Virus record (IMG/VR): IMGVR_UViG_3300036770_003758
Span: 38,211 to 102,210 of that record
DNA: 64,000 nucleotides
Reading direction: 5' to 3' (one strand)
From: a virus
Shown: piece by piece, positions 1-64,000 of the stretch
How the letters are laid out: the number at the start of each line of letters is the position of its first letter
How positions within the stretch are numbered: position 1 is the stretch's first letter
Position numbers and translations under genes: made by a program
Notes under the pieces: generated by a model
Told to the model about the DNA's origin: nothing
The model's input: only the letters and a program-made list of their open reading frames with translations
The model's database searches: none

Positions 1-2
1 TT

Positions 3-623
3 CTCTACTCTAGGCGCTGGTCTATCTAACATATTAGTTACACCATCGTTAACTTGAGCAAATAAACCTAAGTAAAACGGTAAGCTGACGTGAGCTATAA
101 GGATGAATATAGACATAAACGTAGTACCATCTTGAATAGTAAGTAACGCTTTACCTATATTTCCTGATAAAAGAAAGTTTAAAAACGTGTAAGCTTCTAC
201 TTGAGTGCCTCTGCCAAGTACAATAAACCAAGTGTTAGCAAACGCTGGTAACACAGTCCATAGCCCAGACATAAGCACGTCAAGTAATTCTTTAGCGACA
301 ACCCAAATGTTTTGCTTTAACTTAATAGAAGCATATAATTCTTGGAATTGTCTATACAGTGTACTGCCAAAGACTACAGATATCGCTGCAATAGCCATGT
401 GCGAAGCTAATCTTACCCAATAATTCATATTGTGCAAGAATGCTACATCAGCAGCTATGAGACCTTCAAGTACAGCTAAGAATACTAATAGTGCTTCTTG
501 CAATACTACTTTACGATCGCGTATAGCATCGATGATATCTGTACCCTTAGACTTAGATTTGAAAATTGCATAGAGCATTGCTACACCAAGTGCAGCTACT
601 ATTGCAGGTACATACTGTGTCAT
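3..623 (-). CDS. Multi-pass membrane protein, truncated at window edge
   Basis: Hand translation from ATG at 623 (MTQYVPAIVAALGVAMLYAIF...) is open to the window start with several hydrophobic segments; absent from the ORF track because it has no stop in the window. Confidence 0.75.
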   Translation of the reverse strand, partial: MTQYVPAIVAALGVAMLYAIFKSKSKGTDIIDAIRDRKVVLQEALLVFLAVLEGLIAADVAFLHNMNYWVRLASHMAIAAISVVFGSTLYRQFQELYASIKLKQNIWVVAKELLDVLMSGLWTVLPAFANTWFIVLGRGTQVEAYTFLNFLLSGNIGKALLTIQDGTTFMSIFILIAHVSLPFYLGLFAQVNDGVTNMLDRPAPRVE

Positions 624-699
624 TTCTTATCAAACATTTTTTTGTACATGTAATAAATAATTAAAATCCAGATTAACCACATAATAAAGTGTAATATCA

Positions 700-1080
700 T
701 CATTTGCCGTACATTAAGTTTCGTATAAAAGAGTTCATTCTTGTGCTAGCTTGATTTATAGTCAACACTTTTACCCTGACTAAACTATCAAGCTCTTGTT
801 CTTTTTTGTCGACAATGAAATTTACTTCTTTTAAAACAGCTTTGCGTACAAACTGAGGATTTGTAGATAAAGTATCTACCATGTGCTCACGTTCTCTTGT
901 CAAAACTTTAAACGCATTAGAGTTTACAGTTTCTATGTTTGTAGAATCGCTAGCAACAGTTACACTTACCTGAGACGTGGTTTCATCTCGTGAGCAAGCG
1001 TACTTGTTAAACAGTATAAACACTACAATCAGCGCAACGATTTGCGCAATGTTACTCATCCAACTTGATTTTTGGCTCAT
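700..1080 (-). CDS. Hypothetical membrane-anchored protein, possible lipoprotein
   Basis: N-terminal hydrophobic stretch IVALIVVFILF followed by YAC. Confidence 0.65.
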   Translation of the reverse strand: MSQKSSWMSNIAQIVALIVVFILFNKYACSRDETTSQVSVTVASDSTNIETVNSNAFKVLTREREHMVDTLSTNPQFVRKAVLKEVNFIVDKKEQELDSLVRVKVLTINQASTRMNSFIRNLMYGK

Positions 1081-1477
1081 GATAAAAAGGTCCTTTTTGA
1101 ATTTTACCGATGTTATTTAATAATACAAAATACCCTTCAATTTCTTCAACTGTGTATCCAGCAAGCATGTTTTCTTTTATGTAGTTTTCAAGTGCTTCTT
1201 TAGAGCTACTGCGCTTACTCATGTTGCTGTAAAAAACTTGTGCAAAAGCTTTGTTGATTTCTTCAAAAGAATAACCTAGTGCAATTACCCTTGCTGAAGC
1301 TACCCAAAGTAAATCAATAGCTTCTTTAAGCTCTGCTTCAGATTTACCTCCAGAAAACTCAGCGTCAAGTTCTCTTAGTTCTTCTTGCACTAGTTTAGAG
1401 TAAAGCTTACACGTTTTAAAATCCCTCTCTGTAGGTATTTTAAAACTTTCCATCCACTGTTTAATTAATGAAATCAT
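1052..1477 (-). CDS. MazG-like / PRA-PH family NTP pyrophosphohydrolase
   Basis: LVQEELREL...ELKEAIDLLWV...AFAQVFYSNMSK...GKIQKGP motifs. Confidence 0.8.
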   Translation of the reverse strand: MISLIKQWMESFKIPTERDFKTCKLYSKLVQEELRELDAEFSGGKSEAELKEAIDLLWVASARVIALGYSFEEINKAFAQVFYSNMSKRSSSKEALENYIKENMLAGYTVEEIEGYFVLLNNIGKIQKGPFYHEPKIKLDE

Positions 1478-2339
1478 TTAATAAAGTTTTGTATTGGTTA
1501 ATAGATTCGTGTATCAGCTTTACATTTTTTACTGCAGGTTTTACTGGAAGGGACATATCTTCTGGTTTATACAATATGTTTTTTTCTTTCCACCAATCTG
1601 CAGTAGTAACTAACTGCGCTTGACACAACGCAGCTTCGTGGTATGCGCTCAAAGATTTACAAACATTTTCTGGAGTAAACATGATAGGGTGAAATATAAA
1701 ATGCGGACTAATGTTACACAGCCGCATAAAATACACCATAGGTTCTGTCCAAGATATTTTTTCTGAAAACCTTGGTGAAAAACTTTCTGGTTTGATACCC
1801 ATAAAGAACCACTTGGGATGCAACCTTTCTTCTATCTCGTTAAAGATGTCTATGAAATGTTCGTAATCTGCTTTTCTAGCTGTAGATCCACGCACAACTA
1901 TAGAAGTCCTTAAGCTTTTTGTTTTAGCCGAAAGGTTTAGGTCTAAGAAGTTTTTTATAATTATTGTCTTATCACCTAGTTTTTTACTCCAATAGTTGTA
2001 CAGTTCTTCTGTGGCGCATATTACTTTATCAGCTATCTCTAAACAATCTTCATGCTCACGGTGATAGTTTGGAAAGTTAGTGTATGTCATTAAATCGTCT
2101 ATGTCACACACTACAGGTATACCAATACTCTTTGCCATAGTTATAGCAAACAAGTGGTCTCTGGTATGCGGCATACTAACAAACAATAACGATGCACCAA
2201 ATAATTCACGTGGATAACTTTCGTCGTAAACATTTATCGTTTTTGAAATTACACTCTTTGCTGCCCAGTGCAACATGTTATCAATCCTGTAGAAATTAGT
2301 ACCTCTACTTTCTGAGCGTATTATTGCAATAAAACTCAT
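1461..2339 (-). CDS. Glycosyltransferase-like protein (GT-B type)
   Basis: GxxFYRI, VVCDIDD, ADKVICATEEL, IIKN and late KSLSAYHEAA motifs typical of phage GT4-like proteins. Confidence 0.65.
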   Translation of the reverse strand: MSFIAIIRSESRGTNFYRIDNMLHWAAKSVISKTINVYDESYPRELFGASLLFVSMPHTRDHLFAITMAKSIGIPVVCDIDDLMTYTNFPNYHREHEDCLEIADKVICATEELYNYWSKKLGDKTIIIKNFLDLNLSAKTKSLRTSIVVRGSTARKADYEHFIDIFNEIEERLHPKWFFMGIKPESFSPRFSEKISWTEPMVYFMRLCNISPHFIFHPIMFTPENVCKSLSAYHEAALCQAQLVTTADWWKEKNILYKPEDMSLPVKPAVKNVKLIHESINQYKTLLNDFIN

Positions 2340-2363
2340 TGTAATAGTTTTAAAAGTTAATTT

Positions 2364-2390
2364 AATGTGGAGGTACTAGACCTCCACATT
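2364..2390. terminator. Intergenic hairpin, putative terminator
   Basis: AATGTGGAGGT/ACCTCCACATT perfect 11-bp inverted repeat. Confidence 0.55.
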
Positions 2391-2394
2391 TATG

Positions 2395-2601
2395 TTATTT
2401 ATGACGTGTTTGTTTGGTTTCTCTTTCTTCTTCAACAATAACACTGTCTATGTCGTAAGAAAGTTCGTTGTGTCTACTGTACACTGTAATCTCAATGTTT
2501 TCAATCTCAGAAGCTAGCTGATCGCATAAACCTTTCACAAGTTCCGGATCTCCGTCAAAGTTTCCTTTGACTGTAATAATAAGAGTTTTACGAAAGCGCA
2601 T
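2395..2601 (-). CDS. Hypothetical protein
   Basis: ORF packed in operon, same strand as neighbours. Confidence 0.65.
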   Translation of the reverse strand: MRFRKTLIITVKGNFDGDPELVKGLCDQLASEIENIEITVYSRHNELSYDIDSVIVEEERETKQTRHK

Positions 2602-2607
2602 GTGGAA

Positions 2608-2895
2608 TTAGTTTAAAGGTATAGTATCGGTATCTACTTTACTAGCTAGTTTTTGTTCTACTAGTTTTTCAACAAACGTTACAGGTAATGCGATACAACC
2701 GTCAACCTTGTTTACACACTTGCAGAAACCGTCAAGGCTTGGTTCAACATCAAGCTTAAGGCACAGTGCCAAGTAAATATTGAACATAGGTTCAAGCTTT
2801 GTTTCATCATCTAAACACGTAGCTATCTTCCACTCGTAAGGTGTACCTTTGTATTCAAAAGAAATTGTACTAGAATTAAGACATGCCATCTGCAT
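2608..2895 (-). CDS. Hypothetical protein
   Basis: ORF packed in operon. Confidence 0.65.
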   Translation of the reverse strand: MQMACLNSSTISFEYKGTPYEWKIATCLDDETKLEPMFNIYLALCLKLDVEPSLDGFCKCVNKVDGCIALPVTFVEKLVEQKLASKVDTDTIPLN

Positions 2896-2915
2896 AATAA
2901 ATAAGTTTAAAATGG

Positions 2916-3551
2916 CTAAGTGCCACCTGTGTAATCAGGTGGCAACTTAGGACCATGGTGATCAACATTAAAAGCTTCGTATGTCGGCGGTACATAAAAA
3001 GAATCTAATTCAGATCCTTGTAGTTCTTCTTCAGATACATTGACTTCGTAGTGCTCTTGCAATTTACTCTTGAAGATAGTTACAAACTGTTCTTTCTTAG
3101 TAAGTACTGCATACAACGGATTGATGACTTTGTTTTCATACTCCGTAATACCCATTTTCTTAAGCTGTTCTACTGTGAACATTTCAGAAAACTTACCTTC
3201 GATAAAGCTGTTGTAGCTACGGTGTAACTCTTTAGGTATCCTAAATACAATAAAGACATGTGTGTTATCCTTTAGCTTCATTGGATAATCGTCTTCATAA
3301 TATTCATGTTGCCTAAGATAAGTTAGCGCTTGACGTTGTAACCTAGTCTTGTTTTCTACAAGTGCAAATAACCTATAACCAGGTTGACCATAGTTCTTAG
3401 CTTGAAGATACTTAAGGTCATACGTACCCCACATAATAGGTCTGGTCATTTGCAACTTTGTAAGACTTTCTTTATCGAAATAAGAAAGCATTGCACGAGC
3501 TAGATAAATCCTAGTACGGTTTACGTAGATTTTATTTAGCTGTATCTTCAT
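2916..3551 (-). CDS. Hypothetical protein
   Basis: 211-aa ORF with ATGA overlap to the upstream gene. Confidence 0.75.
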   Translation of the reverse strand: MKIQLNKIYVNRTRIYLARAMLSYFDKESLTKLQMTRPIMWGTYDLKYLQAKNYGQPGYRLFALVENKTRLQRQALTYLRQHEYYEDDYPMKLKDNTHVFIVFRIPKELHRSYNSFIEGKFSEMFTVEQLKKMGITEYENKVINPLYAVLTKKEQFVTIFKSKLQEHYEVNVSEEELQGSELDSFYVPPTYEAFNVDHHGPKLPPDYTGGT

Positions 3552-4357
3552 ACAGTAAAGAATTTGTACGCCTCAAGTACTTTATCTGGCCTTGCAATAG
3601 ACACTTCACGATCTTTACCTATCGTATAGGTCATTGCTTGGTACAGATCATACCTGGTGTATACACCATCTGGCTTGTGATACTTACCGTTAGGCTTAAA
3701 CGATAAGTCCATCATCTGAGAAAAGTGTGTCTTCATCGCAATAGCTTTGTGAGCTTTGAGTGCCACCTGGCCAATGACACGTTCAAGTTGCTCACCTTGT
3801 AATTGTTCGCCAGTAAGTAATGCGTGTGCTTGTACAAGTTCTTGCCTACGTGTATCGATACGCTGTAGGTAGCTATCAATCGCCTCGTAAATCGCGCCAA
3901 AATCTGTAGATGCAAAGTCACGCTGTGCAATATCTACCGCATTGAACACAGATAGGTTCAAACATGCTTGGTTCTCAAAACCTAAGTACACCTTCATGAT
4001 AGGTTTACTTACGTCATGGGCGTAGAGAAAACCAACAACTGTTTTGTACTTGTCGCTACCAAAGACTTGATCTTCAGTGTTGAGCACAGCTTCTACAAGT
4101 ACGCGATCTGCGAACATGTACTTCTCGGCAATTTCACCGCCCTCAGTAGTATCTACTGCTTTGCGGTTAGGTTCTTGCACGTAGCAGTTGTAGCTACTAA
4201 CATGTGACGATAGCTTTGCGAACGCAGGTGTAAGCACTGCTTCCGGCGAAGGTAGTGTTAGAAACTGATTACCTTCTTGTTGTGACGCTTTGTAGCGCAA
4301 CAAGTCACTTAATTGAACTTGCTTCATGGTAAAGTATTTATTGATTATTAATTCCAA
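3548..4357 (-). CDS. DUF932/DUF3871-like protein
   Basis: KVYLGFENQACLNLSVF motif and C-terminal TRYDLYQAMT; the real start may be the second Met (MKQVQ). Confidence 0.5.
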   Translation of the reverse strand: MELIINKYFTMKQVQLSDLLRYKASQQEGNQFLTLPSPEAVLTPAFAKLSSHVSSYNCYVQEPNRKAVDTTEGGEIAEKYMFADRVLVEAVLNTEDQVFGSDKYKTVVGFLYAHDVSKPIMKVYLGFENQACLNLSVFNAVDIAQRDFASTDFGAIYEAIDSYLQRIDTRRQELVQAHALLTGEQLQGEQLERVIGQVALKAHKAIAMKTHFSQMMDLSFKPNGKYHKPDGVYTRYDLYQAMTYTIGKDREVSIARPDKVLEAYKFFTV

Positions 4358-5292
4358 ATAGATGGGATATCTAACGCATCTTGTTCTCTAGGCTCAAAGT
4401 ATTCAACCCAGCCTTTAATGCGCATACGGTGTTTTACGATGCTGTCGTTAATGTAAATATCACCAAGGTCTTTAACAGCACCGTATTTAGCAATCTGTAA
4501 ATCTAAATCTGAAATATCTATAGTCACACAGGTATTATCTACTTTAGAATACACAGCAATATGACATGTTACTGGCTTATCGTAAATAAGCTGTAACGCT
4601 TCACGATAAAATGATAGCTGCATATCAGTTCTACGCCTACGTATTTCAGTGTTGTAATCTTCAATAGGTAACTCTGTGTACTTGATGTCGTAGAGTTCAA
4701 TGCTATCTTCATTAAACACAACTAGGTCTATAAGACCTTTACATTCTTTACCGTTGTACTTAAAGTACACAGGCTTTTGAGCTTCATGCTCTGACGCTAG
4801 CTGATCTTTGAGGTGATATCTGAGTAGTTCACTGGGCGCATACAGGTTAATGCGTAAATCAGCAGGTACTAATTTTCTATCACCTTGTAGATGTAGATGT
4901 TCTAAATACTTTTGACCGTTTTTATTTACAACTACTGTGTTGATTCGAGTAGGTGTTTTATAACGCATGTTGTATTCTAGTTCATCCATGATTTGAACTA
5001 GACCTTCTGTATTGCGATGTAGTTCTTTTTCTTCAGGAAATCTTTTGTAATAGGTATCTACAATCTGTTTTACTTTACCTGTAGGCATTGCTGAAGATTG
5101 AGTCCACTCACAAAATAACTTTGTGTACAGTGATGGTGTGAGGACTAAGCAGTCAAAGATAGAACCTTTGAGTAACGCAGGGTTATCATCATTCTTTTCT
5201 TTTCTTGCTATTCCCAGCTCTACTTTTATTTGACTTTGGCTTATTGCTGGGTGATTGTAGTACTCCTTGATTTGTTGCACCTTCGTATCCAT
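4348..5292 (-). CDS. PD-(D/E)XK exonuclease (RecE/ExoVIII-like)
   Basis: YYNHPAISQSQIK, GSIFDCLVL, CKGLIDLV, YDIKYT, QLSFY. Confidence 0.8.
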   Translation of the reverse strand: MDTKVQQIKEYYNHPAISQSQIKVELGIARKEKNDDNPALLKGSIFDCLVLTPSLYTKLFCEWTQSSAMPTGKVKQIVDTYYKRFPEEKELHRNTEGLVQIMDELEYNMRYKTPTRINTVVVNKNGQKYLEHLHLQGDRKLVPADLRINLYAPSELLRYHLKDQLASEHEAQKPVYFKYNGKECKGLIDLVVFNEDSIELYDIKYTELPIEDYNTEIRRRRTDMQLSFYREALQLIYDKPVTCHIAVYSKVDNTCVTIDISDLDLQIAKYGAVKDLGDIYINDSIVKHRMRIKGWVEYFEPREQDALDIPSIWN

Positions 5293-5635
5293 GTTCTTTA
5301 AGGTATGAAGTTATTAATTTGATGAATGTTTCTTCAGTCATTGTCACGTAAGTACCGTGCCTTGGTTTTTTATGAAACAAGACATTAAGTAAGTTCTTAG
5401 GCATTGCGTCTAAGACTTCTATGTAATTAGGTCTGTTGATGTAATATTTACATTGTACACCAAAGTCACCAGTGTTTACAAGGTCAATGCCTTTATCATC
5501 TGCGTGCTTAGACATTAAACGAGAAGTAGCTACATTATCAAAACCTAATAGTTTAAACAATGCAGCTACTTTGCGTTCATACGCATGGCCACTAGTCCTG
5601 TTTCTCTTACCAATACTCGCTTTGTCTTTTTTCAT
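5189..5635 (-). CDS. Holliday junction resolvase-like PD-(D/E)XK nuclease
   Basis: GHAYERKVA...DDKGIDL...VQCK. Confidence 0.7.
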   Translation of the reverse strand: MKKDKASIGKRNRTSGHAYERKVAALFKLLGFDNVATSRLMSKHADDKGIDLVNTGDFGVQCKYYINRPNYIEVLDAMPKNLLNVLFHKKPRHGTYVTMTEETFIKLITSYLKEHGYEGATNQGVLQSPSNKPKSNKSRAGNSKKRKE

Positions 5636-5637
5636 AA

Positions 5638-6324
5638 TTAAAACGGTAATGTAAATTCAAACTGTACGTTGTATATAGATTTGTACAGATCAGCAAACTG
5701 TTGAAACTTATCTTTGAAGTCTCTGTCTTCATACGAAGCCCTAGCTGGATGTTCAGACGCTATTACATAGTTACGTAATGGAAATACTAACGTAGATAGT
5801 TTAATAGCTTCTTGACCCATAAAGTAAAAGATAATGTCTTGCTTATTATCGTTGAGCCATCCAATAAGTACTTTACTAAACGCAGACCACAGTTCTACAT
5901 GTGCAGTGGGATTACTCGGTATTGCTGTTAACGCAGTGTTTAACAATAGTACACCTTGTTGTCTCCACATACTAAGATCTGATTGTAGATACTCACTAAT
6001 AGGATCTTGTTTAGTTATCCTACGTATAGAATCTGCAATCTTTTGTAAGCTTTTAGGCCATTCGTGATAACTACGACCTGTTTCTTCAATAGCAAACGCA
6101 TATCCACATGCGTGATCTGTACCGTCAATAAACTTACCTGGATATGGACTCAAGCCTACAATAACAGCTTTAACATCATCTACAGGCATTTCAAAAGCCC
6201 TAAATATATTAGGACCTGGTTGTGGCTTGTATGTTCCTGGCGTGAGCTGTGCCATAATATCTGGCACAAGCTCAAACGCAGGACACTTTATCCAACTTTC
6301 ATGCGCTAACTTTGGTTTTGTCAC
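5638..6324 (-). CDS. ung: Uracil-DNA glycosylase (family 1)
   Basis: IFRAF...VKAVIVGLSPYP, QGVLLLNTALT, HVELW, SEHPA. Confidence 0.9.
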   Translation of the reverse strand: MTKPKLAHESWIKCPAFELVPDIMAQLTPGTYKPQPGPNIFRAFEMPVDDVKAVIVGLSPYPGKFIDGTDHACGYAFAIEETGRSYHEWPKSLQKIADSIRRITKQDPISEYLQSDLSMWRQQGVLLLNTALTAIPSNPTAHVELWSAFSKVLIGWLNDNKQDIIFYFMGQEAIKLSTLVFPLRNYVIASEHPARASYEDRDFKDKFQQFADLYKSIYNVQFEFTLPF

Positions 6325-6557
6325 AGTCTTGGTTCTTTAAGATATTTAATTTTTACACGACTTGGATCTACTACACGAGTAAAAGTATCTCCAAAGTGTT
6401 TTGCTTCTTCAAAATTATCAAACTCGAATTGCATTTCGTACATCGTGTTTAATGTTAAAAAATCTTTCAAGGTCTCAGAACTCATTATTTTCTCTTTAAA
6501 CTTAAGTAAATCCTGAGAGCTTTTAAATTCCATAAACACTGGATAGCTAAAATTCAT
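6321..6557 (-). CDS. Hypothetical protein
   Basis: Translationally coupled ORF. Confidence 0.6.
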   Translation of the reverse strand: MNFSYPVFMEFKSSQDLLKFKEKIMSSETLKDFLTLNTMYEMQFEFDNFEEAKHFGDTFTRVVDPSRVKIKYLKEPRL

Positions 6558-6850
6558 TTTTTAGGTATTAATACACTGTACAAAGCATTTTCAACTTCAC
6601 TTGGATGGTAAATAACTTCTCCAGCAGGTAACACAATAACTTCAGTCTTAATTAAATAAGCGCCGAAATCACTAGGGTTTATTTCAGGAAAGCTATCTAA
6701 AAGCAACCTGATTTCATGCGCAGTATAACCTTCTTTGTTAGCTCTTTTAAACTCAGAAGTTACCGCGCTAACTTTTTCTACTGCTTCAAATACTTTTTGT
6801 TTTAATGCGTCCATAGTTCTATAATTGTAGTTATTAAAATACCTATGCAC
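6554..6850 (-). CDS. Hypothetical protein
   Basis: ORF in operon; start probably MDALKQ. Confidence 0.6.
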   Translation of the reverse strand: MHRYFNNYNYRTMDALKQKVFEAVEKVSAVTSEFKRANKEGYTAHEIRLLLDSFPEINPSDFGAYLIKTEVIVLPAGEVIYHPSEVENALYSVLIPKK

Positions 6851-6910
6851 ATACCTAATAGCATAGCGACTATAGTTATCACTACACCTAATACTAAATA
6901 CAGTCAGCGT

Positions 6911-7573
6911 TTACTCATAGCCCATTGCCTCAGATACTACAGGGAACCTGTGTTTAAATAGTGAAAGAATTTCATAAGCTACCTGACGATGTTCTAGCTG
7001 CGTGTGTTCATCACAACGTACAGAAAGATAATGTATCCAAGAACGTACAGAACCTTTCATGTACATCGTAGTACTGGTAGCTAACGGTAATATACTTCTT
7101 GCAGTTTCTCTAGATACATCAGCGTTTAACAACGCTTCATACGCATCAAAAGTAAGATCTGTGACCATACTTACAAGTTCATCAGCTTGGTACTGTTGAT
7201 CGTGCAATGTTACAATAGGATTAAATTCTTCTTCAGAAGATTGTCTATTGTTCTTAGCTTGTTTACGTAAAGAGATAGGTTCTATGCCTTGTGCATTTGC
7301 ATATCTCTGTGAACGTTCTTGAAAAGAAAAAGAACGATGTCTAAGAATCTGTGCTGCTATAAATCTACTGGTTACAATCTCAACAGTATAATCTACCATT
7401 TCAAAAGGAGACCAGTGTTTTTTGTTGATCAGGTAGCGTAAAAGCTTAGGTGCTGTATTTAAGTTAAGTTGATTCTCTGGATTACTAACCCTAGCTTCAT
7501 ACACAATTAGATCTTCTGCTTTATCAATACCTTTTACTAAAGGCATTGTGATAGATACTTCAGATACTTTCAT
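6911..7573 (-). CDS. thyX: Flavin-dependent thymidylate synthase
   Basis: HWSPFEM, QILRHRSFSFQERSQRY (RHRx7S), ARSILP, HTQLEHR. Confidence 0.95.
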   Translation of the reverse strand: MKVSEVSITMPLVKGIDKAEDLIVYEARVSNPENQLNLNTAPKLLRYLINKKHWSPFEMVDYTVEIVTSRFIAAQILRHRSFSFQERSQRYANAQGIEPISLRKQAKNNRQSSEEEFNPIVTLHDQQYQADELVSMVTDLTFDAYEALLNADVSRETARSILPLATSTTMYMKGSVRSWIHYLSVRCDEHTQLEHRQVAYEILSLFKHRFPVVSEAMGYE

Positions 7574-7578
7574 AGTGT

Positions 7579-7851
7579 TTACATTAACGATAGGATAAAT
7601 TCATAAGCTTGTGCTAATTTTTCGACATGAGTTTGCTTACTAGAATTTTCCATAATGTGATTAAATATAAGACTTAAACTCTTTACTTGTAAGGAGTCGT
7701 CTATGTTTAGATTAGGTATTTCGTGTTCGCTGTAATGGGTTAGATACAGAGACATTATCCTTAACTTCTGTATCTTCGGTAGCCTTTGAAAACTTTCTGA
7801 TAAATCTGCGATGTTCATTTTTTGGATTTTTAGAACAATAATACAAATCAT
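7579..7851 (-). CDS. Hypothetical protein
   Basis: ORF in operon; start probably MNIADL. Confidence 0.55.
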   Translation of the reverse strand: MICIIVLKIQKMNIADLSESFQRLPKIQKLRIMSLYLTHYSEHEIPNLNIDDSLQVKSLSLIFNHIMENSSKQTHVEKLAQAYEFILSLM

Positions 7852-7895
7852 TTACGGTTTTACAACCATTTTCTTGACCACAAACTACACATTTC

Positions 7896-8111
7896 TCAAC
7901 TTGCTTCATCTTCTAAGTTTTTTATATGCCTGTTTAAATACCACTGTGCTTTTTTAAGATCTTCAATAGTCTTGTTTTCATCTTTGCGACCTGCACGTAG
8001 TATGTACTTAAGCACGTTACCTAAATGAAACCCTAAGTTTTTAGCTTCAATGATTTTAATAGGCTCGTAAATATCATCTTTACCGCCATAATGTTCTGGA
8101 TGATCTATCAT
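7896..8111 (-). CDS. DUF3310 family protein
   Basis: IDHPEHY...GFHLGNVLKYILRAGRK...EDLKKAQWYL. Confidence 0.9.
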   Translation of the reverse strand: MIDHPEHYGGKDDIYEPIKIIEAKNLGFHLGNVLKYILRAGRKDENKTIEDLKKAQWYLNRHIKNLEDEAS

Positions 8112-9082
8112 TGTAGTGCAGTTATTAACATGTTTCTAGCAATATTGCTAAAACCAGCAACAACTAAATCATCAGTGTCTTTACCTAGTTGTTGTGGGTA
8201 AAACAACTTTTTACTGTCAGTGATCATAGAACTTAACCTTTTAGCACCTTCTACACCAGCTTGATCATTGTCGTATACAATAACTTTTTTAGAGTACTTA
8301 TTTAAAAAGCTAAGGTCAGAAGGTATAGTACCTTCACTTTGAAAAGCGTATGTATCGCATCCTGTAAGCTTGTTAATAAGCAATCCGTCTTTGTAAGATT
8401 TTGTAACGATACAACTAGGTGTACCTGTTTCCCATTTCCACACGTCGTTTTTAACAGCAGTAGATAATGGAAATCTTTTATCTTTTTCGTTGTACGGACA
8501 ATACATTTTAAACCTTAGTGTATCTTGAAATGTAAGTGCATAGCATGGATATGTCTTAGGATAATATGCTCTACCATCCACCCAATATCTATACACAGAA
8601 TAACAAGGTTGCTTAGATTGTAATAACTCAGGATAAGATACATCTCTCTTAGCCCAGTAATCTACATCAGATAAAGTGTATGTGACTTCACCGTTGTCCA
8701 TGTAAGCTTCGTAATACACATCTTTTTTAGTATCTGTTTGCGTGACAACAAACTGTGTTACTTTAAACATAGGCCTGTTAACACTTATTGGTACTTTGTG
8801 GTATACAAAATTAGCTAACAGTTGTTCAGCTTCGTTAAATTGTATACCTTTGAGGTGCGCAAGTGCGTGTATTACAGTATATTTATTATACTCTTGAAAA
8901 GCCCAATCAGTAAATAACATGATACCGTTGTACGTACGCAGATAACAATTAGCTCTAGTATCTGCTCTAAATGGACTAGTGATTAATTGATTAGGTTCTA
9001 CATCTTGACCTAATACCATAGACCATAACACACGCTGATCTACATTGCGCAAGTTAAATTTGGTGTTTGTAATTCCATACAT
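8108..9082 (-). CDS. DNA primase (Toprim, crAss-type)
   Basis: SPFRAD N-terminal motif, IVTKSYKD, QSEG, YDNDQAG, KDTDD. Confidence 0.85.
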   Translation of the reverse strand: MYGITNTKFNLRNVDQRVLWSMVLGQDVEPNQLITSPFRADTRANCYLRTYNGIMLFTDWAFQEYNKYTVIHALAHLKGIQFNEAEQLLANFVYHKVPISVNRPMFKVTQFVVTQTDTKKDVYYEAYMDNGEVTYTLSDVDYWAKRDVSYPELLQSKQPCYSVYRYWVDGRAYYPKTYPCYALTFQDTLRFKMYCPYNEKDKRFPLSTAVKNDVWKWETGTPSCIVTKSYKDGLLINKLTGCDTYAFQSEGTIPSDLSFLNKYSKKVIVYDNDQAGVEGAKRLSSMITDSKKLFYPQQLGKDTDDLVVAGFSNIARNMLITALQ

Positions 9083-9145
9083 GACGGTTTTGTTTAAAAA
9101 GAGAAGGAGGTACCTGCAAAGTACCTCCCTTCTAAAAATGGAAAA

Positions 9146-9799
9146 TCAAAAGTCGGTTTCACCTTTAATTACAGGCGCTGGTGCATTAGGGTTATCCTTA
9201 GTCCAGCGTACTGATTTCATGTACTTGGTGTCTGGGTCTCCAATCTTCTTAGGGTTGAGAACCGTACAGAAGAAATCTCCAACTACGTACATCTCATCAG
9301 GTACTTCCATGTACTGTGAGTTAGCTTTGAACCCTGCTGCAATAGTACCTTCTACGGTGTTGTACGAAGCAGGTAACATGGACTTAGCCATGATTACAAA
9401 TTGATCAAAGCTAGGCTCGTGGACACCAGGTACAAAGTTATTGGCTTGCACCCATTGGTTTATCTTTTCCACCCATACATCTTCGGTAACAAACCCTGTG
9501 ACGATATGCTTGATGTAAGAGCTGAGGTCTTTCATCTTTGAGCCTGCAATATCATCAACAGTGCGCACGGTACCGTCTTTTTTCTTGAACCTTTCCGGGT
9601 ATTTGTCAAGGTCAGAAGCAATTTTGCCCTTGTCGATGGGAAACTTGCGAACGCTTAGATCTAAGCCATTTTCAAGCTTAAATACAATGTCCAGCACAGG
9701 GCCTTTGTACTTATCTGTTGTCACCATGGACAACTCGAACTTCTCCAGCGTGCACTTCTGTACACCAGCTTTTGTTGATGGAGTGGTTTCTCCGTACAT
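9146..9799 (-). CDS. Putative single-stranded DNA-binding protein
   Basis: Lies between the AAA_24 ATPase and primase and ends in an acidic-aromatic tail (ETDF); called from context only. Confidence 0.45.
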   Translation of the reverse strand: MYGETTPSTKAGVQKCTLEKFELSMVTTDKYKGPVLDIVFKLENGLDLSVRKFPIDKGKIASDLDKYPERFKKKDGTVRTVDDIAGSKMKDLSSYIKHIVTGFVTEDVWVEKINQWVQANNFVPGVHEPSFDQFVIMAKSMLPASYNTVEGTIAAGFKANSQYMEVPDEMYVVGDFFCTVLNPKKIGDPDTKYMKSVRWTKDNPNAPAPVIKGETDF

Positions 9800-9813
9800 A
9801 ACGATAATATTTA

Positions 9814-10578
9814 TTAGTTAAGAAAATCCGTTTCTAACCCAAAATACTCAGATATCACCTTTAACGCTTCACCTGCGTCGTTGATCAAAGTACCATCGCC
9901 TTTGAACATACCGTAAGGTGCTCGTGCTGGAGTATCACCGAGTGGCTTAGTCCTGAACACATACTTAGGTTGTTGTGTCATAGGATCTGTTTGCACATCG
10001 GTGACTAAGATAATGTCCCAGAGCGAAGCTAAAGGTACATTCTTTTTCAACATTTGACCAGCACAAGATATTTCATGTTTGGTTCGCATAATGTAACCAT
10101 CCATGATTTCTGTTGCTGTCAAGTGAAAGTTAAAAATAATAAATAAATCTTCTCGGTTCAACTTAGGGTTAGCAGTAATTTTATCTAAGGCATCAAACAT
10201 TTTGTAAGTGTTGACACCTAGATCAGCCCAATCTTGGCGTTCAAGCTTAGACTTTTGCATTACTGTTTTACCCATCGTAAAGTTAGCGTCGTCAACTACA
10301 ATAACTTTAATGTCAGGTCTTTTTTCTGCTACGTAAATAAGTACGTCAGCAATCTTTTCTGGATCTATGGTGGCTAAATACCTACCACCTTCCATGATTT
10401 TTTTGTCAGCGTTGAATACATTGCGCCAGTTAGGTACTGGAATAAGCTTACCAGGACCAGCACAGGTAATGTACAACGTCTTGTCAACAGGTAAACCTTT
10501 AATCCCTAGCTCTTCGTTAGGAAATAACGATGTAGTTTTACCTGACGCTGGATAACCAGCAATTACAAATGATACCAT
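9814..10578 (-). CDS. AAA_24 / Sak4-like ATPase
   Basis: GYPASGKTTS Walker A, VIVVDD Walker B, ARAPYGMF. Confidence 0.8.
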   Translation of the reverse strand: MVSFVIAGYPASGKTTSLFPNEELGIKGLPVDKTLYITCAGPGKLIPVPNWRNVFNADKKIMEGGRYLATIDPEKIADVLIYVAEKRPDIKVIVVDDANFTMGKTVMQKSKLERQDWADLGVNTYKMFDALDKITANPKLNREDLFIIFNFHLTATEIMDGYIMRTKHEISCAGQMLKKNVPLASLWDIILVTDVQTDPMTQQPKYVFRTKPLGDTPARAPYGMFKGDGTLINDAGEALKVISEYFGLETDFLN

Positions 10579-10590
10579 AATTAATCAGTT

Positions 10591-11652
10591 TTAAATTTCA
10601 TAAAAGTGTGAACCACCAACAAAACCTAATCGCATATCCGCGTTATCGCCGTAACGATTCTCTACAATGTGCGCAGATCTGTACTTCGCAGCACCAGCTT
10701 GGTTAAACGCTACGAAATCATAGCCCATGTGTTTAGTTAACCTGTAGCTAGGATCTGATGGGTCCATCATGGTAATCATTACGGAACAATCTTCGGAGAT
10801 ATTACCAGTATCTTTAATCGAATCTGATGTAGGTTTTATCTTATCACCGTAAAACTTTAACGTATCTACATTTACCCACCTGTTCAAGTGAATCACACCA
10901 ATGTTTACATGACCAAATATCCTAGCAGATTCTACAAGGTAACTAGACATTGCGTCTACGTTATCTTTCATACCATAACCACGTTCACGATGCAATTGCC
11001 GCATGTGGTCTATGATATTAATTACAATCTTGTTAGGGTTATTTGGTTTGTAACCAACAATACGTTCTACTATTTTAGTACCAGTATCTTCTTGAATGTT
11101 ATACTGTTGCGTAATCAACGTACCATTTTCACTAGCATGTTGTCTGAAGTACTTGCTTAAACCAGTAGGGTTATCTTTACCTAACCAGTTTATTTTACCT
11201 TTATGTAACAACACACCATCTTCTGAGTACTCGCCAGATATAGGTACTACGTAGTCTTTGTAAATGCGTTCAATAATACGATAATGATCATCGCTAACAC
11301 GAATCCTAGAACCATCTGGGTTTAACTTCCTACCCATAATGTAGTCAGTGCCTAGTATAATCCTATGCTCTAAGTAAATCTTTCTTGAAATCATCTTAGC
11401 TTCAATATCTTGTCTTGGCATCTCTGTTGATACAAAGTTATACTCGATATCTAAGTCTGGATTAAGTTCAATTAAAGAATTGACAAAGAACTCTGTAACA
11501 AATGTAGACTTACCTACTTTTTGTTCTGAAGCAATGGCTATGTACATTCCTGGATGTATACCATTCATGTTCATATTCATGGTTTTAGATGCTGTTTTAG
11601 CACCGTTGATCTCACCACGCATTGCTTTTTGAATGTGAAATAGTAAGCTCAT
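10591..11652 (-). CDS. DnaB-like (SF4) replicative helicase
   Basis: ASEQKVGKST, STEM, IIDH, HLNR, IKDTGNISED, ENRYG. Confidence 0.8.
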   Translation of the reverse strand: MSLLFHIQKAMRGEINGAKTASKTMNMNMNGIHPGMYIAIASEQKVGKSTFVTEFFVNSLIELNPDLDIEYNFVSTEMPRQDIEAKMISRKIYLEHRIILGTDYIMGRKLNPDGSRIRVSDDHYRIIERIYKDYVVPISGEYSEDGVLLHKGKINWLGKDNPTGLSKYFRQHASENGTLITQQYNIQEDTGTKIVERIVGYKPNNPNKIVINIIDHMRQLHRERGYGMKDNVDAMSSYLVESARIFGHVNIGVIHLNRWVNVDTLKFYGDKIKPTSDSIKDTGNISEDCSVMITMMDPSDPSYRLTKHMGYDFVAFNQAGAAKYRSAHIVENRYGDNADMRLGFVGGSHFYEI

Positions 11653-12167
11653 TAGGCAATCTTGTAGGCTATGCTAGCGTCATTTCTTAGAAATGATTTC
11701 AATGACTTAGCTTTACCTGTTTGTTGATAATAGTTTGCTGTAGCTTGTATTAGTTTTTCTAGGTTAAAGTCATCCGTAGACATTTTAAATCTAGCGAACA
11801 ACAATCTGGTTTCTTCATCGCTGGTAAGTACAGTGTAATCTTGTAAATTGTAGCTAAAGCCTTGTAGTTGCATACCAGCGTCAATAAGACCTTGTAAAAA
11901 GCCATCAAAGTCTTTGTCGTTAGGTACATCAACGTACAATGGATAACGTAATGTTACATTGCCATCTTCATCTACAGTGCACAAGTTAATCCTGAACAAA
12001 TGTTCGTTCTCAGTAGTTAGCAAATCTTTGTCGATAAGCTCTTCAAGTAGTCCATGTGTAGGGTGTGCTATCGAGAAACAAAAGAATAGGGCACTAGCCC
12101 TATCTATTGTTATTTCATCGATAGCGTCAAGCAATTTCTGGTTAATCGGTAAAATGTCCATATTCAA
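11652..12167 (-). CDS. Hypothetical protein (replication module)
   Basis: 171-aa ORF coupled to the helicase genes. Confidence 0.7.
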   Translation of the reverse strand: MNMDILPINQKLLDAIDEITIDRASALFFCFSIAHPTHGLLEELIDKDLLTTENEHLFRINLCTVDEDGNVTLRYPLYVDVPNDKDFDGFLQGLIDAGMQLQGFSYNLQDYTVLTSDEETRLLFARFKMSTDDFNLEKLIQATANYYQQTGKAKSLKSFLRNDASIAYKIA

Positions 12168-13362
12168 AGTTGTTTAATTCCGCAATGTGCAAAACCTTTG
12201 TCTTTTCTTCATAACCAGCGATAAACTTTTGAAAGTTTACATGGTCTTTGGTTACAGGTACGTACAGAACATAGACTACTGGGTTAACACCTCTAGTAGA
12301 CCTACCTCTTCTCTGAATGTTTTGAATATCCACGCCACTTAACGATAGTATTACTACAGCGTCAATATCAGATAAGTTAATACCTTCGTTAAGCATACGT
12401 ACAGTATTCAATACTTTGATCTGTTTCGTGTTGAACTTGAAAATAGCTCTTTCAACTTCTTCTTTGGGCATCTTAGAGTGGATACAAGTACCTTCAAGAC
12501 CTTGTATTTGTTCAATAGTCTCTGCGAATACAACATATCGCTTACCTTTAAGATGTTGCTGTATGTATTGCATGTACTTAGCTTTGTGGTCAGCTAGTAT
12601 TCTTTTGCGAAGCGCACCTAACGGTAGCCATCGAGTGTCTTTTACCCACTGTTGTTTACAGTGATAGTAATAGTTTTTCCAATAATCCATCTCTGATGAT
12701 ACTACATTAAGGTACTCTTCAAAAGTACAACCTTGCACAAAGAAATCTGTGTTTATAAAACGCTTGCGACGTTCGTAGTCTCTGTATGGAATCTCATCAC
12801 TACCACGGTTCATCCTCTTAACAGGTACGCTGTAAAGGGCTGTATCTAAGTCTACGGGTACTTCTAAGCCAACAATCTTCATTGGTGGTATAATACCATT
12901 TTTCATACCTTCTGTGAGCGTAATACGCCATGATTTTACGTAGCCAGTAACTTCTTTAAGTAAAGCTCTGCGCTCTGTTGTGATAGAAGCAGACAAGCAA
13001 ATACAGTACTCAAACTTGATCTTACGTAAATCTTTAGCTGACTCTGGTGTTAACCTATGACATTCGTCTAAGACGATACCTTTAAACGTATGGTTCTCGT
13101 ACTTATATAAAGAACGGTAATTAACAAACACAAAAGAAGGCTTTAAGTTAAACTTTTTACATTCTTCTATGATGTTTTTTTCTTGAACGTTCTGTGACAT
13201 TACCCAAAGCCAAGTGCCACCAATTTCTTTAGGTGCTTTAAGCGCAGGTAATGTTTTACCAACACCAGTTTCCCAGTTTAAAAAGATACGTTTGTATTCT
13301 TTAATAAGCTCTACAGCTTTGTCTTGTATCTGAGTTAGATACTCAAAGTTTTTAGTAAACAT
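12142..13362 (-). CDS. Superfamily 2 helicase
   Basis: TGVGKT, LDECH, LSAS, LNEGINL, IQRRGR. Confidence 0.9.
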   Translation of the reverse strand: MFTKNFEYLTQIQDKAVELIKEYKRIFLNWETGVGKTLPALKAPKEIGGTWLWVMSQNVQEKNIIEECKKFNLKPSFVFVNYRSLYKYENHTFKGIVLDECHRLTPESAKDLRKIKFEYCICLSASITTERRALLKEVTGYVKSWRITLTEGMKNGIIPPMKIVGLEVPVDLDTALYSVPVKRMNRGSDEIPYRDYERRKRFINTDFFVQGCTFEEYLNVVSSEMDYWKNYYYHCKQQWVKDTRWLPLGALRKRILADHKAKYMQYIQQHLKGKRYVVFAETIEQIQGLEGTCIHSKMPKEEVERAIFKFNTKQIKVLNTVRMLNEGINLSDIDAVVILSLSGVDIQNIQRRGRSTRGVNPVVYVLYVPVTKDHVNFQKFIAGYEEKTKVLHIAELNNFEYGHFTD

Positions 13363-13679
13363 TAGTTGTCATGATTTTCTTTGTAAAAAACATACATTTG
13401 TCCGTCATCGTCTTCGTACATAGAGCAAAACAACATATCTGAATACAAGAGGTCTTCAACCCTAGACACAGGTTCTCCAGTATAAAAACCTTCTTGTGCA
13501 GATATGTAAAAAGCTATTTTACATTCAGCTATAAGTCTTTCCACACCGTCTTCGTCGTCTAAATCTTCGACAACATCCAGTGCTTCAGCAAAATAATCTG
13601 GATCTAATACCCAGACAAGTAATATATTCTCAGGGTATGTGTCAGCTATAGCTTTAAGCTCCATGTACATTAAGTTCAT
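13362..13679 (-). CDS. Hypothetical acidic protein
   Basis: Coupled ORF. Confidence 0.65.
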   Translation of the reverse strand: MNLMYMELKAIADTYPENILLVWVLDPDYFAEALDVVEDLDDEDGVERLIAECKIAFYISAQEGFYTGEPVSRVEDLLYSDMLFCSMYEDDDGQMYVFYKENHDN

Positions 13680-15550
13680 ATAAATAGCGTTAGTTGGTTT
13701 TGTATTAAACCAAGGTCTGTAAGTATTTCTTCTGCTTTACGTTTGTAAAAATTGTAGTCTATGTTGTAAGGACCTTTAACATACTTATTAAATATCGTAA
13801 CCTTAGTAGATTTGATATTACCTAACGCATGTTTCTTACCTTGACGCTCTTTAAACAAAAAGTTTCCATCTTTAGAAACATAATACACATTTAGACGCTG
13901 TGGTAATTGCTCATCACCCAGGTACATCGTGTAAGACTTATCTATCTTTTGCGCACCACAGAAATCGTAGATACAACACCTATCAAAAGTATCTTGTAAA
14001 GGTGTGGTATTGACTAAATAATTTTGTACTGCTTTAGGTACTGCTAAAAAGTCCACCTTATTACCTAAGTCTGGGTCAGTAACAAACCAACCTTTTTCTT
14101 TGATAGAACCATCTTCAAATACGCCTAAATAGCTGTTCACATTAAGCATATAAAGCGTATTGTATTTAAAATGTTCTAATTCAAAGCCAGTGTACTCTTC
14201 CCATTCTTTGCATTTAGCCATGAACTCGTCAAACTTATGTTCAGGTACATAAAGCTCAAAACCGTCAGTGTTAGCCATAATAGGTTCACAACCTAAGCTG
14301 ATAGCTTCTTCCAGTAACATCAACAAAAACAGTTGACCGTTAATAGTAATCCTAAAGAAACTGTATGGGTCATACACTGGTGAGTTTTCTTGGTTAAAGT
14401 TACCGATAGTACCATTAGCTGCTAACTTAAGCAAGTTAGCTTCTGGTGATTTACCTTGACCAGAATGTTTAAGTTTAAGTCTTTCTTTACGGATGTAACC
14501 TAATTGCTCGTATAACTTACACTGTAACGTTTCAGCTAGTGCAGGGTAATAACCAGCGACATCTAAAGAATGAAAAATATACCCTGGTTTATTACGATAT
14601 GTAGCTGGTTTATTTTTACTATGCAAGCCACCTTGCTTAAGTTCAAACTGCACACCAGCTAATGTCACGTTAAGATGCAAAGGTTTTTTACGGTGATGCT
14701 TGTTGACTTGAGTAAGTAGTACTTTAAGTTCGTGTGATTTGAATTTGATGCGATTGTCTACGACTTCATAGAAGAAATTAAAGTCCCTAGGTTCAGATAT
14801 AGGCGCGTCGGTAAGTTTAAGTGCTACGTTAAGACCTAGTTTAACAGCATCTGCACTAAGTATAGATTTGTTAAACCCATACTTTTGTATTGCTGCTTTA
14901 CGTAGATCTATCATTTCAGGAAACGTAGTAGATTTACCTTGCCAGTTAAACTTTTTAGTAAGCAGATACCTTAAAATACCTAAGTCGTGAACTGCGTTAT
15001 ATTCCAATAGCTTCATTCGCATATCATCCTGTACAGGTTGATCTGGTTTAATAGGTAACTCTTGAATAACAGGATAACGTAACTGCACAGCTAAGCCTTT
15101 TAAGCTTATTTTTTTGGTGATACGCAGCATTCTAGACCAGTACGTAAATAAGTCAATGTCGTGCCACTTGTGATGCCACTTATACTTCTTGTAATCTTCG
15201 TTCATAAACCAAGTGTCATCTGTAATCACTAAGTCTGAAAACATCTTAATGTCTTCGTTATTAGCTTCTGGGTTAAGACGCACGTAGTTTAGCACAGGAC
15301 AATCGTAGTGTACACCGTTAAACGTAACTACTTCAGTTCTTTTCTGATCTAATAAGTTTAGGTAATGTATAAGTAACTGCCTATCGTCTTGGTACTTATC
15401 GTAAATAAAAACGTGGGTGCTACCGTTAAAATCAGTAACACCCACGCAAAAGAAATTTACAAAGCACTCAACGTCTAACCCAACTCTAGTAGCATTACAG
15501 AGTTGCGTATAAACGTATGGCATGTTTTGAATCATAGAAGGTGTGGTCAT
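13676..15550 (-). CDS. DNA polymerase family B with 3'-5' exonuclease
   Basis: ExoI DVECF, ExoII FNGVHYD, ExoIII YNAVHD; SLDVAGYYP, KLAANGTIG, ANTDG. Confidence 0.9.
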   Translation of the reverse strand: MTTPSMIQNMPYVYTQLCNATRVGLDVECFVNFFCVGVTDFNGSTHVFIYDKYQDDRQLLIHYLNLLDQKRTEVVTFNGVHYDCPVLNYVRLNPEANNEDIKMFSDLVITDDTWFMNEDYKKYKWHHKWHDIDLFTYWSRMLRITKKISLKGLAVQLRYPVIQELPIKPDQPVQDDMRMKLLEYNAVHDLGILRYLLTKKFNWQGKSTTFPEMIDLRKAAIQKYGFNKSILSADAVKLGLNVALKLTDAPISEPRDFNFFYEVVDNRIKFKSHELKVLLTQVNKHHRKKPLHLNVTLAGVQFELKQGGLHSKNKPATYRNKPGYIFHSLDVAGYYPALAETLQCKLYEQLGYIRKERLKLKHSGQGKSPEANLLKLAANGTIGNFNQENSPVYDPYSFFRITINGQLFLLMLLEEAISLGCEPIMANTDGFELYVPEHKFDEFMAKCKEWEEYTGFELEHFKYNTLYMLNVNSYLGVFEDGSIKEKGWFVTDPDLGNKVDFLAVPKAVQNYLVNTTPLQDTFDRCCIYDFCGAQKIDKSYTMYLGDEQLPQRLNVYYVSKDGNFLFKERQGKKHALGNIKSTKVTIFNKYVKGPYNIDYNFYKRKAEEILTDLGLIQNQLTLFI

Positions 15551-15998
15551 GATACGTAACTACTTTTTCATTTTTAATAGTCCTTAACCATTTCTTGTCA
15601 GTTGCAATTTTTTCGTTTGCAAAATACAATACTGTTTCTGGTAGAACTTTCTCTTCCATGACCAGTACTCTAAACGCAGCGTCATAAGATTCTTGATTAG
15701 GTTTTTGATGAAAGTATTTAGTGCTTACACCGTCAAATTGTCCTTTAGACAATATTACGGAACGAATACTAGTTTTCACACCTAATTTTGAAAAATATTT
15801 CTGCCTGTTTACAACAACTTGTGCTACTGCTAGTTTACCGACCATAGGTTGATTACCAGCTTCGCAGTAAACAAGTCTTGCAAGTAGTTGTAAATCGTCA
15901 CAAGACTTTGCTGATACTGTAATTGTGTCACCGTATGCTACATAAATAGGTTCTGGAGACACGAACATTAACGTAAACCATAAACATAATTTCATCAT
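15495..15998 (-). CDS. Cell wall hydrolase, SleB/Hydrolase_2 family, with signal or anchor sequence
   Basis: LLARLVYCEAGNQ...GKLAVAQVVVNR...GQF...LYF...HTFY. Confidence 0.9.
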   Translation of the reverse strand: MMKLCLWFTLMFVSPEPIYVAYGDTITVSAKSCDDLQLLARLVYCEAGNQPMVGKLAVAQVVVNRQKYFSKLGVKTSIRSVILSKGQFDGVSTKYFHQKPNQESYDAAFRVLVMEEKVLPETVLYFANEKIATDKKWLRTIKNEKVVTYHDHTFYDSKHAIRLYATL

Positions 15999-16046
15999 TA
16001 TGTATTTGGTGAAACAATAACAAGGTACTTACACCTTGCCTTAGAC

Positions 16047-16088
16047 AAAAAAACTGTTTGAGTTAGGTGTTACCCTAACCCAAACAGT
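16047..16088 (-). terminator. Rho-independent terminator after the AAA ATPase
   Basis: ACTGTTTGAGTTAGG/CCTAACCCAAACAGT stem with a T-run on the minus strand. Confidence 0.7.
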
Positions 16089-16160
16089 ATTGATACCTAG
16101 TCGATTATAGGTAGGTACCCACTAACATATACGTAAAGTTAGTGAATTACCTCCAATAAA

Positions 16161-17594
16161 TCAACCCTTGTAATCCTCAGATGAATACTCAGCAATGATA
16201 CCAGGCGCAGCCTTCTGAAGAACAGTGTGCATAACCTTACCTGCGTAGTACTCAAGGCCAGCAGGTTTCTCCTGATCTTTGTGAATAAACGCATTGTGCT
16301 GCGTGATCTGAGAAATGTTTGCTTCGATGAAATCTTCGGTAAGTTCAATGTTGAGTTCTTCAGCAGCCAAGATCAGACGCTTGCACAACTGAGTAACTTC
16401 TGAGCCAGCGATGTTTTCTGGCAAACGATTTGCAAGCTTCTCGGTGTCGATGTTCTCAAAGCCAGCGATGTGATCCAAGTTGAGGTCCATGATGGTTTTA
16501 GACATCTCTTTGGTGCAATACGGAAACTCCACGATGAAGTCAATCCTGCCACTGCGACGGAAGCTCTGATGAATACGATCGATGTTGTTTGTAGTAAACA
16601 CAAAGATAACATCGGTATTCTTCAAGCTTTGGCCATCGATAGTATTAAGGATATCGTTCATATCCGAGTTACGCTCGCCACCGAGAACATCGTCAATGTC
16701 TTCTGCAAACACTGTAGAGTAACCATAGTTCTCCAAGTATGGAAGAAGAGTTTCGAGTTGGTTAGAGTTGTGCAGATAAAAGAATGTTCTACCAGCATCA
16801 ATAGATTCTTTACCAAGACGAATGGCAGTTTCTGTTTTACCCGTACCGTAAGGGCCATAGAACAACATCTTCTGAGACTTCTTGTTGTGAAGTTTCACAT
16901 ACGGAAGAATCAGGTTCGTAATCGTGACGTTGGTATCACGGCTAAGCACGATGTTCTTAGCTACCTTGAGGTTGATAGGGTGCATAAGCAAACCAGAACG
17001 CAATTGTTCAATAGTAACAGCTTTACCTTGCATCACCTTGTTGGTAGCAACTTCTTTGCCGATGTTGCTCAGGAATGCTTCTGCTGTTTTCTTGTACCTG
17101 TTCTTACACCGGATACCAATAGCACTTGGTGTCAACGTAAGGATAGCATCATCCCACACCTTGATAACCATAGAGCCGATGAACGCAGATTCTTCGATCT
17201 TGTTACCCTGGTCATCAAAACCAATAGGAATTTGCATGTACGTAGATTGCGTACGATCACCAGTGTAATCACGTGGCGATTCGATGAACTTACCAATAGT
17301 TTTGGTAAGCACGCGGTTTACGGTAAGCAAGAAATCGTTCAAGAAAAAGTTGGAGTAACTTTGTGCTACGGTAGTAATGCTTTCTTCGTGCTCATACTGC
17401 GCAATCAGTGTTTCTGATGCTTGTAAGTAGTCCATACCTCTTGGTAACAAGATGTGTGGATGGTCGTGATACAGAGGTTCTTTTGAGTTCTGATCAACTC
17501 TTGACTTGTAGCCGCTAGGCTTCACTGCGTTGAAGAGATCTTTGATAAACTCAAGACCTGCTGCAACTTGAACTTCTTTGACTTTTTTAGTCAT
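16161..17594 (-). CDS. Classical AAA ATPase (FtsH/CDC48/BCS1-like module) with an uncharacterised N-terminal region
   Basis: YGPYGTGKT, VFAEDID, FTTNNIDRI, RRSGRID second region of homology. Confidence 0.9.
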   Translation of the reverse strand: MTKKVKEVQVAAGLEFIKDLFNAVKPSGYKSRVDQNSKEPLYHDHPHILLPRGMDYLQASETLIAQYEHEESITTVAQSYSNFFLNDFLLTVNRVLTKTIGKFIESPRDYTGDRTQSTYMQIPIGFDDQGNKIEESAFIGSMVIKVWDDAILTLTPSAIGIRCKNRYKKTAEAFLSNIGKEVATNKVMQGKAVTIEQLRSGLLMHPINLKVAKNIVLSRDTNVTITNLILPYVKLHNKKSQKMLFYGPYGTGKTETAIRLGKESIDAGRTFFYLHNSNQLETLLPYLENYGYSTVFAEDIDDVLGGERNSDMNDILNTIDGQSLKNTDVIFVFTTNNIDRIHQSFRRSGRIDFIVEFPYCTKEMSKTIMDLNLDHIAGFENIDTEKLANRLPENIAGSEVTQLCKRLILAAEELNIELTEDFIEANISQITQHNAFIHKDQEKPAGLEYYAGKVMHTVLQKAAPGIIAEYSSEDYKG

Positions 17595-17628
17595 GATAAA
17601 GTGTTTATGAGTAAATAAATAAATAGCC

Positions 17629-17730
17629 TTATTTGCGTGCGATAAGTACCGTTAACCCACCGGGTTGTTCGTACAAATCGCAGTTTTCATCTTTAGGGGT
17701 AATTAGCCAATGTAAATAGTACACTTGCAT
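17629..17730 (-). CDS. Array micro-ORF, last unit (33 aa)
   Basis: MQVYYLHWLITPKDENCDLYEQPGGLTVLIARK; ends about 35 bp before the AAA ATPase start. Confidence 0.65.
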   Translation of the reverse strand: MQVYYLHWLITPKDENCDLYEQPGGLTVLIARK

Positions 17731-18814
17731 ATCTTAGTATTAAAAAGTAAGAACTGTTTGTTAAATTGTTTTCTATTCTAAGGTGCACGTGCATGTGGTA
17801 ATAAAACGTTATAAGTTTCATGTTTTAAACTTTAACGTTGCCGTCATAGCACTGTGGTCAGACTTAGCGTAATTAAAAGAATCTCTTATCACGTGGTTTA
17901 AATCTAAACCAAGTATAAACTTAAGTTTGTTTAATTCCATTGCTGTAGTTTTTGAATGTAGAAAATAGAAGTCTTTACCAGCAAGAATACAGTTCGTCGT
18001 TTCATAGACCACCAGTATTTCTTATTCATGTGAATGCTGTATATATTCATCTATTGTAATTTTTGAACTAAACCGCAATAGTTATATTCGTATACTAAAC
18101 TACAGTGAAAAGTAGGATGTACCCACTGCATACTTTTAAATATCAACATATTAACTTATTTATTAATATAAATATTTTTGAAGCAGCGTCTATTTTAACT
18201 GCACTAGTGTAATATTGATACGGAAACATTGTTGAAATTCCTCTTATCAGCATACCGTGTGCTTAAGTGTTAACAAATACTTAGTTCTAACAGTATTTAC
18301 TTTAGCGATATGAAAGTTAAAGTGAAAATTCTGGCATTTGACAACTATATTAATTACTTGCATACCATGTATTTCAACAAGGCTTTTACATCGACTCTAT
18401 TTTCATTAGCGTTTCTGAAGCAAAAGTCTTGTGCCCTTGTTAATCTTAAATCAGATAGCTCCATTACATGTATTTTAATAAAGTTATGTAATTCTTTCTT
18501 TTGTAATGTTCAGCATACGTGGTTATCATCTCGTAGCTGTTACCAATTGCGTAGTCTAATATAATGTCGTATAAACGATCGTTTATTTCCATAACATGTA
18601 TTTTGCGATTAACCTAATGTCAACGTCAAGTTTTTCTGCAGTATCTTCAAATCGTATAAGTTTCTTTGAACCAAAAAAACTTACATTATACAATGTAGTA
18701 CACCTCATACAATAAATTTTAGACAGCAATCGTGAAAAACAAATGGCCAAGTAGAAGCTTTGTATAGTTCTTTACAACCAGCAGAGTAGTTTGTGAACCT
18801 AAACATTAACGTGG

Positions 18815-18943
18815 TCATTTGTATTTGTTTTTAGACTTACGTTGATCTTTTTTGTATTCTACGTAGGCCATCGTGTAAGCAAACACTAGAATAAAGCTTA
18901 CGATAAACAAAAACCCTAAAATTATTTTTGCGAAATTATCCAT
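18815..18943 (-). CDS. Array micro-ORF, single-TM peptide (42 aa)
   Basis: MDNFAKIILGFLFIVSFILVFAYTMAYVEYKKDQRKSKNKYK. Confidence 0.75.
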   Translation of the reverse strand: MDNFAKIILGFLFIVSFILVFAYTMAYVEYKKDQRKSKNKYK

Positions 18944-19031
18944 GGTTATATGTATTTAATTGTTAACAAATATTTAGTATTAAACATTTCTCCTGATATA
19001 AAAGTGTGTACAGGTTGTATGTGGTATCTGT

Positions 19032-19145
19032 TTAATCTTTCTGTTGGCATTGGTGAAATTTTACAATTAGTTGATAAGTATTTCTAACAGTAGGTGTGTA
19101 AAACATCATGGTGTATACGTGATATTTTATCTTTACTACAGGCAT
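19032..19145 (-). CDS. Array micro-ORF (37 aa)
   Basis: MPVVKIKYHVYTMMFYTPTVRNTYQLIVKFHQCQQKD; paralog of the adjacent unit. Confidence 0.75.
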   Translation of the reverse strand: MPVVKIKYHVYTMMFYTPTVRNTYQLIVKFHQCQQKD

Positions 19146-19234
19146 TTTACAATTAGTTGTTGATAAGCATTTATAATAGTAGGTACATGATAGGGCATGT
19201 TGTGCGCATGATACCATATTTTTATCACATGCAT
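19136..19234 (-). CDS. Array micro-ORF (32 aa)
   Basis: MHVIKIWYHAHNMPYHVPTIINAYQQLIVKCL. Confidence 0.75.
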   Translation of the reverse strand: MHVIKIWYHAHNMPYHVPTIINAYQQLIVKCL

Positions 19235-19859
19235 TTTACAATTATTTTTAAGTAGTGATCATAATAAGGTTTCCACATAAGCTTTCTACTTATACGAGCA
19301 CGTGTGTAATCTATTTCTTCACTCCACATATTTTGTAGTTATTAAAGTGTACGCGGCTGTATACGTAAATGTTCTATACAGTATATAAACATTATTCTTG
19401 TCAAATAAATAAAAAGATTTAGCTATATTCATTTTTGTTTAAATACGATTAAATAAATAGTATTTACATTGTCAAAATCTGCATCACAGTACTTTTCTTT
19501 TTTAGAGCAGTAGTAATACTGATAATAAAAATCGTCAACTTCAAATTCCATAGTTTACAGTTTATACGTTTGTGATACAATAAAGTGCAACTTAGTTCCA
19601 CCAAACTTGATTTTGTGAACAAAAACTTCTTGCATAATAAAGAATATGTTCATAGCTGTTTAATTAGCACAAGATTTGAACCTAAATTGTAGTTAAATGG
19701 TACAAAAAGTTGACCAGGTACGTGAAATTTAAACTCCATTATCATGTCAGTAGTATTTAAGCATTGTGATAAACGCGTGTAGATGATACTCTATCGTTAT
19801 AGCTGGATAGCATTTAGGCACGTAGAACGTATAGCTTTGTTCCATAGTAGATATTTTAC

Positions 19860-19982
19860 TTATCTGCATCGTATATGTTTTACTACAATTCTAAATCCAA
19901 TGTCTAGTGTAAGGTCTAATATATTTCTATTAGGAAACCTGAGTTCGTAATTAGCTTGTACAAGCGTGTTATAATACATCAT
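19860..19982 (-). CDS. Array micro-ORF (40 aa) ending in an FGE-like GFR strand
   Basis: MMYYNTLVQANYELRFPNRNILDLTLDIGFRIVVKHIRCR. Confidence 0.8.
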   Translation of the reverse strand: MMYYNTLVQANYELRFPNRNILDLTLDIGFRIVVKHIRCR

Positions 19983-20104
19983 TGCCGTAGAAATTTTAAC
20001 ATTAAAATAAACCTATCTCTTTCTGTCATATTGTTGTGTATGTATTGAATAACACTTTTACCCATACCTCTAAAATCTGGATATATAGCTGTTAAATACA
20101 TCAT
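19979..20104 (-). CDS. Array micro-ORF (41 aa)
   Basis: MMYLTAIYPDFRGMGKSVIQYIHNNMTERDRFILMLKFLRQ. Confidence 0.85.
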   Translation of the reverse strand: MMYLTAIYPDFRGMGKSVIQYIHNNMTERDRFILMLKFLRQ

Positions 20105-20223
20105 GGTATAAACTTTAGTGTAAAAATAAATCTGTCTATTTCAGATATATTCTCAGGTAAATATTGAATAATGTTCTTACCCATGTTTCTAAACTCTGGG
20201 TACATAGCAAGTAAAGACATCAT
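20101..20223 (-). CDS. Array micro-ORF (40 aa)
   Basis: MMSLLAMYPEFRNMGKNIIQYLPENISEIDRFIFTLKFIP; paralog of 19979-20104. Confidence 0.85.
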   Translation of the reverse strand: MMSLLAMYPEFRNMGKNIIQYLPENISEIDRFIFTLKFIP

Positions 20224-20338
20224 AGTATTTGTTTTAATGTTATACTAAACCCATGACATACTGGTTCACGTAAACCATGTAGATAAGTGTATTTTATTTT
20301 TGTGCGACTGTGATTAAATAAAATCGCAATTAAATTTC

Positions 20339-20470
20339 TCATGGTACGTGTTTTAAGATAAGTTGAAATCTATCATAAGATGTGATTCTTTCTTGTGTTT
20401 TAAGCGTTTTTTTCAAAGGTGTAAATTTTCTGCGATAAGTTTTAAGAAGCCAGAAGTGTATTGATTTCAT
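20339..20470 (-). CDS. Array micro-ORF (43 aa)
   Basis: MKSIHFWLLKTYRRKFTPLKKTLKTQERITSYDRFQLILKHVP. Confidence 0.8.
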   Translation of the reverse strand: MKSIHFWLLKTYRRKFTPLKKTLKTQERITSYDRFQLILKHVP

Positions 20471-20586
20471 TACATATGTTTTAAAATAAGTTGAAACCTA
20501 TCCTCGTACACAATATCAGCTACAAGATTTGCTTCTACCCTACTCTTGTAAGCTGCAGGATTGCGTACAAATATTACTGCTAACAT
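20470..20586 (-). CDS. Array micro-ORF (38 aa)
   Basis: MLAVIFVRNPAAYKSRVEANLVADIVYEDRFQLILKHM. Confidence 0.8.
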   Translation of the reverse strand: MLAVIFVRNPAAYKSRVEANLVADIVYEDRFQLILKHM

Positions 20587-20799
20587 GGTATTTGTTTTAA
20601 TGTAGCATACAATCTGCGTACAGTATTTCCTGGGTTACATAAGTTTATGCGCAAGTATCTGTAAAAATCAATTTGTATTTCAATATTCTTCATGATGTTT
20701 GTTTTAATATTACAGTAATTTTTATACGTTTTATATCTATCTCAATATTTCTTACAAAATCATCACAACGTGTACTTGAACAATCGATAATTACAACTG

Positions 20800-20904
20800 T
20801 CATTGTATATGTTTTAAAATAATAGAAAAGCCCTCGCGACCGCTGTATCCTAGTATCATTACAGTCAAATAAGCGGCTGTATATCCATATGAGTAAGTTT
20901 TCAT
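20800..20904 (-). CDS. Array micro-ORF (34 aa)
   Basis: MKTYSYGYTAAYLTVMILGYSGREGFSIILKHIQ. Confidence 0.8.
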   Translation of the reverse strand: MKTYSYGYTAAYLTVMILGYSGREGFSIILKHIQ

Positions 20905-21005
20905 GGTATCAACTTTAAAGTAATCGAAAAGGATTCATCTCCACTATGTCCTAGTTCGTGCACAGAAATACAACTGTATGTGTGTTCATATGCCCATGTG
21001 TTCAT
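20901..21005 (-). CDS. Array micro-ORF (34 aa)
   Basis: MNTWAYEHTYSCISVHELGHSGDESFSITLKLIP; paralog of 20800-20904. Confidence 0.8.
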   Translation of the reverse strand: MNTWAYEHTYSCISVHELGHSGDESFSITLKLIP

Positions 21006-21988
21006 AACATTAGTTTTAATATTATTGATAAATCATCTTGAATAAAATCGTACACTTCAGGTGCATTTATAATATGTGTTCCAAGAACTAAGTGTATCGT
21101 GTTCATAGTATAAACTTTATCATAACTAGAAAATCATCGTCAAAAAATGGTATTAAACCACGATCTTTGTCTACTAGTTTGCAAGAATATATTACGTATG
21201 TTGTTACGTCCATAATATTTTCATTGTAATTAAAATACTATCTTCTCCATAGAATATGTGATCTACAAGTGTTATGTATTTTGTGTCCACAATATTAGTT
21301 TTAACGTGATTATAAAATCATCGTTTAGGTTAGTAGAATATTTTAACACGCTCAATAAACACGAGTGCGCAGTAACTAATGTTTTTGTACATTCCATCTC
21401 AATACAATTAAGAAATCTTTATCTTCAAGTTTTGTTTTTTCTAGTCTATCCAGTAAATGCTTGTTATCGTGTGTACCAATAGGCATACATAGATCTAACA
21501 TTGTAAAATGTGCTATTTCCATCACATGTATTTAACCATAAAAATAAAATCATTCTTGACGTAGCTACAATTACTAAATGCTAAGTAATCTAAATACAGT
21601 TTACAATCTATACTGTGTACCCACATTGTTAAGTCTGTAAATTTCATAACATGTACTTATTTGCTAACTGTAAAATAACCTTAAGATGTGCACAGTTGAT
21701 ATAAGATGGAGTAAACACATCATTATCTAGTAAGATGTATTCCCAATCCCTATGTTCTACTTGCATAACATATACTTTTTTATAAGCCTAAAGTTAGGTT
21801 TAAAGAAAGCGTATTTAATAATATAAGGTTCAAGAAATGCATCTGTAATATAATTCCAACCAGTTTCTACTTTCACGATATCTGTTTTACAATAATTAAA
21901 GGTAATACAGTAGGCTTACTTATTTTGCGATCAGCATCATACATTGGATTTGATATAGGGAGGTTTACGTAAAACGTCATAAATGCTA

Positions 21989-22114
21989 TCATGGTACATA
22001 TTTTAATACGAATACAGTAATATCTATGTTAGGTGCATGTTTTGATTCAGTGTGAAATCTATAGATATCGTGAAGTCTATAACTATCAAAAGTGTAATCT
22101 AATGAAGCTTTCAT
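21989..22114 (-). CDS. Array micro-ORF (41 aa)
   Basis: MKASLDYTFDSYRLHDIYRFHTESKHAPNIDITVFVLKYVP. Confidence 0.8.
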   Translation of the reverse strand: MKASLDYTFDSYRLHDIYRFHTESKHAPNIDITVFVLKYVP

Positions 22115-22202
22115 ACAAGCGTTTTAAGAGTTACAATAAACTGTTGTGTCAAATACGAGTGTGAATAAAATCTCCAGTCTAGTTCGTATACTTTCTTTAC
22201 GC

Positions 22203-22310
22203 TCATTGTACGTATTTTATTACAAGTACAGCAATATCCCTATTGTGCGGATGTTTTAATTCAGGATGGATTTTATGACCACCTCTAGTGTAGTTTAATA
22301 AAGCTCTCAT
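22203..22310 (-). CDS. Array micro-ORF (35 aa)
   Basis: MRALLNYTRGGHKIHPELKHPHNRDIAVLVIKYVQ; paralog of 21989-22114. Confidence 0.8.
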   Translation of the reverse strand: MRALLNYTRGGHKIHPELKHPHNRDIAVLVIKYVQ

Positions 22311-22404
22311 ACAGATATTTTATTGATGGTTAAAAAAGATGTACCTGCGTAAGTTATTTTTAATTTTACTCTAGGGCTGTCGACCCATAAAATGTATAAC
22401 AACT

Positions 22405-22506
22405 TCATTCTGCATTTTTTATGATAGCAAATAAACATAATCCAGCTTTACCAGATCTTCTGTCATTTTTAAGGTTAGTGCCTACGACACTGTGTGTTAT
22501 AATCAT
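22405..22506 (-). CDS. Array micro-ORF (33 aa)
   Basis: MIITHSVVGTNLKNDRRSGKAGLCLFAIIKNAE. Confidence 0.8.
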   Translation of the reverse strand: MIITHSVVGTNLKNDRRSGKAGLCLFAIIKNAE

Positions 22507-22615
22507 TGTATGTGTTTTAAGTTAATTCTAAATCTAAGTACAGTAATGACATAGGTTTTAAGATCTATTTTAAGTACTATGTCAGGTTGCATAGTTTGTA
22601 CAAATCCTACAAATT

Positions 22616-22717
22616 TCATGGTTTGTATTTTAAAATAAAAAATAAAGAAAATCCTGCTTCACCAGATTTGTAATTGTGTTTAAAATTAGATTCTCCAATA
22701 CTTAAAATCGCTGTCAT
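22616..22717 (-). CDS. Array micro-ORF (33 aa)
   Basis: MTAILSIGESNFKHNYKSGEAGFSLFFILKYKP; paralog of 22405-22506. Confidence 0.8.
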   Translation of the reverse strand: MTAILSIGESNFKHNYKSGEAGFSLFFILKYKP

Positions 22718-22863
22718 GGTATGTGTTTTACAATAGCTCCAAAATTACTTGCGTTGTGATTCAAGTTTAAATAATCTACAGCTTCGTGTAAACGTATAGT
22801 CATGTAGTTATTTATGTACGGTGTAGTAACTGCTCTGTACATCATTAAGTCTATAAACTTCAT
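22714..22863 (-). CDS. Array micro-ORF (49 aa)
   Basis: MKFIDLMMYRAVTTPYINNYMTIRLHEAVDYLNLNHNASNFGAIVKHIP (3' part of track ORF 22714..22941). Confidence 0.75.
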   Translation of the reverse strand: MKFIDLMMYRAVTTPYINNYMTIRLHEAVDYLNLNHNASNFGAIVKHIP

Positions 22864-23213
22864 GATATAAGTTTTAATATAAACAAATGTCCACGACTTT
22901 GGTGAGATGCGTTCATTACGTAGTTTTTTGGAAGTGTCCAATCATTTACAGGTGGTACGTATGCAATTATGTGTTTTGTTTCCACGGTATTACTTTTAAT
23001 ATGATTAATGTTTTTATTGATATCATACTTGTTAGCAATCGTACGTTGTGAGAATATTTATCGTTTTTAAAAAGCGGTACTGTTCTCATAAAACTAGTTT
23101 TAACGTAAAATAAGCAGAATAAGGTGGTACATTATCTAGCTGTAATATCTCAAGTGCGTGGTCTGTTAAAGTACATACAAACTCGTCTTTAACAAGTGTC
23201 ATTTCAATAAACC

Positions 23214-23336
23214 TCATAGCTTATACTTTTGTACAATTATTACTTTCTTCTTAGTAGTTGTGTAGTTTAACGGCCCTTTCCATGTAGTAAAGTGCGTACG
23301 TACAGTATCTATAAATATTAAATCGACATTGTTCAC
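23214..23336 (-). CDS. Array micro-ORF (40 aa, GTG start)
   Basis: MNNVDLIFIDTVRTHFTTWKGPLNYTTTKKKVIIVQKYKL. Confidence 0.7.
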   Translation of the reverse strand: MNNVDLIFIDTVRTHFTTWKGPLNYTTTKKKVIIVQKYKL

Positions 23337-23472
23337 AGCTTATGTTTTTGCACAAAAAAAAGTAATTACGATCTTTAAAAGTGTGATCTACCACTATAGG
23401 TATTTCCGCAAAGTTGATTGTCAAAAGTGTAAAGCTGTTTTTGAATATTAATACTATATAAACATTGCTCAT
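23251..23472 (-). CDS. Array unit apparently frameshifted at a T8 run (73 aa as read)
   Basis: One extra T at 23354-23361 would give ...RNYFFFVQKHKL* ending at the usual junction. Confidence 0.6.
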   Translation of the reverse strand: MSNVYIVLIFKNSFTLLTINFAEIPIVVDHTFKDRNYFFLCKNISCEQCRFNIYRYCTYALYYMERAVKLHNY

Positions 23473-24027
23473 AGCTTATATTTTAATAAGATATTGTAAT
23501 GAAGCATGTAATTACCTCTACCTGTGAGATATACATCTATACCATTGTCACGTATATCTAACAATAATCTGAGTGTGTTCATTTTCTGTATTTTATTACA
23601 GCCCAGAAATGCATCAATAAACCTGTACCTATATGTCGATGTAATATTATATTACCATCTGTAGATTTAAAGTTTGATATCTCAAGTACTCCTAAGTAGT
23701 TCATGGCACCAGTTTTAATATCGATAAATAACAAAAATCAATTTTTAAAAATCTCTTTGATTTAGGGCACTCATCATGCAGTGAGTACATTATAAATAAG
23801 TACATAGATAGGTATGTGTTTTAATATTGCAAAAGCAGTTAGCTTAGATATAGATAATAATCTACTGTACACTTTAATATCAGCAAACAAAATTGTAGTT
23901 TTCATAACATGGTTTTAACTGTTACAGGTATGCTAATTTCATCAGGTAGTAATATATATGAATAAAGTTTATTTTGCTGCGTTATGTACAAAACTTCCAT
24001 TTTCATAGGTAGGTATATTAAACACAA

Positions 24028-24050
24028 ATGCCCTTGGTTTACAAGGGCAT
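24028..24050 (-). terminator. Hairpin directly upstream of the micro-ORF array
   Basis: ATGCCCTTG/CAAGGGCAT 9-bp stem followed by an imperfect T-tail (TTGTGTTT) on the minus strand. Confidence 0.55.
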
Positions 24051-24056
24051 CGTGGA

Positions 24057-24197
24057 TTATGCAATTTCTGCAAGTTCTGGTTCTAAACCTGGGTAGATTT
24101 CTCGTATCTTAATCTCAGCTTCATCTTTACTAGAAGCTTCAATATGTACGACACCAGCACCAATAAAAAAAGTAAAAATTTGCTTTTCTTCTTCCAT
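24057..24197 (-). CDS. Small acidic hypothetical protein (46 aa)
   Basis: MEEEKQIFTFFIGAGVVHIEASSKDEAEIKIREIYPGLEPELAEIA; below the ORF-track cutoff. Confidence 0.65.
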   Translation of the reverse strand: MEEEKQIFTFFIGAGVVHIEASSKDEAEIKIREIYPGLEPELAEIA

Positions 24198-24221
24198 AAT
24201 GTTTTGTTTATTAAATTAGAC

Positions 24222-24251
24222 AAAAAACCAGGGCTATATTTCAAGCCCTGG
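24222..24251 (-). terminator. Rho-independent terminator
   Basis: CCAGGGCT-TGAAATAT-AGCCCTGG-TTTTTT on the minus strand. Confidence 0.75.
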
Positions 24252-24277
24252 TACATAGTGAATCAAAGTATAAGGAG

Positions 24278-24442
24278 TCACTTGTTTTTCCAGATACGTT
24301 CTTTAGTCTTTTTTCCAGTAACAGTACACACTGTTTCTAAGTAAAACGCGCCGTGATTAGGTAAGCTTTCTTTAATAGCTTCGATGCTATCAGCTTCTAA
24401 GATGCGTTTACCTTTTTCGGTCACAATGTAATACTTTTTCAT
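24278..24442 (-). CDS. Small hypothetical protein (54 aa)
   Basis: MKKYYIVTEKGKRILEADSIEAIKESL...RIWKNK (3' part of the track ORF). Confidence 0.6.
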   Translation of the reverse strand: MKKYYIVTEKGKRILEADSIEAIKESLPNHGAFYLETVCTVTGKKTKERIWKNK

Positions 24443-24449
24443 GTTTGTG

Positions 24450-25280
24450 TCAATAGAAAAAGACATTAGACATGTACTCTTCTTTTGGAAACTTATCCTT
24501 CCAGATATCCTCGTCCATATAGGGCAAGTTATCTGGAACAGCCATTTTCCACACATTGCCTACAGTATCGTAAATACCGTACTTGTTTGGTTTTTTCTTC
24601 TTTACAGGTTGTGTTTTTCCGCCCATTTCTGCAGTAGTCCATGCAATCTCTTGAATATCTGTTCGAGTGTCCAAGTTCTCAGCATGATCTGCAGCAATGA
24701 TAGTCCATTCGGCTTTTGTAGGAAACAAGAATACAGCGTGACCTTTGATAGCTGGATTATACCAGAACCACCACTGACCATTGTATTCTTTCATGATATA
24801 CGGCATTGGTTTACCGTGCATATCGTTGAGCCAGTTGATGTATGCGATTGCGTTCAAGATCTCAAGATTAATCGCTGGGCGATCATCTCGACCATAGTTT
24901 TGATCATTAGCGAGATCTCGTCCTGTCATGTAACAGAACGCGTCAAACTGGTTGAACGTAACTACGGTATCTGCTGATGCTACAAGTGGAAAACATTCTG
25001 CTGGTAGTGGTACAAAAGTACCTAAGTCGATGTCCTTGTCGCTGATAGTCTTTTGCTCAAATGCACGTTGTGATGTAGCTACAGCAACTACAAACGGTTC
25101 TACAGGTTTTCTGTTGACCACATTGATAGTTGCAATAGCATTGCGGTGTACTTCTTCAAGCTCTGGTGTATTGAAATGTGCACGCATTTTAGGTAATGCT
25201 TGTGCATACCATTTACCAAAGTCTTTAGGTGAAAAAGAAGATTTCTGTTGAACTTGCTTCTTAAACTCTTCTACAGTCAT
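24450..25280 (-). CDS. FGE-sulfatase (C-type lectin fold) domain protein lacking the terminal RGG...GFR segment
   Basis: VVTFNQF, PAIN..NAIAYINWLN, FPTKAEW, IAW, TQPVKKKKPNKYGIYDTVGNVW; no RGG or GFR follows. Confidence 0.8.
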   Translation of the reverse strand: MTVEEFKKQVQQKSSFSPKDFGKWYAQALPKMRAHFNTPELEEVHRNAIATINVVNRKPVEPFVVAVATSQRAFEQKTISDKDIDLGTFVPLPAECFPLVASADTVVTFNQFDAFCYMTGRDLANDQNYGRDDRPAINLEILNAIAYINWLNDMHGKPMPYIMKEYNGQWWFWYNPAIKGHAVFLFPTKAEWTIIAADHAENLDTRTDIQEIAWTTAEMGGKTQPVKKKKPNKYGIYDTVGNVWKMAVPDNLPYMDEDIWKDKFPKEEYMSNVFFY

Positions 25281-25351
25281 GATTGTGATTTTAGTTAAAA
25301 AGAGAAGGGAGTATTAACTCCCCTCTCCAAAGACGTAATGAAATAAGACTC

Positions 25352-25687
25352 TTAGTCCCAGGCATCGCTGATCGAATCCTCTCCTTCGCCAAGTGGGTTG
25401 TACTCAATCTGGATAGAAGAAATGTGAAGATCCGGCTCCAGTTCTACAGTTGGATGCACTGGATGCTTGAGAAAAGCTTTTTTACCTTCTGGTACCACAA
25501 AGGCAACAATGTTACCCCTATCCGAAGGAATAGGAGTAGGCATTGTAAACCCTACAGGTGCCTTGAAATTTGGTTTGAAATCATCGCGTACTACAATGTA
25601 GTCGCCTTCAAGGACGTGCTTTTCAGCACTCCCTGGCGTAACGGTTACGATCTCGTTCATGATAACGAATTTAAGATTGTTCAACAA
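25352..25687 (-). CDS. Small His-motif protein (partner of the DUF6745-like protein)
   Basis: EKHVLEG...LKHPVHPTVELEP...QIEYNP pattern; start probably MNEIVT. Confidence 0.5.
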   Translation of the reverse strand: MLNNLKFVIMNEIVTVTPGSAEKHVLEGDYIVVRDDFKPNFKAPVGFTMPTPIPSDRGNIVAFVVPEGKKAFLKHPVHPTVELEPDLHISSIQIEYNPLGEGEDSISDAWD

Positions 25688-26378
25688 TAAGTTTAAAGAA
25701 ATCCTCTTTGTTCATGTGGTACGGTGAATCTAACCACGGTTTACCTACATATTCTGGTTTAATCGTAGTGATAATAACTTCACCTTGACGGCGTATACAC
25801 TTAATGTGCTCAAGTGGTATCCTAGTTCTAAAAGCCCATGCTACTGCTGCTGCAGCATCATAGCTGCCTTTTTTGCAGAATTTTTCAGTGTGCGGCACCA
25901 TCAAGAAATACGGTGTACCAAAGTGTACGTCGAATACTTGTACAGCATACACGTGTGTTACCTTTTTACCGTTGATTGCAGGTTCACGCATCTCAGGGAA
26001 TACCTCTTTAATAGGCCTCCTTCTGAGAATGTAGTGGTTCGTAATCGTAGAGTCTTTCTGCTTAGTTTCTACAGTACGCTCATCTACAATTTCTGCATCA
26101 GCAAAGATAGTAGAAAACGGTAAAAACCTGAACAGTGCTTGGCGTTTAGCAGAAGCTTGTTCTGCCCGTAAATTAGGGAACAGTGACTTAAAATCAGAGA
26201 GTTCAGAAAACGTAATTGGTGTTACATCTTTCCAGATTTCTCTGATAAAATCATTGTTAAGTACAGGAAGATCTATGAACATGTCATCAAGATCTTCCTT
26301 GTACTTAGCCTTTAGTACCCTCAGTGCAAAGTCGAAAGGGAACAAAAAGTTCCCAATCTGAAGTACTTTCATCTTCAT
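25671..26378 (-). CDS. DUF6745-like protein
   Basis: AVQVFD...YFLMVP...AAAAVAWAF...IRRQGEV motifs. Confidence 0.5.
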   Translation of the reverse strand: MKMKVLQIGNFLFPFDFALRVLKAKYKEDLDDMFIDLPVLNNDFIREIWKDVTPITFSELSDFKSLFPNLRAEQASAKRQALFRFLPFSTIFADAEIVDERTVETKQKDSTITNHYILRRRPIKEVFPEMREPAINGKKVTHVYAVQVFDVHFGTPYFLMVPHTEKFCKKGSYDAAAAVAWAFRTRIPLEHIKCIRRQGEVIITTIKPEYVGKPWLDSPYHMNKEDFFKLIVEQS

Positions 26379-26686
26379 AGTTTCATCTTCTTTTTGGTGG
26401 CAGCGTAATTCAATTTCACCAGCTTGCGTTTAGCAGCTAGTAACATGTGCGTGCGTGCTCTTTCTTCTTTGGAATCCTTCCAGAGCCTCACATAGTGCTC
26501 GTAAAGCTCCTCATTGCACACGGTAAGGTAGAACACCGCTTCTGCATCAGACAAGCTCCTGGAGACCGTGTGAGCCTCCAGGATACCTTCTGGTGTTACA
26601 TACTCTGTAACTTCATTTACATGAGGTAAGATATGCTTCCAGTATTTGACAATGTTCATAATAGTAGATTCATTTCGGAGTGTCAT
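26375..26686 (-). CDS. Hypothetical protein
   Basis: Coupled ORF. Confidence 0.7.
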   Translation of the reverse strand: MTLRNESTIMNIVKYWKHILPHVNEVTEYVTPEGILEAHTVSRSLSDAEAVFYLTVCNEELYEHYVRLWKDSKEERARTHMLLAAKRKLVKLNYAATKKKMKL

Positions 26687-26711
26687 GATCTGTAGTTTTT
26701 CAGATTAGTAA

Positions 26712-26885
26712 TTACTTTTTTTCGTTTTTCCAAATCATCTTTCCGTTACCTTCACGGATTGTAGTGGTCTTGCCATCTGCAGTTTTCACTTCAGAGTCAA
26801 AGCCTTTTCCTTTACCAGTAGTAACTGCAGTAACACGCTTACCAGTTTCAGGGTGCTTGACGTTTACACGAATTTTCTGTTTCAT
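26712..26885 (-). CDS. Small basic beta-rich protein (57 aa)
   Basis: MKQKIRVNVKHPETGKRVTAVTTGKGKGFDSEVKTADGKTTTIREGNGKMIWKNEKK; hand-translated. Confidence 0.7.
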   Translation of the reverse strand: MKQKIRVNVKHPETGKRVTAVTTGKGKGFDSEVKTADGKTTTIREGNGKMIWKNEKK

Positions 26886-26916
26886 GATATAAAATTTAAT
26901 TGTTAGAAAATATTAG

Positions 26917-27021
26917 TTAATTATCGCTGTTGTCATTCCAGTTAATAACAGTTGAGTATATTATTGGAAAAACAACTACTACTAGCAAAATAATAGTTGC
27001 TACAATTTCATATACATTCAT
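26917..27021 (-). CDS. Single-TM micro-protein (34 aa)
   Basis: MNVYEIVATIILLVVVVFPIIYSTVINWNDNSDN. Confidence 0.55.
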   Translation of the reverse strand: MNVYEIVATIILLVVVVFPIIYSTVINWNDNSDN

Positions 27022-27032
27022 AAATACTAAGT

Positions 27033-27260
27033 TTAGTTGTTAGAAAATATCAGTTCTTTAGCGAATACTTCTTCGGTGTGCCCTTTGTAATCACGGATAC
27101 GCATAATCGTATCCGGTTCTAGTTGTGCAATACCTTCTTCTACAGGTTCTGCGATCCACACTTTTAGTTTGTAGTAGTGTGCACGGTATTTACCTGCAGT
27201 GTTTGGTTTAGCATCTTTGTAAGATACTTCACCGTTGTAAAGTGCGCGTGGTGCTTTCAT
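27033..27260 (-). CDS. Hypothetical protein
   Basis: ORF in operon. Confidence 0.65.
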   Translation of the reverse strand: MKAPRALYNGEVSYKDAKPNTAGKYRAHYYKLKVWIAEPVEEGIAQLEPDTIMRIRDYKGHTEEVFAKELIFSNN

Positions 27261-27261
27261 G

Positions 27262-28116
27262 TTAACTCATGTTTATTTTGATAGAAATGTTGTCACGATC
27301 AGTACCTTTTATTTCTAAATACCAGCCTCCTATGTTTTTAGGTATAGCTAATTTTTCTATAGCCCATCCATTGCTCACAGTATATTCTTCTTTATATGTA
27401 CCTGATTTAATAAAATACTGTGGTTTTGTCAGCAATGTTCCAGTTTTTGTTACGTCATATCTAATAATTTCAGCTAAGTGTCTATCGTGTGTATGACCAC
27501 TAACAACAAAGTCAGCGTCTGTTACAGCACCGTATCTACTGTTAGCTTGAAACCCTTTCATTACTACACCTCCCCAAAGACCGTGATGATAATAAAGCAT
27601 GTATGTTTTTACATTAGCTCCATTACGGTGTAGTACAAACTTAATAAAACCGTGGTAACCTCCAGCATATACTTTATGTTCTGGAGTTTTATATAGATTT
27701 GAGACATCTACAAATCTTTTGATAACATCAGTTTCTAATCTGTTTAATATAGAATTTTCATGATTACCTTTAGAAACTAACGCTATAGGATAGTCCATTA
27801 ATTTAGCTACTGTATCTTCTATTACAGCATCTATGTAATTAGGAGTATTGTGTTCTGGTCTAATATCTTTTTTACTAGACCTAGGATCGTATTTCCCTTG
27901 CATCATGCAAAAGAAGTCACCAAACACAAATATCCTACCGTTGCGCTCTGCTACATAGTCTAAATGCTTATGTAGTTTATCACGTTGACATTTAGGGTTG
28001 TCATAGTGAAAATCACTGCCTAAAAAGAACAGTGCATCTTCTCCGTATGGTATGCGTACTTCTAAAAGCACGTCACTAATCTGTTTAATTTCCATGTTTT
28101 TTAATTTTTTTTTCAA
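27262..28116 (-). CDS. Calcineurin-like metallophosphoesterase
   Basis: SDFH, GDFF, GNHE, HHG, SGHTH; start probably MEIKQ. Confidence 0.9.
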   Translation of the reverse strand: MKKKLKNMEIKQISDVLLEVRIPYGEDALFFLGSDFHYDNPKCQRDKLHKHLDYVAERNGRIFVFGDFFCMMQGKYDPRSSKKDIRPEHNTPNYIDAVIEDTVAKLMDYPIALVSKGNHENSILNRLETDVIKRFVDVSNLYKTPEHKVYAGGYHGFIKFVLHRNGANVKTYMLYYHHGLWGGVVMKGFQANSRYGAVTDADFVVSGHTHDRHLAEIIRYDVTKTGTLLTKPQYFIKSGTYKEEYTVSNGWAIEKLAIPKNIGGWYLEIKGTDRDNISIKINMS

Positions 28117-28190
28117 AATTAAACAGATTTCTGATAAAAGTGAGAGGATCTTTTACGACCCTCTCACAAAACTACAGTCAAAACTAATTC

Positions 28191-29222
28191 TTACAGATAT
28201 TCGTATTCAGGATGATAGATACGTGCAATGTGTTCTATATCCTCTAGTGTAATATTGTTGTCAATAAACCATTGCACACGTTCAACAGAGTCGTACGCAA
28301 ATATTTCATCACACCAGATTCTTTTTTTCTTATCGGTGTGTTGGTAATACGATAACAACGAAGGCATTGTAACTTGTATATTACAGCACATGCTTTCGAT
28401 TTCAAACGAATCTATAGCTGCGCTGTAAAGTACAGCTCTTTCTGTATCAGTAAGCTTAAGATTGCTTACAGTGTGTATAAACTTCTTGACATTTTTAGCT
28501 TCTTTTTTTATTTCAGATACAGATTCTTCTGAAACACCATAGATTTGTGCAATAGAGTTTGCTGTACTATACAGCAATCTATGCGTAGGATCATTTTGCA
28601 CAATCATACGATCCGTGAAATCGTCTTGAATTTTCAAGATATCGTATTTCTCGTCTTTTTCCACTTTACCGTTAAAATCTATTGGCGCAAGCGCTATGCC
28701 GTCATTAGAAGCAGTTTTAGCTAGGATTTCTAACATCTTAGCTAAGTTTCCTTCTTCACTTTGCATAACTTCTATTTTCATCCTATGCTTAAATAAAAGT
28801 AAGATGTATATCTCACTTTTACTGTAGGTTTCTTCGATAAATTTAACTGCGTATGAACGTCTACGGATTAACCCGTAACACAGCACAATCCAAGTATGCC
28901 ATGCAGCAAACTTATTTATGCGTATGTCTTCTGATAATAAATCTAAGTTTTCTACAATACTTTCTACATCGTAATGTTTTTTTACACGATTGATTGCGAA
29001 TTGTTTAATACGCGTGTGTGGTCGTGCAAAACACATTATCGCTGTTTTATCGTCGTTAAACATGCCGACAACGTCATTACTCAACATAAGTGCAAGTTCT
29101 CTTTCGTTGAATAAAGGAAAGTACTGAAGCATGTTTTTACCTTCAATTCTCTCTTTGAAGTTTTGTTCGTCAATACCACAAGCATCAAAAATACCTCTAG
29201 CTTCGTGATTATATGGTTCCAT
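28191..29222 (-). CDS. Hypothetical protein
   Basis: 343-aa ORF. Confidence 0.75.
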   Translation of the reverse strand: MEPYNHEARGIFDACGIDEQNFKERIEGKNMLQYFPLFNERELALMLSNDVVGMFNDDKTAIMCFARPHTRIKQFAINRVKKHYDVESIVENLDLLSEDIRINKFAAWHTWIVLCYGLIRRRSYAVKFIEETYSKSEIYILLLFKHRMKIEVMQSEEGNLAKMLEILAKTASNDGIALAPIDFNGKVEKDEKYDILKIQDDFTDRMIVQNDPTHRLLYSTANSIAQIYGVSEESVSEIKKEAKNVKKFIHTVSNLKLTDTERAVLYSAAIDSFEIESMCCNIQVTMPSLLSYYQHTDKKKRIWCDEIFAYDSVERVQWFIDNNITLEDIEHIARIYHPEYEYL

Positions 29223-29245
29223 AATTATTTTATTCTAAGGTTAAG

Positions 29246-29274
29246 AAAAAGGGTAGCTATATTTCAAGCTACCC
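29246..29274 (-). terminator. Rho-independent terminator
   Basis: GGGTAGCT-TGAAATAT-AGCTACCC-TTTTT on the minus strand. Confidence 0.75.
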
Positions 29275-29302
29275 CTAAATACACTCAATTGTGAGAGACT
29301 TG

Positions 29303-30103
29303 TTACTTGATTCCTGTAAGCAGCGTAATCTCTGCTTCTTCAAGCTTTGCCGCATTCACAGAGTTGGTCAATACACTTGGCACAGTGTATGGATCTTCCA
29401 TGAGTGAAGTCAAAACTTCAAGTGAAGCGTCATTGCTGGCCATTTGCACAACTTGAGAAGGCAGTAAAATGTGAGCTTTGTCACCATTCTTCACTTTCTC
29501 AACGTACTGCTGGATGCTTTGGTTCTCGAGGCCATGAAGCTCAGATACGAGACGAATCTCAGTGTGCCTGTAATAAGGTGCACTGTTACCTTCCGGTGTC
29601 AGTACTTTTACAGGTTGCCTGCTTACAGGATTCAGAACAGGAGCCATGTTTACCCTGTACGGGTTTGGTGTGAAGCTCTCGATGACTACAATAGTAGTCT
29701 CGTCATTTTCTACGCCAAAGAACTCATCTGCAGAAAGAGCCTTGTCTACAACAGTGTAATCACCTTCGATGTTAGAATCTACAGAAGAGCCGTTGAGATT
29801 TTGGCTAACAAAGAAGATGTTTTTCCCGTCCCAGTTTGGGAACTTCTCGCGAATCACCTTCTCGTTTAAGGTAATGATTGCGGTGTTGGTAACCCAGGCA
29901 TTGATACCTAGAGCTACGCGGAGTAAAGAGTTTTGCGACGGTGCAGATGCTTTTGCGGGTGATTGCTGCACAATGGTGGCCCTGTAACCAGCTTTTCCTC
30001 CACGAGCGCGGTTGTCTTGGTAAAAAATAGCCCTGATATAGGGCTTAGTAGCTTTCCCAGTCTCAAGTAATTGATCGAGCTGAGTCTTTGCGGTTTGTGA
30101 CAT
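29303..30103 (-). CDS. Hypothetical protein
   Basis: 266-aa ORF. Confidence 0.8.
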   Translation of the reverse strand: MSQTAKTQLDQLLETGKATKPYIRAIFYQDNRARGGKAGYRATIVQQSPAKASAPSQNSLLRVALGINAWVTNTAIITLNEKVIREKFPNWDGKNIFFVSQNLNGSSVDSNIEGDYTVVDKALSADEFFGVENDETTIVVIESFTPNPYRVNMAPVLNPVSRQPVKVLTPEGNSAPYYRHTEIRLVSELHGLENQSIQQYVEKVKNGDKAHILLPSQVVQMASNDASLEVLTSLMEDPYTVPSVLTNSVNAAKLEEAEITLLTGIK

Positions 30104-30139
30104 GGTTTTAAATTAAACAGTGATTGAATAAATAAGAAA

Positions 30140-30478
30140 TTACTTCATGTTGATCTCAAAGTGAATGACGATTTTACCGTCAGATTCACTTACTGTAAAT
30201 GGCTTTACCTTGAACTTACTTTTTTTAGGAGTAAACGGCAATTCAAATACTTCTGTTACTGCAGTTTTCTCAGGTGGTTTTTCTTCCGATTTAGGAAAAA
30301 TAGTTTCTGTAATCCTTTTCTTAATCGTTGTAACTCGTGAGTTTACAGCGCCTTTTGTCCTTTTAAGCTTTAAGCAAGCTTTGTTTAAAAGAACTACGTG
30401 GCTTGATTCAGTTTGAATCAAACTTAGAAGATAGGCGTCTTCTTCTTCGCTCCATTTTGTGTTGTTTCTTTCGTTCAT
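30140..30478 (-). CDS. Myb/SANT-like HTH protein
   Basis: KWSEEEDAYLL...LKRTKGAVNSR. Confidence 0.65.
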   Translation of the reverse strand: MNERNNTKWSEEEDAYLLSLIQTESSHVVLLNKACLKLKRTKGAVNSRVTTIKKRITETIFPKSEEKPPEKTAVTEVFELPFTPKKSKFKVKPFTVSESDGKIVIHFEINMK

Positions 30479-30642
30479 TGTAAATTAATTTAGGTGAATA
30501 AATATTTTCAAAATGGTATTTATGTGTCAAAATCAAAAATGACACAGGCATCACTTCTTTAATCGTATCACGCGTTTGTGCGTGTACAGTTATAGAAATT
30601 AGCATGAATACAAACAGGATGATGTTTTTCATGATTACGCTT

Positions 30643-30906
30643 TTATGATTCAATAATTACATTCTCAACTAAGTAAGGGTTTGGAATATATGCCCATTTA
30701 GAGACATCTTTGATTTCAGAACCATACCAGTTAGAATCTTTGTGAGCTAACACAAAGCTACCTATTACACTTCCTGTGTTTTTACACACTGAGTAAAACT
30801 TACCGTTGCGATAAATACCTGCCCATTGAACACCATTTTTAGGTGTTATAAAGTTAATGGACATGTTTTCTTCTGGTTTTTTTTCTTTTACTGAAATAAA
30901 TTCCAT
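30643..30906 (-). CDS. DUF551-like protein
   Basis: MEFISVKEKKPE...VSKWAYIP. Confidence 0.55.
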   Translation of the reverse strand: MEFISVKEKKPEENMSINFITPKNGVQWAGIYRNGKFYSVCKNTGSVIGSFVLAHKDSNWYGSEIKDVSKWAYIPNPYLVENVIIES

Positions 30907-30933
30907 GATTTTGTATTTTATATTTGTTAGTAG

Positions 30934-31000
30934 TGGTCAAAACAGGAATCGAACCTGTATCTAGATGTTATCTAGGTTTTAGCCATTAAACTATTTGACC
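30934..31000 (-). tRNA. tRNA-like element with a shortened anticodon arm (pseudo-tRNA or tRNA mimic)
   Basis: Acceptor GGTCAAA/TTTGACC, D-arm GTTT-AATGGCTA-AAAC, T-arm ACAGG-TTCGATT-CCTGT; only 17 nt between the D and T arms. Confidence 0.65.
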
Positions 31001-31063
31001 ATAAAGGGACACTCGCTTAGGAAATAACACCTGCCTTAAATGTTATAAGCGGCGTCCCAGTTC

Positions 31064-31282
31064 TTAGAACCAACCTTTGTGTAACCTGTTTCTAGGCGTG
31101 AGCATTGGTTGTGTATACACACCTTCATTACCTTGTTTACGTAAGTATTTGACGTAAATGCGTTCTACACCGAACTCATCTACGACAATCTTAGTAATGA
31201 TTCCTTTTTCCCAGTGTTCTTTACTACATCCTTCGTAAGGAATGTAGTGCACTGCATCGTCGACTTGGTAGTTTGTTTTCAT
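31064..31282 (-). CDS. Hypothetical SH3-like small protein
   Basis: YQVDDAVHY...EKGIITK...IYVKY. Confidence 0.6.
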   Translation of the reverse strand: MKTNYQVDDAVHYIPYEGCSKEHWEKGIITKIVVDEFGVERIYVKYLRKQGNEGVYTQPMLTPRNRLHKGWF

Positions 31283-31533
31283 GACTTATTTTTTAACGCG
31301 TTATACGCTTGCATACACTGGTGCAGTGTATCGTATAGCTTAGGTTTACCATTAGGGTGCTTACTAAGTCTGTTGTAATACTTAATCTGCACACCTATTT
31401 GCTTTCCCTTGTTACTGATGCAGTCACAGTTACCAGAACACTGACATGCACCATCATCGTAGACACCACTGACAACCTGGTGTATACCAGGCATAATGGT
31501 TTTTCCACATATCGGTTTTGTATATGTTCCCAT
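31279..31533 (-). CDS. Hypothetical Cys-rich protein
   Basis: CQCSGNCDC motif. Confidence 0.6.
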   Translation of the reverse strand: MGTYTKPICGKTIMPGIHQVVSGVYDDGACQCSGNCDCISNKGKQIGVQIKYYNRLSKHPNGKPKLYDTLHQCMQAYNALKNKS

Positions 31534-31859
31534 TACAATTCTTTAGAATTTAAAAATTCTTTTGCAAGTGTTATGTCTTTTTCGTATGCAATTTTTTCTA
31601 CTTCAGTAAAGTTAACTTCCATAGATAAAATTTGTCTGTAGTAATGAACTGCCTCGTTTACTAATTCTTGCTCGTGTAAAAACTCTGCAAAAGCACGTAA
31701 ATTCATAGGATTTTTATGTGCTTTAATGGAGTTTAAAAAGAACTCAGTAGCTTTTCTAACTCTTTGTTCTTTTGGAACATCGAAGTTTATAAGTGAAAGT
31801 CTAGCTGCTACTAAATATTCAAAAGACAATTCAGCTAGCTTTTGCGCGATGTTTTCCAT
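31533..31859 (-). CDS. Hypothetical protein
   Basis: Coupled ORF. Confidence 0.65.
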   Translation of the reverse strand: MENIAQKLAELSFEYLVAARLSLINFDVPKEQRVRKATEFFLNSIKAHKNPMNLRAFAEFLHEQELVNEAVHYYRQILSMEVNFTEVEKIAYEKDITLAKEFLNSKEL

Positions 31860-31944
31860 TTTTGTTGTTTTAACTGTAATAAAAAAGCAACTCCCAACAT
31901 TTCTGTTAAGGAGTTGCCTAAGATAATCTCAAAAACCCTATTCT

Positions 31945-32142
31945 TTAAAGCAATCTTGTTTTTTCAATTACTATTGCTGATACAACTACACACGCTACTG
32001 TTTTCGCTACAGTGACTATCTCAAAGACTATTACATCAATAAAAGATAGTTGATTAGGATACCTTTGCATTAAAGATAACAGTAGCCAGATTACAATGTA
32101 AATGATTGTTCCGATAATAGCCGCACTAATTTTCTTTTTCAT
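31945..32142 (-). CDS. Two-TM membrane protein
   Basis: Two hydrophobic segments. Confidence 0.6.
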   Translation of the reverse strand: MKKKISAAIIGTIIYIVIWLLLSLMQRYPNQLSFIDVIVFEIVTVAKTVACVVVSAIVIEKTRLL

Positions 32143-32149
32143 AGTGCGC

Positions 32150-32263
32150 TTACTTGTACATTAAGTAGTTGCTAACTGCAACTACAAAGAAGATGATGGA
32201 TACCATTAACGTAGTAGCTAGTACCCAAAACAAAATTTTGTTACCCTCGTTGTTCTGTTTCAT
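32150..32263 (-). CDS. Single-TM micro-protein (37 aa)
   Basis: MKQNNEGNKILFWVLATTLMVSIIFFVVAVSNYLMYK. Confidence 0.55.
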   Translation of the reverse strand: MKQNNEGNKILFWVLATTLMVSIIFFVVAVSNYLMYK

Positions 32264-32580
32264 TAACCTACGATTTTACCGTAAACAATAGAATCATCCT
32301 CTTCACGGATGGCGAGAGTCTTGACCTCCCATTGCTGTGTAGAATTGTACGTATCGCTGAGTTCGCCAGTACTTTGGTTGTAGTACTTGTACTCACGATC
32401 AAGTACGCGTACAACCTGCATTGCAGTGTTGTACTTAGTGCTGGTAATCGTGTTGTTTACCACAACTTCATCGCTAGTGTTGAACGCATACTTTTTTAAG
32501 TTGCGGCATTTTTCACTTGTGAGAAAATTGTTAGTAAATACTACGATAATCGTCTTACGTTTGCGCAAATCAATACTCAT
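32263..32580 (-). CDS. Hypothetical protein
   Basis: 105-aa ORF. Confidence 0.7.
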   Translation of the reverse strand: MSIDLRKRKTIIVVFTNNFLTSEKCRNLKKYAFNTSDEVVVNNTITSTKYNTAMQVVRVLDREYKYYNQSTGELSDTYNSTQQWEVKTLAIREEDDSIVYGKIVG

Positions 32581-33085
32581 GGTTTAAATATTATAAATAG
32601 TTATGTAATACAAAATAAATCATTAGGTTACCAGAGCAGGATTCTGCTTATTTTATGTTTTCTGGGTCAATGGTTACACCCAATAAGGGCGTGGATGCTC
32701 TCTCTTATACATCACAACAGCGTTTTATACATCCATCGCTGTGTGATTTTGTTTGAGGCTATCTCACCTAGCTGGTGAATGATACTCACTACTTACTTGC
32801 TATTACAAGGCGTACCATGTACTCAAGTTTATTTCGTTGACCTCAAACGTAATAATGCTGTTGTTGGGAAACCAATTTTTAGTGCCCAACGCAAACAGCA
32901 AATCAGATGGGGCAAAAATCAAAGCGCACCGCAGTAAAACGGTGAAAAGCCCCAGTTAAGTACCTCTTAGTTTTTAATTTAGTCATCGCAGAAATAAGAG
33001 GAGTAGAATAACCTACGTTACCCTAAAAACTGCGCTTTTTTGTTGTAGTAGCTGAAAAGCCCTCAGCTTTACGGCTTTTTAGAAT

Positions 33086-33490
33086 TTAATCACGCTTGTC
33101 TACTACAACTGTTTCACGTTGTACTTGTTCTAAGTACTGTAATTCTTCACGCAACTCAGATAGCAAAGCGTTCCACTCTAAGTGAAACTCATATAAATCT
33201 GATACGTTTTCAATGTCGTGTGCAGAAATGCGATTAGCCTTTCTCAAGGCTTCGATTTCTGCAATTTCCTTTTTGATTTCAGTAATCCTACCGTTTATAT
33301 CAACAGGTAGGTTTCTGTCAGCTTCTAAACATTGCTGACAAACAATTTTGAGTTCTTCGTCGCACGTGCACGTTAAATTAGGGTTAACCTGATTTAACAT
33401 GTGCATGTCATTAGTTTCTTCGTAAGTCATGGATACTCTTGTATTATAAATTTTCCCAACTCTTACTAAATGTTTTAGCCTTCTCAGCAC
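33086..33490 (-). CDS. Hypothetical protein with CxC...CxxC and a coiled coil
   Basis: CTCDEELKIVCQQC; start probably MTYEET. Confidence 0.6.
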   Translation of the reverse strand: MLRRLKHLVRVGKIYNTRVSMTYEETNDMHMLNQVNPNLTCTCDEELKIVCQQCLEADRNLPVDINGRITEIKKEIAEIEALRKANRISAHDIENVSDLYEFHLEWNALLSELREELQYLEQVQRETVVVDKRD

Positions 33491-33710
33491 TTTGACAATA
33501 AGTAACTACTTTCTCAAAGTACTCTTTTTCAAATTCGTAAAAGTCCTTGTCTTTAAGCCTTTCGGCTTTGTATTCTTCCCACGATAAATCGCGGAAAGTA
33601 TCTCCAGTTCGCTTGAGGATTACCATGATGTTCATGGCAACTGTTTCGTGTTCTGAACTGCGAAAAATAGATGAATAAGGATACTTAGAAGTGAATTGTG
33701 ATGGTGTCAT
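33444..33710 (-). CDS. Hypothetical protein
   Basis: 88-aa ORF. Confidence 0.7.
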   Translation of the reverse strand: MTPSQFTSKYPYSSIFRSSEHETVAMNIMVILKRTGDTFRDLSWEEYKAERLKDKDFYEFEKEYFEKVVTYCQSAEKAKTFSKSWENL

Positions 33711-33825
33711 TTTTTAAAGTTTTAAAGTTTTTAAGTTTATAAAAAAGTAACTCCCAGCAGCCTGCTGAATACCTCCAACACTGAAGTTGTGTTGCCCTAT
33801 CCCTTTCGAGGAAGAGGTTTTGGAG

Positions 33826-34527
33826 TTACTTTGTAAGTGCTAAACGAAATCCACTGCCACCTGAAGAAAGAACAACAAGGCGAGACGCAATGCGGCAGTT
33901 TATGATATTGGCACTATAAGCACCACCACGTTCTGCCCGAAGAGGAGTTCCATCATATTCGTAATAACCTACTATGTCTTCGCACCATTCCCTTACATTA
34001 CCAGTCATATCGTAAAGCCCCAACTCATTGGGCTTCTTCTGCCCCACTGGATGCACTGTATTTCCAGAATTACCTTTATACCACGCAACTTCATGCAAGT
34101 TATTACTGCCTGCGTACCTGTATCCTTTGGTTTTTAAACCGCCACGGGCTGCAAACTCCCACTCTGCTTCCGTTGGCAAGCGATATTTCAGACCTGTTTT
34201 TTTGTTTATCTTAGCCAGAAACTTTTCAATCTTATAACAGTCTGCATATTGTACTGGACAATTGTCGCAGGTTCTCAAATACTTTGCTTTGTTTTTTATA
34301 ACTTCCCGCCACTGTTTCTGCGTAACCGGATACTTGCTAATATAGAAATCCGATACCGTTACTTGGTGTACAGGCTTTGTGTCCCTATCCCAATACACAA
34401 AACTTCTGTAATTACGTTCTCCTGGGAAAACGTTGATTCCCTGTTCTGAAGTGCGGCCCATCATTAATGTACCGCCTTTGACAAGAACCATGTTATTAAA
34501 AATTTCTTCTAAGATTTCTTCTAGCAT
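33826..34527 (-). CDS. Full-length FGE-sulfatase (SUMF1/C-type lectin fold) domain protein
   Basis: MVLVKGGTLMMG, YPVTQKQW, YRLPTEAEWEFAARGG, PNELGLYDMTGNVREW, RGG, GFRLA. Confidence 0.92.
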   Translation of the reverse strand: MLEEILEEIFNNMVLVKGGTLMMGRTSEQGINVFPGERNYRSFVYWDRDTKPVHQVTVSDFYISKYPVTQKQWREVIKNKAKYLRTCDNCPVQYADCYKIEKFLAKINKKTGLKYRLPTEAEWEFAARGGLKTKGYRYAGSNNLHEVAWYKGNSGNTVHPVGQKKPNELGLYDMTGNVREWCEDIVGYYEYDGTPLRAERGGAYSANIINCRIASRLVVLSSGGSGFRLALTK

Positions 34528-34706
34528 TTGTTTCTTGTTTTTTAAGGTTACAAAATAATTGCACTTAGCCTAACACTATAAGGATTTGGAACTTCGTCGA
34601 TATTACTATCTCCATCCACTGTTCTTATATATTACTTGTGTTCGGGTGGTAATGAACACAACTTTCCTGTGTTAGAACTAAGTACAATTTTTATTTCAGT
34701 TACGGA

Positions 34707-35273
34707 TTAACGATTGAACCACGGATGATACCACACCCGACATGCTGCTATTGGTGTACCCTGCTGAATCATCTTGGCATTAGGATGAATTTCATTTGCA
34801 GAGAAACCGGGATACGTTTTGTTTTGGTTTCCCAGCCAATTCATGTGATACATTTGCCAATCGTAATATTGGCGTACCGTTTCGCGAATGTGGTCGTGCA
34901 CTGTTTCGCGAAATTTGTGCAAATCCTGGCCAATAAATTTAATAGGTCCGGCGTAAAAACCGTCCCTCATGTGCGTTTTAAACCCGCCATTGTCTATTTC
35001 TTCTTGAAAAAGGAAATAGATTTTTTCTATTTCATCTTCCAAGTATTGCGGAATCGCTAACTCAAAATCTTCTGGGTTAGCCTCTAAGGCAAAAAACCAT
35101 CCATCAAGAATTTCTTGATGCTCTTTTGGTATGTCTTCGTAATAAGTAACACAGTTTCCGGCGCGGCGAGGGTCATTTAGCTTGATTTGAAATCCTGGTT
35201 CTTTTCCATTTTTGTACGTAAAAAAGCTCGCCCAAAACGATAGCTTATTTTGTCCTGAAATATCAAAAGCCAT
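34707..35273 (-). CDS. Hypothetical protein
   Basis: 188-aa ORF. Confidence 0.7.
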   Translation of the reverse strand: MAFDISGQNKLSFWASFFTYKNGKEPGFQIKLNDPRRAGNCVTYYEDIPKEHQEILDGWFFALEANPEDFELAIPQYLEDEIEKIYFLFQEEIDNGGFKTHMRDGFYAGPIKFIGQDLHKFRETVHDHIRETVRQYYDWQMYHMNWLGNQNKTYPGFSANEIHPNAKMIQQGTPIAACRVWYHPWFNR

Positions 35274-35773
35274 AATTCTTCGCCCATGCCCTTGGGTCTT
35301 TTTCCGGCTCCTGGCACGCCGTGGTTTTTGAAATTAATAAGGTTATCACGCTTACCTTTCGCGACAAGTTTTATATAAGCACTAATACTGTATCAAGTAC
35401 AGATATAAGCCATGCAAAAACTTGCAAAAACTTTCAAGGATTCTCACCTTAACTAAAATGTAGTATGTCAGCATCAATGACATCCATAGAGAACATGAGT
35501 ATTGTACTCTCTATTATACTACATTATAATTGCACACTTTATCTGGGAACTACGAGATGCTAAGTACATAGCGATCCATAGTGAGTGTGCATAAAACATA
35601 TCTACCAGTTTTCTCTAGATATGTTATAATATTAAAAACCAGGTGCGGTTACTACCGTATCTTATAGACCTTAGTAGCTAGGCTTTAGAGATGACAATTC
35701 TCTACCCTATCCTTTATTCGATGTACTACATAACTATAAAGGCAATAGTTATATAGCGCACCTGGTTTTTTTA

Positions 35774-36043
35774 TTAAGAAATAGCTATTTCTTTTGATTT
35801 GTAAATTTCATCATCAGGTGGTATAGATATTACTACTCTGACAAAATGATTTTCACACAACCCCCAAGCTACAACAGCTAGAGGTTCGTATTTTTCAGAT
35901 TCTTTGTATTCTATCGCAATTTGGTATCCAGATTGCCACGGTAAATTCCTTAATCCTTCTCGATACGGAGTTAAAAAGCTGTCAATTTCTTCTTGTGCTT
36001 TTTCACTGTACATTTCATACTGTATCTTAACAGTTTTTATCAT
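35774..36043 (-). CDS. Hypothetical protein
   Basis: 89-aa ORF. Confidence 0.6.
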   Translation of the reverse strand: MIKTVKIQYEMYSEKAQEEIDSFLTPYREGLRNLPWQSGYQIAIEYKESEKYEPLAVVAWGLCENHFVRVVISIPPDDEIYKSKEIAIS

Positions 36044-36154
36044 AACATTACCTCAACGATTTTAGAGGATTTATTTAAACCAGTACGTTACTCTGGTTTT
36101 AAGGTTTTTGAAAGTTGAGATAAGCAGTTTATAGAGGTGCTCAGCTCTCGTATC

Positions 36155-36514
36155 TTAAAACACTTGCTGTTCCCAGTAAGTGTTAGTATACTTGTCCCAG
36201 TGCATCAGTATTAAGGAAACAGGTTTTTGGTCGTATTCTGGCTTCATATACCAGTCCCATGACTTGAATGTATAACAGTCAACAAATGCAGCCAAAAATT
36301 CCGTAGTTGCTGGCGTTAAACCAGTAATTATTACCCGTACTTCTACAGGTACTTCAGAATTTTTTGCTAGTGTCAAAGCTTCTTGCCATTTTTTTGATTT
36401 TACAACTTTTTTGGTTGCAAAATCAAAGTCCAGGCAAAGAGCGCCATCATTGGCTGGTAAATTATGTCCTGGACGCCCTTCAAAAAGAGCATACGTTTTA
36501 ACTATTTTTTTCAT
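36155..36514 (-). CDS. Hypothetical protein, possible CARF/SAVED-like domain
   Basis: VRVIITGLTPA...LILMHWD...Y pattern. Confidence 0.4.
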   Translation of the reverse strand: MKKIVKTYALFEGRPGHNLPANDGALCLDFDFATKKVVKSKKWQEALTLAKNSEVPVEVRVIITGLTPATTEFLAAFVDCYTFKSWDWYMKPEYDQKPVSLILMHWDKYTNTYWEQQVF

Positions 36515-36591
36515 TGTTTTAAGGTTAAGAGATTAACAAAAAAGGTGACGCAGCTACATTACATAGACTGCGTCACTAAATCAAAGGATGT

Positions 36592-36786
36592 TTATTCTTT
36601 AATGTCCGTGAAGACTATTACGGGTGGAATCCACCCGAATATTATCAAGAGCATAATCATCCCGTTGCTCGTTGCGATTTCTCGCAACGATAATCCAGGA
36701 TTGAATATTAGCCCTAGTGTGGCGAAAAATAACCACGTTATAAGAAACGTGATTACCACGATGATCATAGTTTTAGTATTTTTCAT
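36592..36786 (-). CDS. Two-TM membrane protein
   Basis: Two hydrophobic segments, ending FGWIPPVIV. Confidence 0.65.
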   Translation of the reverse strand: MKNTKTMIIVVITFLITWLFFATLGLIFNPGLSLREIATSNGMIMLLIIFGWIPPVIVFTDIKE

Positions 36787-37673
36787 ACTAGTATATTATA
36801 TAGGTTAAAAAATTGTGTTTTACACCTAAAACTTTGATTATTCATACAATGTCTTCTATTTGAAGATTCTGTAGTTGTCTACAGTAGTAAACACTCGATA
36901 CTCGAGTGGTTTTTAATCAAAGAAACTGGTGCCCTCAACAACTTGGGAATTTATTGAGTTTTTTATTCTCTGCACTCAGTTGTAACCTATAGAATCTATC
37001 ACTGTTACAGAACCTACAACTCTACAGTTTTTTGTAACGAAGGTTCAATAGGTTGATTCTTTTAGATACCTTAGACCTGTAGCTACTCAGGAAAGGTTAC
37101 AACTGTAGTGCAAAAACTAATCAACCGCTGTGAGCTTTTTATCACAGATAATAGAGTATTACCTCTTAGCCACTAATTAACTTAAAAAAAGTTAAAAAGT
37201 GCAGTTGATTAGTTTGTTATGTAATAAGTGATAATCCTTAAAACATAACTGGCTGTGGTAGGTGAACAGCTTAAACACCAATAGATTTTACAGTTCTATT
37301 CAACTGGCTGCAACAGGCATCACAAAGCTAATATCAGATTATCCTGATATTGGTCAAGCTTTGTTTAGCCCCTCACCCGTTAGGGCATGTTGCAGCAATT
37401 TCTAGCTTAATCTACACTTATAGCCGACCAAAGCTATAAGCTGATTTAAAAAAGATTAAAATAGGTACATGTGGTAACGATACAATTTAGTACCGCTACC
37501 GGAATATTTAAAAGTGATAAAATTTGTCTTAAAACACTGGATTTGAGCCGCGAAAACTCAAATCACTTTGTAGTTGAAAGAGTTGTGATAAATGGTGTTG
37601 AGTGGTTAATACCCTCTACACACACTACACAACTCCTTCATTGTCAGGTTTTTGTAAAAAACCAACTAAGGAT

Positions 37674-38012
37674 CTACAAGAGATCCTTAGCGGTTATCTT
37701 CACTCTGGCTTGCGCTTCATCAGCGCGAAGCCACTCTGAGGTGGCACTGGCTTTACGCCAGTTACCACTGAAGAACATCTTGTTCCCACTCTTTGATGCA
37801 ACAATCTGATCCCCCATCTCTTCCAGATGGCGAATCGAGACCAGGTACAAAGATTTGTCGTCTTTGAGGACGACCGCACCCTGTTCGGGTGCAACCTTTA
37901 CAACCTCTAGCTTATTTGGGACGCTAGTGCCCATTGCTTCGTTTACGAAGTCAATTGCTCTCATGTCTTTAAGGTTTTGAGAGTACAGGGGCAATATCGC
38001 CCACAAGTACAA
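37674..38012 (-). CDS. Hypothetical protein, first gene of the accessory block
   Basis: Start probably MRAIDF. Confidence 0.65.
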   Translation of the reverse strand: MYLWAILPLYSQNLKDMRAIDFVNEAMGTSVPNKLEVVKVAPEQGAVVLKDDKSLYLVSIRHLEEMGDQIVASKSGNKMFFSGNWRKASATSEWLRADEAQARVKITAKDLL

Positions 38013-38106
38013 GGGGGGGTTGGAATTGGGAAGCCTAAACTCTCTCTATTATATATAAGCTATATTATATTACGACTTGTATTTTAGCTCAAACTCTCAC
38101 TACAAG

Positions 38107-38169
38107 ATTATACGCGATCAGATATAATTCAACCTATATCTAATAAATTATATGTGATCAGATATAATT
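38107..38169. promoter_or_regulatory. Pair of palindromic 23-bp direct repeats, operator-like
   Basis: ATTATACGCGATCAGATATAATT (38107) and ATTATATGTGATCAGATATAATT (38147), 40 bp apart. Confidence 0.55.
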
Positions 38170-38507
38170 TTAAGATACAAACTACCTAGGGGAGATCTTT
38201 ATCAGAAGATAAAGGTAGGGGGTATAAAAACTAAGTAGAGGTAATACGGGGATACAAGATCTATAAAAGCGTTCGCGTATAGATAGTACTCACCCAAAGG
38301 AGGATAAATAAGATGAAGAATTAGTAGGAGAACATTAGTACGTGTACTAGTTTATAAACTATCACGTAAAACCGTAATTATCTTTTCTTCGTCTTATGCT
38401 AATACGAACAATTTTTTTTTGACATAAGTTCGCAGAAGTTCCTACTTTTTTAAAAAAATATTAAAATATCTAAACTACGTAACATTTTTTGTTAACTATA
38501 CTAAAAT

Positions 38508-38536
38508 AAAAAAACCTAGGGCTTTTACACCCTAGG
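38508..38536 (-). terminator. Rho-independent terminator of the glycosyltransferase block
   Basis: CCTAGGG/CCCTAGG stem plus T-run on the minus strand. Confidence 0.7.
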
Positions 38537-38567
38537 CTTAAACACTTGACCATGACAACAAAAAGGA

Positions 38568-39011
38568 TTATATCTTCAGCTTGTATTCTAGTATAAGGTC
38601 TTCTACAATACCGTCACCACCTTTAACTTCTAAGCGGTGTATATCTGGAACATCGTAAAATAAGATACTAGCGTCAAAAGGAATACAAGCATGTCTACTT
38701 AAGATTAAAGCTTCTTTATCTAAGAAGTAGTCGTCAGCACACATTAAAGTACTATCCCAATCTACATCTATTTTATGCTTGGCTTTAGTGTAGATATATT
38801 CAACACCTACTTTTTCAGCCCAAATTTTAGTACCTGGCCATTCATCTGCTGTACAGATAATAATTCTGTAATAATCAGATAATCTACGCAGTGCGCTAAT
38901 GTCTCTACAGTTAAATGTTTTAAACTGTTTGGAACCATCTGCACTTACGTTTTGATATGCTGGTGTAAGTACGCCGTCACAGTCAAGTATTATAGTAGTA
39001 ATTTTACTCAT
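38568..39011 (-). CDS. KdsC-like HAD phosphatase
   Basis: IILDCDGVLT, KTFNCRD, KGGDGIV. Confidence 0.8.
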   Translation of the reverse strand: MSKITTIILDCDGVLTPAYQNVSADGSKQFKTFNCRDISALRRLSDYYRIIICTADEWPGTKIWAEKVGVEYIYTKAKHKIDVDWDSTLMCADDYFLDKEALILSRHACIPFDASILFYDVPDIHRLEVKGGDGIVEDLILEYKLKI

Positions 39012-39186
39012 CGTTTTTTACTTTTTCGTTGTCTTCTTCGGTAAGTAAAATAACGCGTAGTGGAATTTGAATGAGACCGTCAAAGTCTCCAAGTTTTACA
39101 AGTTCACCAAAGTCTAAAGTTACAGTAATGCTACGATCTACGCGAGTAGCTACTTTGGTAATTACGGCACCGTTTACATCAATCAT
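39004..39186 (-). CDS. Hypothetical protein
   Basis: Coupled ORF. Confidence 0.6.
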   Translation of the reverse strand: MIDVNGAVITKVATRVDRSITVTLDFGELVKLGDFDGLIQIPLRVILLTEEDNEKVKNDE

Positions 39187-39231
39187 GGTAAGTAAATTTA
39201 ATAGTTATTAATAGCAATAAAGATAAGTATA

Positions 39232-39855
39232 TTAAATAAATATTTGATTAAAACTTAAGATTGTTTTCCAACCTTGTCCGTATTTATTTATAAGAGCTGC
39301 TACAGTTTCTTCGTCATAGTATTCACGCAGTAATGCCCTAGCTTGTGTCACAGGGTGAGTATGTAACATGTGCCTATTGTAGACGTGCGTAACTTCTGAA
39401 GTATGATCTACGTACATGTTGTAACCTTTAGCGTTAGCCCTATAGCTCCAGTCTAAGTCAAAGCCCCAGTACGGCATGTTTTCATCAGCTTCACCTACGT
39501 CAAACAACAAGTTAGTTTTAAACATAGGTGCTGTAAATTCTATAAATGGAACTTTACCGGAACCAAATCGTATGTGAGGATGGTCAGAGTTAAACTGTGG
39601 ATGTACTGCACAAGCTAACTCATTTTGTTGAAGTACGTTTATTAACTTGTCTTTAGCACCGCGTTCAAACTCTACGTTGGTAATCCACCATACGTAATCA
39701 CAAGATGGTAGTTTACGTAGAGCTTCGTTAAAAGCTACTGCCATAGAACCTACTCCTTGGCGATCTACGTAGATGATGTCTTTCTTGTCAAAGTCTTTAG
39801 TTACGCTAGAACAAGTACCTTCATCGTACTCTAATACTAATGCGATTGTTCTCAT
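39232..39855 (-). CDS. Glycosyltransferase family 2-like protein
   Basis: SMAVAFNEAL, FIEFTAPMF, VGEADENMPYWGFDLDWSYRA, VTH; ATGA-coupled start at 39855. Confidence 0.75.
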   Translation of the reverse strand: MRTIALVLEYDEGTCSSVTKDFDKKDIIYVDRQGVGSMAVAFNEALRKLPSCDYVWWITNVEFERGAKDKLINVLQQNELACAVHPQFNSDHPHIRFGSGKVPFIEFTAPMFKTNLLFDVGEADENMPYWGFDLDWSYRANAKGYNMYVDHTSEVTHVYNRHMLHTHPVTQARALLREYYDEETVAALINKYGQGWKTILSFNQIFI

Positions 39856-40805
39856 AATGAAATTATTTTTTCTAGAAAACGTATGTCCCATCGAAAAGGT
39901 TTACACCCAGATCTCAGGTCTTCTAAAAATTCATGATCTGAATACATTTTATCGGCCCAGAATAATAATTCATCTATGTTATAATTGCAACGTACAGAGT
40001 TTTGTAAGTGGTGTAAATCTTCATCGCCGTTTATGATAGCTCTGCACACTGGCGTAGAACAGCTAATACTTTCTAGACCTACATAAGATCTACAGTCGTA
40101 TTTAGTAGCTTGTATTGTAAATAAACTTTTGTTGTAAAGTTCTACAAGATCTGTAGTATCAGCACCCTGTACATATAGGTCTGGAATATCGGTGTACCAT
40201 TGCATAGGATCTGCACCATAAGCTGCAATCTTTACGTCATACTTCTTTTTAAGGAACTGTGCTACACGAGGGCCTAGTGCATCTACATCTTTAGCTGGAT
40301 TCTGTGCGTTCCAGTTAGCAACAAGGATATATTCTCTATCTAGGTTCTTATTTATAAACTGTTCATCTACGCCAAGATCTATATAGTGCATTACGCTGTT
40401 TACGCCCATAGAACGCAATCTGTACATTAGCCAGTGACTAATAGTAATTATAGGCATACCGCTATAATATGCTTGCATACATTCTGTGTACCACGTAGTA
40501 TCACCTGGTTTAAATAGTTCTTCTGCCATTTGCAAGAATAAGAACTTCTTAACAGGATAGTCTTTAATAGCATTTGCTATAACTGGACTACCACATATAA
40601 CAACATCATATCCCAGTAAGTATAAGTTTGTACCAACAGTAGTGAACACCTTAAGGTTAGCCCATTTCATATCATCTTCGCTACCAGCTTCAAGACTGTG
40701 AAATACAACATGATGGCCTCTATCTTGTAATTTAGATGACATATCTATTAAAGACCTAACACCCCCATGTGGTCTTAAACAAGGAGATATGATTAAAATG
40801 TTCAT
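39852..40805 (-). CDS. Glycosyltransferase family 4-like protein
   Basis: HGGVRSL...RGHHV, ITISHW, LYN...GLESISCSTPV. Confidence 0.8.
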   Translation of the reverse strand: MNILIISPCLRPHGGVRSLIDMSSKLQDRGHHVVFHSLEAGSEDDMKWANLKVFTTVGTNLYLLGYDVVICGSPVIANAIKDYPVKKFLFLQMAEELFKPGDTTWYTECMQAYYSGMPIITISHWLMYRLRSMGVNSVMHYIDLGVDEQFINKNLDREYILVANWNAQNPAKDVDALGPRVAQFLKKKYDVKIAAYGADPMQWYTDIPDLYVQGADTTDLVELYNKSLFTIQATKYDCRSYVGLESISCSTPVCRAIINGDEDLHHLQNSVRCNYNIDELLFWADKMYSDHEFLEDLRSGCKPFRWDIRFLEKIISL

Positions 40806-40824
40806 GATATATTTGATTTTGTCA

Positions 40825-40858
40825 CAAAATTAAACAAACTTTGTAAAAAATTTGCAAA
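40825..40858 (-). promoter_or_regulatory. Possible Bacteroidota-type promoter at the strand switch
   Basis: Minus-strand TTTG...TAATTTTG matches TAnnTTTG, about 20 bp upstream of the GT4 start. Confidence 0.4.
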
Positions 40859-40862
40859 TGTC

Positions 40863-41219
40863 ATGAATATTAGTTTGAACTTTACAGATAAGGAAGCATT
40901 TTATAGACAAGTACTGAGATGCTTAAATGCTTTTGTAGAAGAAGATTGTCTCTTAACGCCTACAGAAGAGACGTTGCTCGTGTATGTGTTATGTACTCCT
41001 GGCCCTATAGAAGGTAGGGTGCGTAGAGTAATACTTCAGAAATCTAAGATGTCAACACAGTCTTTATCTGCACACATCAAGCGTATAAAAAATAAAGGTT
41101 GGCTTGATAAATATGGTATTCCAGATAAAGCAATTAAGCGTTTTCAAGATGAGCAAGAAGCTAAGTTCTCTATAACACTGTCTTATGGAAATAACGAAAA
41201 TACTAGCACAGGAGTTTAA
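40863..41219 (+). CDS. Putative winged-HTH protein
   Basis: LTPTEETLL...MSTQSLSAHIKRIKNKGWL. Confidence 0.55.
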   Translation: MNISLNFTDKEAFYRQVLRCLNAFVEEDCLLTPTEETLLVYVLCTPGPIEGRVRRVILQKSKMSTQSLSAHIKRIKNKGWLDKYGIPDKAIKRFQDEQEAKFSITLSYGNNENTSTGV

Positions 41220-41544
41220 CTTATCAGAAGAGATAATTAAACTGGTAATCAAAGATTATTGGAAAGAAGTAAAAAGATATTGTTATAGGCCACATGAAAT
41301 TAAAGCTGGCTTAGTACTCGGTAGGATATTTAAACTTAACGTTAGGTACAAACAAGTAAAGCGGTACTCTTTTGAGTATGAAAGATCTGAGTACCCTAAG
41401 TATAGGATGCTAGCTGAATATTATAAAGAGATATGTCGTGTTCAAGAAAAATATGTAATGAACACACCCAAAAGACAAGCGGAAGTACAAAGATTAAATG
41501 AATACTATTTAAAACTTTTTTCAGATGGAAATAATGAAAGGTAA
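41185..41544 (+). CDS. Putative IHF/HU-like protein
   Basis: ILAQEFNLSEEIIKLVI...LGRIFKL; sits at the head of the packaging module as in crAss-like phages. Confidence 0.45.
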   Translation: MEITKILAQEFNLSEEIIKLVIKDYWKEVKRYCYRPHEIKAGLVLGRIFKLNVRYKQVKRYSFEYERSEYPKYRMLAEYYKEICRVQEKYVMNTPKRQAEVQRLNEYYLKLFSDGNNER

Positions 41545-42145
41545 TCAGAAGCTAAAAGAAAGTACGCTTCAAGATTTTATTGAAAGTAAAAAGGATAAAC
41601 CTAAGCAATTTGCGTTTGTAACCAGTAAAGAAGAAGCAACTTATAACTGGAGTGAACGTGAAAACATCCTTAAAAACCTTAACGATGAAGTTAAGGAAAA
41701 ACAAGTGTATAATGAAAGTATACGAGAACTTGATCCGATGTACGCTAATCTCAAGCCTACGGATAGTTATGTGCTTAGACTTTATGTTAAAGAAGCACTT
41801 CAAACAGAATCTGGGCTTATTATTAAGTCAGAAGAAAGGGTACAATCTGTACGTCAGGGTTCACATACACCTGGTGAACTTATTGCAAACCCTTATGATT
41901 TTGACTCGTTAGCTGTAGTAGTAGCGTGCCCTAGCTATGAGCAAAATCTTAAACCAGGAACACTTGTACAGGTAATTAGACCTAAAGCAGAAGTACTTGG
42001 TCAAGAGGTTGTAGGTTATGAGTATGGGTATGCGCATCCTAGCTATAGACTTGGTCAACTACCTAAGTCTTGTAGGGATCGTCATTTTGGATATTGTTTA
42101 ATGCCTTATAATAGGATAAAAGTTATCATAGATGAACAAGTTTAA
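41525..42145 (+). CDS. GroES-like co-chaperonin with an N-terminal extension
   Basis: LKPTDSYVLR...QTESGLII...AVVVA...LKPGTLV. Confidence 0.6.
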   Translation: MEIMKGNQKLKESTLQDFIESKKDKPKQFAFVTSKEEATYNWSERENILKNLNDEVKEKQVYNESIRELDPMYANLKPTDSYVLRLYVKEALQTESGLIIKSEERVQSVRQGSHTPGELIANPYDFDSLAVVVACPSYEQNLKPGTLVQVIRPKAEVLGQEVVGYEYGYAHPSYRLGQLPKSCRDRHFGYCLMPYNRIKVIIDEQV

Positions 42146-42362
42146 ACTTGTACTTAAAGAACCGTTAAGGATACTGTACTTTATTCAAGGCCATATTCTA
42201 TGGTTTATACATAAGTACGCAATACTTAAGTTTTTAGAAAGGTCTATTGAATGCAACAACTGTTACAGATCAGGGTTTTGCACACACTGTGGGTGTGAAA
42301 TAGGTCCTATGTTTATGTCATCTATTAAATGTAAAAAAGATGTGGTCGAACAAGATAGCTAA
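42132..42362 (+). CDS. Small Cys-rich (Zn-binding) protein
   Basis: CNNC...CTHCGC...C. Confidence 0.65.
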   Translation: MNKFKLVLKEPLRILYFIQGHILWFIHKYAILKFLERSIECNNCYRSGFCTHCGCEIGPMFMSSIKCKKDVVEQDS

Positions 42363-42633
42363 CTTAGGTGAAGTTAAACCTAGAAGTATCCATCACGTAA
42401 AGTTTGAATATCTAGGTCCATCTAATATTAAGGAGTTAAAATCTTCTTGCGGTTGTTCTGTAGCTAAGTTTCAACAGAGGCTTATTACAGTTAAGTTTAC
42501 AACACCAGATTTTCCATCACATCTTAGGATATCTAAGATTAAAGAAACTACGGTGTCTAGAAACATTCGTGTAACTACAGAAGACGGTGATCAGCATTTA
42601 CTTACTATTAACGCCATCATTAAAGATGTCTGA
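42340..42633 (+). CDS. DUF1573-like Ig-fold protein
   Basis: NLGEVK...F...IKELKSSCGCSVA. Confidence 0.65.
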   Translation: MWSNKIANLGEVKPRSIHHVKFEYLGPSNIKELKSSCGCSVAKFQQRLITVKFTTPDFPSHLRISKIKETTVSRNIRVTTEDGDQHLLTINAIIKDV

Positions 42634-43207
42634 TTTTGTAAGACCAGGGAATATTGATATAGATAACTTCTGGGAATTAAACCCGCAGTTAAAATATGTA
42701 CAACCTTTTAATAAGGTTAAAGACTCTAAGTTGATGTGGTCTATTTGGATGTGGTGCGATCCACATCAAGATAATAAGATTTATCGATTAGATCTTAGCA
42801 ATAAGCTTAATTCTATCAGGAACTACTACAAAAACTTTGATCCTGAAGATGAATTTACTGCTAGTTGTATTGAAGCGTATAATGTACATTGTTTATCACC
42901 AGCAGCGAGAGCGCTTAAAGAAGAAGAAAACGCGCTCAACATGCGTGCTGAAATGATACGTCTTGTGCGTGTAGAACTTCTTGATCGCACTAGAAAAAAC
43001 CCTATGTCTATGGTAGATAAAGATGTACAAGCGCTATGGGCTAAAGTAGAAGCGCTTCATGCGAATACCGCTAAAGCTTATCAGCAGTATGAAACTGCTA
43101 GAAAGATATTTGAAACAGAAACTGTAGCACCTAAAGTGTATGGTGGTAGAAAAGAAACAATACGCGAAAAAGGAGAACTGGTAATACCTAAAGAAGATTA
43201 TGAATAA
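42587..43207 (+). CDS. Hypothetical protein upstream of terminase (small-subunit candidate)
   Basis: Position; start probably MSDFVR. Confidence 0.55.
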   Translation: MISIYLLLTPSLKMSDFVRPGNIDIDNFWELNPQLKYVQPFNKVKDSKLMWSIWMWCDPHQDNKIYRLDLSNKLNSIRNYYKNFDPEDEFTASCIEAYNVHCLSPAARALKEEENALNMRAEMIRLVRVELLDRTRKNPMSMVDKDVQALWAKVEALHANTAKAYQQYETARKIFETETVAPKVYGGRKETIREKGELVIPKEDYE

Positions 43208-45578
43208 TTACTTTATTGGAGATAGGAATATATCTACAGACTACGTTAAACTTGAGAACAGAGATCAGTTCTTAACTAAAGTACCTGTATTACATCCGCT
43301 ATCTCCAGAGTATACACAGTTTTGGTCGCTACAGTTTAAACGGTGTATTGAAGGTTTATGGGGTAAGATGTTTGATAAGTGGAGGTACTGTCCTGGGTTT
43401 TTATATTTTTACGGTAACTTTTTTGTACTTGAAATAACAGATAAAAAGTCTAAAGTAACAAACTATCAAGTACCTAGGATAGACGACATTGAATGGGAAA
43501 TAGCGTATTATCTATTAGAGTCTTTTGGTTTTTCAGGGTTTGAGCAAGATGATGAATATTCGTGTTTATCATACCTAAACAGTTCTACGTTTTCTGAAGA
43601 GTACATACGAAGTAATTACCCCAGTGTCGTAAGCTCTTCTGGTTCATTAAAGAAATATGTACCTGTAGATATTTACTTAAAAAAATTACATGACAAACCA
43701 CTTGGTTCACCGCTATATGAAAATGAAACAAAAAATGCCATCATTTTTGGTACTCGTGGTGGCGGTAAGTCTTATTTCACTGCTGGGATTATTGAACATC
43801 GTTTGGTTTTTGACGGTGCTGTACGTTATAATGAGAGTTTTATTAATGGTGAGCTAACGACTAAGATGGTACTTGGCTCTTCTGTTACGGATAAATCTTC
43901 TGACCTAGCAAATAAAGTACATAAGTCTATACTTGCAAAAGCAGATCCTATCTTAGGTAAGAAGTTTGGTGTATGGGGTACACACAAAGATGATGATTTT
44001 ACACCATGTCCTCTCTTCAAAGATATGACAGGTAGCTTAGAAGCACCTAACAAGAAAAACCCATATCGACATTCGTATAAAGTAAGTTCTGGTAATCGTT
44101 GGGTACAAAAGGGTACTGATTCTACTCTTTTTCATGTGAACTATTCATTAAACAAAGGTGATGGTTCACAAGCAGCAGTTGGTGGTAGGTATTCGTTATC
44201 TGTTGTTGAAGAAGTAGGTCTTGTACCTAATGTTATTGACATTCATGTCGCTAACGAAGCTACACTATCTAGAGATGGCAGATTTGGTACTGAACTATAT
44301 CTAGGTACTTCTGGTAACTTGTCTAGGGTACTTGGTGCTAAGAGAATGTTTCTAAGCCCTCAAGATTATAACATCACACATCGTGATAACAAACATGGCA
44401 CAGAAGGTACAGATGGTAAAATAGGGTTCTTCTTACCTAACTACATGATACAACGTGATTGTAAAGATCACGATGGTAATACAGATTATAACATGGTCAT
44501 AGCTAAGATTAACGCTAGACGTAGTGACTTTGCTAAATCTGCTGACCCTAACATTCTACGTAACGAGAAAATAAATAGACCTTGTTTTGTAGATGAAATG
44601 TGGATGGGTGTTGAAGAACAGTTAATGCCTATAGAAGAACTACAATCTCGTGAAAAACAACTTATGATGTTTAACGAGTATCGTCAGTTATATACTGGTG
44701 TTAAGTTGTCGTGGGATTCTACGATGCCTAATGGAGTTAGCTATGCGGTAGATCACGACGCAGAACCATATTTAGATTGGCCTTTGAACTTAGCTAAAAG
44801 AAAAGATCCTAGAGGGCCTATTATTATTTATGATTTTCCTAGGACTATTAACAATAGCATACCTAATGATATGTACAGGTTCATAGGCCATGACCCTTAT
44901 GTAGAAGAAGATTTTAACAGAGGTGGTTCTGTAGGTGCTACGTACATACTTATGAACCCAGCGTACATTGCACAAGGAATGCCTGGGAATATTATCGTAG
45001 CTTCTTATATTGATAAACCACTAGGTGGTTTAGATGAGTACTACGAAAATCAAGAAAAGTTATTAGCATTTTACGGTAACCCTAATCAAGGTCTTTGGTT
45101 TGAAAAAAACAGAGGAGCTGATTGTAGAGCGCATTATGTGCGTAAGCATAAAGCACATCTACTATCATTGACACCTCAGTACCACGAAGGTAGTAATATT
45201 AGACAAAAAGCAATATCGTCGTTTGGATATCTTGTAGGTAACAGGATTACTAAAGCTAGGCTTGCAAAAATGGTAAGAGACTGGCTTTTAGAAGAAACAG
45301 AAATTAGTTGCGAAGACCCTAAATACAACGGTGTTAAGAAAAATTTTGAACGGATTCCATGCTTGTTCTTGATACGTCAAATGTTAGCGTATAACTTAGA
45401 TGATAATTTCGACGCATTTGATGGTTTCAGAGGTGCGATACTTGGACTTAGGGAATATGAAGTAAGGTTAGAATCTACAACAAACAAAGAAAGAAAAGCA
45501 CTTGAGACTAAGGTCTTAAGTCATTATGTAAACAACGAAAGAATATTTAAAAATTATGAACGACGCTATAAAACTTAG
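43200..45578 (+). CDS. terL: Terminase large subunit
   Basis: LYFYGNF, TRGGGKSY Walker A, VVEEVG Walker B, GTSG, GHDPY nuclease, WFEKN, NFDAFD. Confidence 0.9.
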   Translation: MNNYFIGDRNISTDYVKLENRDQFLTKVPVLHPLSPEYTQFWSLQFKRCIEGLWGKMFDKWRYCPGFLYFYGNFFVLEITDKKSKVTNYQVPRIDDIEWEIAYYLLESFGFSGFEQDDEYSCLSYLNSSTFSEEYIRSNYPSVVSSSGSLKKYVPVDIYLKKLHDKPLGSPLYENETKNAIIFGTRGGGKSYFTAGIIEHRLVFDGAVRYNESFINGELTTKMVLGSSVTDKSSDLANKVHKSILAKADPILGKKFGVWGTHKDDDFTPCPLFKDMTGSLEAPNKKNPYRHSYKVSSGNRWVQKGTDSTLFHVNYSLNKGDGSQAAVGGRYSLSVVEEVGLVPNVIDIHVANEATLSRDGRFGTELYLGTSGNLSRVLGAKRMFLSPQDYNITHRDNKHGTEGTDGKIGFFLPNYMIQRDCKDHDGNTDYNMVIAKINARRSDFAKSADPNILRNEKINRPCFVDEMWMGVEEQLMPIEELQSREKQLMMFNEYRQLYTGVKLSWDSTMPNGVSYAVDHDAEPYLDWPLNLAKRKDPRGPIIIYDFPRTINNSIPNDMYRFIGHDPYVEEDFNRGGSVGATYILMNPAYIAQGMPGNIIVASYIDKPLGGLDEYYENQEKLLAFYGNPNQGLWFEKNRGADCRAHYVRKHKAHLLSLTPQYHEGSNIRQKAISSFGYLVGNRITKARLAKMVRDWLLEETEISCEDPKYNGVKKNFERIPCLFLIRQMLAYNLDDNFDAFDGFRGAILGLREYEVRLESTTNKERKALETKVLSHYVNNERIFKNYERRYKT

Positions 45579-48075
45579 GGAAAAGGTTAAAGATAAAGAA
45601 TGGTATAAGTATCAACTTGAACGCTATGTACCTTATACTGCATCTCCTATAGTACACGATTATTACGAGATGAAGAAACTTTACGAGTTTGTAAATAACG
45701 ATTTATCAAACTTTAAAGATGACATTGCTTATTACTGTGGTTCGCTAGAAGAATACGGTGCTACTGAAGAAGTACTTGTACCGTATAATCCTATACCCAA
45801 TAAGCTTGAAGTACTTAAAGGTGATTTGCTTTCTCGTAGCTTTAACCACAGGATATTACTGCTAACTGCTAAGGCGGTTAGGGATAAGAACGAAGAACTT
45901 ATTAATGTTTTTAGGCAAAGTATTGATGAAGAACTTAGGCTTACAATAGAGAAGCAAAAAGCTATGATGGAAGGTATGCCACCTGAAGAACTTGATAAGT
46001 ACATTCAACAACTTAGGGTTGGTTTAGAACCTAAAGATCTAGCGTTAAAAACATTTAACGGTGAAGCAGAAATACTCTATTCTAAGTTGTTACAACATGC
46101 TAACTTAGATCAGGATGTTGCATACAAAAAGCTAGAGACATTAGAAGATCTTGTTACGGTAAGTAGGGTATTCTTGTATACAGGTTGGAAAAACGGTAGA
46201 CCTTATATTAAAGTACTTAATCCCCTACATGTTGGTTTTCAAAAAAGCCCTGATGTAGCTTTTATTGAAAAAGGAGATTATGTGTTTCATTGGGACGAAA
46301 TCACAGTAGGAGATGCACTTCTAGAGTATCAAAACAGGTTAGATGATGAGGAAATACAAAAGATACTAGACTACAGTTATACATTAAACCCACTTACAGA
46401 AGCACACATGACGAAACCTGTATTTGATCACGTCAAATACTATTCGCTGTTAACATCACTTGGTGAGTTTCGTAGAAAAGGTATTGGTACACATCAAGGT
46501 AACCAACTTACAAATTACAACCTTAATCAAACTCTACAGCGTTTACATCTTGAGTTTAGGGCTTTTGAAGAAGTTATATTCTTAACTGTTAAAGATGAAT
46601 ATAACACGCATATCACATTGAAAGCAAACGCAGATATTATTCCATCTACAGCAGCTAAGGTTAAGTTTACAAATCGTTGGATGGAAGAATCTACGAAGTA
46701 TGTGTGGGACGATGAGTATACAGGTGTTACTATGGAAGCTGAAGTACTTATGATCCCTAGGCGTTATGAAGTAACTAGGCTGGGTAGTGATATTATTGTA
46801 GACTACAGAGAAGTACCTTTTCAGCCAGATTATGGTAGCAATCCATTTTCTAAGTTTGAACTATCGTATAAAGGTACGATACTTTATAACAGGAACTCTA
46901 AATGGCTTTCGTTAGTACAACGTGCAATGCCTACTGCGTTTCAGTACATGGCTGCAAAACGACTACAAGATCGTGAAATAGCTAAGTACGTAGGCCAAGA
47001 ACGTGCTATTGACGTAGATCAAGTACCTGATGAACTAGGTATGGACCATGAAGGTAATGCAGAGATGTCTACAGATCCTACACTTAAAGCAGAAGTTATT
47101 GCTAGAAAAACTGGTACCAGGTTTTATTCTTCAGGTAGAAATGCAAATGGATTACCACCAGCACCTACAAGGTCTATTGGTGTAAATTACAATGTGGTAG
47201 ATACATCACCGCAGCTACTTAATCTACAGCAGTTTTGTTCTGCACTAGATATGGAAGTAGGTATGCGCATGGGTATTCCACCACAGCGTGAAGCGATGTC
47301 TGTACCTAATACAAATGTTACAGATAACAGGCAAGCACTTATGCAGTCTTCGTTAGCTACACAGACACTGTTCTATACTTTAGATATGGTATGGGCACAT
47401 GCACTCAATGAGCATGTTATGAACATGCGCACATATATTAAAAATTATTTGAGTCAAAACCCTAATCTAAAGACGTTTGATCTTGAGTATGTACTCCCTG
47501 ATGGTACTAAAGAATATCTACAGGTAGAACCAGATCATGTAGATCAATTAGAAGACCTTGGTCTTTATCTTTATGATAATGGTAGGGAACAAGTGTACTT
47601 TAATTACATGCTACAGTCTGTATTTAGCTTTGCACAAAATGCTGGTCAAGGTGTAGAACAAGTATCTTCTGTACTTAAAGCACTTACATCTACTACTTCT
47701 GTTGAAGAAATGCACAAGATTATATCTACAGAAGCTAGGGCACTTCAAGATAGGGTACAGAAACAACAAGAACAACAACAGCAACTTATTGAAGAACAGA
47801 AGAAAGCTATGCGTGAACTTGAAGAATATCGCGCTAGTCTTAAGTTAGAATCTGATATTGCTAAGATACAAGAGCAGCGTATTAGTTCTAGGGAGATTGC
47901 TGAAATTCAATCACAAGCATTAGCTAATCAGTATGACATTGATAAGAACAAAGAAAATGATCTTATTCAACGCGATCGTGAAAGAATGGCGCATGAAACT
48001 AGCGAAAAACAAAAAGATAGGAATTTACAAATAGAGCTTGCCCGTATTAAAGGAAGTTCTGTAAAGAAAGATTAA
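45556..48075 (+). CDS. Portal protein
   Basis: Follows the terminase; YNPIPNKLEVLKGD, GIPPQRE and a C-terminal Q/E coiled coil, as in crAss-like portals. Confidence 0.85.
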   Translation: MNDAIKLREKVKDKEWYKYQLERYVPYTASPIVHDYYEMKKLYEFVNNDLSNFKDDIAYYCGSLEEYGATEEVLVPYNPIPNKLEVLKGDLLSRSFNHRILLLTAKAVRDKNEELINVFRQSIDEELRLTIEKQKAMMEGMPPEELDKYIQQLRVGLEPKDLALKTFNGEAEILYSKLLQHANLDQDVAYKKLETLEDLVTVSRVFLYTGWKNGRPYIKVLNPLHVGFQKSPDVAFIEKGDYVFHWDEITVGDALLEYQNRLDDEEIQKILDYSYTLNPLTEAHMTKPVFDHVKYYSLLTSLGEFRRKGIGTHQGNQLTNYNLNQTLQRLHLEFRAFEEVIFLTVKDEYNTHITLKANADIIPSTAAKVKFTNRWMEESTKYVWDDEYTGVTMEAEVLMIPRRYEVTRLGSDIIVDYREVPFQPDYGSNPFSKFELSYKGTILYNRNSKWLSLVQRAMPTAFQYMAAKRLQDREIAKYVGQERAIDVDQVPDELGMDHEGNAEMSTDPTLKAEVIARKTGTRFYSSGRNANGLPPAPTRSIGVNYNVVDTSPQLLNLQQFCSALDMEVGMRMGIPPQREAMSVPNTNVTDNRQALMQSSLATQTLFYTLDMVWAHALNEHVMNMRTYIKNYLSQNPNLKTFDLEYVLPDGTKEYLQVEPDHVDQLEDLGLYLYDNGREQVYFNYMLQSVFSFAQNAGQGVEQVSSVLKALTSTTSVEEMHKIISTEARALQDRVQKQQEQQQQLIEEQKKAMRELEEYRASLKLESDIAKIQEQRISSREIAEIQSQALANQYDIDKNKENDLIQRDRERMAHETSEKQKDRNLQIELARIKGSSVKKD

Positions 48076-48116
48076 GCATATAGACAAGTATATATTTTAA
48101 CGTTAATTTTGAGACG

Positions 48117-49106
48117 ATGGAAAAAAAATCATTGTTTGAAGACCTAGTGTCTTTCGACGAACCAGTGAACTTGGAAGAACCTACAGAGGGTAAAGATCCA
48201 CAAAACCAGGAACCTAACGAGGATCCTGTTGAGCAAACAGAAGATGAAGTTAATGACGTAGAAGATGATCGTGTCAAAGTACTTTATGATATTATGGTAG
48301 ATTCTAATATCATAGAAGCTGACGAAGAGTTTAAACCTACTGTCGAAAACTTTGAAGAACTAGTATCTGTATTACCAGAGCACTTTTTAGCGCAAGCTGT
48401 AAGTAAGCTACCTGATTTTGTACAAGATATTATTCAACTTGGTTTTGAAAACCCTTCACTTTCTGTAGATGATATTTCCAAGTTCTTTGAAACCTATCAC
48501 GTTGCACAGGAAAGATTAGTAGAACCTACTACTGATGATGAAGCTTATGACTTTCTTAAGCCTGTGCTATTACAAACTAAGTTGTTTCCAACTGAAGCTA
48601 AGGCTGAAAAGTATCTAGACGATCTTCTGGATGAAGGTTTGCTTTTGGATAAGGCTAAAGAGGTATATCAAGAACGCTTAGAAGAACTTGATAAACTTAG
48701 GCAAGAAGAACTTAGTCAGGTATCTGCTATGCGCAAGCAAGCAGAAGAACAACAACGTGCGTTTTATGAGACGCTTTTTGACACTGTAGAAGATCTAGAT
48801 TGGGAATCTTCGCGTAAAAAGACAGTACTTGATAATCTACATCCAGATGAAGTACAACGTAAGAACCAGTTAATTGCGCAGTCTCCTAAAGCACTTGTAC
48901 AGCTCGCTGATATCTATTCGTATTTTAACGAAGATAAAGGCGAGTTTGATTTTAGTGATTTTGGTATACGTAAAGTATCCAAGAAACTTAAAGAAGATAA
49001 AGAGAATATTGAAAGGGATAGGGTGTCTTCACATCTATCTAAATTAAAAACAAACCCGAAAGATCCAGGTGGTTCTTTCTGGTCTTCATTTAAACAAACT
49101 AATTAA
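48117..49106 (+). CDS. Acidic scaffold-like protein
   Basis: Highly acidic and helical, between portal and capsid. Confidence 0.6.
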   Translation: MEKKSLFEDLVSFDEPVNLEEPTEGKDPQNQEPNEDPVEQTEDEVNDVEDDRVKVLYDIMVDSNIIEADEEFKPTVENFEELVSVLPEHFLAQAVSKLPDFVQDIIQLGFENPSLSVDDISKFFETYHVAQERLVEPTTDDEAYDFLKPVLLQTKLFPTEAKAEKYLDDLLDEGLLLDKAKEVYQERLEELDKLRQEELSQVSAMRKQAEEQQRAFYETLFDTVEDLDWESSRKKTVLDNLHPDEVQRKNQLIAQSPKALVQLADIYSYFNEDKGEFDFSDFGIRKVSKKLKEDKENIERDRVSSHLSKLKTNPKDPGGSFWSSFKQTN

Positions 49107-49117
49107 AATTATTAAAC

Positions 49118-50716
49118 ATGTTGAGACGTAGATCGGCACTTGAAAAAGTTGTACGCACTGGTTGGGGTGGATCTTATGCAGATTCATTCACACATGCACA
49201 ACTGTTCCGTAGTTATGGCCCTACGTATTTTGGTATGGTTGACGCACAACTTTTCTCTTCTGAGATAGAGTCAAATATCATTAACAAACCTTGGGTCTGG
49301 ATGACTATGGCTCAAGGCAATATGATGACAACCAAACCTGGGCATACGGATTATTGCTGGAGGCTTGCAGAAGACGTGCAAACTGATGCACGTATTACGC
49401 GAGTAGATTCTAGCTTACCTACTTATCCTGGAAAAGGTAACACACAGTTCAAGATTTATCTTGATCGTGGTTGGTTCCATGCACCAGTATTGTTGAAAAC
49501 AGATAGTGCAGATGCACCTCTGTTGCGTATTGTAGGTTCACCTGCACAAGTTAGTGCTACTGAATGGGAATATGTAGTTCAGTTGCAAACTGGTGACCCT
49601 AATGTTTACATCCTTCCTAAGTACCTTGAAGTTAACCGTAGGGTTATTGACGGTGGTACTTCTGTTGCAGATGAACTAAACTACGAATTTGGTGGTGACT
49701 ACTTCGGTAGCGTATTTGAGCTTCAGTCTCATATTGGTTACGTTGCACGTAAAGTAGAAGTTACCGATAAGTTTATTCGTCTTGAGATGGATGGTAAAAG
49801 CGATGGTATGAGCTATGGTATCTCTGGTAACGGCGGTGCTTATAGCGATGGTAAAGCAATCAGCGCTGGTTATTTGTACCAACCTGGTCTTAGCGATAAG
49901 ACTACACCTAAAGTTCTTGAGAAAGGTTCTTTCATCTCCATGGCTGAAGCTCGTCTTAGCGAGCGTCTTATGGAAGATAAGAACTTCATGATGGAATTTG
50001 GTCAGAATGAAGTTACGTATCACCCAGTTACCAAGCGTGTAATGAAAGTAGCTCCAGGTTGGAGGCAAGTACGTAAAGATGGCCACTATCATCCGCACAA
50101 CGGTTCGCTTACGCTGTACGATATCTATGATCGTATTCAGACGGTGTTTACTACGCGTTATGGTGTTGGTGAACCTGTAGTAGTACTGCGTACCGGTAAA
50201 GGTGGTATTGAGTGGTTCTCTAAACTTGTAAAGGACGAAGCTGGTCTTTCTCCGTTTACACTTCTGGATAGCTTCTTTGTATCTCGTACAAACTCTGAGA
50301 TTACACCTAACGCACTCAAGTTTGGTGCACAGTTCACTGAAATCTTGATGCCTAATGGTATTACGCTTAAAGTAATGTACGATCCTACTAAGGACAATCC
50401 TAGGTACTATCCTGAGAAAGTTCCTGGAACTAATTACTCTTACGAGTCTTATACGTTTGATGTTCTTGATCTTGGTAATACGGATGCAGCTCCAGCAGGT
50501 GCACGTACTAAGTCTAACATCTCTATGATCTATGAAGATGCTTACGAGTCTTACTTCATGGTAAGTAACGTATATGACATTATGAGCGGTGCTAAAAAGA
50601 ATGGTGAAACGGTATCTGTGCTTGATAAAGAAGCTGGTATTTACCGTGAATCTTCTTGTGCACTTGCAGTGTGGGATACTTCACGTATCTTGAGTATGCC
50701 TTACTTGGCACTTTAA
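49118..50716 (+). CDS. Major capsid protein
   Basis: 532 aa, crAss-like synteny, biased codon use, GWRQ and TGKGG motifs. Confidence 0.8.
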   Translation: MLRRRSALEKVVRTGWGGSYADSFTHAQLFRSYGPTYFGMVDAQLFSSEIESNIINKPWVWMTMAQGNMMTTKPGHTDYCWRLAEDVQTDARITRVDSSLPTYPGKGNTQFKIYLDRGWFHAPVLLKTDSADAPLLRIVGSPAQVSATEWEYVVQLQTGDPNVYILPKYLEVNRRVIDGGTSVADELNYEFGGDYFGSVFELQSHIGYVARKVEVTDKFIRLEMDGKSDGMSYGISGNGGAYSDGKAISAGYLYQPGLSDKTTPKVLEKGSFISMAEARLSERLMEDKNFMMEFGQNEVTYHPVTKRVMKVAPGWRQVRKDGHYHPHNGSLTLYDIYDRIQTVFTTRYGVGEPVVVLRTGKGGIEWFSKLVKDEAGLSPFTLLDSFFVSRTNSEITPNALKFGAQFTEILMPNGITLKVMYDPTKDNPRYYPEKVPGTNYSYESYTFDVLDLGNTDAAPAGARTKSNISMIYEDAYESYFMVSNVYDIMSGAKKNGETVSVLDKEAGIYRESSCALAVWDTSRILSMPYLAL

Positions 50717-50746
50717 TGTTTTAACAACCTATAAATAGAAGCAAGA

Positions 50747-51859
50747 ATGCAAGGTTTAAGACTGATTATAAAGCCTGTTCCTAGAGATTCAGTTCAACGC
50801 AGGCACCTTACACCAGTTAGGGTGTGGGATCCAGAGAAAAAGACGCTTGTTGATACGGGTCAAGTTACAGCACAAACTAAAGCTAAAGGTGCTGTAGAGA
50901 TTTTAAGTTTTATACCAAATTTACAAACAGGTAAGTTTGCAACAGGACTTGAAGAAATAGTACCCAATCCGTTTAAAGATATGGAGATACTTGCCTTAAA
51001 AGGTAGGTATCTCCTATCTGATGAGTGGGATTTAGTAGCTCCTCAGATTGTTAAGTCGGATAAAATTATGCGTCAAACCTGGTATGAAATCCTTGACAGT
51101 GTAGGGCCTAATAGTTATACACCATTGATGCCAAGGAATATTCAAACTATTGGCCCTATGCGTGTAACAAGTGATGAGAAAGTACCACGCACATTTATTG
51201 AAACGTTTAAAGTAACGCTTGTAGATGGCGCTAATGTATTTTTGTGGGATCATTCTAGATCGCGAATGGCTATACAATTGCTTAAAAACCATATTGCTGT
51301 AGCACCTACGCGTGAAGTAGCTAACCCTACGCTACATAACTGGTACATTGCACTTGAAGATGAAGAAGAACTTAGTCGCATAGAAATCGATGATCTTGAA
51401 AACGATGCTATTGCAGAACTTGTCATGCTTCAGAAGAATGCTCCTGAAGATCGCATGTACAAACTAGCAGTAGTACTTGATCTAGCTAGGGGTGAGATGT
51501 CACCGCTCGTTGTTAAAGATATGCTTAACAGGTATATCAAAAACAAGACTTCAGATAAGAAGTCACGTATTGAAAAGTTCACAGACACTGTATCTATCTT
51601 GAAAGAACAAGAGGGTAGGTTTAACGTGATGTATGCTGTAACACAAGCTATTAACGTTAGTCTAATGGTTTTTGATGCTGGTTTCTTGTATTGGAGGTCT
51701 AAAGCAGATCAAGCACAGATTTATCGTTGGCGCAGTAGAGAAGAGCTTATTGCTTTCCTCGAAGGTGAGTACGCTAAGTACAAGCCTAAATCTAAAGATA
51801 ACGGTGTAAATTATTACGCCGATCTTTTAGCTGAACTAGAAACTAGAGGTGTGAAATGA
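50747..51859 (+). CDS. Conserved protein downstream of the major capsid gene
   Basis: Synteny with the crAss-like capsid module. Confidence 0.6.
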   Translation: MQGLRLIIKPVPRDSVQRRHLTPVRVWDPEKKTLVDTGQVTAQTKAKGAVEILSFIPNLQTGKFATGLEEIVPNPFKDMEILALKGRYLLSDEWDLVAPQIVKSDKIMRQTWYEILDSVGPNSYTPLMPRNIQTIGPMRVTSDEKVPRTFIETFKVTLVDGANVFLWDHSRSRMAIQLLKNHIAVAPTREVANPTLHNWYIALEDEEELSRIEIDDLENDAIAELVMLQKNAPEDRMYKLAVVLDLARGEMSPLVVKDMLNRYIKNKTSDKKSRIEKFTDTVSILKEQEGRFNVMYAVTQAINVSLMVFDAGFLYWRSKADQAQIYRWRSREELIAFLEGEYAKYKPKSKDNGVNYYADLLAELETRGVK

Positions 51860-52560
51860 TTATAACAAAGATGCACTGGTTATTTAAGGAGAGGTACAAT
51901 AGGTCTTCTTCTAATTATTATCCTGATTATTCACCTGCTCAGATAGATCAACTATTGAACGCAGCGGGTGAAGATATGCTACATCAATTTGCAGCTAGAG
52001 AGGATAAGCAGATGTTCTTTGATATGATGTCACCTCTGTTGACTACTGGTGTACTAGAGCCTGTATCTAATGACGGTTCTGTATACAAGTTTGACTTATC
52101 GCAATTAGAAAAACCTTATTTCTACAATAAACGCATTGTAGCTAAGACTGATTGCGGTAGCGTAAAAGTTAATATTATCGGTCACGGTACGTTAAATGAT
52201 GTTCTAGCGGATGCGTTACAAAAGCCATCTAAAACATGGAACAGGATATACGGTGTATTTCAAGAAGGTGGTATCACGCTCTACACAGATCATATTGTAG
52301 ACAGTATTAAAATTGAATACTATCGTATACCTAAACCTGTGTTTTTTGGTGGTTATGATACTTTTGAATATCTAAATTGTTTGAAGTCAAGCACAAACTG
52401 CACTCAATTTTATTCAAAAGAGAGTAACACTCAAGACTGTGAATTTGATGCAAACTATCATACGCGAATCGTAGATTTTGCAGTAAGAGAAGCACAGCGA
52501 ACTCTAGGTCAACAGGAAATAGCCTTGACTGTTAATAAGGTGGATACATTATTGAACTAA
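51856..52560 (+). CDS. Tail ring / adaptor-like structural protein
   Basis: IDQLLNAA, IEYYRIPKPV, CEF...HTRIVDFAV pattern. Confidence 0.6.
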   Translation: MIITKMHWLFKERYNRSSSNYYPDYSPAQIDQLLNAAGEDMLHQFAAREDKQMFFDMMSPLLTTGVLEPVSNDGSVYKFDLSQLEKPYFYNKRIVAKTDCGSVKVNIIGHGTLNDVLADALQKPSKTWNRIYGVFQEGGITLYTDHIVDSIKIEYYRIPKPVFFGGYDTFEYLNCLKSSTNCTQFYSKESNTQDCEFDANYHTRIVDFAVREAQRTLGQQEIALTVNKVDTLLN

Positions 52561-52576
52561 AAAATTTTAATTAAAT

Positions 52577-53974
52577 ATGAAACGAACGAATCGTTCTCAA
52601 GCACCTATGGAGACTTTTCTCGTAGGTAAATCTAACCAGGCTATCGTTGTTAGTGGTGACTTGGTTACTGCTGGTACCTCTCTTAACATTGCTGATGGAC
52701 AACTTGGTGTACTCTCTGCAGATCCTAATGGCACTGTAAAGCCAGGTAAGTTTATTCCTGCTGCTACTACTGCAGCTCAGGTTAAAGCAATTGAGATTAT
52801 CCAAGGTACGCCTAACTCTTCGCAGACTACTGAAGTAAACGCGTTTGGTATTGGTCATAAAGCATATGTACGCTCTGGTGTTATCGTTAAAGATAAGATC
52901 CGCTCTGTATCTACGCTTGTATACCAGCACCCCAGGTATTCTATCTGGTATCTGCAAAGTGTATCTGGTATTACTGCTAATACTAGCTACTATGCAAACA
53001 TTACGCTTGAAGGTGAGCGTATTGACACTACTCATGGTATGAACCGTGAAGTAATCCGTCAGAGTGTTAAAGTACCTTCTACGCTTCCTACGAATGCAGC
53101 AGACTTTGTACTTCAGAACCTTGCTCTTAAGATTAACCAGTCTAGTAAGTTTGTAAACCCAAATACGAACTATTCTGGTAACAAGCCTATTATTGCTTTT
53201 GGTATTAAGTCTTCTGGTGGTTCTGGGACTACGATTGGTACGCTTACTAAGAACACTGCAGCATTTAACTTTGCTAAGTACACTGTAGGCGGCAGTGCTA
53301 TTCAATCTACATTTAAGACTGACCTTGATCTTATCAACTCGCTGAAAACTGCGATTGGTTCTGTTGCTGGTCTTTCTACTGCTACGATTGAAAACGTTGG
53401 TAACGTAGCTCCAGGTACTGCAGCTACTATCGATGGTCTTTTGATTATCGCATTCCGTGAAAAAGAAATCGCTGCATTTGACGATGTTAAAGAACTCTCT
53501 ATCCGCGCTGATGTTAACTTCGGTGCTGAGATGGGTGTAGCACAACCTGTGTATACGTTGACCCACGTATGTACACCTTCTGAAGGTGTAAACACTGGTC
53601 GTCAAGTATATCTGCGTTACGCTGATCGTGCAGAGCAACAAATCTTTACATTACAGAACTGGCCTATCAATGGTAAGCCATATCCTGCACCTGAGAACTA
53701 TCTGAGCAAAACTGGAAAGTACACTGTTACGATTATCGAATATTACGATAACGATAACGGTATTTCTGGTGAACACGAGTTTGTTAAAACTGCAGTCATT
53801 TGTTTGCCAGCAGCAATTTCTAGTGAAACTGTAGATGCGGACACTGGTCTTACGATTGCTACCAGTGATACATCTACGGTAACAGCATTGAACAACACAC
53901 TTTCTGCTTGGATTGCAGGTTCTGCAAATGTAGAGTATCTTGGTAGCGCTACATCAGGAACTATCTTTGTATAA
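52577..53974 (+). CDS. Structural protein (auxiliary capsid-like)
   Basis: 465 aa, T/A/G-rich, biased codon use, structural module. Confidence 0.6.
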   Translation: MKRTNRSQAPMETFLVGKSNQAIVVSGDLVTAGTSLNIADGQLGVLSADPNGTVKPGKFIPAATTAAQVKAIEIIQGTPNSSQTTEVNAFGIGHKAYVRSGVIVKDKIRSVSTLVYQHPRYSIWYLQSVSGITANTSYYANITLEGERIDTTHGMNREVIRQSVKVPSTLPTNAADFVLQNLALKINQSSKFVNPNTNYSGNKPIIAFGIKSSGGSGTTIGTLTKNTAAFNFAKYTVGGSAIQSTFKTDLDLINSLKTAIGSVAGLSTATIENVGNVAPGTAATIDGLLIIAFREKEIAAFDDVKELSIRADVNFGAEMGVAQPVYTLTHVCTPSEGVNTGRQVYLRYADRAEQQIFTLQNWPINGKPYPAPENYLSKTGKYTVTIIEYYDNDNGISGEHEFVKTAVICLPAAISSETVDADTGLTIATSDTSTVTALNNTLSAWIAGSANVEYLGSATSGTIFV

Positions 53975-54312
53975 TGGAAAAGTTTGTAGATACTTTTATT
54001 AATCAGTTAGCGAAAGCAAATCCTGCAACGGAAACCGTCTACTCTTTGATCTTATTGATCTTGGTAGCGGTTTCCGTTACTTTCTATCAACTCTATAAAA
54101 CTGAACGCAAAGAGAACAATGAGTGGGCTGAGAAAAGTATGAAAGTAGCTGAGCTTATGTCTACAATTCACTTGCGCTTAGAAGATCAACGTAAAGATAA
54201 AGGTAAGATCGATGAGTTTAACTATAAGATAGATACCTTAATTAAAAACGTTGAAGAGCTTAGAGAACTTAGAGATTTGCTTATTGCGATAAGGGAATCT
54301 GTAAACAAATGA
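53974..54312 (+). CDS. Holin-like single-TM coiled-coil protein
   Basis: VYSLILLILVAVSVTF followed by a coiled coil. Confidence 0.45.
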   Translation: MEKFVDTFINQLAKANPATETVYSLILLILVAVSVTFYQLYKTERKENNEWAEKSMKVAELMSTIHLRLEDQRKDKGKIDEFNYKIDTLIKNVEELRELRDLLIAIRESVNK

Positions 54313-54695
54313 AAAATTACTTTAAAACCGAAAACAGGGCGTTAAAAGAGTTTTCTCATAAGCTTTGCGAACTTGAAAACTTTGTGAACGAACATGTAAC
54401 TGACAATGTTCAATACCCTGATACTTACATAAGTGTAAAAAAGGATGTTAAAGTAAGGAACATTAAGAATGCAGAAGACCTTACTGATCCTGATGAACAA
54501 GAACACAGTGAAGCTTTTAGTGCTTGCGACTTTGTTAATAACTTGGTAATGGCACTTAAGTTTGAACAACGTGAGGGTTTTCCCAGCTACAACGAATGTG
54601 TACAAGATGTGATTAAATACCTTAAAGGCAAACACGAGTTACATTCTTTTATACCTGTAAAGAAAGGATTCATTATCGTTCAACTTAAAAAATAA
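54309..54695 (+). CDS. Hypothetical protein
   Basis: Coupled ORF. Confidence 0.7.
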   Translation: MKNYFKTENRALKEFSHKLCELENFVNEHVTDNVQYPDTYISVKKDVKVRNIKNAEDLTDPDEQEHSEAFSACDFVNNLVMALKFEQREGFPSYNECVQDVIKYLKGKHELHSFIPVKKGFIIVQLKK

Positions 54696-54701
54696 ATAAC
54701 A

Positions 54702-55277
54702 ATGAGCAAAGACAAACCTATCAATGATGTGATGCGAGCTATTATGATCGCCAGTCTTAAATTTTTTAGGTCACAAGTACTTAAACGTATTGACGATCAG
54801 AACGAGAATCTTGAAAAAGGTGTAGAGGTTAGCTTTATGCCTGTTGAAGATATCATACTTGCACTTAACGACAATGATCCTAATAACAAGGAACAAGTTA
54901 CCGCGATTATTTTAGATTGGATTAACGGACCTGTAGCAGATCTTGTAGAAGATATCTTTAAAGATCTTATTGAAAAGAACGATGATGAAAACATTAAAGC
55001 TGTTTTTTCTCAAGTTTTAATGTTAGGTATTGAAATACTTAAAGCATACAGCGATAACGACGAAAAAAACAAAGAGCAGCTTAAGGCAATCTTTGACAAG
55101 TTTATTGAAGCACCAGAAACTCAAGCGTTGATTACAGATAATATTCTTAGGCCAGTGCTTATTAAAATTATAAAAGATGAAACTTGGGCAGAATACATTA
55201 TAAGCTTGATAAAAAATTCTTTAGCTAGCTTAAAGCGTATTAAAAGCTCTGACAATAACAGCGTTAAATTAATTTAA
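54702..55277 (+). CDS. Hypothetical helical protein with an internal repeat
   Basis: ALNDNDPNNKEQV / AYSDNDEKNKEQL. Confidence 0.7.
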   Translation: MSKDKPINDVMRAIMIASLKFFRSQVLKRIDDQNENLEKGVEVSFMPVEDIILALNDNDPNNKEQVTAIILDWINGPVADLVEDIFKDLIEKNDDENIKAVFSQVLMLGIEILKAYSDNDEKNKEQLKAIFDKFIEAPETQALITDNILRPVLIKIIKDETWAEYIISLIKNSLASLKRIKSSDNNSVKLI

Positions 55278-55279
55278 TA

Positions 55280-55780
55280 ATGGTACTTGCACCAACTTAT
55301 AGCCTTATTACAATTACAAGTAGTCCTGCTATTACCGCTTTTGTAGCAGATAGTACTAAGGAACTCAAGCTAGATATTTGGTATAACTGTAATAAGTTTG
55401 ATACAATTACAGTACAACCTAATCAAATTGTAAACGGTACGATACAAATTACACCTGCTATGTTGTCCATGGCAAGTGAATTTAAAAATGGTGTTTACCG
55501 CATACGCCTTAAGTATTTAGCAACTACTGTTATTGAAGATAATGGACTCGCGTATATTGACAAGGGTATAAATTGCAGCCTTATTGATTTATTTAGCAAG
55601 CATATAGAATGTCTTGAGGGTAAATCTTGTGATGAGAATTATGCTTTTTGGGCATATGCTTTTCACAAGATCCTTCAAGACATTGTAATATGTGACGATC
55701 TGGTTTATGAAAACGCGTGTGTTGTGTACAACAAATTACAAACAATTTTAAACGAAGAAGTAGACTGTGGATGTAACTAA
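55280..55780 (+). CDS. Structural protein (Cys-rich C-terminus)
   Basis: FKNGVYRI, terminal DCGC. Confidence 0.6.
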   Translation: MVLAPTYSLITITSSPAITAFVADSTKELKLDIWYNCNKFDTITVQPNQIVNGTIQITPAMLSMASEFKNGVYRIRLKYLATTVIEDNGLAYIDKGINCSLIDLFSKHIECLEGKSCDENYAFWAYAFHKILQDIVICDDLVYENACVVYNKLQTILNEEVDCGCN

Positions 55781-56066
55781 CCAGTTATTGTGCAAGCTTA
55801 TTAAAGATGCTGCAAAGGTTTCTAAAAACTATGATTACATGATTTCATGTAATCCTGTAGAGTTTTGCTCAGACGTAAGTGATTATTTTGCATACACTTT
55901 AGCACCAGCTTGCAACGAAGATGTGCAGAGATATATCGAACGCAAGTATAAAAAGTTACCTCCTGTTACTATAACATCAGTTACACAAAAAAACTGTGAC
56001 ATTGATGTACAAGATGTTACTCCTTCTGTGATCTGTTTTCCAATAACTATACAAACATTACAATGA
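55767..56066 (+). CDS. Hypothetical Cys-rich protein
   Basis: Coupled ORF. Confidence 0.6.
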   Translation: MDVTNQLLCKLIKDAAKVSKNYDYMISCNPVEFCSDVSDYFAYTLAPACNEDVQRYIERKYKKLPPVTITSVTQKNCDIDVQDVTPSVICFPITIQTLQ

Positions 56067-57499
56067 TAAAAGTTGTCAAGCGTATAAAGATTACTACTGG
56101 TCAAGCGCCGTTCACGTATCAGTGGACTACGAGTAACAACTGCTTGACATTTTCACAAGCATCTGGTGTAGTCAACGGTGACGTGTTAGAGACTACATTA
56201 AATTTTGCTGATGAAACTTGTAACCCTACTATAAATCTAATTATAACCTCAGCGTGCGGTAACAGTGAAACATTCAATGTACCTGTTACATTACCTTGCG
56301 GAAACTTTACCTTAAACAATATAACTGCAAGTAAACATAAGTTTACAGTAACAGGGTCGTCTTCAGGTTGTTCTTCTGTAAATTTTAAGTGGGACTTCGA
56401 TTCTGCAGTGTGGGATTTAGTATCTCTGGTAGATTCTGCATTTAGTTCCACATTAGATTTAAAATTAAAAAAAGACTATAGCTTAAATACACCTATAAAA
56501 GTTACGGCCACAGACTGTAACAACTGTGTAAAAGAAGCTACATATACTTTTACTTCGACCTTGGACAAAGCTCCTGATGAAACCATTGTGCTTTATCCTA
56601 TTGAAAATTCTACAGGATATGAGTCAGGTGAAATTAACTTTAAGTTAATACCTGGAGGTGTAGCTAGTAGTATAACACAATCGTTACCTCCTGACATTGT
56701 TTCAACTAAGATAAAAGACGGTACGTTTAAGTACAGCTTTCCTTTGTTTTCTTTTCCAGAAAATAAGTTTGTAGCAGAAGGTAGTTATACTTTTTTCAAT
56801 GCAGATAATATAAGGACAGCTCCAGGTAAACTTACGTTTATATTAAAGCCTAAAGAAGAAACAAGCCCTATTAGTTTTCAACCTAAAGTTGTAAAATTAA
56901 AATGTGAATCTACACTTAACTCTATTACACTTATAGACATCACTGACGATGTTGTCGTTAAACAAGGTTTTGTAGTAGATTGGTCTTCATTCTTGTTGTT
57001 ATCTCCACCAGAACCTAGCTCACCTAGTATTAAATTAATATCTATCGACGGTAGACAATATATTGAGTACACGGCACCTGAGCCTATAACACAAGATGTA
57101 TTTCAATTTAGAATTTGTACTGGAACCACAGCCACAGGTCAACGTGGATGTACCACTGGGGTAGTTACAATTATTCCTTGTATTCAAGAACCAGAAGCAA
57201 TTAACGATACGTTTACTGTAGCGTCTAACACGACTACAGAGTTAAACATTTTGCTTAATGATTTAGGCAATGGATCTCCACCTAATGAAAACTCTATAGT
57301 AGTATCTGAAATACAAGCTGGTTTAACTGTAGTTATAGCTAATGGTAAAGCACTTGTAACAGTTCAATCTGGTGTTACAGGTACTAGAACGTTTAAATAC
57401 AAGTTTAAAAACTGGGCAGGTTACGAATCTAATGTAGCTACAGTTACTTTAAATGTAGTGAGTGCTGGTGTGAATACTAACGTAATACTTTGTGATTAA
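56063..57499 (+). CDS. Multi Ig-like (PKD / cadherin-like) domain protein
   Basis: GQAPFTYQW; PEAINDTFTV...LNILLND...FKY...SNVATVTLNV. Confidence 0.7.
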   Translation: MIKVVKRIKITTGQAPFTYQWTTSNNCLTFSQASGVVNGDVLETTLNFADETCNPTINLIITSACGNSETFNVPVTLPCGNFTLNNITASKHKFTVTGSSSGCSSVNFKWDFDSAVWDLVSLVDSAFSSTLDLKLKKDYSLNTPIKVTATDCNNCVKEATYTFTSTLDKAPDETIVLYPIENSTGYESGEINFKLIPGGVASSITQSLPPDIVSTKIKDGTFKYSFPLFSFPENKFVAEGSYTFFNADNIRTAPGKLTFILKPKEETSPISFQPKVVKLKCESTLNSITLIDITDDVVVKQGFVVDWSSFLLLSPPEPSSPSIKLISIDGRQYIEYTAPEPITQDVFQFRICTGTTATGQRGCTTGVVTIIPCIQEPEAINDTFTVASNTTTELNILLNDLGNGSPPNENSIVVSEIQAGLTVVIANGKALVTVQSGVTGTRTFKYKFKNWAGYESNVATVTLNVVSAGVNTNVILCD

Positions 57500-58497
57500 T
57501 GGCTACTACAATAATACTGTACGATCAACTTACGTCAGCAGATACGGGGGGTACTTGGAGTTATGTTGGTACAACAACTCCATTTCCACCTGCACCTAAT
57601 ACGTACAACGGAAGCATAGATTTTGCAGGTTATTCTCCTGGGTTATATGTTTACCGTTATACTAAAACCACGTCAGGTGTAACTGCTACTGCAGATGTAG
57701 CAATTACATGGCAAGGTAGTTCACCAGCAAGGATTAATGATACTTGTACTACGGCATTTGAAATACCAGGTACATTAGTTAAGCCATTTACTATTGTCGT
57801 ACAAGATGATAACCGTAGTATATGTCCTAATCTAAAAGCACCTAGTTTACCTTCACCTGCAGATTATCCTGCGCAATGGAACCAAGGTACTTACTCTGGT
57901 GACTTGTGGTATAAACTATACTTACCTGCAAAGTTTTATAACTACATGTTAGAAATAACTGTAGATAGTTCTACTTATAGTCTTACTACAGCAGCTCAGG
58001 GTGTAGCGTTACAAGTTTATAAAAATACACTTTCAGCAAATTGTGTAGACGATGAGCTTTTTGGATCTATAACAGCTTCAAAAACAAATAAAAGCTGTAC
58101 GCTTAAAGTTCCAATATGTGCTGATCTTGCTACACTAGTTAGGTTTAGAATTGCTTCAATAACACCTGGTAATTATAACATTACCACAAAAGTAATATGT
58201 GATATGGCAACTGTCATAAGTACAGAATATTTTGATTGCGACGTATCTTCAATACCAGTGTACAGAAAAGTACAAACTGTTCAAGATGTTAACGGCACTG
58301 GCATACTAACTTGGACGTTAGATAACGGTGATCTACCAGATAACATCATTGGATATTTTGAAGTATATGCGAACGGTAAGCGTTTAGATTACCCTGATGA
58401 ATTTACAGTACAAGAATTTGTAACTCCTGTTACATCTAGGATTACAATACTCAATCCTGTTGCGGGTACTTATTATACAATGATAAAATATTCATAA
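57499..58497 (+). CDS. Beta-rich structural / adhesin-like protein
   Basis: DTGGTWS...GLYVYRYT, NDTCTTAFEI...DLWYK, VYANGKRL. Confidence 0.65.
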   Translation: MATTIILYDQLTSADTGGTWSYVGTTTPFPPAPNTYNGSIDFAGYSPGLYVYRYTKTTSGVTATADVAITWQGSSPARINDTCTTAFEIPGTLVKPFTIVVQDDNRSICPNLKAPSLPSPADYPAQWNQGTYSGDLWYKLYLPAKFYNYMLEITVDSSTYSLTTAAQGVALQVYKNTLSANCVDDELFGSITASKTNKSCTLKVPICADLATLVRFRIASITPGNYNITTKVICDMATVISTEYFDCDVSSIPVYRKVQTVQDVNGTGILTWTLDNGDLPDNIIGYFEVYANGKRLDYPDEFTVQEFVTPVTSRITILNPVAGTYYTMIKYS

Positions 58498-58498
58498 G

Positions 58499-61400
58499 AT
58501 GAAATTCATACATATATTGTTTTTATTAATTCCAGTTTCTGTTTTTGCACAGTGGGGGACACCTAATCCTAGAAATATCGTATTAGGTTCTCAGACAACT
58601 GGAGATGGTCTTGTGTATAGAGGTGGTGCAATAGGTAGTGTAAATTATGTACCTAGTTCAAAAGGGTATGCTTGGATGCATCTAGATACTGTAAATAACA
58701 GGTTGTATTCTTATATTAATAGTCAGTGGCAAGAAATGAGCGCTGCGTCTATATTAGGGTTTTACAGATCTAATGATACTTTGTACTTGCAGACTACAGA
58801 TTCGTTATTTTACGCAATGACTACATCTTCTGTAATTAGTAATTCTACATATTTTAATAGCAATGGTAATGATCTATCTGGTTCGCAGGTAGATTCTATT
58901 GTAGATATTGCAGATTTACATACCTTTTATGTAAGACTTCAAAGCACAGCAAGTTCAGACGCAGAAATAACATTTAACACACCAGGGTCTGATGATGTTA
59001 GTAAAACAATCACGTTTGTAGCAAAGAATGAAAGTTCTACATATAGTATTTCTTTAGCTAATTTATATTTTCAAGGTTCGTTACTCTCCCCTTATATTGT
59101 AAATACAGGGGAAACTATAATCATATCGGCTCAAAAAACACAAAGTGGTAACCAGTGGCACGCTGCTACAATTAGTCCTGGAACTAATTTAAGCTTTTCT
59201 GGTGTATCATCTCCTGTAACATTACAGAGCAATACTGGTACAGATGTAACACTTACTGCAGGATCTGGTATAAGTTTAAGTGCAAATAGTACAAACATTA
59301 CAATTACAAACACAGGTACTTTAAATTTAGATGGAGATAAAGGAGACGTTGTGATATCTTCTTCTGGTACTGTTTACACAATAGATACTTTTGCTGTAAC
59401 TACTATTAAAATTGCAGATTCTTCAGTAACAAGCGCAAAAATGGCTGCATCATCCGTTGACCTAAGCTCAAGCGTTGTTACAAATACGCTTCCCGTATCG
59501 AAAGGCGGCACCGGATCTACCCAATTTCCAAGAGGCAGGCTACTTGTCGGGGATAGCAATTCTACTTTTATAACCAACAACAATTTGTATTGGGACACCT
59601 TAAACAAACGATTGTTTGTTGGCACGGGCTGGAGTAAAGCAGGTAATACGGTCGGCTCTCGCATCACATCGTTTGCCGCAGATAGTTCTGAGCTGGACGG
59701 AGTTGGGCACTTGCTTGTTTATCCCAATATGAATACGGCTTTTTATGGTAATGCGGCAGGCTTTTTCGTATCTAAGAACTTAAATGTAACGGATATCCTT
59801 ACAAGAAATCCATCAGAAACAGCTTTAATATTAGGAAGGCCGGGACTTCAAAATGCCTCATGGGGCAACCTTGCAAGATTTGACTTATCTAAATACACGA
59901 CCGGACAGGAGCCAAAAACGCAGTTAGACATACGCCTATCTAACGATTACAACGAAGGCGATAGCACGCCCAAGATAATGACCCTTCGCGCTGATGCAAA
60001 GGTCGGCATAAACGATACAGTGCCTACCAATACGCTTACCGTAAATGGAGATGTCCGTATAAAAAATTTGAACACAAGCGGAGACCCTACTTATTTGATC
60101 GGTGCACAAAGCGACGGCGACTTGGATAGCGTAAAACTTGGTGGCGCAATTAGCTTTGTAAACGACACGCTTACCGTAAAAGCAAGCGGCATAGATTCAA
60201 ATATGCTGACATCGTCCTCCGTTACTTGGGTTAAATTAGCGCAAGCGGTAAAGGATAGCATCGGCGCGGGCGGCGGTGGCGGCGTTACAAGCATAACTGC
60301 CGGAACCGGGTTAACAGGCGGAACTATTACAACGAGCGGAACCATTGCGGCAGATACCGACTTCCTTGTTACCGTCAACGATACGGCCTCTATGCTGTCG
60401 CCTTATCTAAGGGACGCTGACACGACAGCCATGCTCGCACCATATCTACGGGAGGCTGATACCCTTACTTTATCCAATAGGATCAATCTAAAGGTCAATA
60501 TATCTGACACAACTGCTATGCTGTTGCCTTACCTAAGAAAAGTAGTTGACAGCTTGTCTTTTGTTACAACGTATGAAGGCGTTGCAGTGTCCGGCGAAAT
60601 GATTTGGAACAATCAATCTGGGACCGTACATCTTGGAATGACGGGCGACATTGAAATGCCTATTGGACAAGCAGAGGCGCACATGGTTAGAAATACGACC
60701 GGAAGTCAGATTGCAAAAGGCAAGGTTGTGTATATCTCTGGAGCATCAGGACAAAGGCCGCTAATTTCACTTGCCGATGCAGATAGCGAAAGCACAAGCT
60801 CAGGTACATTTGGAATTACCGCAGAGGCGATAGACAACAACGATACAGGCTTTGTTTTTGTGAGCGGATATATTCACGGAATTAATACCAGTGCAATATC
60901 CCCTGGAAGCGCACTTTGGCTCGATACTATTGCAGGAGGGTTTACTACTTCTAAGCCTGTTGCCCCAATACACGCCGTCCTTGTCGGGTATTCAATTACA
61001 CAAGCCAACAACGGCACCATTTTTGTCAAAGTACAAAATGGGTACGAACTCGGAGAGCTTCACGATGTAAATGTAAGCGGGGCTGTAAACGGAAATCTTC
61101 TACGGTACAATTCATCGTTAAGCATTTGGGAGGATGCACAAGCGGATAGCGCCTCTATTGCTACAAGCGCAATAAAAACGGTACACATTGCAGATTCAGC
61201 GGTAACTTCTGTTAAACTTGCAAGTGCAAGCGTTGGGCTTAACACTGCGACTACAAGCGGAACGTTGCCTGTATCAAAGGGCGGAACGGGGCTAACGACA
61301 TTTGGAGGCGCTGGAAGGGTGCCGTACAGTACGGGCACGACAGGGACGGGGTTGCAGTTTGACACGCTTTTTAGGGTTTTCCCGGCAAATAGCAATTTTT

Positions 61401-62995
61401 TCTTTGGACAAAATACAGGTGCCGCAATCACTACTGGACTTTTTAATAATTTTATAGGTGGCGACGCTGGAAGAGAAACCACAATCGGTAATTTTAACAA
61501 TTTTTTGGGGTCATCTGCTGGAGAAAAAAACACCACTGGATCAGCTAATCAATTTATTGGAAACGCAACGGGCGCTAACAATACAACAGGCAGCAGTAAT
61601 ATTTTTATCGGCAATTCTACCGGAAACGAAAACAGGACTGGTTCCTTTAATTATTTTATTGGCAATAGCGCCGGGCGAAATAATAGAAATGGGAACATGA
61701 ATATTTTTATCGGTCGTCAAGCTGGATATAATACAGTAGATACATTGAGCGGGTCAAATAATATAGGTATTGGCGCTTTAGCTGGAGACAATATAAAGTT
61801 TGGCGCCTCAAAAAATATTGCAATAGGCGATAGCATAGACTATCCTATTGCCGACGGAAATAAACAGCTCACGATTGGCAACCTGATATTTGGCGTAAAC
61901 ATGGATAGTACCGGTACTGCTATCCCTGTCAATGGCAAAATCGGCATACTCAATAACAACCCCTCAACGGCACTCGATGTAAGTGGCGCAATTACAGCTA
62001 CCGCTTTTCAGCCTTTGATTTTAAGGCGCAACCTTAGCACGAACACATCGCAGTTACAGCAATTATTTCAGCTAAAAAATGCCTCCGACGCTTATGTCAA
62101 TTACGGTGCGATCGCTTCTGAAATCGTAAGCAATACAGCAGGAAAACAAATTGGCAACATGCGATTTTCTGTAATTGATAGCTCAGATAACGGAACACTT
62201 GTCAATAGGCTTATCCTCGGAGGCAATGGCCTTTCGGCTATTGGGAAAGACCTTAATACAAGCGCAGCAAGGACACTGGACGTATTTGGCGAAATGCGTA
62301 TCAGGGATTTAATTACCGATACCCCAACCCGCATTGTCGGCGCGGACGCGGACGGCGACCTGGGGCAACTTATAATAGGCACCGGGCTTAGCCTTGTGGG
62401 CGATACGTTGACTTCGACTGGGGGCAGCGGTGTAGCCGACGGCGACAAAGGCGACATTGACGTAACAAGCAGCGGCACGGTGTGGACGATTGACACGGCG
62501 GCGGTAACGAAGCTGAAGCTGGCCAATAACAGCGTCGGGGCAAACCAGCTTGACACGACGGCGGTAACGGCGGGCAGCTACGTGAATCCACGTATCACGG
62601 TAGATCAGGACGGCAGGCTCACGGCGGCGGTAAGCGATACAATGGCCATGATTATAGCGTGTAGTGATGAAACCACCAATCTGACCACCGGAGCGGCAAA
62701 GGTAACGTTCCGGGCACCGTTCGCGTTCACGATACTTGGTGTTAGGGCAAATGTAAAAACAGCACCTACGGGCAATACTATTGTTGTGATTATTAAGGAA
62801 GGCGGCAATAGTATTTTCAGCACTAATCTTAGTATTGATGCTTCAGAAAAAACAAGCGTTACGGCGGCGGTGCCAGTTGTAATATCTGACACTTCTATTG
62901 CCGACGATGCGGAGATGACTATTGACATAGATCAAATAGGCAGCACGGCGGCGGGCGTCGGCTTAAAATTAACCATCCTATATCGGAAAAATTAA
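58499..62995 (+). CDS. Large mosaic tail-fibre/adhesin-like protein with a signal-peptide-like N-terminus
   Basis: GVTSITAGTGLTGGTIT, LPVSKGGTG x2, NxFIGxxAG repeats, DGDKGD x2; begins MKFIHILFLLIPVSVFA-Q. Confidence 0.8.
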   Translation: MKFIHILFLLIPVSVFAQWGTPNPRNIVLGSQTTGDGLVYRGGAIGSVNYVPSSKGYAWMHLDTVNNRLYSYINSQWQEMSAASILGFYRSNDTLYLQTTDSLFYAMTTSSVISNSTYFNSNGNDLSGSQVDSIVDIADLHTFYVRLQSTASSDAEITFNTPGSDDVSKTITFVAKNESSTYSISLANLYFQGSLLSPYIVNTGETIIISAQKTQSGNQWHAATISPGTNLSFSGVSSPVTLQSNTGTDVTLTAGSGISLSANSTNITITNTGTLNLDGDKGDVVISSSGTVYTIDTFAVTTIKIADSSVTSAKMAASSVDLSSSVVTNTLPVSKGGTGSTQFPRGRLLVGDSNSTFITNNNLYWDTLNKRLFVGTGWSKAGNTVGSRITSFAADSSELDGVGHLLVYPNMNTAFYGNAAGFFVSKNLNVTDILTRNPSETALILGRPGLQNASWGNLARFDLSKYTTGQEPKTQLDIRLSNDYNEGDSTPKIMTLRADAKVGINDTVPTNTLTVNGDVRIKNLNTSGDPTYLIGAQSDGDLDSVKLGGAISFVNDTLTVKASGIDSNMLTSSSVTWVKLAQAVKDSIGAGGGGGVTSITAGTGLTGGTITTSGTIAADTDFLVTVNDTASMLSPYLRDADTTAMLAPYLREADTLTLSNRINLKVNISDTTAMLLPYLRKVVDSLSFVTTYEGVAVSGEMIWNNQSGTVHLGMTGDIEMPIGQAEAHMVRNTTGSQIAKGKVVYISGASGQRPLISLADADSESTSSGTFGITAEAIDNNDTGFVFVSGYIHGINTSAISPGSALWLDTIAGGFTTSKPVAPIHAVLVGYSITQANNGTIFVKVQNGYELGELHDVNVSGAVNGNLLRYNSSLSIWEDAQADSASIATSAIKTVHIADSAVTSVKLASASVGLNTATTSGTLPVSKGGTGLTTFGGAGRVPYSTGTTGTGLQFDTLFRVFPANSNFFFGQNTGAAITTGLFNNFIGGDAGRETTIGNFNNFLGSSAGEKNTTGSANQFIGNATGANNTTGSSNIFIGNSTGNENRTGSFNYFIGNSAGRNNRNGNMNIFIGRQAGYNTVDTLSGSNNIGIGALAGDNIKFGASKNIAIGDSIDYPIADGNKQLTIGNLIFGVNMDSTGTAIPVNGKIGILNNNPSTALDVSGAITATAFQPLILRRNLSTNTSQLQQLFQLKNASDAYVNYGAIASEIVSNTAGKQIGNMRFSVIDSSDNGTLVNRLILGGNGLSAIGKDLNTSAARTLDVFGEMRIRDLITDTPTRIVGADADGDLGQLIIGTGLSLVGDTLTSTGGSGVADGDKGDIDVTSSGTVWTIDTAAVTKLKLANNSVGANQLDTTAVTAGSYVNPRITVDQDGRLTAAVSDTMAMIIACSDETTNLTTGAAKVTFRAPFAFTILGVRANVKTAPTGNTIVVIIKEGGNSIFSTNLSIDASEKTSVTAAVPVVISDTSIADDAEMTIDIDQIGSTAAGVGLKLTILYRKN

Positions 62996-63020
62996 TTCAT
63001 TAACGAAAAGCAACAGTATC

Positions 63021-63851
63021 ATGTATAGCGAAGAAAAAATCTACGATGTGTTAGGCACTATCCACAATCAATCCAAACCTAAGCCGTATTTCGCAATCTG
63101 CCAACCCCGGCGCGATGCAAGCGAAACCCCGGCGCAGGACTTTGCAGCGCAGTACGGCGGGGCTTTCCCGCTGGCACTTGAAAACTACTCGCATACGTTT
63201 CTTCAGGTAAGCGGGCAACCCGTGGACGTGGCACGAAATATGCTGCTTGAGGCGGCGGTGGAACGCGGGGCGAAGTACGCCTTTTTCATTGGCGAAGATA
63301 CGGTACTGCCTTTTTACGCGTTTCAGGAGTTGCACCGACTCGCAGAAGCCAACCCGGACGCGGTGATTAGCGGGGTGTATTACTTTAAGTGCGGAGGGCC
63401 TATGATAATGATACGCGATGAGGAAAACCGCCAATGCCTTGCGGATGCAACGCCGGGAAAGATGATTGAAAACCCACTGCTTTGCGGGCTGGATGTGATG
63501 CTCATACCAACGGCGATCCTGAAAAAGATGCAAGAAAATGAACCGGATACGCCATTTACCTGCGTTTTTCCGGGGAATGAAGAAATACGATTTGTGGGCG
63601 AAGATGACTTTTTCTTGACACGCCTATACCGCAATGGTTTTCGCGTGTTAATTACCACCGACGTGCAATGCCTGCACATGGACTTAGCTACGGGCAATTA
63701 CACGGCGCACCCGGACGTTGTGCTGGAGGACTACAACACCTGCATTCCTATCGGCAGGCCACTTACCTACCGCGATAAGCACTACATTGATAAGCGCTGG
63801 AATGATCGAATGCCGAAGCCGGAATATCTAATTGAAAATATTGAAGCATGA
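63021..63851 (+). CDS. Glycosyltransferase family 2-like protein
   Basis: VDVARNML...FFIGED...ISGVY...GEDDFF...CLH. Confidence 0.75.
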   Translation: MYSEEKIYDVLGTIHNQSKPKPYFAICQPRRDASETPAQDFAAQYGGAFPLALENYSHTFLQVSGQPVDVARNMLLEAAVERGAKYAFFIGEDTVLPFYAFQELHRLAEANPDAVISGVYYFKCGGPMIMIRDEENRQCLADATPGKMIENPLLCGLDVMLIPTAILKKMQENEPDTPFTCVFPGNEEIRFVGEDDFFLTRLYRNGFRVLITTDVQCLHMDLATGNYTAHPDVVLEDYNTCIPIGRPLTYRDKHYIDKRWNDRMPKPEYLIENIEA

Positions 63852-64000
63852 AATATTATAGCGTGTTTTTCGCTCTCCCCCTGCTGCTGCTCACCGATGC
63901 CCCGGCGCTCTCCTCCGTGGGCTGGCCGGGCGCGGTGATGCTGGCATTGGCCTTGCTTTTTGGCGGGGCGCGCAGGGGGCTTTCTCAGATATATATTAAC
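63848..64000 (+). CDS. Membrane protein, truncated at window end
   Basis: MKYYSVFFALPLLLL...GAVMLALALLFGG, open to the edge. Confidence 0.55.
   Translation, partial: MKYYSVFFALPLLLLTDAPALSSVGWPGAVMLALALLFGGARRGLSQIYIN

What the first reader, a model, noticed from the sequence alone, without database searches (positions are those of the whole stretch)
17629..24006. Hidden 6.4-kb array of 58 coupled, hypervariable micro-ORFs
Seen: the ORF track shows a near gene desert. Hand translation of the minus strand gives 58 consecutive ORFs, 28-49 aa apart from one frameshifted unit, at about 110 bp period with essentially no intergenic DNA. Each stop overlaps or abuts the next start, commonly via ATGA in a junction like TTAAAACATATACCATGA. 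Most peptides have a hydrophobic N-terminal strand, an unrelated middle and a C-terminal hydrophobic strand + (L/V/I)K(H/Y/Q/L)xx, e.g. DRFQLILKHVP, GFSIILKHIQ, DDFIITLKLIL. This many consecutive open frames of matched length is very unlikely by chance in AT-rich DNA. Inference: a phage-encoded, diversified peptide library expressed as one polycistron. I do not recognise it as a described system.
Basis: partly seen in the sequence, partly recalled or inferred. Interest (0 to 1): 0.97.

Follow-up and report, generated by a model that had tools for sequence, protein, structure and literature searches.

The report
Split phage lectin with 58 tip micro-genes
An environmental crAss-like phage carries 58 real, back-to-back genes of about 38 codons beside a lectin-fold protein that lacks its last, ligand-facing piece; each tiny gene probably supplies a different version of that piece, giving a hard-wired library of binders with no published precedent that I could find.

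Summary
58 short ORFs tile the minus strand from 24006 to 17629, 52 of them in one unbroken chain. Dinucleotide shuffles never chain more than 4.

They are genes. A relative at about 80-88% DNA identity keeps every frame open. Across 41 orthologous units dN/dS is 0.31, against 0.71 and 0.94 in the shifted frames.

Three phage lineages carry such an array, always directly downstream of the same unusual gene (window 24450-25280). Its model (pLDDT 94) is an FGE-type C-type-lectin fold. Its best solved match is TvpA, a DGR variable protein. The match to human FGE stops at residue 325, before the last ~45 residues, the stretch that forms the variable region in DGR proteins. The micro-proteins have that size. 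In the third lineage they start with a GGSY-type motif and end in a hydrophobic strand.

Best reading (about 0.5): one constant scaffold plus about 58 interchangeable tips that complete it in trans. A complex prediction gave only weak support. Sequence homology of the tips to the missing segment is not significant. Binding and expression are untested.

This scan has noted the same idea on other phage genomes. I found no paper describing it.

The parts
17629..24006 (-). Array of 58 translationally coupled micro-genes (28-49 aa, one of 73 aa), proposed tips for the scaffold
   Evidence: tiling. (shuffles). (orthologues in L001, dN/dS 0.31).
17629..23336 (-). Unbroken chain of 52 units (48 ATG, 4 GTG starts)
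23251..24006 (-). First six units, including the 73-aa irregular unit at 23472-23251
   Evidence: In L001 the irregular unit is 46 aa.
24450..25280 (-). Scaffold gene (P0038, 276 aa): N-terminal helical part plus an FGE-type C-type-lectin domain that ends about 30 aa after GNVWKM and lacks the RGGSW...GFR end segment
   Evidence: Pfam PF03781 at 41 bits, profile positions 83-188 of 255. AF2 model pLDDT 94.4. TvpA 2y3c Z 13.6; human FGE aligned only to residue 325. Subfamily profile against PDB: TvpA E 2.4e-20, ending at residue 238 of 294. Subfamily alignments.
20792..20829 (-). Reference copy of the ~38-nt junction element (end of one unit, start signal and ATG of the next)
   Evidence: family D1 (9 copies at 67-76% identity). 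Position matrix.
19979..20223 (-). Recent tandem duplicate pair of units (59% aa, 72% nt identity)
   Evidence: D2. One of the pair is missing in contigs of runs X5 and X6.
19860..19982 (-). Unit ending ...IGFRIVVKH..., the closest match to the canonical FGE-fold end motif (iGFRvv)
   Evidence: 6.7 bits against a model of 190 canonical end segments, the only unit at or above 5 bits.
24278..24442 (-). 54-aa small protein between scaffold and array
   Evidence: conserved in L001. No family.
24057..24197 (-). 46-aa small protein just upstream of the array
   Evidence: 96% identical in L001. No family.
24027..24051 (-). Hairpin just before the first unit
   Evidence: The T tail is weak.
25352..25687 (-). 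111-aa gene upstream of the scaffold, conserved in all three array-bearing lineages
   Evidence: 56% and 32% identity. No family.
25671..26378 (-). 235-aa gene, conserved in all three lineages upstream of the scaffold
   Evidence: 53% and 36% identity. No family.
16161..17594 (-). Classical AAA ATPase, 35 bp downstream of the last unit and probably on the same transcript. Conserved beside the array in lineages 1 and 2 only.
   Evidence: Absent after the L127 array.
16053..16088 (-). Strong terminator-like hairpin after the ATPase

Best explanation
The array is a hard-wired library of end-pieces for a split binding protein.

Gene 24450-25280 makes the constant body of an FGE-type C-type-lectin fold. 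It keeps the N-terminal strand (FVPLPAECFPL, the counterpart of MVPIPAGVFTM in human FGE) and the GNVW core. It lacks the last ~45 residues, the RGGSW strand, the loops and the GFR strand. In DGR variable proteins that stretch forms the ligand-binding variable region.

Each micro-gene encodes one such piece: an N-terminal strand, a variable middle and a C-terminal hydrophobic strand. The 58 units would be transcribed together and translated by stop-start coupling. Each also has its own A-rich start signal.

Each product would dock non-covalently onto a scaffold molecule and complete the fold. One infection would then produce about 58 different binders. New tips arise by tandem duplication, divergence and whole-unit gain and loss.

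Shown here: the genes are real and under selection; the array is linked to the scaffold gene in three lineages; the scaffold's fold and its missing end.

Inferred: docking in trans, co-transcription, and the ligand. The module sits among replication genes, so an intracellular target such as host defence or takeover proteins is my guess.
For: 1. Coding. Frames stay open in relative L001. Over 1490 codons dN/dS is 0.31, against 0.71 and 0.94 in the shifted frames, which carry 206 and 169 stops against 0. The neighbouring ATPase has dN/dS 0.09 at similar synonymous divergence (pS 0.31 v 0.33). Indels between orthologues come in whole codons. The variable interior alone gives 0.36, with a bootstrap range of 0.35-0.50 on pN/pS.

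2. Linkage. Every lineage in IMG/VR that has this scaffold subfamily has an array directly downstream on the same strand. These are the window with L001, L013/L126 (scaffold 59% identical) and L127 (28% identical; about 57 units over 7.5 kb). Units of different lineages are unalignable, while flanking genes are 52-72% identical.

3. Scaffold. The AF2 model has pLDDT 94.4. The best solved match is the DGR variable protein TvpA (2y3c: Z 13.6, rmsd 3.4, 166 residues aligned). Human FGE aligns over residues 87-325 only, before Cys336 and Cys341 and the end strands. The subfamily profile hits TvpA at E 2.4e-20, and the match ends at residue 238 of 294. All subfamily members end with PxMxxExWxxxFPxxxYL..WF and have no RGGSW...GFR.

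4. Size and shape. 190 canonical end segments have a median length of 41 aa. Units have medians of 38, 47 and 47 aa in the three lineages. Published DGR variable regions are 40-45 aa at the very C-terminus, and the first and last strands of the fold pair with each other (PMC6328139). L127 units begin M-x-L-x-x-x-x-x-G-G/A-S-Y/F and end S-T-x-L-x-L. hhalign's only alignment puts that GGsY onto the canonical RGGsw.

5. Complex prediction, L127 scaffold residues 85-318 plus the unit at L127:14835-14969: weak support. Score 0.54, best of 3 controls 0.19. The mark was reached by 58 of 80 solved complexes and 2 of 110 mismatched pairs. At 0.60 or under it was reached by only 7 of those 80 and by both mismatches that passed. 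The runs agree in at least 23% of contacts, and the partner's pLDDT is at least 34.
Against: Sequence homology of the units to the missing segment is not significant. hhalign gives E 0.32. Against a model of canonical end segments the units score only marginally above shuffles and no better than their own reversed sequences; lineage 2 shows nothing. Pfam and PDB searches with the units find nothing.

The GGSY motif is clear only in lineage 3. The window's own units mostly lack it.

The complex pass is of the weak kind. One of three runs scored 0.02. It was run on lineage 3, not on the window's proteins.

The scaffold folds with high confidence on its own, and its 30-residue tail might fill the gap. 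I could not inspect coordinates.

Interior composition is close to that of random AT-rich translation.

Part of the shared C-terminal motif is a start signal for the next gene.

There are no expression data.
Confidence: 0.5

Rival explanations
1. The units are real but independent small proteins, for example fast-evolving inhibitors or decoys against host defences. They have no physical link to the lectin-fold gene. The shared C-terminus would be a legacy of tandem duplication plus the start signal of the next gene.
For: Coding and fast turnover are shown. The AAAA and purine(-3) part of the junction resembles the phage's general start context. Homology of the units to the lectin end segment is not significant. 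Yutin et al. 2021 note blocks of short, orphan genes in crAss-like phages and suspect counter-defence roles (PMC7886860).
Against: This does not explain why the array follows the same rare truncated scaffold gene in three lineages whose units share no sequence. It does not explain why unit size matches the missing segment. It does not explain why a hydrophobic C-terminal strand is kept in lineage 3 under a different nucleotide junction.
Confidence: 0.25
2. The units are silent cassettes that are recombined (gene conversion or a shufflon-like site-specific system) onto the 3' end of the scaffold gene. Only one tip would be expressed at a time.
For: The units are bounded by a ~38-nt direct repeat. 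Whole units are lost or replaced between strains. Pilin and shufflon systems are precedents (my own knowledge).
Against: Each of the 58 units has its own ATG or GTG, a start context like the phage's real genes, and a stop. The scaffold's 3' end has no junction motif; it is followed after 9 nt by an ordinary 54-aa gene. No recombinase was seen among the neighbours scanned. The scaffold ends the same way in all members.
Confidence: 0.05
3. The units are substrates or adaptors of the downstream AAA ATPase, docking by their conserved C-terminal strand.
For: The ATPase starts 35 bp after the last unit with no terminator between them. It is syntenic in lineages 1 and 2. C-terminal docking peptides for AAA+ enzymes are known (my own knowledge).
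Against: Lineage 3 has about 57 units and no ATPase after them. ATPase relatives at 37-39% identity sit in phages without arrays.
Confidence: 0.05
4. The units are precursors of modified peptides (RiPP-like), with a conserved C-terminal recognition sequence acted on by the FGE-like protein.
For: Many hypervariable short precursors sharing one recognition end lie beside an FGE-family gene.
Against: The FGE-like protein lacks the segment that carries the catalytic cysteines 336 and 341. No known RiPP enzyme family was found among the neighbours. There is no conserved Cys/Ser-x-Pro-x-Arg target motif in the units.
Confidence: 0.04
5. The array is read as one long repeat protein by serial -1 frameshifting at each junction, or it is not coding at all and is a repeated regulatory or RNA element.
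For: The next unit is nearly always in the -1 frame, and some junctions contain U UUA AAA.
Against: In-frame slippery heptamers occur in only 6 of 51, 3 of 25 and 5 of 51 units. A start codon is kept at every unit. Fifty-eight successive shifts would yield almost no full-length product. Non-coding is excluded by the frame-specific selection. There is no Rfam match, no tandem DNA repeat and no tRNA. Other stop-codon readings do not open long frames.
Confidence: 0.03

Closest known systems
DGR variable proteins of the FGE-type C-type-lectin fold (Treponema denticola TvpA, PDB 2Y3C; Bordetella phage Mtd; Thermus TaqVP)
   Same: The scaffold's best solved relative by fold (Z 13.6) and by sequence profile (E 2.4e-20) is TvpA. 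In those proteins the last 40-45 residues are the diversified ligand-binding region (PMC6328139). That is the size and position of what the scaffold lacks and of the units.
   Different: There is no reverse transcriptase in the 102-kb genome and no template/variable repeat pair. Diversity is stored as about 58 separate germline genes rather than made by mutagenesis. The variable piece would be a separate polypeptide.
Formylglycine-generating enzyme family (Pfam PF03781)
   Same: The scaffold passes the Pfam cut-off (41 against 23.3 bits) and superposes on human and bacterial FGE (Z 9.4-9.6).
   Different: Only profile positions 83-188 of 255 match. The region with the catalytic cysteines is absent, so it is not an FGE enzyme. 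The phage has a second, complete family member at 33826-34527.
Translationally coupled operons with overlapping stop and start (ATGA)
   Same: 26 of 51 junctions have the 4-nt overlap, and the others keep the same frame relation.
   Different: 58 cistrons of about 38 codons in a row. I know of no operon of this kind, and the searches found none.
Blocks of short orphan genes in crAss-like phages (Yutin et al. 2021, PMC7886860)
   Same: Short genes without homologues outside the group, in crAss-like genomes.
   Different: Those are described as ordinary short genes or as short ORFs of mixed polarity. They are not a one-strand chain of coupled units with a shared end motif linked to a lectin-fold gene.
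Cassette systems for variable protein ends (R64 shufflon PilV, pilin silent cassettes; my own knowledge)
   Same: Many alternative C-terminal segments for one protein, stored side by side.
   Different: Those segments are joined at the DNA level by a recombinase, and one is expressed at a time. Here every unit has its own start and stop, and no recombinase or expression site was seen.

Membership tests
Diversity-generating retroelement (DGR) | DGR-type reverse transcriptase | tested here: not met
   PF00078 search of the whole 102-kb record (92% complete): no match; the controls responded.
Diversity-generating retroelement (DGR) | Template repeat nearly identical to a variable repeat, differing at adenines | tested here: not met
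   Within 17600-25300 the only repeats are ~38-nt junction elements and two diverged tandem duplicates at 72-73%. The rest of the genome and host genomes were not searched.
Diversity-generating retroelement (DGR) | Target protein with a C-type-lectin fold | tested here: met
   Scaffold model against TvpA: Z 13.6, rmsd 3.4, 166 residues.
Diversity-generating retroelement (DGR) | Variable region at the C-terminus of the target protein itself | tested here: not met
   The scaffold ends about 30 aa after GNVWKM. The match to TvpA ends at residue 238 of 294, and to FGE at residue 325.
FGE-sulfatase domain family (PF03781) | Significant match to the family profile | tested here: met
   41 bits against a cut-off of 23.3, but only profile positions 83-188 of 255.
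FGE-sulfatase domain family (PF03781) | Catalytic cysteine pair (human Cys336 and Cys341) for enzyme activity | tested here: not met
   The structural alignment to human FGE ends at residue 325. The tail has no Cys pair.
Split FGE-type lectin with separate tip micro-genes (proposed here and in this scan's unpublished notes) | Scaffold gene lacking the end segment, with an array of segment-sized genes beside it | tested here: met
   Three lineages out of three. Size match.
Split FGE-type lectin with separate tip micro-genes (proposed here and in this scan's unpublished notes) | Units homologous to the missing segment | tested here: inconclusive
   hhalign aligns GGsY to RGGsw at E 0.32. Scores against a model of canonical end segments are only marginally above shuffles.
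Split FGE-type lectin with separate tip micro-genes (proposed here and in this scan's unpublished notes) | Units bind and complete the scaffold | tested here: inconclusive
   Complex prediction gave weak support: score 0.54 against best control 0.19; one run scored 0.02; partner pLDDT 34-58; lineage 3 proteins only. Needs experiment.
Translationally coupled polycistron | Overlapping or abutting stop and start, with no internal terminators | tested here: met
   (sequence features only).
Translationally coupled polycistron | Single transcript and ribosome occupancy | not testable with these tools
   No RNA run holds the stretch.
RiPP precursor array | Neighbouring peptide-modifying enzyme of a known class | tested here: not met
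   Pfam and PHROG scans of the neighbours found none.
Shufflon or silent-cassette system | Recombinase and a recombination site at the expressed gene's 3' end | tested here: not met
   No junction motif at the scaffold's 3' end. No recombinase among the scanned neighbours. Not every gene of the genome was scanned.

The most novel reading that the evidence does not exclude
A virus keeps a germline repertoire of about 58 interchangeable binding tips for one lectin-fold scaffold and assembles the binders after translation by fragment complementation. This would be a third way to diversify a binding protein, beside DGR mutagenesis and DNA cassette switching. It would also be a natural split-protein display system that produces a polyclonal set of binders in every infected cell.
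Probability: 0.45. Interest if true: 0.93.

Novelty: categorically new. Interest (0 to 1): 0.88.

Why it matters
If the reading holds, phages have a previously unrecognised way to make many binding specificities from one protein body. There is no mutagenesis and no DNA rearrangement. The tips are separately encoded and plug into a truncated C-type-lectin fold.

This would change how 'gene deserts' in phage genomes are annotated, because standard gene callers skip 30-45 codon genes.

It would enlarge the known uses of the fold that DGRs diversify. It would also offer a compact natural scaffold-plus-peptide system for binder engineering.

Even without the scaffold link, 58 coupled micro-genes under purifying selection form the longest such chain that I know of. 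They are a direct test bed for translation coupling in Bacteroidota-type systems, which lack Shine-Dalgarno sites.

Tried and rejected
- DNA search of the array against GenBank phages: no match.
- Tandem Repeats Finder: no array-scale repeat.
- Rfam at E up to 1: nothing.
- tRNAs: none.
- Pfam on all window units and on 37 L127 units at E up to 10: only scattered chance hits.
- PDB sequence search with unit profiles: nothing meaningful.
- ESM Atlas with one unit: the sequence is held, but there were no usable neighbours and no model.
- Word-indexed search of 5.8 billion proteins with a 54-unit alignment: 27 candidates, none significant. A first try failed because the query was too short.
- First AF2 model of the scaffold with 7 sequences: pLDDT 41, unusable. 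It was redone with 38 sequences.
- BFVD fold search: only one weak FGE-domain phage protein.
- Motif-pair scans: the viral-contig scan with longer spacing and the genome-contig scan with the first pattern's spacing both gave hits without arrays.
- ATPase relatives at 37-39% identity: no arrays upstream.
- Metagenome scan with the ATPase alignment: 4 loci, no new array.
- Sigma-70 promoter scan: no more sites than in shuffles. Bacteroidota-type TAnnTTTG: no convincing site before the array.
- Alternative stop-codon readings: no long frames.
- Serial frameshifting: slippery sites are rare.
- No RNA holder was listed among the public runs, so expression could not be examined.
The genomic contexts of ATPase homologues P0004-P0008 and of scaffold-subfamily members P0064, P0086, P0099, P0104, P0058, P0063 and P0090 could therefore not be read.
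- Amino-acid composition of unit interiors: close to random AT-rich translation, with no clear tyrosine or serine enrichment of the paratope kind.

Full report
**Where the window lies.** It is bases 38211-102210 of a 102-kb virus record, estimated 92% complete. Terminase and portal match PHROG families of crAss-like phages. TerL is 29% identical to that of Cellulophaga phage phi14:2 and about 26% identical to Bacteroides crAss isolates. The array sits on the minus strand inside the replication block, which holds the polymerase, helicases, primase-like genes and an exonuclease. G+C drops from about 0.36-0.42 in the flanks to 0.29-0.31 across the array.

Listing ORFs of 20 aa or more shows a chain of short minus-strand ORFs. 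With ATG or GTG starts, a tiling gives 52 units without a break from 23336 to 17629. Six more run from 24006 to 23251, making 58 at a mean period of 110 bp. ATG-ORFs of 25-80 aa cover 95% of this strand and 15% of the other strand. In 300 dinucleotide shuffles the longest chain was 4 and mean coverage was 22%.

In 40 of 47 junctions the next ORF is in the -1 frame. In 26 of 51 the overlap is ATGA. The junction consensus is tTAAAAcAtAtaccATGa. The C-terminal consensus is acidic-x-F/Y-hydrophobic-hydrophobic-I/T-L-K-Y/H/Q-I/V-P/L.

**They are genes.** A relative was found (L001, IMG/VR 3300037502_002220; ATPase 93% identical) whose array aligns at 78-88% DNA identity with unit-sized gaps. It has the same chain of open frames. 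I paired 41 units with orthologues.

| Measure | Result |
|---|---|
| dN/dS in the reading frame (1490 codons) | 0.31 |
| dN/dS in the two shifted frames | 0.71 and 0.94 |
| Stops in the reading frame and in the shifted frames | 0, against 206 and 169 |
| dN/dS of the neighbouring ATPase, at similar synonymous divergence (pS 0.31 v 0.33) | 0.09 |
| dN/dS of the interior alone (without the first 3 and last 12 codons) | 0.36; bootstrap range 0.35-0.50 on pN/pS |

Gaps between orthologues are whole codons. One caveat: pairs were chosen at 45% amino-acid identity or more, which biases dN down somewhat. About a dozen units have no orthologue at all.

Contigs from other studies (lagoon, drinking water and freshwater metagenomes, plus soil from the source study) carry variants of the array. 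These include deletions of 128 nt and a net 119 nt, each of which removes exactly one unit and restores the junction. There is also a 9-nt deletion.

**Part of the shared motif is a start signal.** The phage's 55 long genes have no Shine-Dalgarno sequence. They are rich in A at -14 to -11 and have A at -3. The junction's AAAA (-12 to -9) and purine at -3 resemble this. Because the frame relation is fixed, TTA-AAA is read as Leu-Lys. The third position of the residue before Lys is A in about 80% of units, whichever amino acid it encodes. That is a nucleotide-level constraint.

The acidic and aromatic residues further upstream are not explained this way. Neither is the hydrophobic strand that lineage 3 keeps under a different junction sequence.

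**The array recurs in three lineages.**
- A motif-pair scan of IMG/VR found a second lineage (L008, L011, L013, L014). It has units of 36-61 aa, the same junction and the end motif x-T-L-K-H-I-P, but unrelated interiors.
- Its flanks are fully syntenic with the window. The FGE-like gene is 59% identical, the ATPase 52%, the polymerase 67% and the helicase 65%.
- A search with an alignment of the FGE-like subfamily found a third lineage (L127, a 103-kb contig). Its FGE-like gene is 28% identical and is directly followed by about 57 units over 7.5 kb.
- L127 shares with the window the 266-aa, 235-aa and 111-aa genes upstream of the scaffold. It has no AAA ATPase after its array.
- Phages whose ATPase is 37-39% identical have no array.
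- The constant neighbour of the array is therefore the FGE-like gene.
- Within the window only 7 unit pairs are detectably similar, mostly neighbours. Between lineages essentially none are.

**The scaffold.** Pfam places residues 126-246 on positions 83-188 of the 255-position FGE-sulfatase profile. The phage also has a complete family member at 33826-34527. An exhaustive HMMER search shows that most relatives match only up to GNVWKM (residues 241-246). A small subfamily (225-318 aa) shares the tail PxMxxExWxxxFPxxxYL..WF and ends there, without the canonical RGGSW...GFR.

With a 38-sequence alignment the AF2 model is confident (pLDDT 94.4, pTM 0.89). Its best solved match is Treponema denticola variable protein 1, TvpA (2y3c): Z 13.6, rmsd 3.4 A, 166 residues, model residues 83-256. 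Human FGE follows at Z 9.6, model residues 85-256 against FGE residues 87-325. That range begins at the FGE N-terminal strand; FVPLPAECFPL in the scaffold corresponds to MVPIPAGVFTM in FGE. It ends before Cys336 and Cys341. The subfamily profile hits TvpA at E 2.4e-20, ending at residue 238 of 294.

In TvpA, Mtd and TaqVP the DGR variable region is the last 40-45 residues. The first and last strands of the fold pair with each other (PMC6328139).

**Do the units supply the missing piece?**

For:
- 190 canonical end segments cut from the relatives have a median length of 41 aa. Units have medians of 38, 47 and 47 aa.
- L127 units align among themselves as M-x-L-x(5)-G-G/A-S-Y/F, a variable stretch, then S-T-x-L-x-L.
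- hhalign's only alignment to a canonical family alignment puts GGsY on RGGsw.
- Several window units end G-F-S/R-hydrophobic(3)-K, one of them as IGFRIVVKH.
- A complex prediction of the L127 scaffold (residues 85-318) with the unit at L127:14835-14969 gave weak support. Score 0.54, best of 3 controls 0.19. The mark was reached by 58 of 80 solved complexes and 2 of 110 mismatched pairs, but at 0.60 or under by only 7 of those 80 and by both mismatches that passed. The runs agree in at least 23% of contacts, and the partner's pLDDT is at least 34.

Against:
- The hhalign match has E 0.32.
- Against a model of the canonical segments, the units exceed shuffles only marginally and do not exceed their reversed selves.
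- Pfam and PDB searches are blank.
- The window's own units mostly lack the GG motif.
- I could not inspect the model's coordinates to see whether the scaffold's own tail fills the gap.

**What it is not.** It is not a DGR. There is no reverse transcriptase in the record and no template-like repeat. It is not an active FGE, because the cysteine region is absent. The evidence for and against the other rival readings is given under Rival explanations.

**Literature and earlier notes.** Five full-text searches and two papers read gave no description of such arrays or of a split lectin-fold binder. Yutin et al. 2021 mention only blocks of short orphan genes and regions of short ORFs of mixed polarity in crAss-like phages.

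This scan's own unpublished notes report the same reading for several other phage genomes (e1-5745239, e1-5745241, e1-6019293, e1-6019300, e1-5839013, e1-5652603). A note on this genome (e1-6060564) gave me the lead. These are not independent evidence. I tested the idea here as described above.

**Verdict.** The units are genes under moderate purifying selection with fast turnover. The best-supported mechanism, at about even odds, is a split FGE-type lectin with a germline library of interchangeable tips. Binding, expression and the ligand remain to be shown.

Noticed in passing
window 33826-34527 (-): A second, complete FGE-sulfatase-domain gene (233 aa, profile positions 4-254 of 255, ending ...RGGAY...GFRLALTK) in the same phage. 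Why the phage keeps a whole copy and a truncated one is unexplained.
   Followed up: partly
window 18815-18943 (-): One unit of the chain is a different kind of gene: a 42-aa peptide with a clear membrane helix and a Lys-rich tail, without the family end motif. It has no counterpart in relative L001.
   Followed up: no
L001:5015-5230 (+): Relative L001 has a 71-aa helical ORF inserted inside its array, where the window has the irregular 73-aa unit. It is an unrelated small gene that has landed in the array.
   Followed up: no
window, all long genes (start contexts): The phage's genes lack Shine-Dalgarno sequences. They have A-rich positions -14 to -11 and A at -3 in 71% of genes. This fits a Bacteroidota host (my own knowledge of Bacteroidota translation starts).
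   Followed up: partly
L101:5695-6169, L111:10609-11389, L113:191-665: The second motif scan hit several unrelated AT-rich viral contigs. In these the motif pair spans exactly 169 nt and recurs every 306 nt. There is no micro-ORF chain, so this is probably a different repeated element or an in-frame protein repeat.
   Followed up: no
window 58499-62995 (+) and 60000-64000: A 1498-aa ORF with no PHROG or Pfam match lies where G+C rises to 0.47-0.52, against about 0.36 elsewhere.
   Followed up: no
L013:4718-5664 (+): In lineage 2 the space between scaffold and array holds four conventional small genes (56-94 aa). One has CxxC...CPLC, a possible zinc ribbon. In lineage 1 the same space holds two genes of 54 and 46 aa.
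   Followed up: no
window 20084-20218 and 20347-20476: Contigs from a lagoon metagenome lack exactly one unit at each of these places (net 119 and 128 nt). A drinking-water contig shows the first one too. Unit number therefore varies between natural strains.
   Followed up: partly

Follow-up and report, generated by a model that had tools for sequence, protein, structure and literature searches.

Small ORFan genes flanked by a short conserved cassette have been described from the hyperplastic regions of T4-type phages, where PeSL-mediated modular shuffling takes place (Arbiol et al. 2010, PMC2839356; Comeau et al. 2014, PMC4122927). A phage genome region formed by tandem gene duplication, with copies described as very similar, was reported in 2017 (PMC5646251). 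Leptotrichia microprotein gene arrays hold up to 44 copies and were read as amplification followed by divergence under constraint; their authors report no direct repeats flanking the members (bioRxiv 10.64898/2026.08.11.744246). The locus analysed here is a row of 58 micro-genes in an uncultured, crAss-like phage, whose record of 102 kb is 92% complete. The window is the 64,000-nt stretch that was analysed, positions 38,211 to 102,210 of IMG/VR record IMGVR_UViG_3300036770_003758, and its features are listed in Table 1.

As in the T4-type regions, small ORFan genes lie between copies of a short conserved cassette, and indel and replacement breakpoints between close relatives, when tested here, were found in that cassette. 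Unlike the PeSL cassette, which is a sigma-70 promoter plus stem-loop terminator, the cassette here combines a ribosome-binding core with a stop/start overlap and also encodes the peptide tail. Inside the array, promoter-like sites were not enriched (44 vs 47.7 in shuffles) and no terminator-like hairpin was found (17600-24000); the next hairpin after the one in Table 1 is at 16053-16088, after the ATPase. The units are also far smaller and form one unbroken chain of 58. The region resembles that of the 2017 phage in having grown by tandem gene duplication, whereas most of its units have just a 7-10-residue tail in common, are 28-49 codons long and are translationally chained. It resembles the Leptotrichia arrays, which are on bacterial chromosomes, as a long tandem row of micro-protein genes with divergent sequences; in contrast, it is found in a phage, and a conserved junction flanks each unit and marks the breakpoints. 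Like diversity-generating retroelements (DGRs), it has hypervariable short coding segments beside an FGE/C-type-lectin-like gene, although without a reverse transcriptase, template repeat, or adenine-specific changes.

Table 1. Features of the micro-gene array and its surroundings (window coordinates)
Feature	Position	Strand	Description
AAA ATPase gene	16161..17594	-	Directly downstream of array; Pfam AAA, 2.5e-13
Whole array	17629..24006	-	58 back-to-back micro-genes, row of ~6.4 kb
Pair 19234/19145	19032..19234	-	32 + 37 aa, adjacent, period 89 nt, 3-nt indel, score 77
Pair 20223/20104	19979..20223	-	40 + 41 aa, adjacent, period 119 nt, score 126
Recombination site, units 20586 + 20470	20339..20586	-	Near-identical 26-nt 3' end
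Pair 21005/20904	20800..21005	-	34 + 34 aa, adjacent, period 101 nt, no indel, score 72
Weaker pair 21876/21766	21644..21876	-	39 + 40 aa, adjacent, score 46, omega 0.31
Pair 22310/22114	21989..22310	-	35 + 41 aa, two units apart, 18-nt indel, score 71
Pair 22717/22506	22405..22717	-	33 + 33 aa, two units apart, no indel, score 55
Three successive junctions	23217..23472	-	Sub-motif ATAAGCT ahead of start codon; copy number strain-variable
Terminator-like hairpin	24027..24051	-	Just upstream of first unit; pattern match only
FGE-sulfatase-like gene	24450..25280	-	Upstream of array; Pfam PF03781, 2.4e-10

Array layout and junctions

As corrected, the unit lengths given above hold for all micro-genes except frame 23472, which has 73 codons in the window vs 46 in the related phage L002, and unit periods are 68 to 146 nt. 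Most of the units are joined through an ATGA stop/start overlap; for the unit listed at 22438, the likelier start is 22408, from which it overlaps the preceding unit by ATGA. The GC content of the array is 0.30 vs about 0.37 elsewhere in the phage. Judged by the codon usage of the long genes, the annotated frame fits best in 51 of the 58 units. The amino-acid composition of the units is near that of random AT-rich open frames (r = 0.91), which fits weak constraint. No matches were obtained for any of the 58 units with Pfam (E <= 1), and nothing in 15000-27000 reached the Rfam gathering score. The ATPase gene serves in relatives as the array's syntenic anchor, and the FGE-sulfatase-like gene is syntenic in L002 and L014, the latter a more distant relative.

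Neighbouring units have in common a hydrophobic tail with final residues Leu-Lys, whose TTAAAA codons are located about 8 nt ahead of the next ATG and are followed by the ATGA overlap. T-AAA is present at -13..-10 of 59 starts, and TTAAAA also precedes many long genes of the phage. The Flavobacterium core motif is TAAAAA with a spacer of about 7 nt (PMC6028130). The junction TTAAAA is best explained as a host-type ribosome-binding core, the host probably being of Flavobacteriia type, and the unit tail is in part accounted for by the next gene's ribosome-binding site. The conserved core comprises about 5-15 degenerate bases; in the tail, T is conserved at second codon positions, and variation lies at the first and third. 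The flanks of neighbouring junctions resemble each other more closely (0.447 and 0.439 at distance 1-2 vs 0.365 +/- 0.016; 0 of 2000 permutations), an excess that persists without the known pairs, and the flanks at the three successive junctions of Table 1 are 87% alike.

Paralog pairs and protein-level selection

All 58 units were compared against each other by BLOSUM62 local scores (1,653 comparisons). Five pairs had been named as homologous, adjacent or next-nearest units in the first-pass annotation; all were located at those starts on the minus strand and were the five best of the 1,653 comparisons with or without the common C-terminal tail. Their full-length scores (126, 77, 72, 71, and 55) exceed the shuffled-peptide 99.9th percentile of 37, and with the start Met and last 10 residues taken off, the same top five scored 90, 56, 44, 37, and 36 (null 99.9%, 34). 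The top seven scoring pairs all lie at a distance of one or two units (chance expectation, 6.8% of pairs), as do five of the six tail-less pairs exceeding the null threshold (distance 2 or less). These neighbours are homologous beyond shuffles, tail included or removed, and the named pairs are true paralogs, that is, real diverged duplicates. With the common tail or without it, five to seven pairs score above the 99.9% shuffle threshold, and only 5-7 of the 58 units have a detectable paralog; duplication as the origin of all 58 units would be an extrapolation.

Among the five pairs, DNA-level repeats were found only for 20223/20104 (72%, 164 nt) and 19234/19145 (74%, 104 nt), and the likeness of the other three is recognisable as protein only. 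The homology of 20223/20104 is full-length and co-linear with divergence even along the unit (57% amino acid and 72% nucleotide identity; codon-position differences 8/8/18; omega 0.19), and the peptides and synonymous changes (TAC/TAT, AAG/AAA, and TAT/TAC) quoted for it earlier were read directly in the alignment. For 21005/20904, the N-part score is 44 and omega 0.55; for 22310/22114, omega is 0.51. The N-part score of 22717/22506 is 37 (null fraction 0.0002). The indels in 19234/19145 and 22310/22114 preserve the frame, as had been claimed. The proposal of tandem duplication of one- or two-unit blocks held for local duplication or unequal exchange between neighbours, for which paralog adjacency, the array-wide junction excess, and unit-precise copy-number differences in a relative and in metagenomes all speak. 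It failed for two-unit blocks: 22206, unrelated to the 22310/22114 pair that it separates, is unlike 21992, and 22619, between 22717 and 22506, is unlike 22408.

Paralogs alone gave an omega of 0.43 in frame vs 0.86 and 0.54 in shifted frames and a synonymous share of 0.310 (vs 0.256), a value reached in 25 of 1000 simulations (p about 0.03), a weak sign of the protein-level selection that the annotation had suggested. The 43 units with orthologs in L002 gave a strong one, with an omega of 0.31 (CI 0.26-0.36) in frame vs 0.73 and 0.90 in shifted frames and differences by codon position of 237/174/299. Array pS (about 0.3) equals that of the flanking genes, and pN is 0.12 vs 0.02-0.04; flanking-gene omega vs L002 is 0.094 (AAA ATPase) and 0.056 (FGE-sulfatase-like). 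At an omega of about 0.3-0.4, constraint on the array is weaker by a factor of three to five than in the core genes on either side.

The rapid arms-race diversification proposed earlier found no support. Omega is below 1 in 40 of 42 units, and the counts in the two that exceed 1 are too small for significance. In the two genomes compared, those of the window phage and L002, non-synonymous change was not in excess overall, in the N-part (omega 0.32), or in the last 10 codons (omega 0.30). There is no sign of positive selection. In the five named pairs, pS is 0.40-0.61 vs an ortholog pS of 0.31, which marks the duplicates as old. For single units, window-to-L002 pS varies from 0 to 0.70.

Copy-number variation among relatives and strains

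L002 carries an orthologous array with open frames. The 43 orthologous units are reciprocal, and 13 units are window-only and 6 L002-only in a pairwise count that is compatible with gain or loss. Both members of the 20223/20104 family are present in L002 (7843 and 7959), as are both copies of 21005/20904 (7286 and 7387), and the duplication behind the latter is therefore older than the phage split; at least two pairs are older than the split of the window phage and L002. The pair 21876/21766 is also there (6284 and 6394, mutual score 39). For 22310/22114, L002 has the 22114 ortholog only (6064), without 22310 and 22206, and for 22717/22506 it is without unit 22717 only. Two L002 units are hybrids: the single copy at 8936 has a 5' part like 19234 and a 3' part like 19145, and that at 7727 is 20586 in its 5' part and 20470 at its 3' end, the two being joined inside their common 26-nt 3' end (GATAGrTTTCAACTTATyTTAAAACA; 92% over 26 nt, offset 128). 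A scar is present in L002 at 7560-7620. Three slots have unrelated interiors in the window phage vs L002, for which cassette replacement, not duplication, is needed.

In strain contigs that come from independent metagenomes and are 95-99% like the window, the skips measure 89, 128, 133 (net 119), and 136 nt, lengths equal to the unit periods at the paralog pairs. At 20223/20104, contigs X5 and X6 have a single copy, with a 133-nt skip and 14 other letters (net 119). X5 also skips exactly 89 nt at 19234/19145 (19136>19226) and 128 nt at 20586/20470 (20347>20476), and the 136-nt skip of X6 is the period from 23472 to 23336. The X5 and X6 deletions are in register.

In L014 (ATPase 52% identical), the same array layout is located between the same flanking genes, and none of its units resembles any window unit; the gene at the FGE position (L014:3879-4724) has a similar N-terminus, as read from unaligned translations. 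The best internal pairs are adjacent in L014 too, and the neighbour rule also holds in L002. The junction motif plays no part in a recent L014 repeat (86% over 71 nt, offset 68), which means that slippage acts as well. L014, L015, and L016 are one phage and offer no second ortholog comparison. No array is present in the ATPase relatives of 37-39% identity (L017-L019), and a metagenome scan with the ATPase alignment gave no closer relative and no intermediate-distance outgroup. A near-identity search of a phage collection with the array gave no match. A pattern scan of viral contigs for three successive junctions returned the phage's own lineage only, the ten other matches being without a coupled chain. 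Among 5.8 billion proteins, just four clusters belong to the 20223 family.

Probable unit birth and death and the alternatives

Taken as a whole, the locus is probably best explained as true paralogs in a row of 58 real, coupled micro-genes evolving by unit birth and death. Homology beyond chance, adjacency of the closest relatives, whole-unit copy-number differences, and purifying selection, the tests of a birth-and-death family, were all observed. The process is ordinary in evolution; the object acted on is unusual. Neighbouring units would offer their conserved 3' end and junction for misalignment, and misaligned exchange in register, by recombination or slippage across one or two unit periods, may add a unit, remove one, or fuse two into a hybrid. 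The translation chain would stay unbroken because each unit has its own start and stop, and duplicated copies would diverge under moderate purifying selection until the tail alone is recognisable. The peptides may be individually dispensable accessory factors for host takeover or counter-defence.

The population data reveal the building and remodelling of a very long micro-gene row in a crAss-like phage: whole units are gained and lost in register, at a junction serving as both translation signal and peptide part, and the peptides are kept by selection. The row is a concrete case of how very small phage genes, mostly missed by annotation and family databases, are born, lost, and exchanged. It defines clear recombinant junctions that are trackable in experimental evolution, and two tempting explanations, mutagenesis by a DGR and positive selection in an arms race, fall away. 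A more tentative possibility is that the junction is a three-in-one element, combining the next gene's ribosome-binding site, the previous peptide's tail, and a recombination site, and that the row is an integrase-free cassette exchanger. If so, micro-gene cassettes would be swapped, stacked, and deleted in register between phages during co-infection, giving a population-level combinatorial library of tiny effectors with the layout kept and the content fully turned over.

A rather unlikely alternative is allele stacking, in which the tandem "paralogs" would be alleles of a single slot that diverged in separate phage lineages and were brought together afterwards by out-of-register recombination between co-infecting relatives with exchange at conserved junctions. 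The copy-number differences between 95-99% identical strains do occur at pairs only 60-73% DNA-identical, the single copy of X5 and X6 has an L002-type 5' end, the spread of per-unit pS points to frequent exchange inside the array, and unrelated cassettes occupy three slots. However, 21005/20904 and 20223/20104 are tandem in both phages, so the tandem state is old there, the L002 and X5 hybrids are as predicted by simple deletion from a two-copy ancestor, and no pool of foreign alleles was seen, given the four clusters of the 20223 family. Gene conversion, the short-tract homogenisation of adjacent units never duplicated from each other, is quite improbable. It would account for the array-wide likeness of junction flanks at distance 1-2 and for the mosaic units, but the best-pair likeness spans the whole unit, in-frame indels included, and is at the protein level, not in the DNA-identical tracts predicted.

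Close to refuted is a non-coding repeat (a regulatory, RNA, or replication element) with incidental frames. TAAAA, conserved at every codon position, is a nucleotide signal, and the near-random AT-rich composition and lack of Pfam or Rfam matches agree with such an element; against it are the frame-specific constraint in the 43 orthologs, the tiling of 6.4 kb of 30% GC DNA by 58 frames with a positive codon-usage frame test, and the second-position pattern of the tail T. Targeted mutagenesis of the DGR type, whose sole point is the FGE/C-type-lectin-like gene adjoining the array, is refuted for the 92%-complete record, in which RVT_1 (PF00078) had 0 matches while control genomes were matched; the adenine bias proposed as a check was absent (58% of paralog and 50% of ortholog mismatches vs 65% expected from composition), transitions dominate the mismatches, and there are two diverged DNA repeats only and no template/variable repeat pair.

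A CRISPR array was rejected: in place of near-identical repeats of 23-50 nt with spacers of uniform length, there are the short degenerate core and the variable periods described above, and the "spacers" are open frames under selection. In a comparison with RiPP precursors, the units have a common C-terminal tail, and no known RiPP enzyme family was matched among the neighbours (FGE-sulfatase-like, AAA ATPase). The resemblance of the tail to HTH_17 recognition helices suggested that the units are mini helix-turn-helix proteins, an idea that was dropped, with Pfam support in 0 of 58 at E <= 1. AlphaFold2 models were uninformative: unit 22863 (single sequence) is predicted to form one long helix (pLDDT 83) and the 20223 family (only four sequences) three short helices (pLDDT 68).

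Setting and coding status of the array

The IMG/VR virus record carrying the window (bases 38211-102210) is 102,210 bp long with an estimated completeness of 92%. The terminase, portal, and major head protein of the phage matched crAss-type PHROGs, and crAss-like phages were the only matches in the major head protein search (~25% identity). The 6.4-kb stretch between the FGE-sulfatase-like gene and the AAA ATPase gene has 30% GC and is tiled on the minus strand by 58 open frames, whose corrected lengths are 28-49 codons, the exception being 23472 (units are named by start coordinate), with 73 codons in the window versus 46 in the related phage contig L002. Most units are joined by an ATGA stop/start overlap. 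Elsewhere in the phage, a 1,498-aa open frame at 58499-62995 (+) has a GC content of 0.45-0.51 versus ~0.36 in the remaining phage and matched no PHROG, and adjacent open frames of 2,416 and 2,297 aa outside the window (G000:C1:16519-30662 of the whole record) are likely a crAss-type virion RNA polymerase block.

Flanking genes and recombination joints of the array
Feature	Position	Strand	Source	Remarks
FGE-sulfatase-like gene	25280-24450	-	Pfam	Flanks array
AAA ATPase gene	17594-16161	-	Pfam	Flanks array on other side
Joint	19136>19226		Run X5	89 nt skipped; period 19234 to 19145
Joint	20347>20476		Run X5	128 nt skipped; period 20470 to 20342
Joint	20084>20218		Runs X5 and X6	133 nt skipped, 14 other letters between (net 119); period 20223 to 20104
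Joint	23344>23481		Run X6	136 nt skipped; period 23472 to 23336

L002, a 105-kb contig, was located using the ATPase (93% identical) and carries an orthologous array whose DNA is 78-88% identical and whose frames remain open. For 43 reciprocal-best unit pairs, aligned at the DNA level and so not protein-guided, dN/dS was 0.31 in the annotated frame (bootstrap 0.26-0.36) and 0.73 and 0.90 in shifted frames 1 and 2, with 237/174/299 differences by codon position; omega was <1 in 40 of 42 units. Codon usage trained on the long genes of the phage, with stop codons ignored, preferred the annotated frame in 51 of the 58 units. This frame-specific constraint and codon usage establish the units as coding and moderately constrained. 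Their pS of ~0.3 equals that of the flanking genes, and their pN of 0.12 is three to six times higher (ATPase, 0.037, omega 0.094; FGE-like gene, 0.02, omega 0.056). Amino acid composition differs little from that of open frames in random AT-rich sequence (r = 0.91). The most constrained unit in the array (22714-22863, -; 49 aa) has an omega of 0.07 and one amino acid change versus L002.

A junction with two uses

T-AAA was found at -13 to -10 in 40-53 of 59 aligned start codons, and TTAAAA also lies at about -14 to -9 upstream of many long genes of this phage, matching the Flavobacterium-type non-Shine-Dalgarno core TAAAAA with its spacer of ~7 nt (PMC6028130). Given the ATGA overlap, the core is read as Leu-Lys of the preceding unit, so the start signal of the following gene accounts for part of the shared peptide tail. 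The distance from motif to next ATG is kept even where a unit's stop has shifted. Farther upstream, second codon positions are conserved (T, giving hydrophobic residues) and first and third positions vary, which is a peptide-level constraint. A row of 58 coupled micro-genes with such a dual-use junction is an unusual object in a crAss-like phage. The micro-protein encoded by one unit, at 18815-18943 (-), is a single-helix membrane protein that lacks the Leu-Lys tail; this unit is absent from L002.

Age and divergence of neighboring paralogs

The first-pass annotation had proposed local duplication under protein-level selection for 20223/20104, 21005/20904, 19234/19145, 22310/22114, and 22717/22506. 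All-against-all comparison of the 58 peptides placed these as the five top scorers among 1,653 unit pairs (BLOSUM62 scores 126, 77, 72, 71, and 55; shuffled-peptide 99.9th percentile, 37), and the seven top-scoring pairs were all 1 or 2 units apart (chance share, 6.8%). Because all units have a common C-terminal tail, the test was repeated without the start Met and last ten residues, and the same pairs came out on top (90, 56, 44, 37, and 36; null 99.9%, 34). The peptides and three synonymous codon pairs it quoted were seen directly in the alignments, as were frame-preserving indels of 3 nt and 18 nt. At the DNA level, only 20223/20104 (72% over 164 nt) and 19234/19145 (74% over 104 nt) still stand out as repeats; the other three pairs can be recognized as protein alone. 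Junction flanks across the whole array are also more alike at distances 1 (0.447) and 2 (0.439) than expected (0.365 ± 0.016; 0 of 2,000 permutations); this excess persists without the seven known pairs and is lost by distance 3-4. Duplication of two-unit blocks is not supported, as the partner units expected to have been copied along with the pairs (22619/22408 and 22206/21992) lack similarity.

Omega for the five pairs was 0.43 in frame versus 0.86 and 0.54 in shifted frames, and the synonymous share of differences was 0.310 versus 0.256 ± 0.027 under random stop-free placement (reached in 25 of 1,000 simulations). This signal comes mainly from 20223/20104 (8/8/18 differences by codon position, omega 0.19), differences in the other pairs being near-even across positions, so protein-level selection is weakly visible in the paralogs alone and clear in the orthologs. 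Rapid diversification after duplication is not supported: amino acid changes are not in excess, and paralog pS (0.40-0.61 across the five pairs) exceeds ortholog pS (0.31). Both copies of 21005/20904 are present in L002, as are those of 20223/20104 if the diverged L002 7843 is counted; the other three pairs are single copy there. At least two pairs are therefore older than the split from L002, and the duplicates are old and diverging slowly. DGR mutagenesis, which the first-pass annotation had proposed to check for, was not borne out, with no adenine bias, no reverse transcriptase found in the 92%-complete record, and no template/variable repeat pair in the DNA repeat search.

Recombination, replacement, and related arrays

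The window and L002 have 45 units in common, arranged in the same order; a further 13 occur only in the window and 6 only in L002. Hybrid units occur twice in L002: 7727 begins like the 5′ part of 20586 and switches to the 20470 3′ end within a 26-nt sequence that both share, and 8936 resembles 19234 at the 5′ end and 19145 thereafter. Contigs from four DNA runs of other samples were aligned to the array; the joints come from strains 95-99% like the window, and each skip matches a unit period at the pairs in length (see table). The X5/X6 joints are in-register recombinants of neighboring units. The translation chain survives the gain or loss of a whole unit, since every unit comes with a start and a stop. 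The process is most likely ordinary birth-and-death via unequal recombination with purifying selection. The earlier observation is confirmed and its interpretation upheld in part: local duplication and selection on the peptides stand, and two-unit blocks and rapid diversification find no support. In run X5, one contig links 22559 to 19449 through an intervening CCTT; at depth 25 it exceeds the phage contigs in coverage, and it may represent either a large deletion variant or a different organism.

In three slots the interiors are unrelated between the two phages, and L002:7560-7620 holds a replacement scar in which the L002-specific unit's own TCTTAAAAC junction is followed by the last ~25 nt of window unit 20803 and a second junction; cassette replacement thus occurs too. 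Per-unit pS ranges from 0 in unit 23704 (23579-23704; 41 codons, DNA identical in L002) to 0.70 in unit 18708 (18583-18708). Such a patchwork indicates that exchange inside the array is frequent and suggests that single units have recently passed between lineages. Together with replacement in the three slots, it would also fit some tandem "paralogs" being diverged alleles stacked by out-of-register recombination of co-infecting relatives. We consider this unlikely, however, as two pairs already stand in tandem in both phages, and only four clusters of the 20223 family occur among 5.8 billion proteins.

In a more distant phage (L014 = L015 = L016; ATPase 52% identical), an FGE-like gene, ~30 coupled units (29-61 codons, same junction), and the ATPase follow the window layout, and no unit resembles any window unit. 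Within this phage, too, the most similar units are neighbors, among them a recent repeat at L014:6034-6307 (86% over 71 nt, offset 68 nt). Partial tandem repetition has produced degenerate units there that lack the usual junction, so that slippage as well as junction recombination remodels such arrays. The array is absent from relatives with 37-39% ATPase identity. Public collections do list the units as genes, in clusters that have 1-3 members and no name.

The process resembles PeSL-mediated modular shuffling in T4-type hyperplastic regions (PMC2839356), but unlike a PeSL cassette, the array cassette yielded neither promoter nor terminator when searched. Tandem arrays arising by duplication are known from phages G and 121Q (PMC5646251), and long microprotein arrays from Leptotrichia (bioRxiv 10.64898/2026.08.11.744246). 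Regions full of short ORFs have been mentioned for crAss-like phages as well, but with mixed polarity (Yutin et al. 2021, PMC7886860), whereas the window array lies entirely on one strand, the minus strand.

What the first reader, a model, noticed from the sequence alone, without database searches (positions are those of the whole stretch)
19860..25280. Split C-type-lectin hypothesis: array peptides may complete a truncated FGE-domain scaffold in trans
Seen: gene 24450-25280, about 440 bp upstream of the array, follows FGE-sulfatase motifs up to GIYDTVGNVW but lacks the final RGG...GFRL segment. In the intact paralog (33826-34527) that segment, LRAERGG...SGFRLALTK, is about 38 aa, the size of an array unit. 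Several units end in GFR-like strands (IGFRIVVKH 19982, GFSITLKQ 20342, GFSIILKH 20904, RFRINLKH 22619, NFRLIKK 21876, GFSLFFILK 22717), and one has an early RGG (22310). Established: in FGE-type CLec targets of diversity-generating retroelements this terminal segment is the ligand-binding variable region and supplies the last beta-strand of the fold. Inference: one constant scaffold plus about 58 swappable variable segments would give combinatorial binding diversity without reverse transcription.
Basis: inference. Interest (0 to 1): 0.92.

Follow-up and report, generated by a model that had tools for sequence, protein, structure and literature searches.

The report
Split phage lectin with 57 tail mini-genes
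A crAss-like phage encodes a lectin-fold protein that lacks its last strands, followed by 57 tiny chained genes whose conserved ends are predicted to supply the missing strand, so one protein body may carry many different tips; binding is predicted, not measured.

Summary
Gene 24450-25280 (-) is an FGE/C-type-lectin-fold protein without the terminal RGG...GFR segment. An array of 57 (not 58) translationally coupled micro-ORFs lies at 24006-17629 (-).

- The scaffold is not a broken copy. It belongs to a conserved "short-tail" subfamily.
- That subfamily sits next to mini-gene arrays in five lineages: window, L001, L003/L119, L085, L206.
- In L206 the same kind of scaffold is followed, with an ATGA overlap, by a mini-gene that is a clear FGE tail (E 7e-9). 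Its paralogs grade from that form into degenerate ones.
- I found no array without the scaffold.
- A complex prediction docks the conserved C-terminal 15 residues of one unit between scaffold strands 98-102 and 179-185. The score was ipSAE 0.86, best control 0.01.

Weak points:
- The window's units show no significant sequence similarity to FGE tails (P 0.36).
- Only one unit was docked, and no scrambled control was run.
- The hypervariable part folds with low confidence.
- Nothing was measured.

No reverse transcriptase is present, so no DGR is involved. I found no paper describing this architecture. This scan has noted similar "split phage lectins" on other DNA before; those are unchecked AI notes.

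The parts
24450..25280 (-). Scaffold: a 276-aa 'short-tail' FGE/C-type-lectin-fold protein. It has an N-terminal helical bundle (residues 1-54) and an FGE-like core (residues ~83-264). It ends where RV-RGGSW would begin.
   Evidence: Pfam PF03781 at profile positions 83-188/255. AF2 pLDDT 95.1. TvpA 2y3c Z 13.0, model residues 83..255. Homologs of the same length with a conserved tail.
24278..24442 (-). Small ORF of 54 aa between the scaffold and the array. Function unknown. Conserved in L001.
24227..24252 (-). Terminator-like hairpin followed by a T run.
24057..24197 (-). Small ORF of 46 aa. Function unknown. Conserved in L001.
24027..24051 (-). Terminator-like hairpin just upstream of the first unit.
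17629..24006 (-). Array of 57 translationally coupled micro-ORFs of 28-73 aa. The first 20-30 residues are hypervariable. The C-terminus is the conserved motif F-x-h-x-h-K-x-h.
   Evidence: Kept in L001 with dN/dS about 0.30. Whole-unit indels in other samples.
20104..20223 (-). Unit u34 (40 aa), the one used for docking. Its residues 26-40 form the predicted interface.
16161..17594 (-). Classical AAA ATPase of 477 aa, starting 34 bp after the last unit. It is linked to the array in this lineage and in L003 only.
   Evidence: Pfam AAA and PHROG 10440. Absent from G001, the complete record that holds L085. Homologs in L007-L009 have no array upstream.
16053..16088 (-). Strong terminator-like hairpin after the ATPase gene.
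33826..34527 (-). Canonical full-length FGE-sulfatase paralog (233 aa) with RGG...GFRL. It served as a comparator and is probably not part of the system.
   Evidence: Present in the window and L001 lineage only.

Best explanation
This is a lectin-fold (FGE-type C-type-lectin) protein split into two kinds of gene.

One constant scaffold gene (24450-25280) ends just before the terminal RGG...GFR segment. In DGR variable proteins such as TvpA, that segment is the variable, ligand-facing part and also supplies the last beta-strand.

The 57 micro-ORFs downstream are highly diverged descendants of that segment. Each keeps only a C-terminal anchor strand (F-x-h-x-h-K). That strand is predicted to insert between scaffold strands 98-102 and 179-185, the place of the canonical last strand. 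Each unit carries a different 20-30-residue N-terminal part.

The genome would therefore make one body with up to 57 alternative tips, without reverse transcription or recombination.

Shown:
- The ORFs are real and under purifying selection.
- The scaffold lacks the segment.
- Scaffold subfamily and arrays occur together in five lineages.
- Canonical tails follow the same scaffold subfamily in L206.

Predicted: the docking.

Inferred:
- The window's units descend from FGE tails.
- One peptide binds per scaffold.
- The complexes bind varied targets. These are probably inside the infected cell, because the genes lie in the replication arm and the scaffold has no signal peptide.
For: - **Coding.** The strict detector links 51 units, against at most 5 in 200 shuffles. 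The chain is kept in L001, and dN/dS is 0.30. Third codon positions vary most.
- **Missing segment.**
- **Conserved subfamily.** The scaffold has a conserved tail, PPxMTxExWxxxFPxxxYL, and folds with pLDDT 95.
- **Co-occurrence.** The window, L001/L002, L003/L119, L085 (28% identity, about 55 units) and L206 all have the short-tail scaffold next to mini-gene arrays. 79 of 80 metagenome loci and about 30 viral loci with other FGE forms have no such array. The five ATPase-bearing records G004-G008, three of which I checked and found array-less, lack the scaffold.
- **The L206 link.** Mini-gene 7733-7873 overlaps the scaffold's stop codon and matches the canonical FGE tail at E 7e-9. The next one matches at E 0.022. 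Fifteen paralogs grade from GFRLIL through SIRLIL to SSRLIL.
- **Docking.** ipSAE 0.86 (runs 0.88, 0.85, 0.86), best of 3 controls 0.01. This mark was reached by 58 of 80 solved complexes and 2 of 110 mismatched pairs. The runs agree in at least 52% of contacts. The partner's pLDDT is 44-51. The interface is peptide residues 26-40 with scaffold residues 97-103, 135-141, 178-187 and 236-244.
- **Other split lectins.** Clear tail mini-genes occur in L096, L098 and L101.
Against: - The window's unit profile is not significantly similar to FGE tails (hhalign P 0.36). It is also not similar to the L085 units (P 0.28) or the L206 units (P 0.19). Descent therefore rests on position, size, motif shape and a graded series seen in other genomes.
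- Co-occurrence is partly shared synteny among related crAss-like phages, so the lineages are not fully independent.
- The fold predictor may complete a familiar fold with any suitable hydrophobic strand. Controls were unrelated proteins, not scrambled peptides. Only one of 57 units was tried, with my own alignments.
- The scaffold's own tail folds confidently, and I could not inspect the coordinates to see where it lies.
- Two terminator-like hairpins separate the scaffold gene from the array, so the two may be expressed differently.
- Part of the conserved peptide end also lies just upstream of the next start codon. It could be partly constrained at the RNA level.
Confidence: 0.6

Rival explanations
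1. The micro-ORFs are independent small proteins, for example host-takeover or anti-defence peptides. They stand next to the FGE-like gene only through inherited gene order. Their conserved end serves another purpose, such as self-association, membrane contact, or the start signal of the next ORF.
For: No significant sequence link to FGE tails. Terminator-like sites lie between the scaffold gene and the array. The array-bearing phages share wider synteny: the neighbouring genes in L085 resemble the window's 25352-26378 and 29303-30103. The conserved end overlaps the next start region.
Against: The hydrophobic alternation is kept through different codons, and in L085 through a different motif. 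The docking score is far above the controls. Canonical tails follow the same scaffold subfamily in L206. No array was found without the scaffold.
Confidence: 0.2
2. The peptides do bind the scaffold, but as clients rather than as parts of a binder. Their C-terminal motif would be a tag read by the lectin-fold protein. The adjacent AAA ATPase would then remodel, load or destroy them. The variable parts would act elsewhere.
For: Predicted binding goes through the conserved tag only, and the variable part has low confidence. A classical AAA ATPase lies 34 bp downstream with no terminator between it and the array, in the window and in L003.
Against: L085's complete genome has the scaffold and about 55 units but no homolog of the ATPase. 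ATPase homologs occur without arrays. The docking site equals the canonical last-strand position. In L206 the partner is plainly the missing fold segment.
Confidence: 0.12
3. The array is a decaying relic of former tail mini-genes and no longer has a function.
For: The RGG motif is lost. Units are irregular towards the ATPase end, and one non-family unit has been inserted. Whole-unit gain and loss are frequent.
Against: 57 frames stay open in the window and 51 in L001. dN/dS is 0.30, coupling is kept, and the C-terminal motif is kept.
Confidence: 0.05
4. The region is a non-coding repeat array, either regulatory or RNA.
For: A short junction motif recurs every 100-130 bp.
Against: Unit periods all equal 2 mod 3, as chained frames require. 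Chance gives chains of at most 5 units. Changes are excess-synonymous. There is no Rfam match and no tandem repeat at the DNA level.
Confidence: 0.01

Closest known systems
DGR variable proteins of the FGE-type C-type-lectin fold (Treponema denticola TvpA, PDB 2Y3C; Bordetella phage Mtd)
   Same: It is the best structural match for the scaffold: Z 13.0, rmsd 3.1, 165 residues aligned. In these proteins the C-terminal segment carries the variability and the last strand (established knowledge). The piece missing from the scaffold is that segment.
   Different: No reverse transcriptase is present in this phage or in four related records. There is no adenine bias. Diversity is stored as 57 separate genes, and the segment would be supplied as a separate polypeptide.
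Split FGE/lectin scaffolds with canonical tail mini-genes in other phages
   Same: A scaffold gene lacks RGG...GFR and is followed by chained mini-genes of 41-57 aa. L206 uses the same short-tail scaffold subfamily.
   Different: In those phages the mini-genes are recognisable FGE tails (E 1e-5 to 1e-15) and number 2-17 per locus. Here there are 57, only the last strand is recognisable as a motif, and sequence homology cannot be shown.
Donor-strand complementation in chaperone-usher pili (my own knowledge, not tested here)
   Same: It works alike: a fold that lacks its last beta-strand is completed by a strand from another polypeptide.
   Different: That case has an Ig-like fold, serves fibre assembly, and has no library of alternative strands.
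Prochlorosin-type peptide libraries: many hypervariable precursors served by one enzyme (my own knowledge, not tested here)
   Same: Dozens of small genes share a short conserved recognition part and a hypervariable part, and all are served by a single protein.
   Different: There the conserved part is an N-terminal leader and the protein is a modifying enzyme. Here the conserved part is C-terminal, and the scaffold lacks the segment that holds FGE's catalytic cysteines.

Membership tests
FGE-sulfatase domain (PF03781) | Profile match above Pfam's gathering score | tested here: met
   41 bits against a cut-off of 23.3, covering profile positions 83-188 only. The fold is confirmed by TvpA, CarF, PvdO and FGE matches with Z 8-13.
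FGE-sulfatase domain (PF03781) | Complete domain including the C-terminal RGG...GFR segment | tested here: not met
   Profile positions 189-255 are unmatched. Structural alignments end at FGE residue 325 and TvpA residue 287.
Formylglycine-generating enzyme (catalytic) | The two catalytic cysteines, which lie in the C-terminal segment (their position is from my own knowledge of human FGE) | tested here: not met
   The segment that holds them is absent from the scaffold.
Diversity-generating retroelement target | Reverse transcriptase in the same genome | tested here: not met
   No PF00078 match in G000, which is 92% complete. None in G001 (100% complete), G002, G003 or G009.
Diversity-generating retroelement target | Adenine-specific differences between copies | tested here: not met
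   Of 575 differences between orthologous units, 280 involve A and 316 involve T. Transitions number 381 and transversions 194. No template repeat was searched for.
FGE-tail mini-genes (split lectin) | Sequence match of the units to the canonical RGG...GFR tail | tested here: inconclusive
   hhalign gave P 0.36 for the window's units. Only one unit (19982-19860) scored above shuffled controls. The values were P 0.065 for L085 and P 0.01 for L206, where single units reach E 7e-9.
FGE-tail mini-genes (split lectin) | Chained small genes next to a scaffold gene that lacks the tail | tested here: met
FGE-tail mini-genes (split lectin) | Unit binds the scaffold at the position of the last strand | tested here: inconclusive
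   This is predicted only: ipSAE 0.86, best control 0.01, with 58 of 80 solved complexes and 2 of 110 mismatched pairs reaching the mark. Peptide residues 35-39 lie against scaffold residues 98-102 and 178-185. That this equals the canonical strand position follows from lectin-fold topology (my own knowledge). I did not inspect coordinates.
Crassvirales | Crass-type major capsid protein | tested here: met
   PF23898 at 110 bits for the product of 49118-50716. Terminase and portal PHROGs also match.
Classical AAA ATPase | Pfam AAA domain | tested here: met
   PF00004 at 51 bits, residues 243-359 of the product of 16161-17594.

The most novel reading that the evidence does not exclude
A phage carries a hard-wired repertoire of binders. 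One lectin-fold body is completed in trans by any of 57 separately translated anchor-strand peptides. This would give dozens of specificities at once, without mutagenesis or recombination. The repertoire turns over through gain and loss of whole units, and it may be used inside the infected cell against varied host proteins.
Probability: 0.35. Interest if true: 0.92.

Novelty: categorically new. Interest (0 to 1): 0.85.

Why it matters
Known ways to diversify a binding protein act on one gene: DGR mutagenesis, cassette recombination or phase variation. This would be a different principle. A fold is split at the boundary of its variable segment. The variants are kept as a library of mini-genes and assembled at the protein level.

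If true, three things follow:
- It explains large blocks of unannotated micro-ORFs in environmental crAss-like and other phages.
- It gives a natural scaffold-plus-peptide display system.
- It makes the question of what these phages recognise directly testable.

The window is the largest and most diverged case I saw. It shows how far such tails can drift while keeping only the anchor strand.

Tried and rejected
- DNA search of the array against GenBank phages found no match.
- tblastn of the scaffold and of P0086 against GenBank phages found no match.
The contigs of most short-tail homologs could therefore not be read.
- The first AF2 run, with a 5-row alignment, was useless at pLDDT 40.
- A junction DNA pattern hit only the window and its close relative and missed L003. 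I ran no further search on it.
- Tandem Repeats Finder and Rfam found nothing in the array.
- The genome-contig scan with P0086 returned only canonical FGE proteins.
- The viral scan with P0060 found nothing. The scan with P0215 found only canonical forms.
- Profiles of the window, L085 and L206 units do not match each other significantly.
- No RNA holder was listed among public runs, so expression is untested.
- The idea that the AAA ATPase is an obligate partner was rejected.
- Involvement of a DGR was rejected.
- I considered a test of covariation between the invariant peptide Lys and scaffold residues across lineages.


Full report
**Setting.** The window is bases 38211-102210 of a 102,210-bp IMG/VR virus record, estimated 92% complete. 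It is a crAss-like phage. It has a Crass-type major capsid protein (PF23898), a terminase and a portal on the plus strand. On the minus strand it has DNA polymerase, helicases and primase-like genes. Public runs that hold the stretch come from subsurface, freshwater, lagoon and drinking-water metagenomes.

**The array.** From 24006 down to 17629 on the minus strand I could chain 57 ORFs of 28-73 aa.
- 30 of the 56 junctions are 4-base ATGA overlaps. Nearly all the others overlap by 1-38 bases or abut.
- A stricter detector links 51 of the units. 200 dinucleotide-preserving shuffles of the same DNA gave a mean of 2.3 and a maximum of 5.
- There is no tandem repeat at the DNA level and no Rfam match.
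- The units share a C-terminal motif, often Asp at -7, then F-x-h-x-h-K-x-h. Their first 20-30 residues are hypervariable (window part of the output).
- The rest of the genome has no second array.

**Evidence that the units are translated and under selection.**
- A relative, IMGVR_UViG_3300037502_002220 (L001/L002), has an ATPase 93% identical and a scaffold 96% identical. It keeps the chain, with 51 units. Some units are lost, gained or replaced.
- Over 39 reciprocal-best pairs dN/dS is 0.30. These pairs were chosen at 50% identity or more, which biases the value downward.
- Differences are mostly transitions. They are commonest at third codon positions and show no adenine bias.
- Contigs from other studies skip whole units. 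The skip 20084->20218 appears in three runs, and 20347->20476 in one.

**The scaffold.**
- The 276-aa product of 24450-25280 matches Pfam FGE-sulfatase at profile positions 83-188 of 255. The paralog at 33826-34527 covers positions 4-254.
- It is not a recent truncation. Homologs at 55-59% identity have the same length.
- A profile search of 1.8 billion representatives found a wider "short-tail" subfamily at 26-37% identity. After GNVWK, its members have a conserved ~35-residue tail, PPxMTxExWxxxFPxxxYL, in place of the linker plus RGG...GFR.
- With a 67-row alignment AF2 gives pLDDT 95.1 and pTM 0.90, and the tail scores 93-97.
- The best structural matches are TvpA (2y3c, Z 13.0, rmsd 3.1, 165 aligned, model 83..255 against chain 61..287), CarF, PvdO, PorK and FGE (Z 8.8, model 85..256 against 87..325).
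- The fold is therefore FGE/C-type-lectin. The last ~45 residues of the canonical fold have no counterpart. In TvpA those residues are the DGR-variable region (established knowledge).

**Between scaffold and array.** The 443 bp hold two small conserved ORFs (54 and 46 aa) and two terminator-like hairpins. After the array comes a classical AAA ATPase (16161-17594), followed by a strong terminator-like hairpin.

**Co-occurrence.**
- L003/L119 have a scaffold 59% identical. They carry about 33 units of 36-61 aa ending in ..LKH.., placed between the scaffold and the ATPase.
- The window's unit profile finds these units as its best non-self hits (E 0.016-0.14 among 26,116 small ORFs).
- L085 lies in a complete 102,932-bp record with terminal repeats. 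Its scaffold is 28% identical. About 55 chained units of 34-53 aa follow directly. They show the pattern M-K/E-L..., G-G/S-x-Y near residue 10, and S-T-x-L-I-L-I at the end.
- That L085 genome has no homolog of the ATPase.
- Three records checked (L007-L009) have ATPase homologs at 37-39% identity and no array upstream. Five ATPase-bearing records, including these three, have no short-tail scaffold.
- About 30 viral loci and 79 of 80 metagenome loci with other FGE forms have no such array.
- The link between scaffold and array is therefore wider than the link between ATPase and array. These phages share broader gene order, so the lineages are not fully independent.

**The link to canonical tails.**
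- L206 (IMGVR_UViG_3300009868_000002, 103,555 bp) holds P0053, a short-tail scaffold with the same conserved tail.
- The scaffold's stop codon overlaps the start of a 46-aa mini-gene containing RMLRGGSW ... VGFRLIY. This mini-gene matches a canonical FGE-tail HMM at E 7e-9. The next mini-gene matches at E 0.022.
- Fifteen more mini-genes, in three clusters, grade from GFRLIL through SIRLIL to SSRLIL and lose the RGG motif.
- The short-tail scaffold thus ends where RV-RGGSW would begin, and the next genes supply what follows.
- Three other loci (L096, L098, L101) have differently truncated FGE scaffolds with 2-8 clear tail mini-genes (E 1e-5 to 1e-15). Those in L096 end in GFRIVVKRRK, a shape close to the window's GFRIVVKH and GFSITLKQ ends.
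- No reverse transcriptase is found in any of these crAss-size records.

**Sequence similarity of the window's units to FGE tails.** It is not significant.
- With an HMM built from 210 canonical tails, the units score like shuffled controls, except the unit at 19982-19860 (6.9 bits).
- L085's units score slightly above controls: 18 of 52 score above 0 bits, against 5-7 in the shuffles. Their GG aligns on RGG.
- Profile-profile P values against the canonical tails are 0.36 (window), 0.065 (L085) and 0.01 (L206).

**Docking.** I sent the scaffold (alignment A6) and unit u34 (window:20104-20223:-, alignment A7 of 55 units) to the complex predictor.
- The verdict was that the model supports binding but does not show it.
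- The score was ipSAE 0.86 (runs 0.88, 0.85, 0.86), and the best of 3 controls was 0.01.
- The mark was reached by 58 of 80 solved complexes and 2 of 110 mismatched pairs. These counts hold only roughly, because my own alignments were used.
- The runs agree in at least 52% of contacts. The partner's pLDDT is 44-51, so the partner's own fold is uncertain.
- The confident interface is peptide residues 26-40, the conserved end, against scaffold residues 97-103, 135-141, 178-187 and 236-244.
- The tightest pairs are peptide 35-39 with scaffold 98-102 and 178-185.
- Residues 180-187 are the counterpart of the canonical 'YRLP' strand. In the lectin fold that strand pairs with the last strand (my own knowledge).
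- The scaffold's own tail (245-276) is not listed at the interface.
- Caveats: a predictor can complete a familiar fold from memory. The controls were unrelated proteins, not scrambled units. One unit was tested.

**Reading.** The most likely account (0.6) is a split lectin-fold protein with a large library of anchor-strand mini-proteins. In this lineage the mini-proteins have diverged until only the last strand is recognisable. The main rival (0.2) is that they are independent micro-proteins kept beside the scaffold by descent. A client/tag model involving the ATPase (0.12) is weakened by L085.

**What is known.** I found no paper describing such an architecture. Earlier notes of this scan report similar "split phage lectins" in at least 11 other genomes. 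I treated these as leads and checked the phenomenon on my own loci (L096, L098, L101, L206).

Noticed in passing
window 30934-31000 (-): Rfam calls a tRNA here (50.3 bits, E 8e-8). ARAGORN reports no tRNA in the whole window.
   Followed up: no
window 18815-18943 (-): Unit 46 of the chain is not a family member. It is a 42-aa protein with a hydrophobic, membrane-like stretch and a Lys-rich end, inserted inside the array. It is absent from the L001 array.
   Followed up: partly
window 23251-23472 (-): There is one double-length unit (73 aa), followed by the only long gap (33 bp). In L001 the same place holds three ORFs of 46, 38 and 71 aa. The 71-aa ORF does not look like a unit.
   Followed up: partly
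window 20084-20218 and 20347-20476: Contigs from other metagenome studies join across exactly one unit each, so natural populations differ by whole units.
   Followed up: partly
L206:6238-6515, 7733-8016, 9799-10370, 15760-16964: In this related 103.5-kb phage the tail mini-genes lie in four clusters, one just upstream and three downstream of the scaffold. They are interleaved with ordinary genes rather than forming one block.
   Followed up: partly
L096:8383-10268; L098:1643-3263; L101:7540-8436: Three unrelated viral contigs (GC 61%, 52% and 34%) carry other truncated FGE scaffolds with clear RGG...GFR mini-genes. In L098 each ORF holds two tails. In L096 the scaffold ORF itself begins with a tail unit.
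   Followed up: partly
window 33826-34527 (-): A full canonical FGE-sulfatase protein is also encoded, in this lineage and L001 only. Its role, and whether it relates to the split system, is unknown.
   Followed up: partly
window 16161-17594 (-) and L007-L082: The AAA ATPase family (PHROG 10440, function unknown) is widespread in large viral contigs that have no arrays. Its N-terminal 240 residues have no Pfam match.
   Followed up: partly
window 28191-29222 (-): A 343-aa protein has a weak sigma-70 region-4-like match (E 0.005, below Pfam's cut-off). It may be a phage transcription factor.
   Followed up: no
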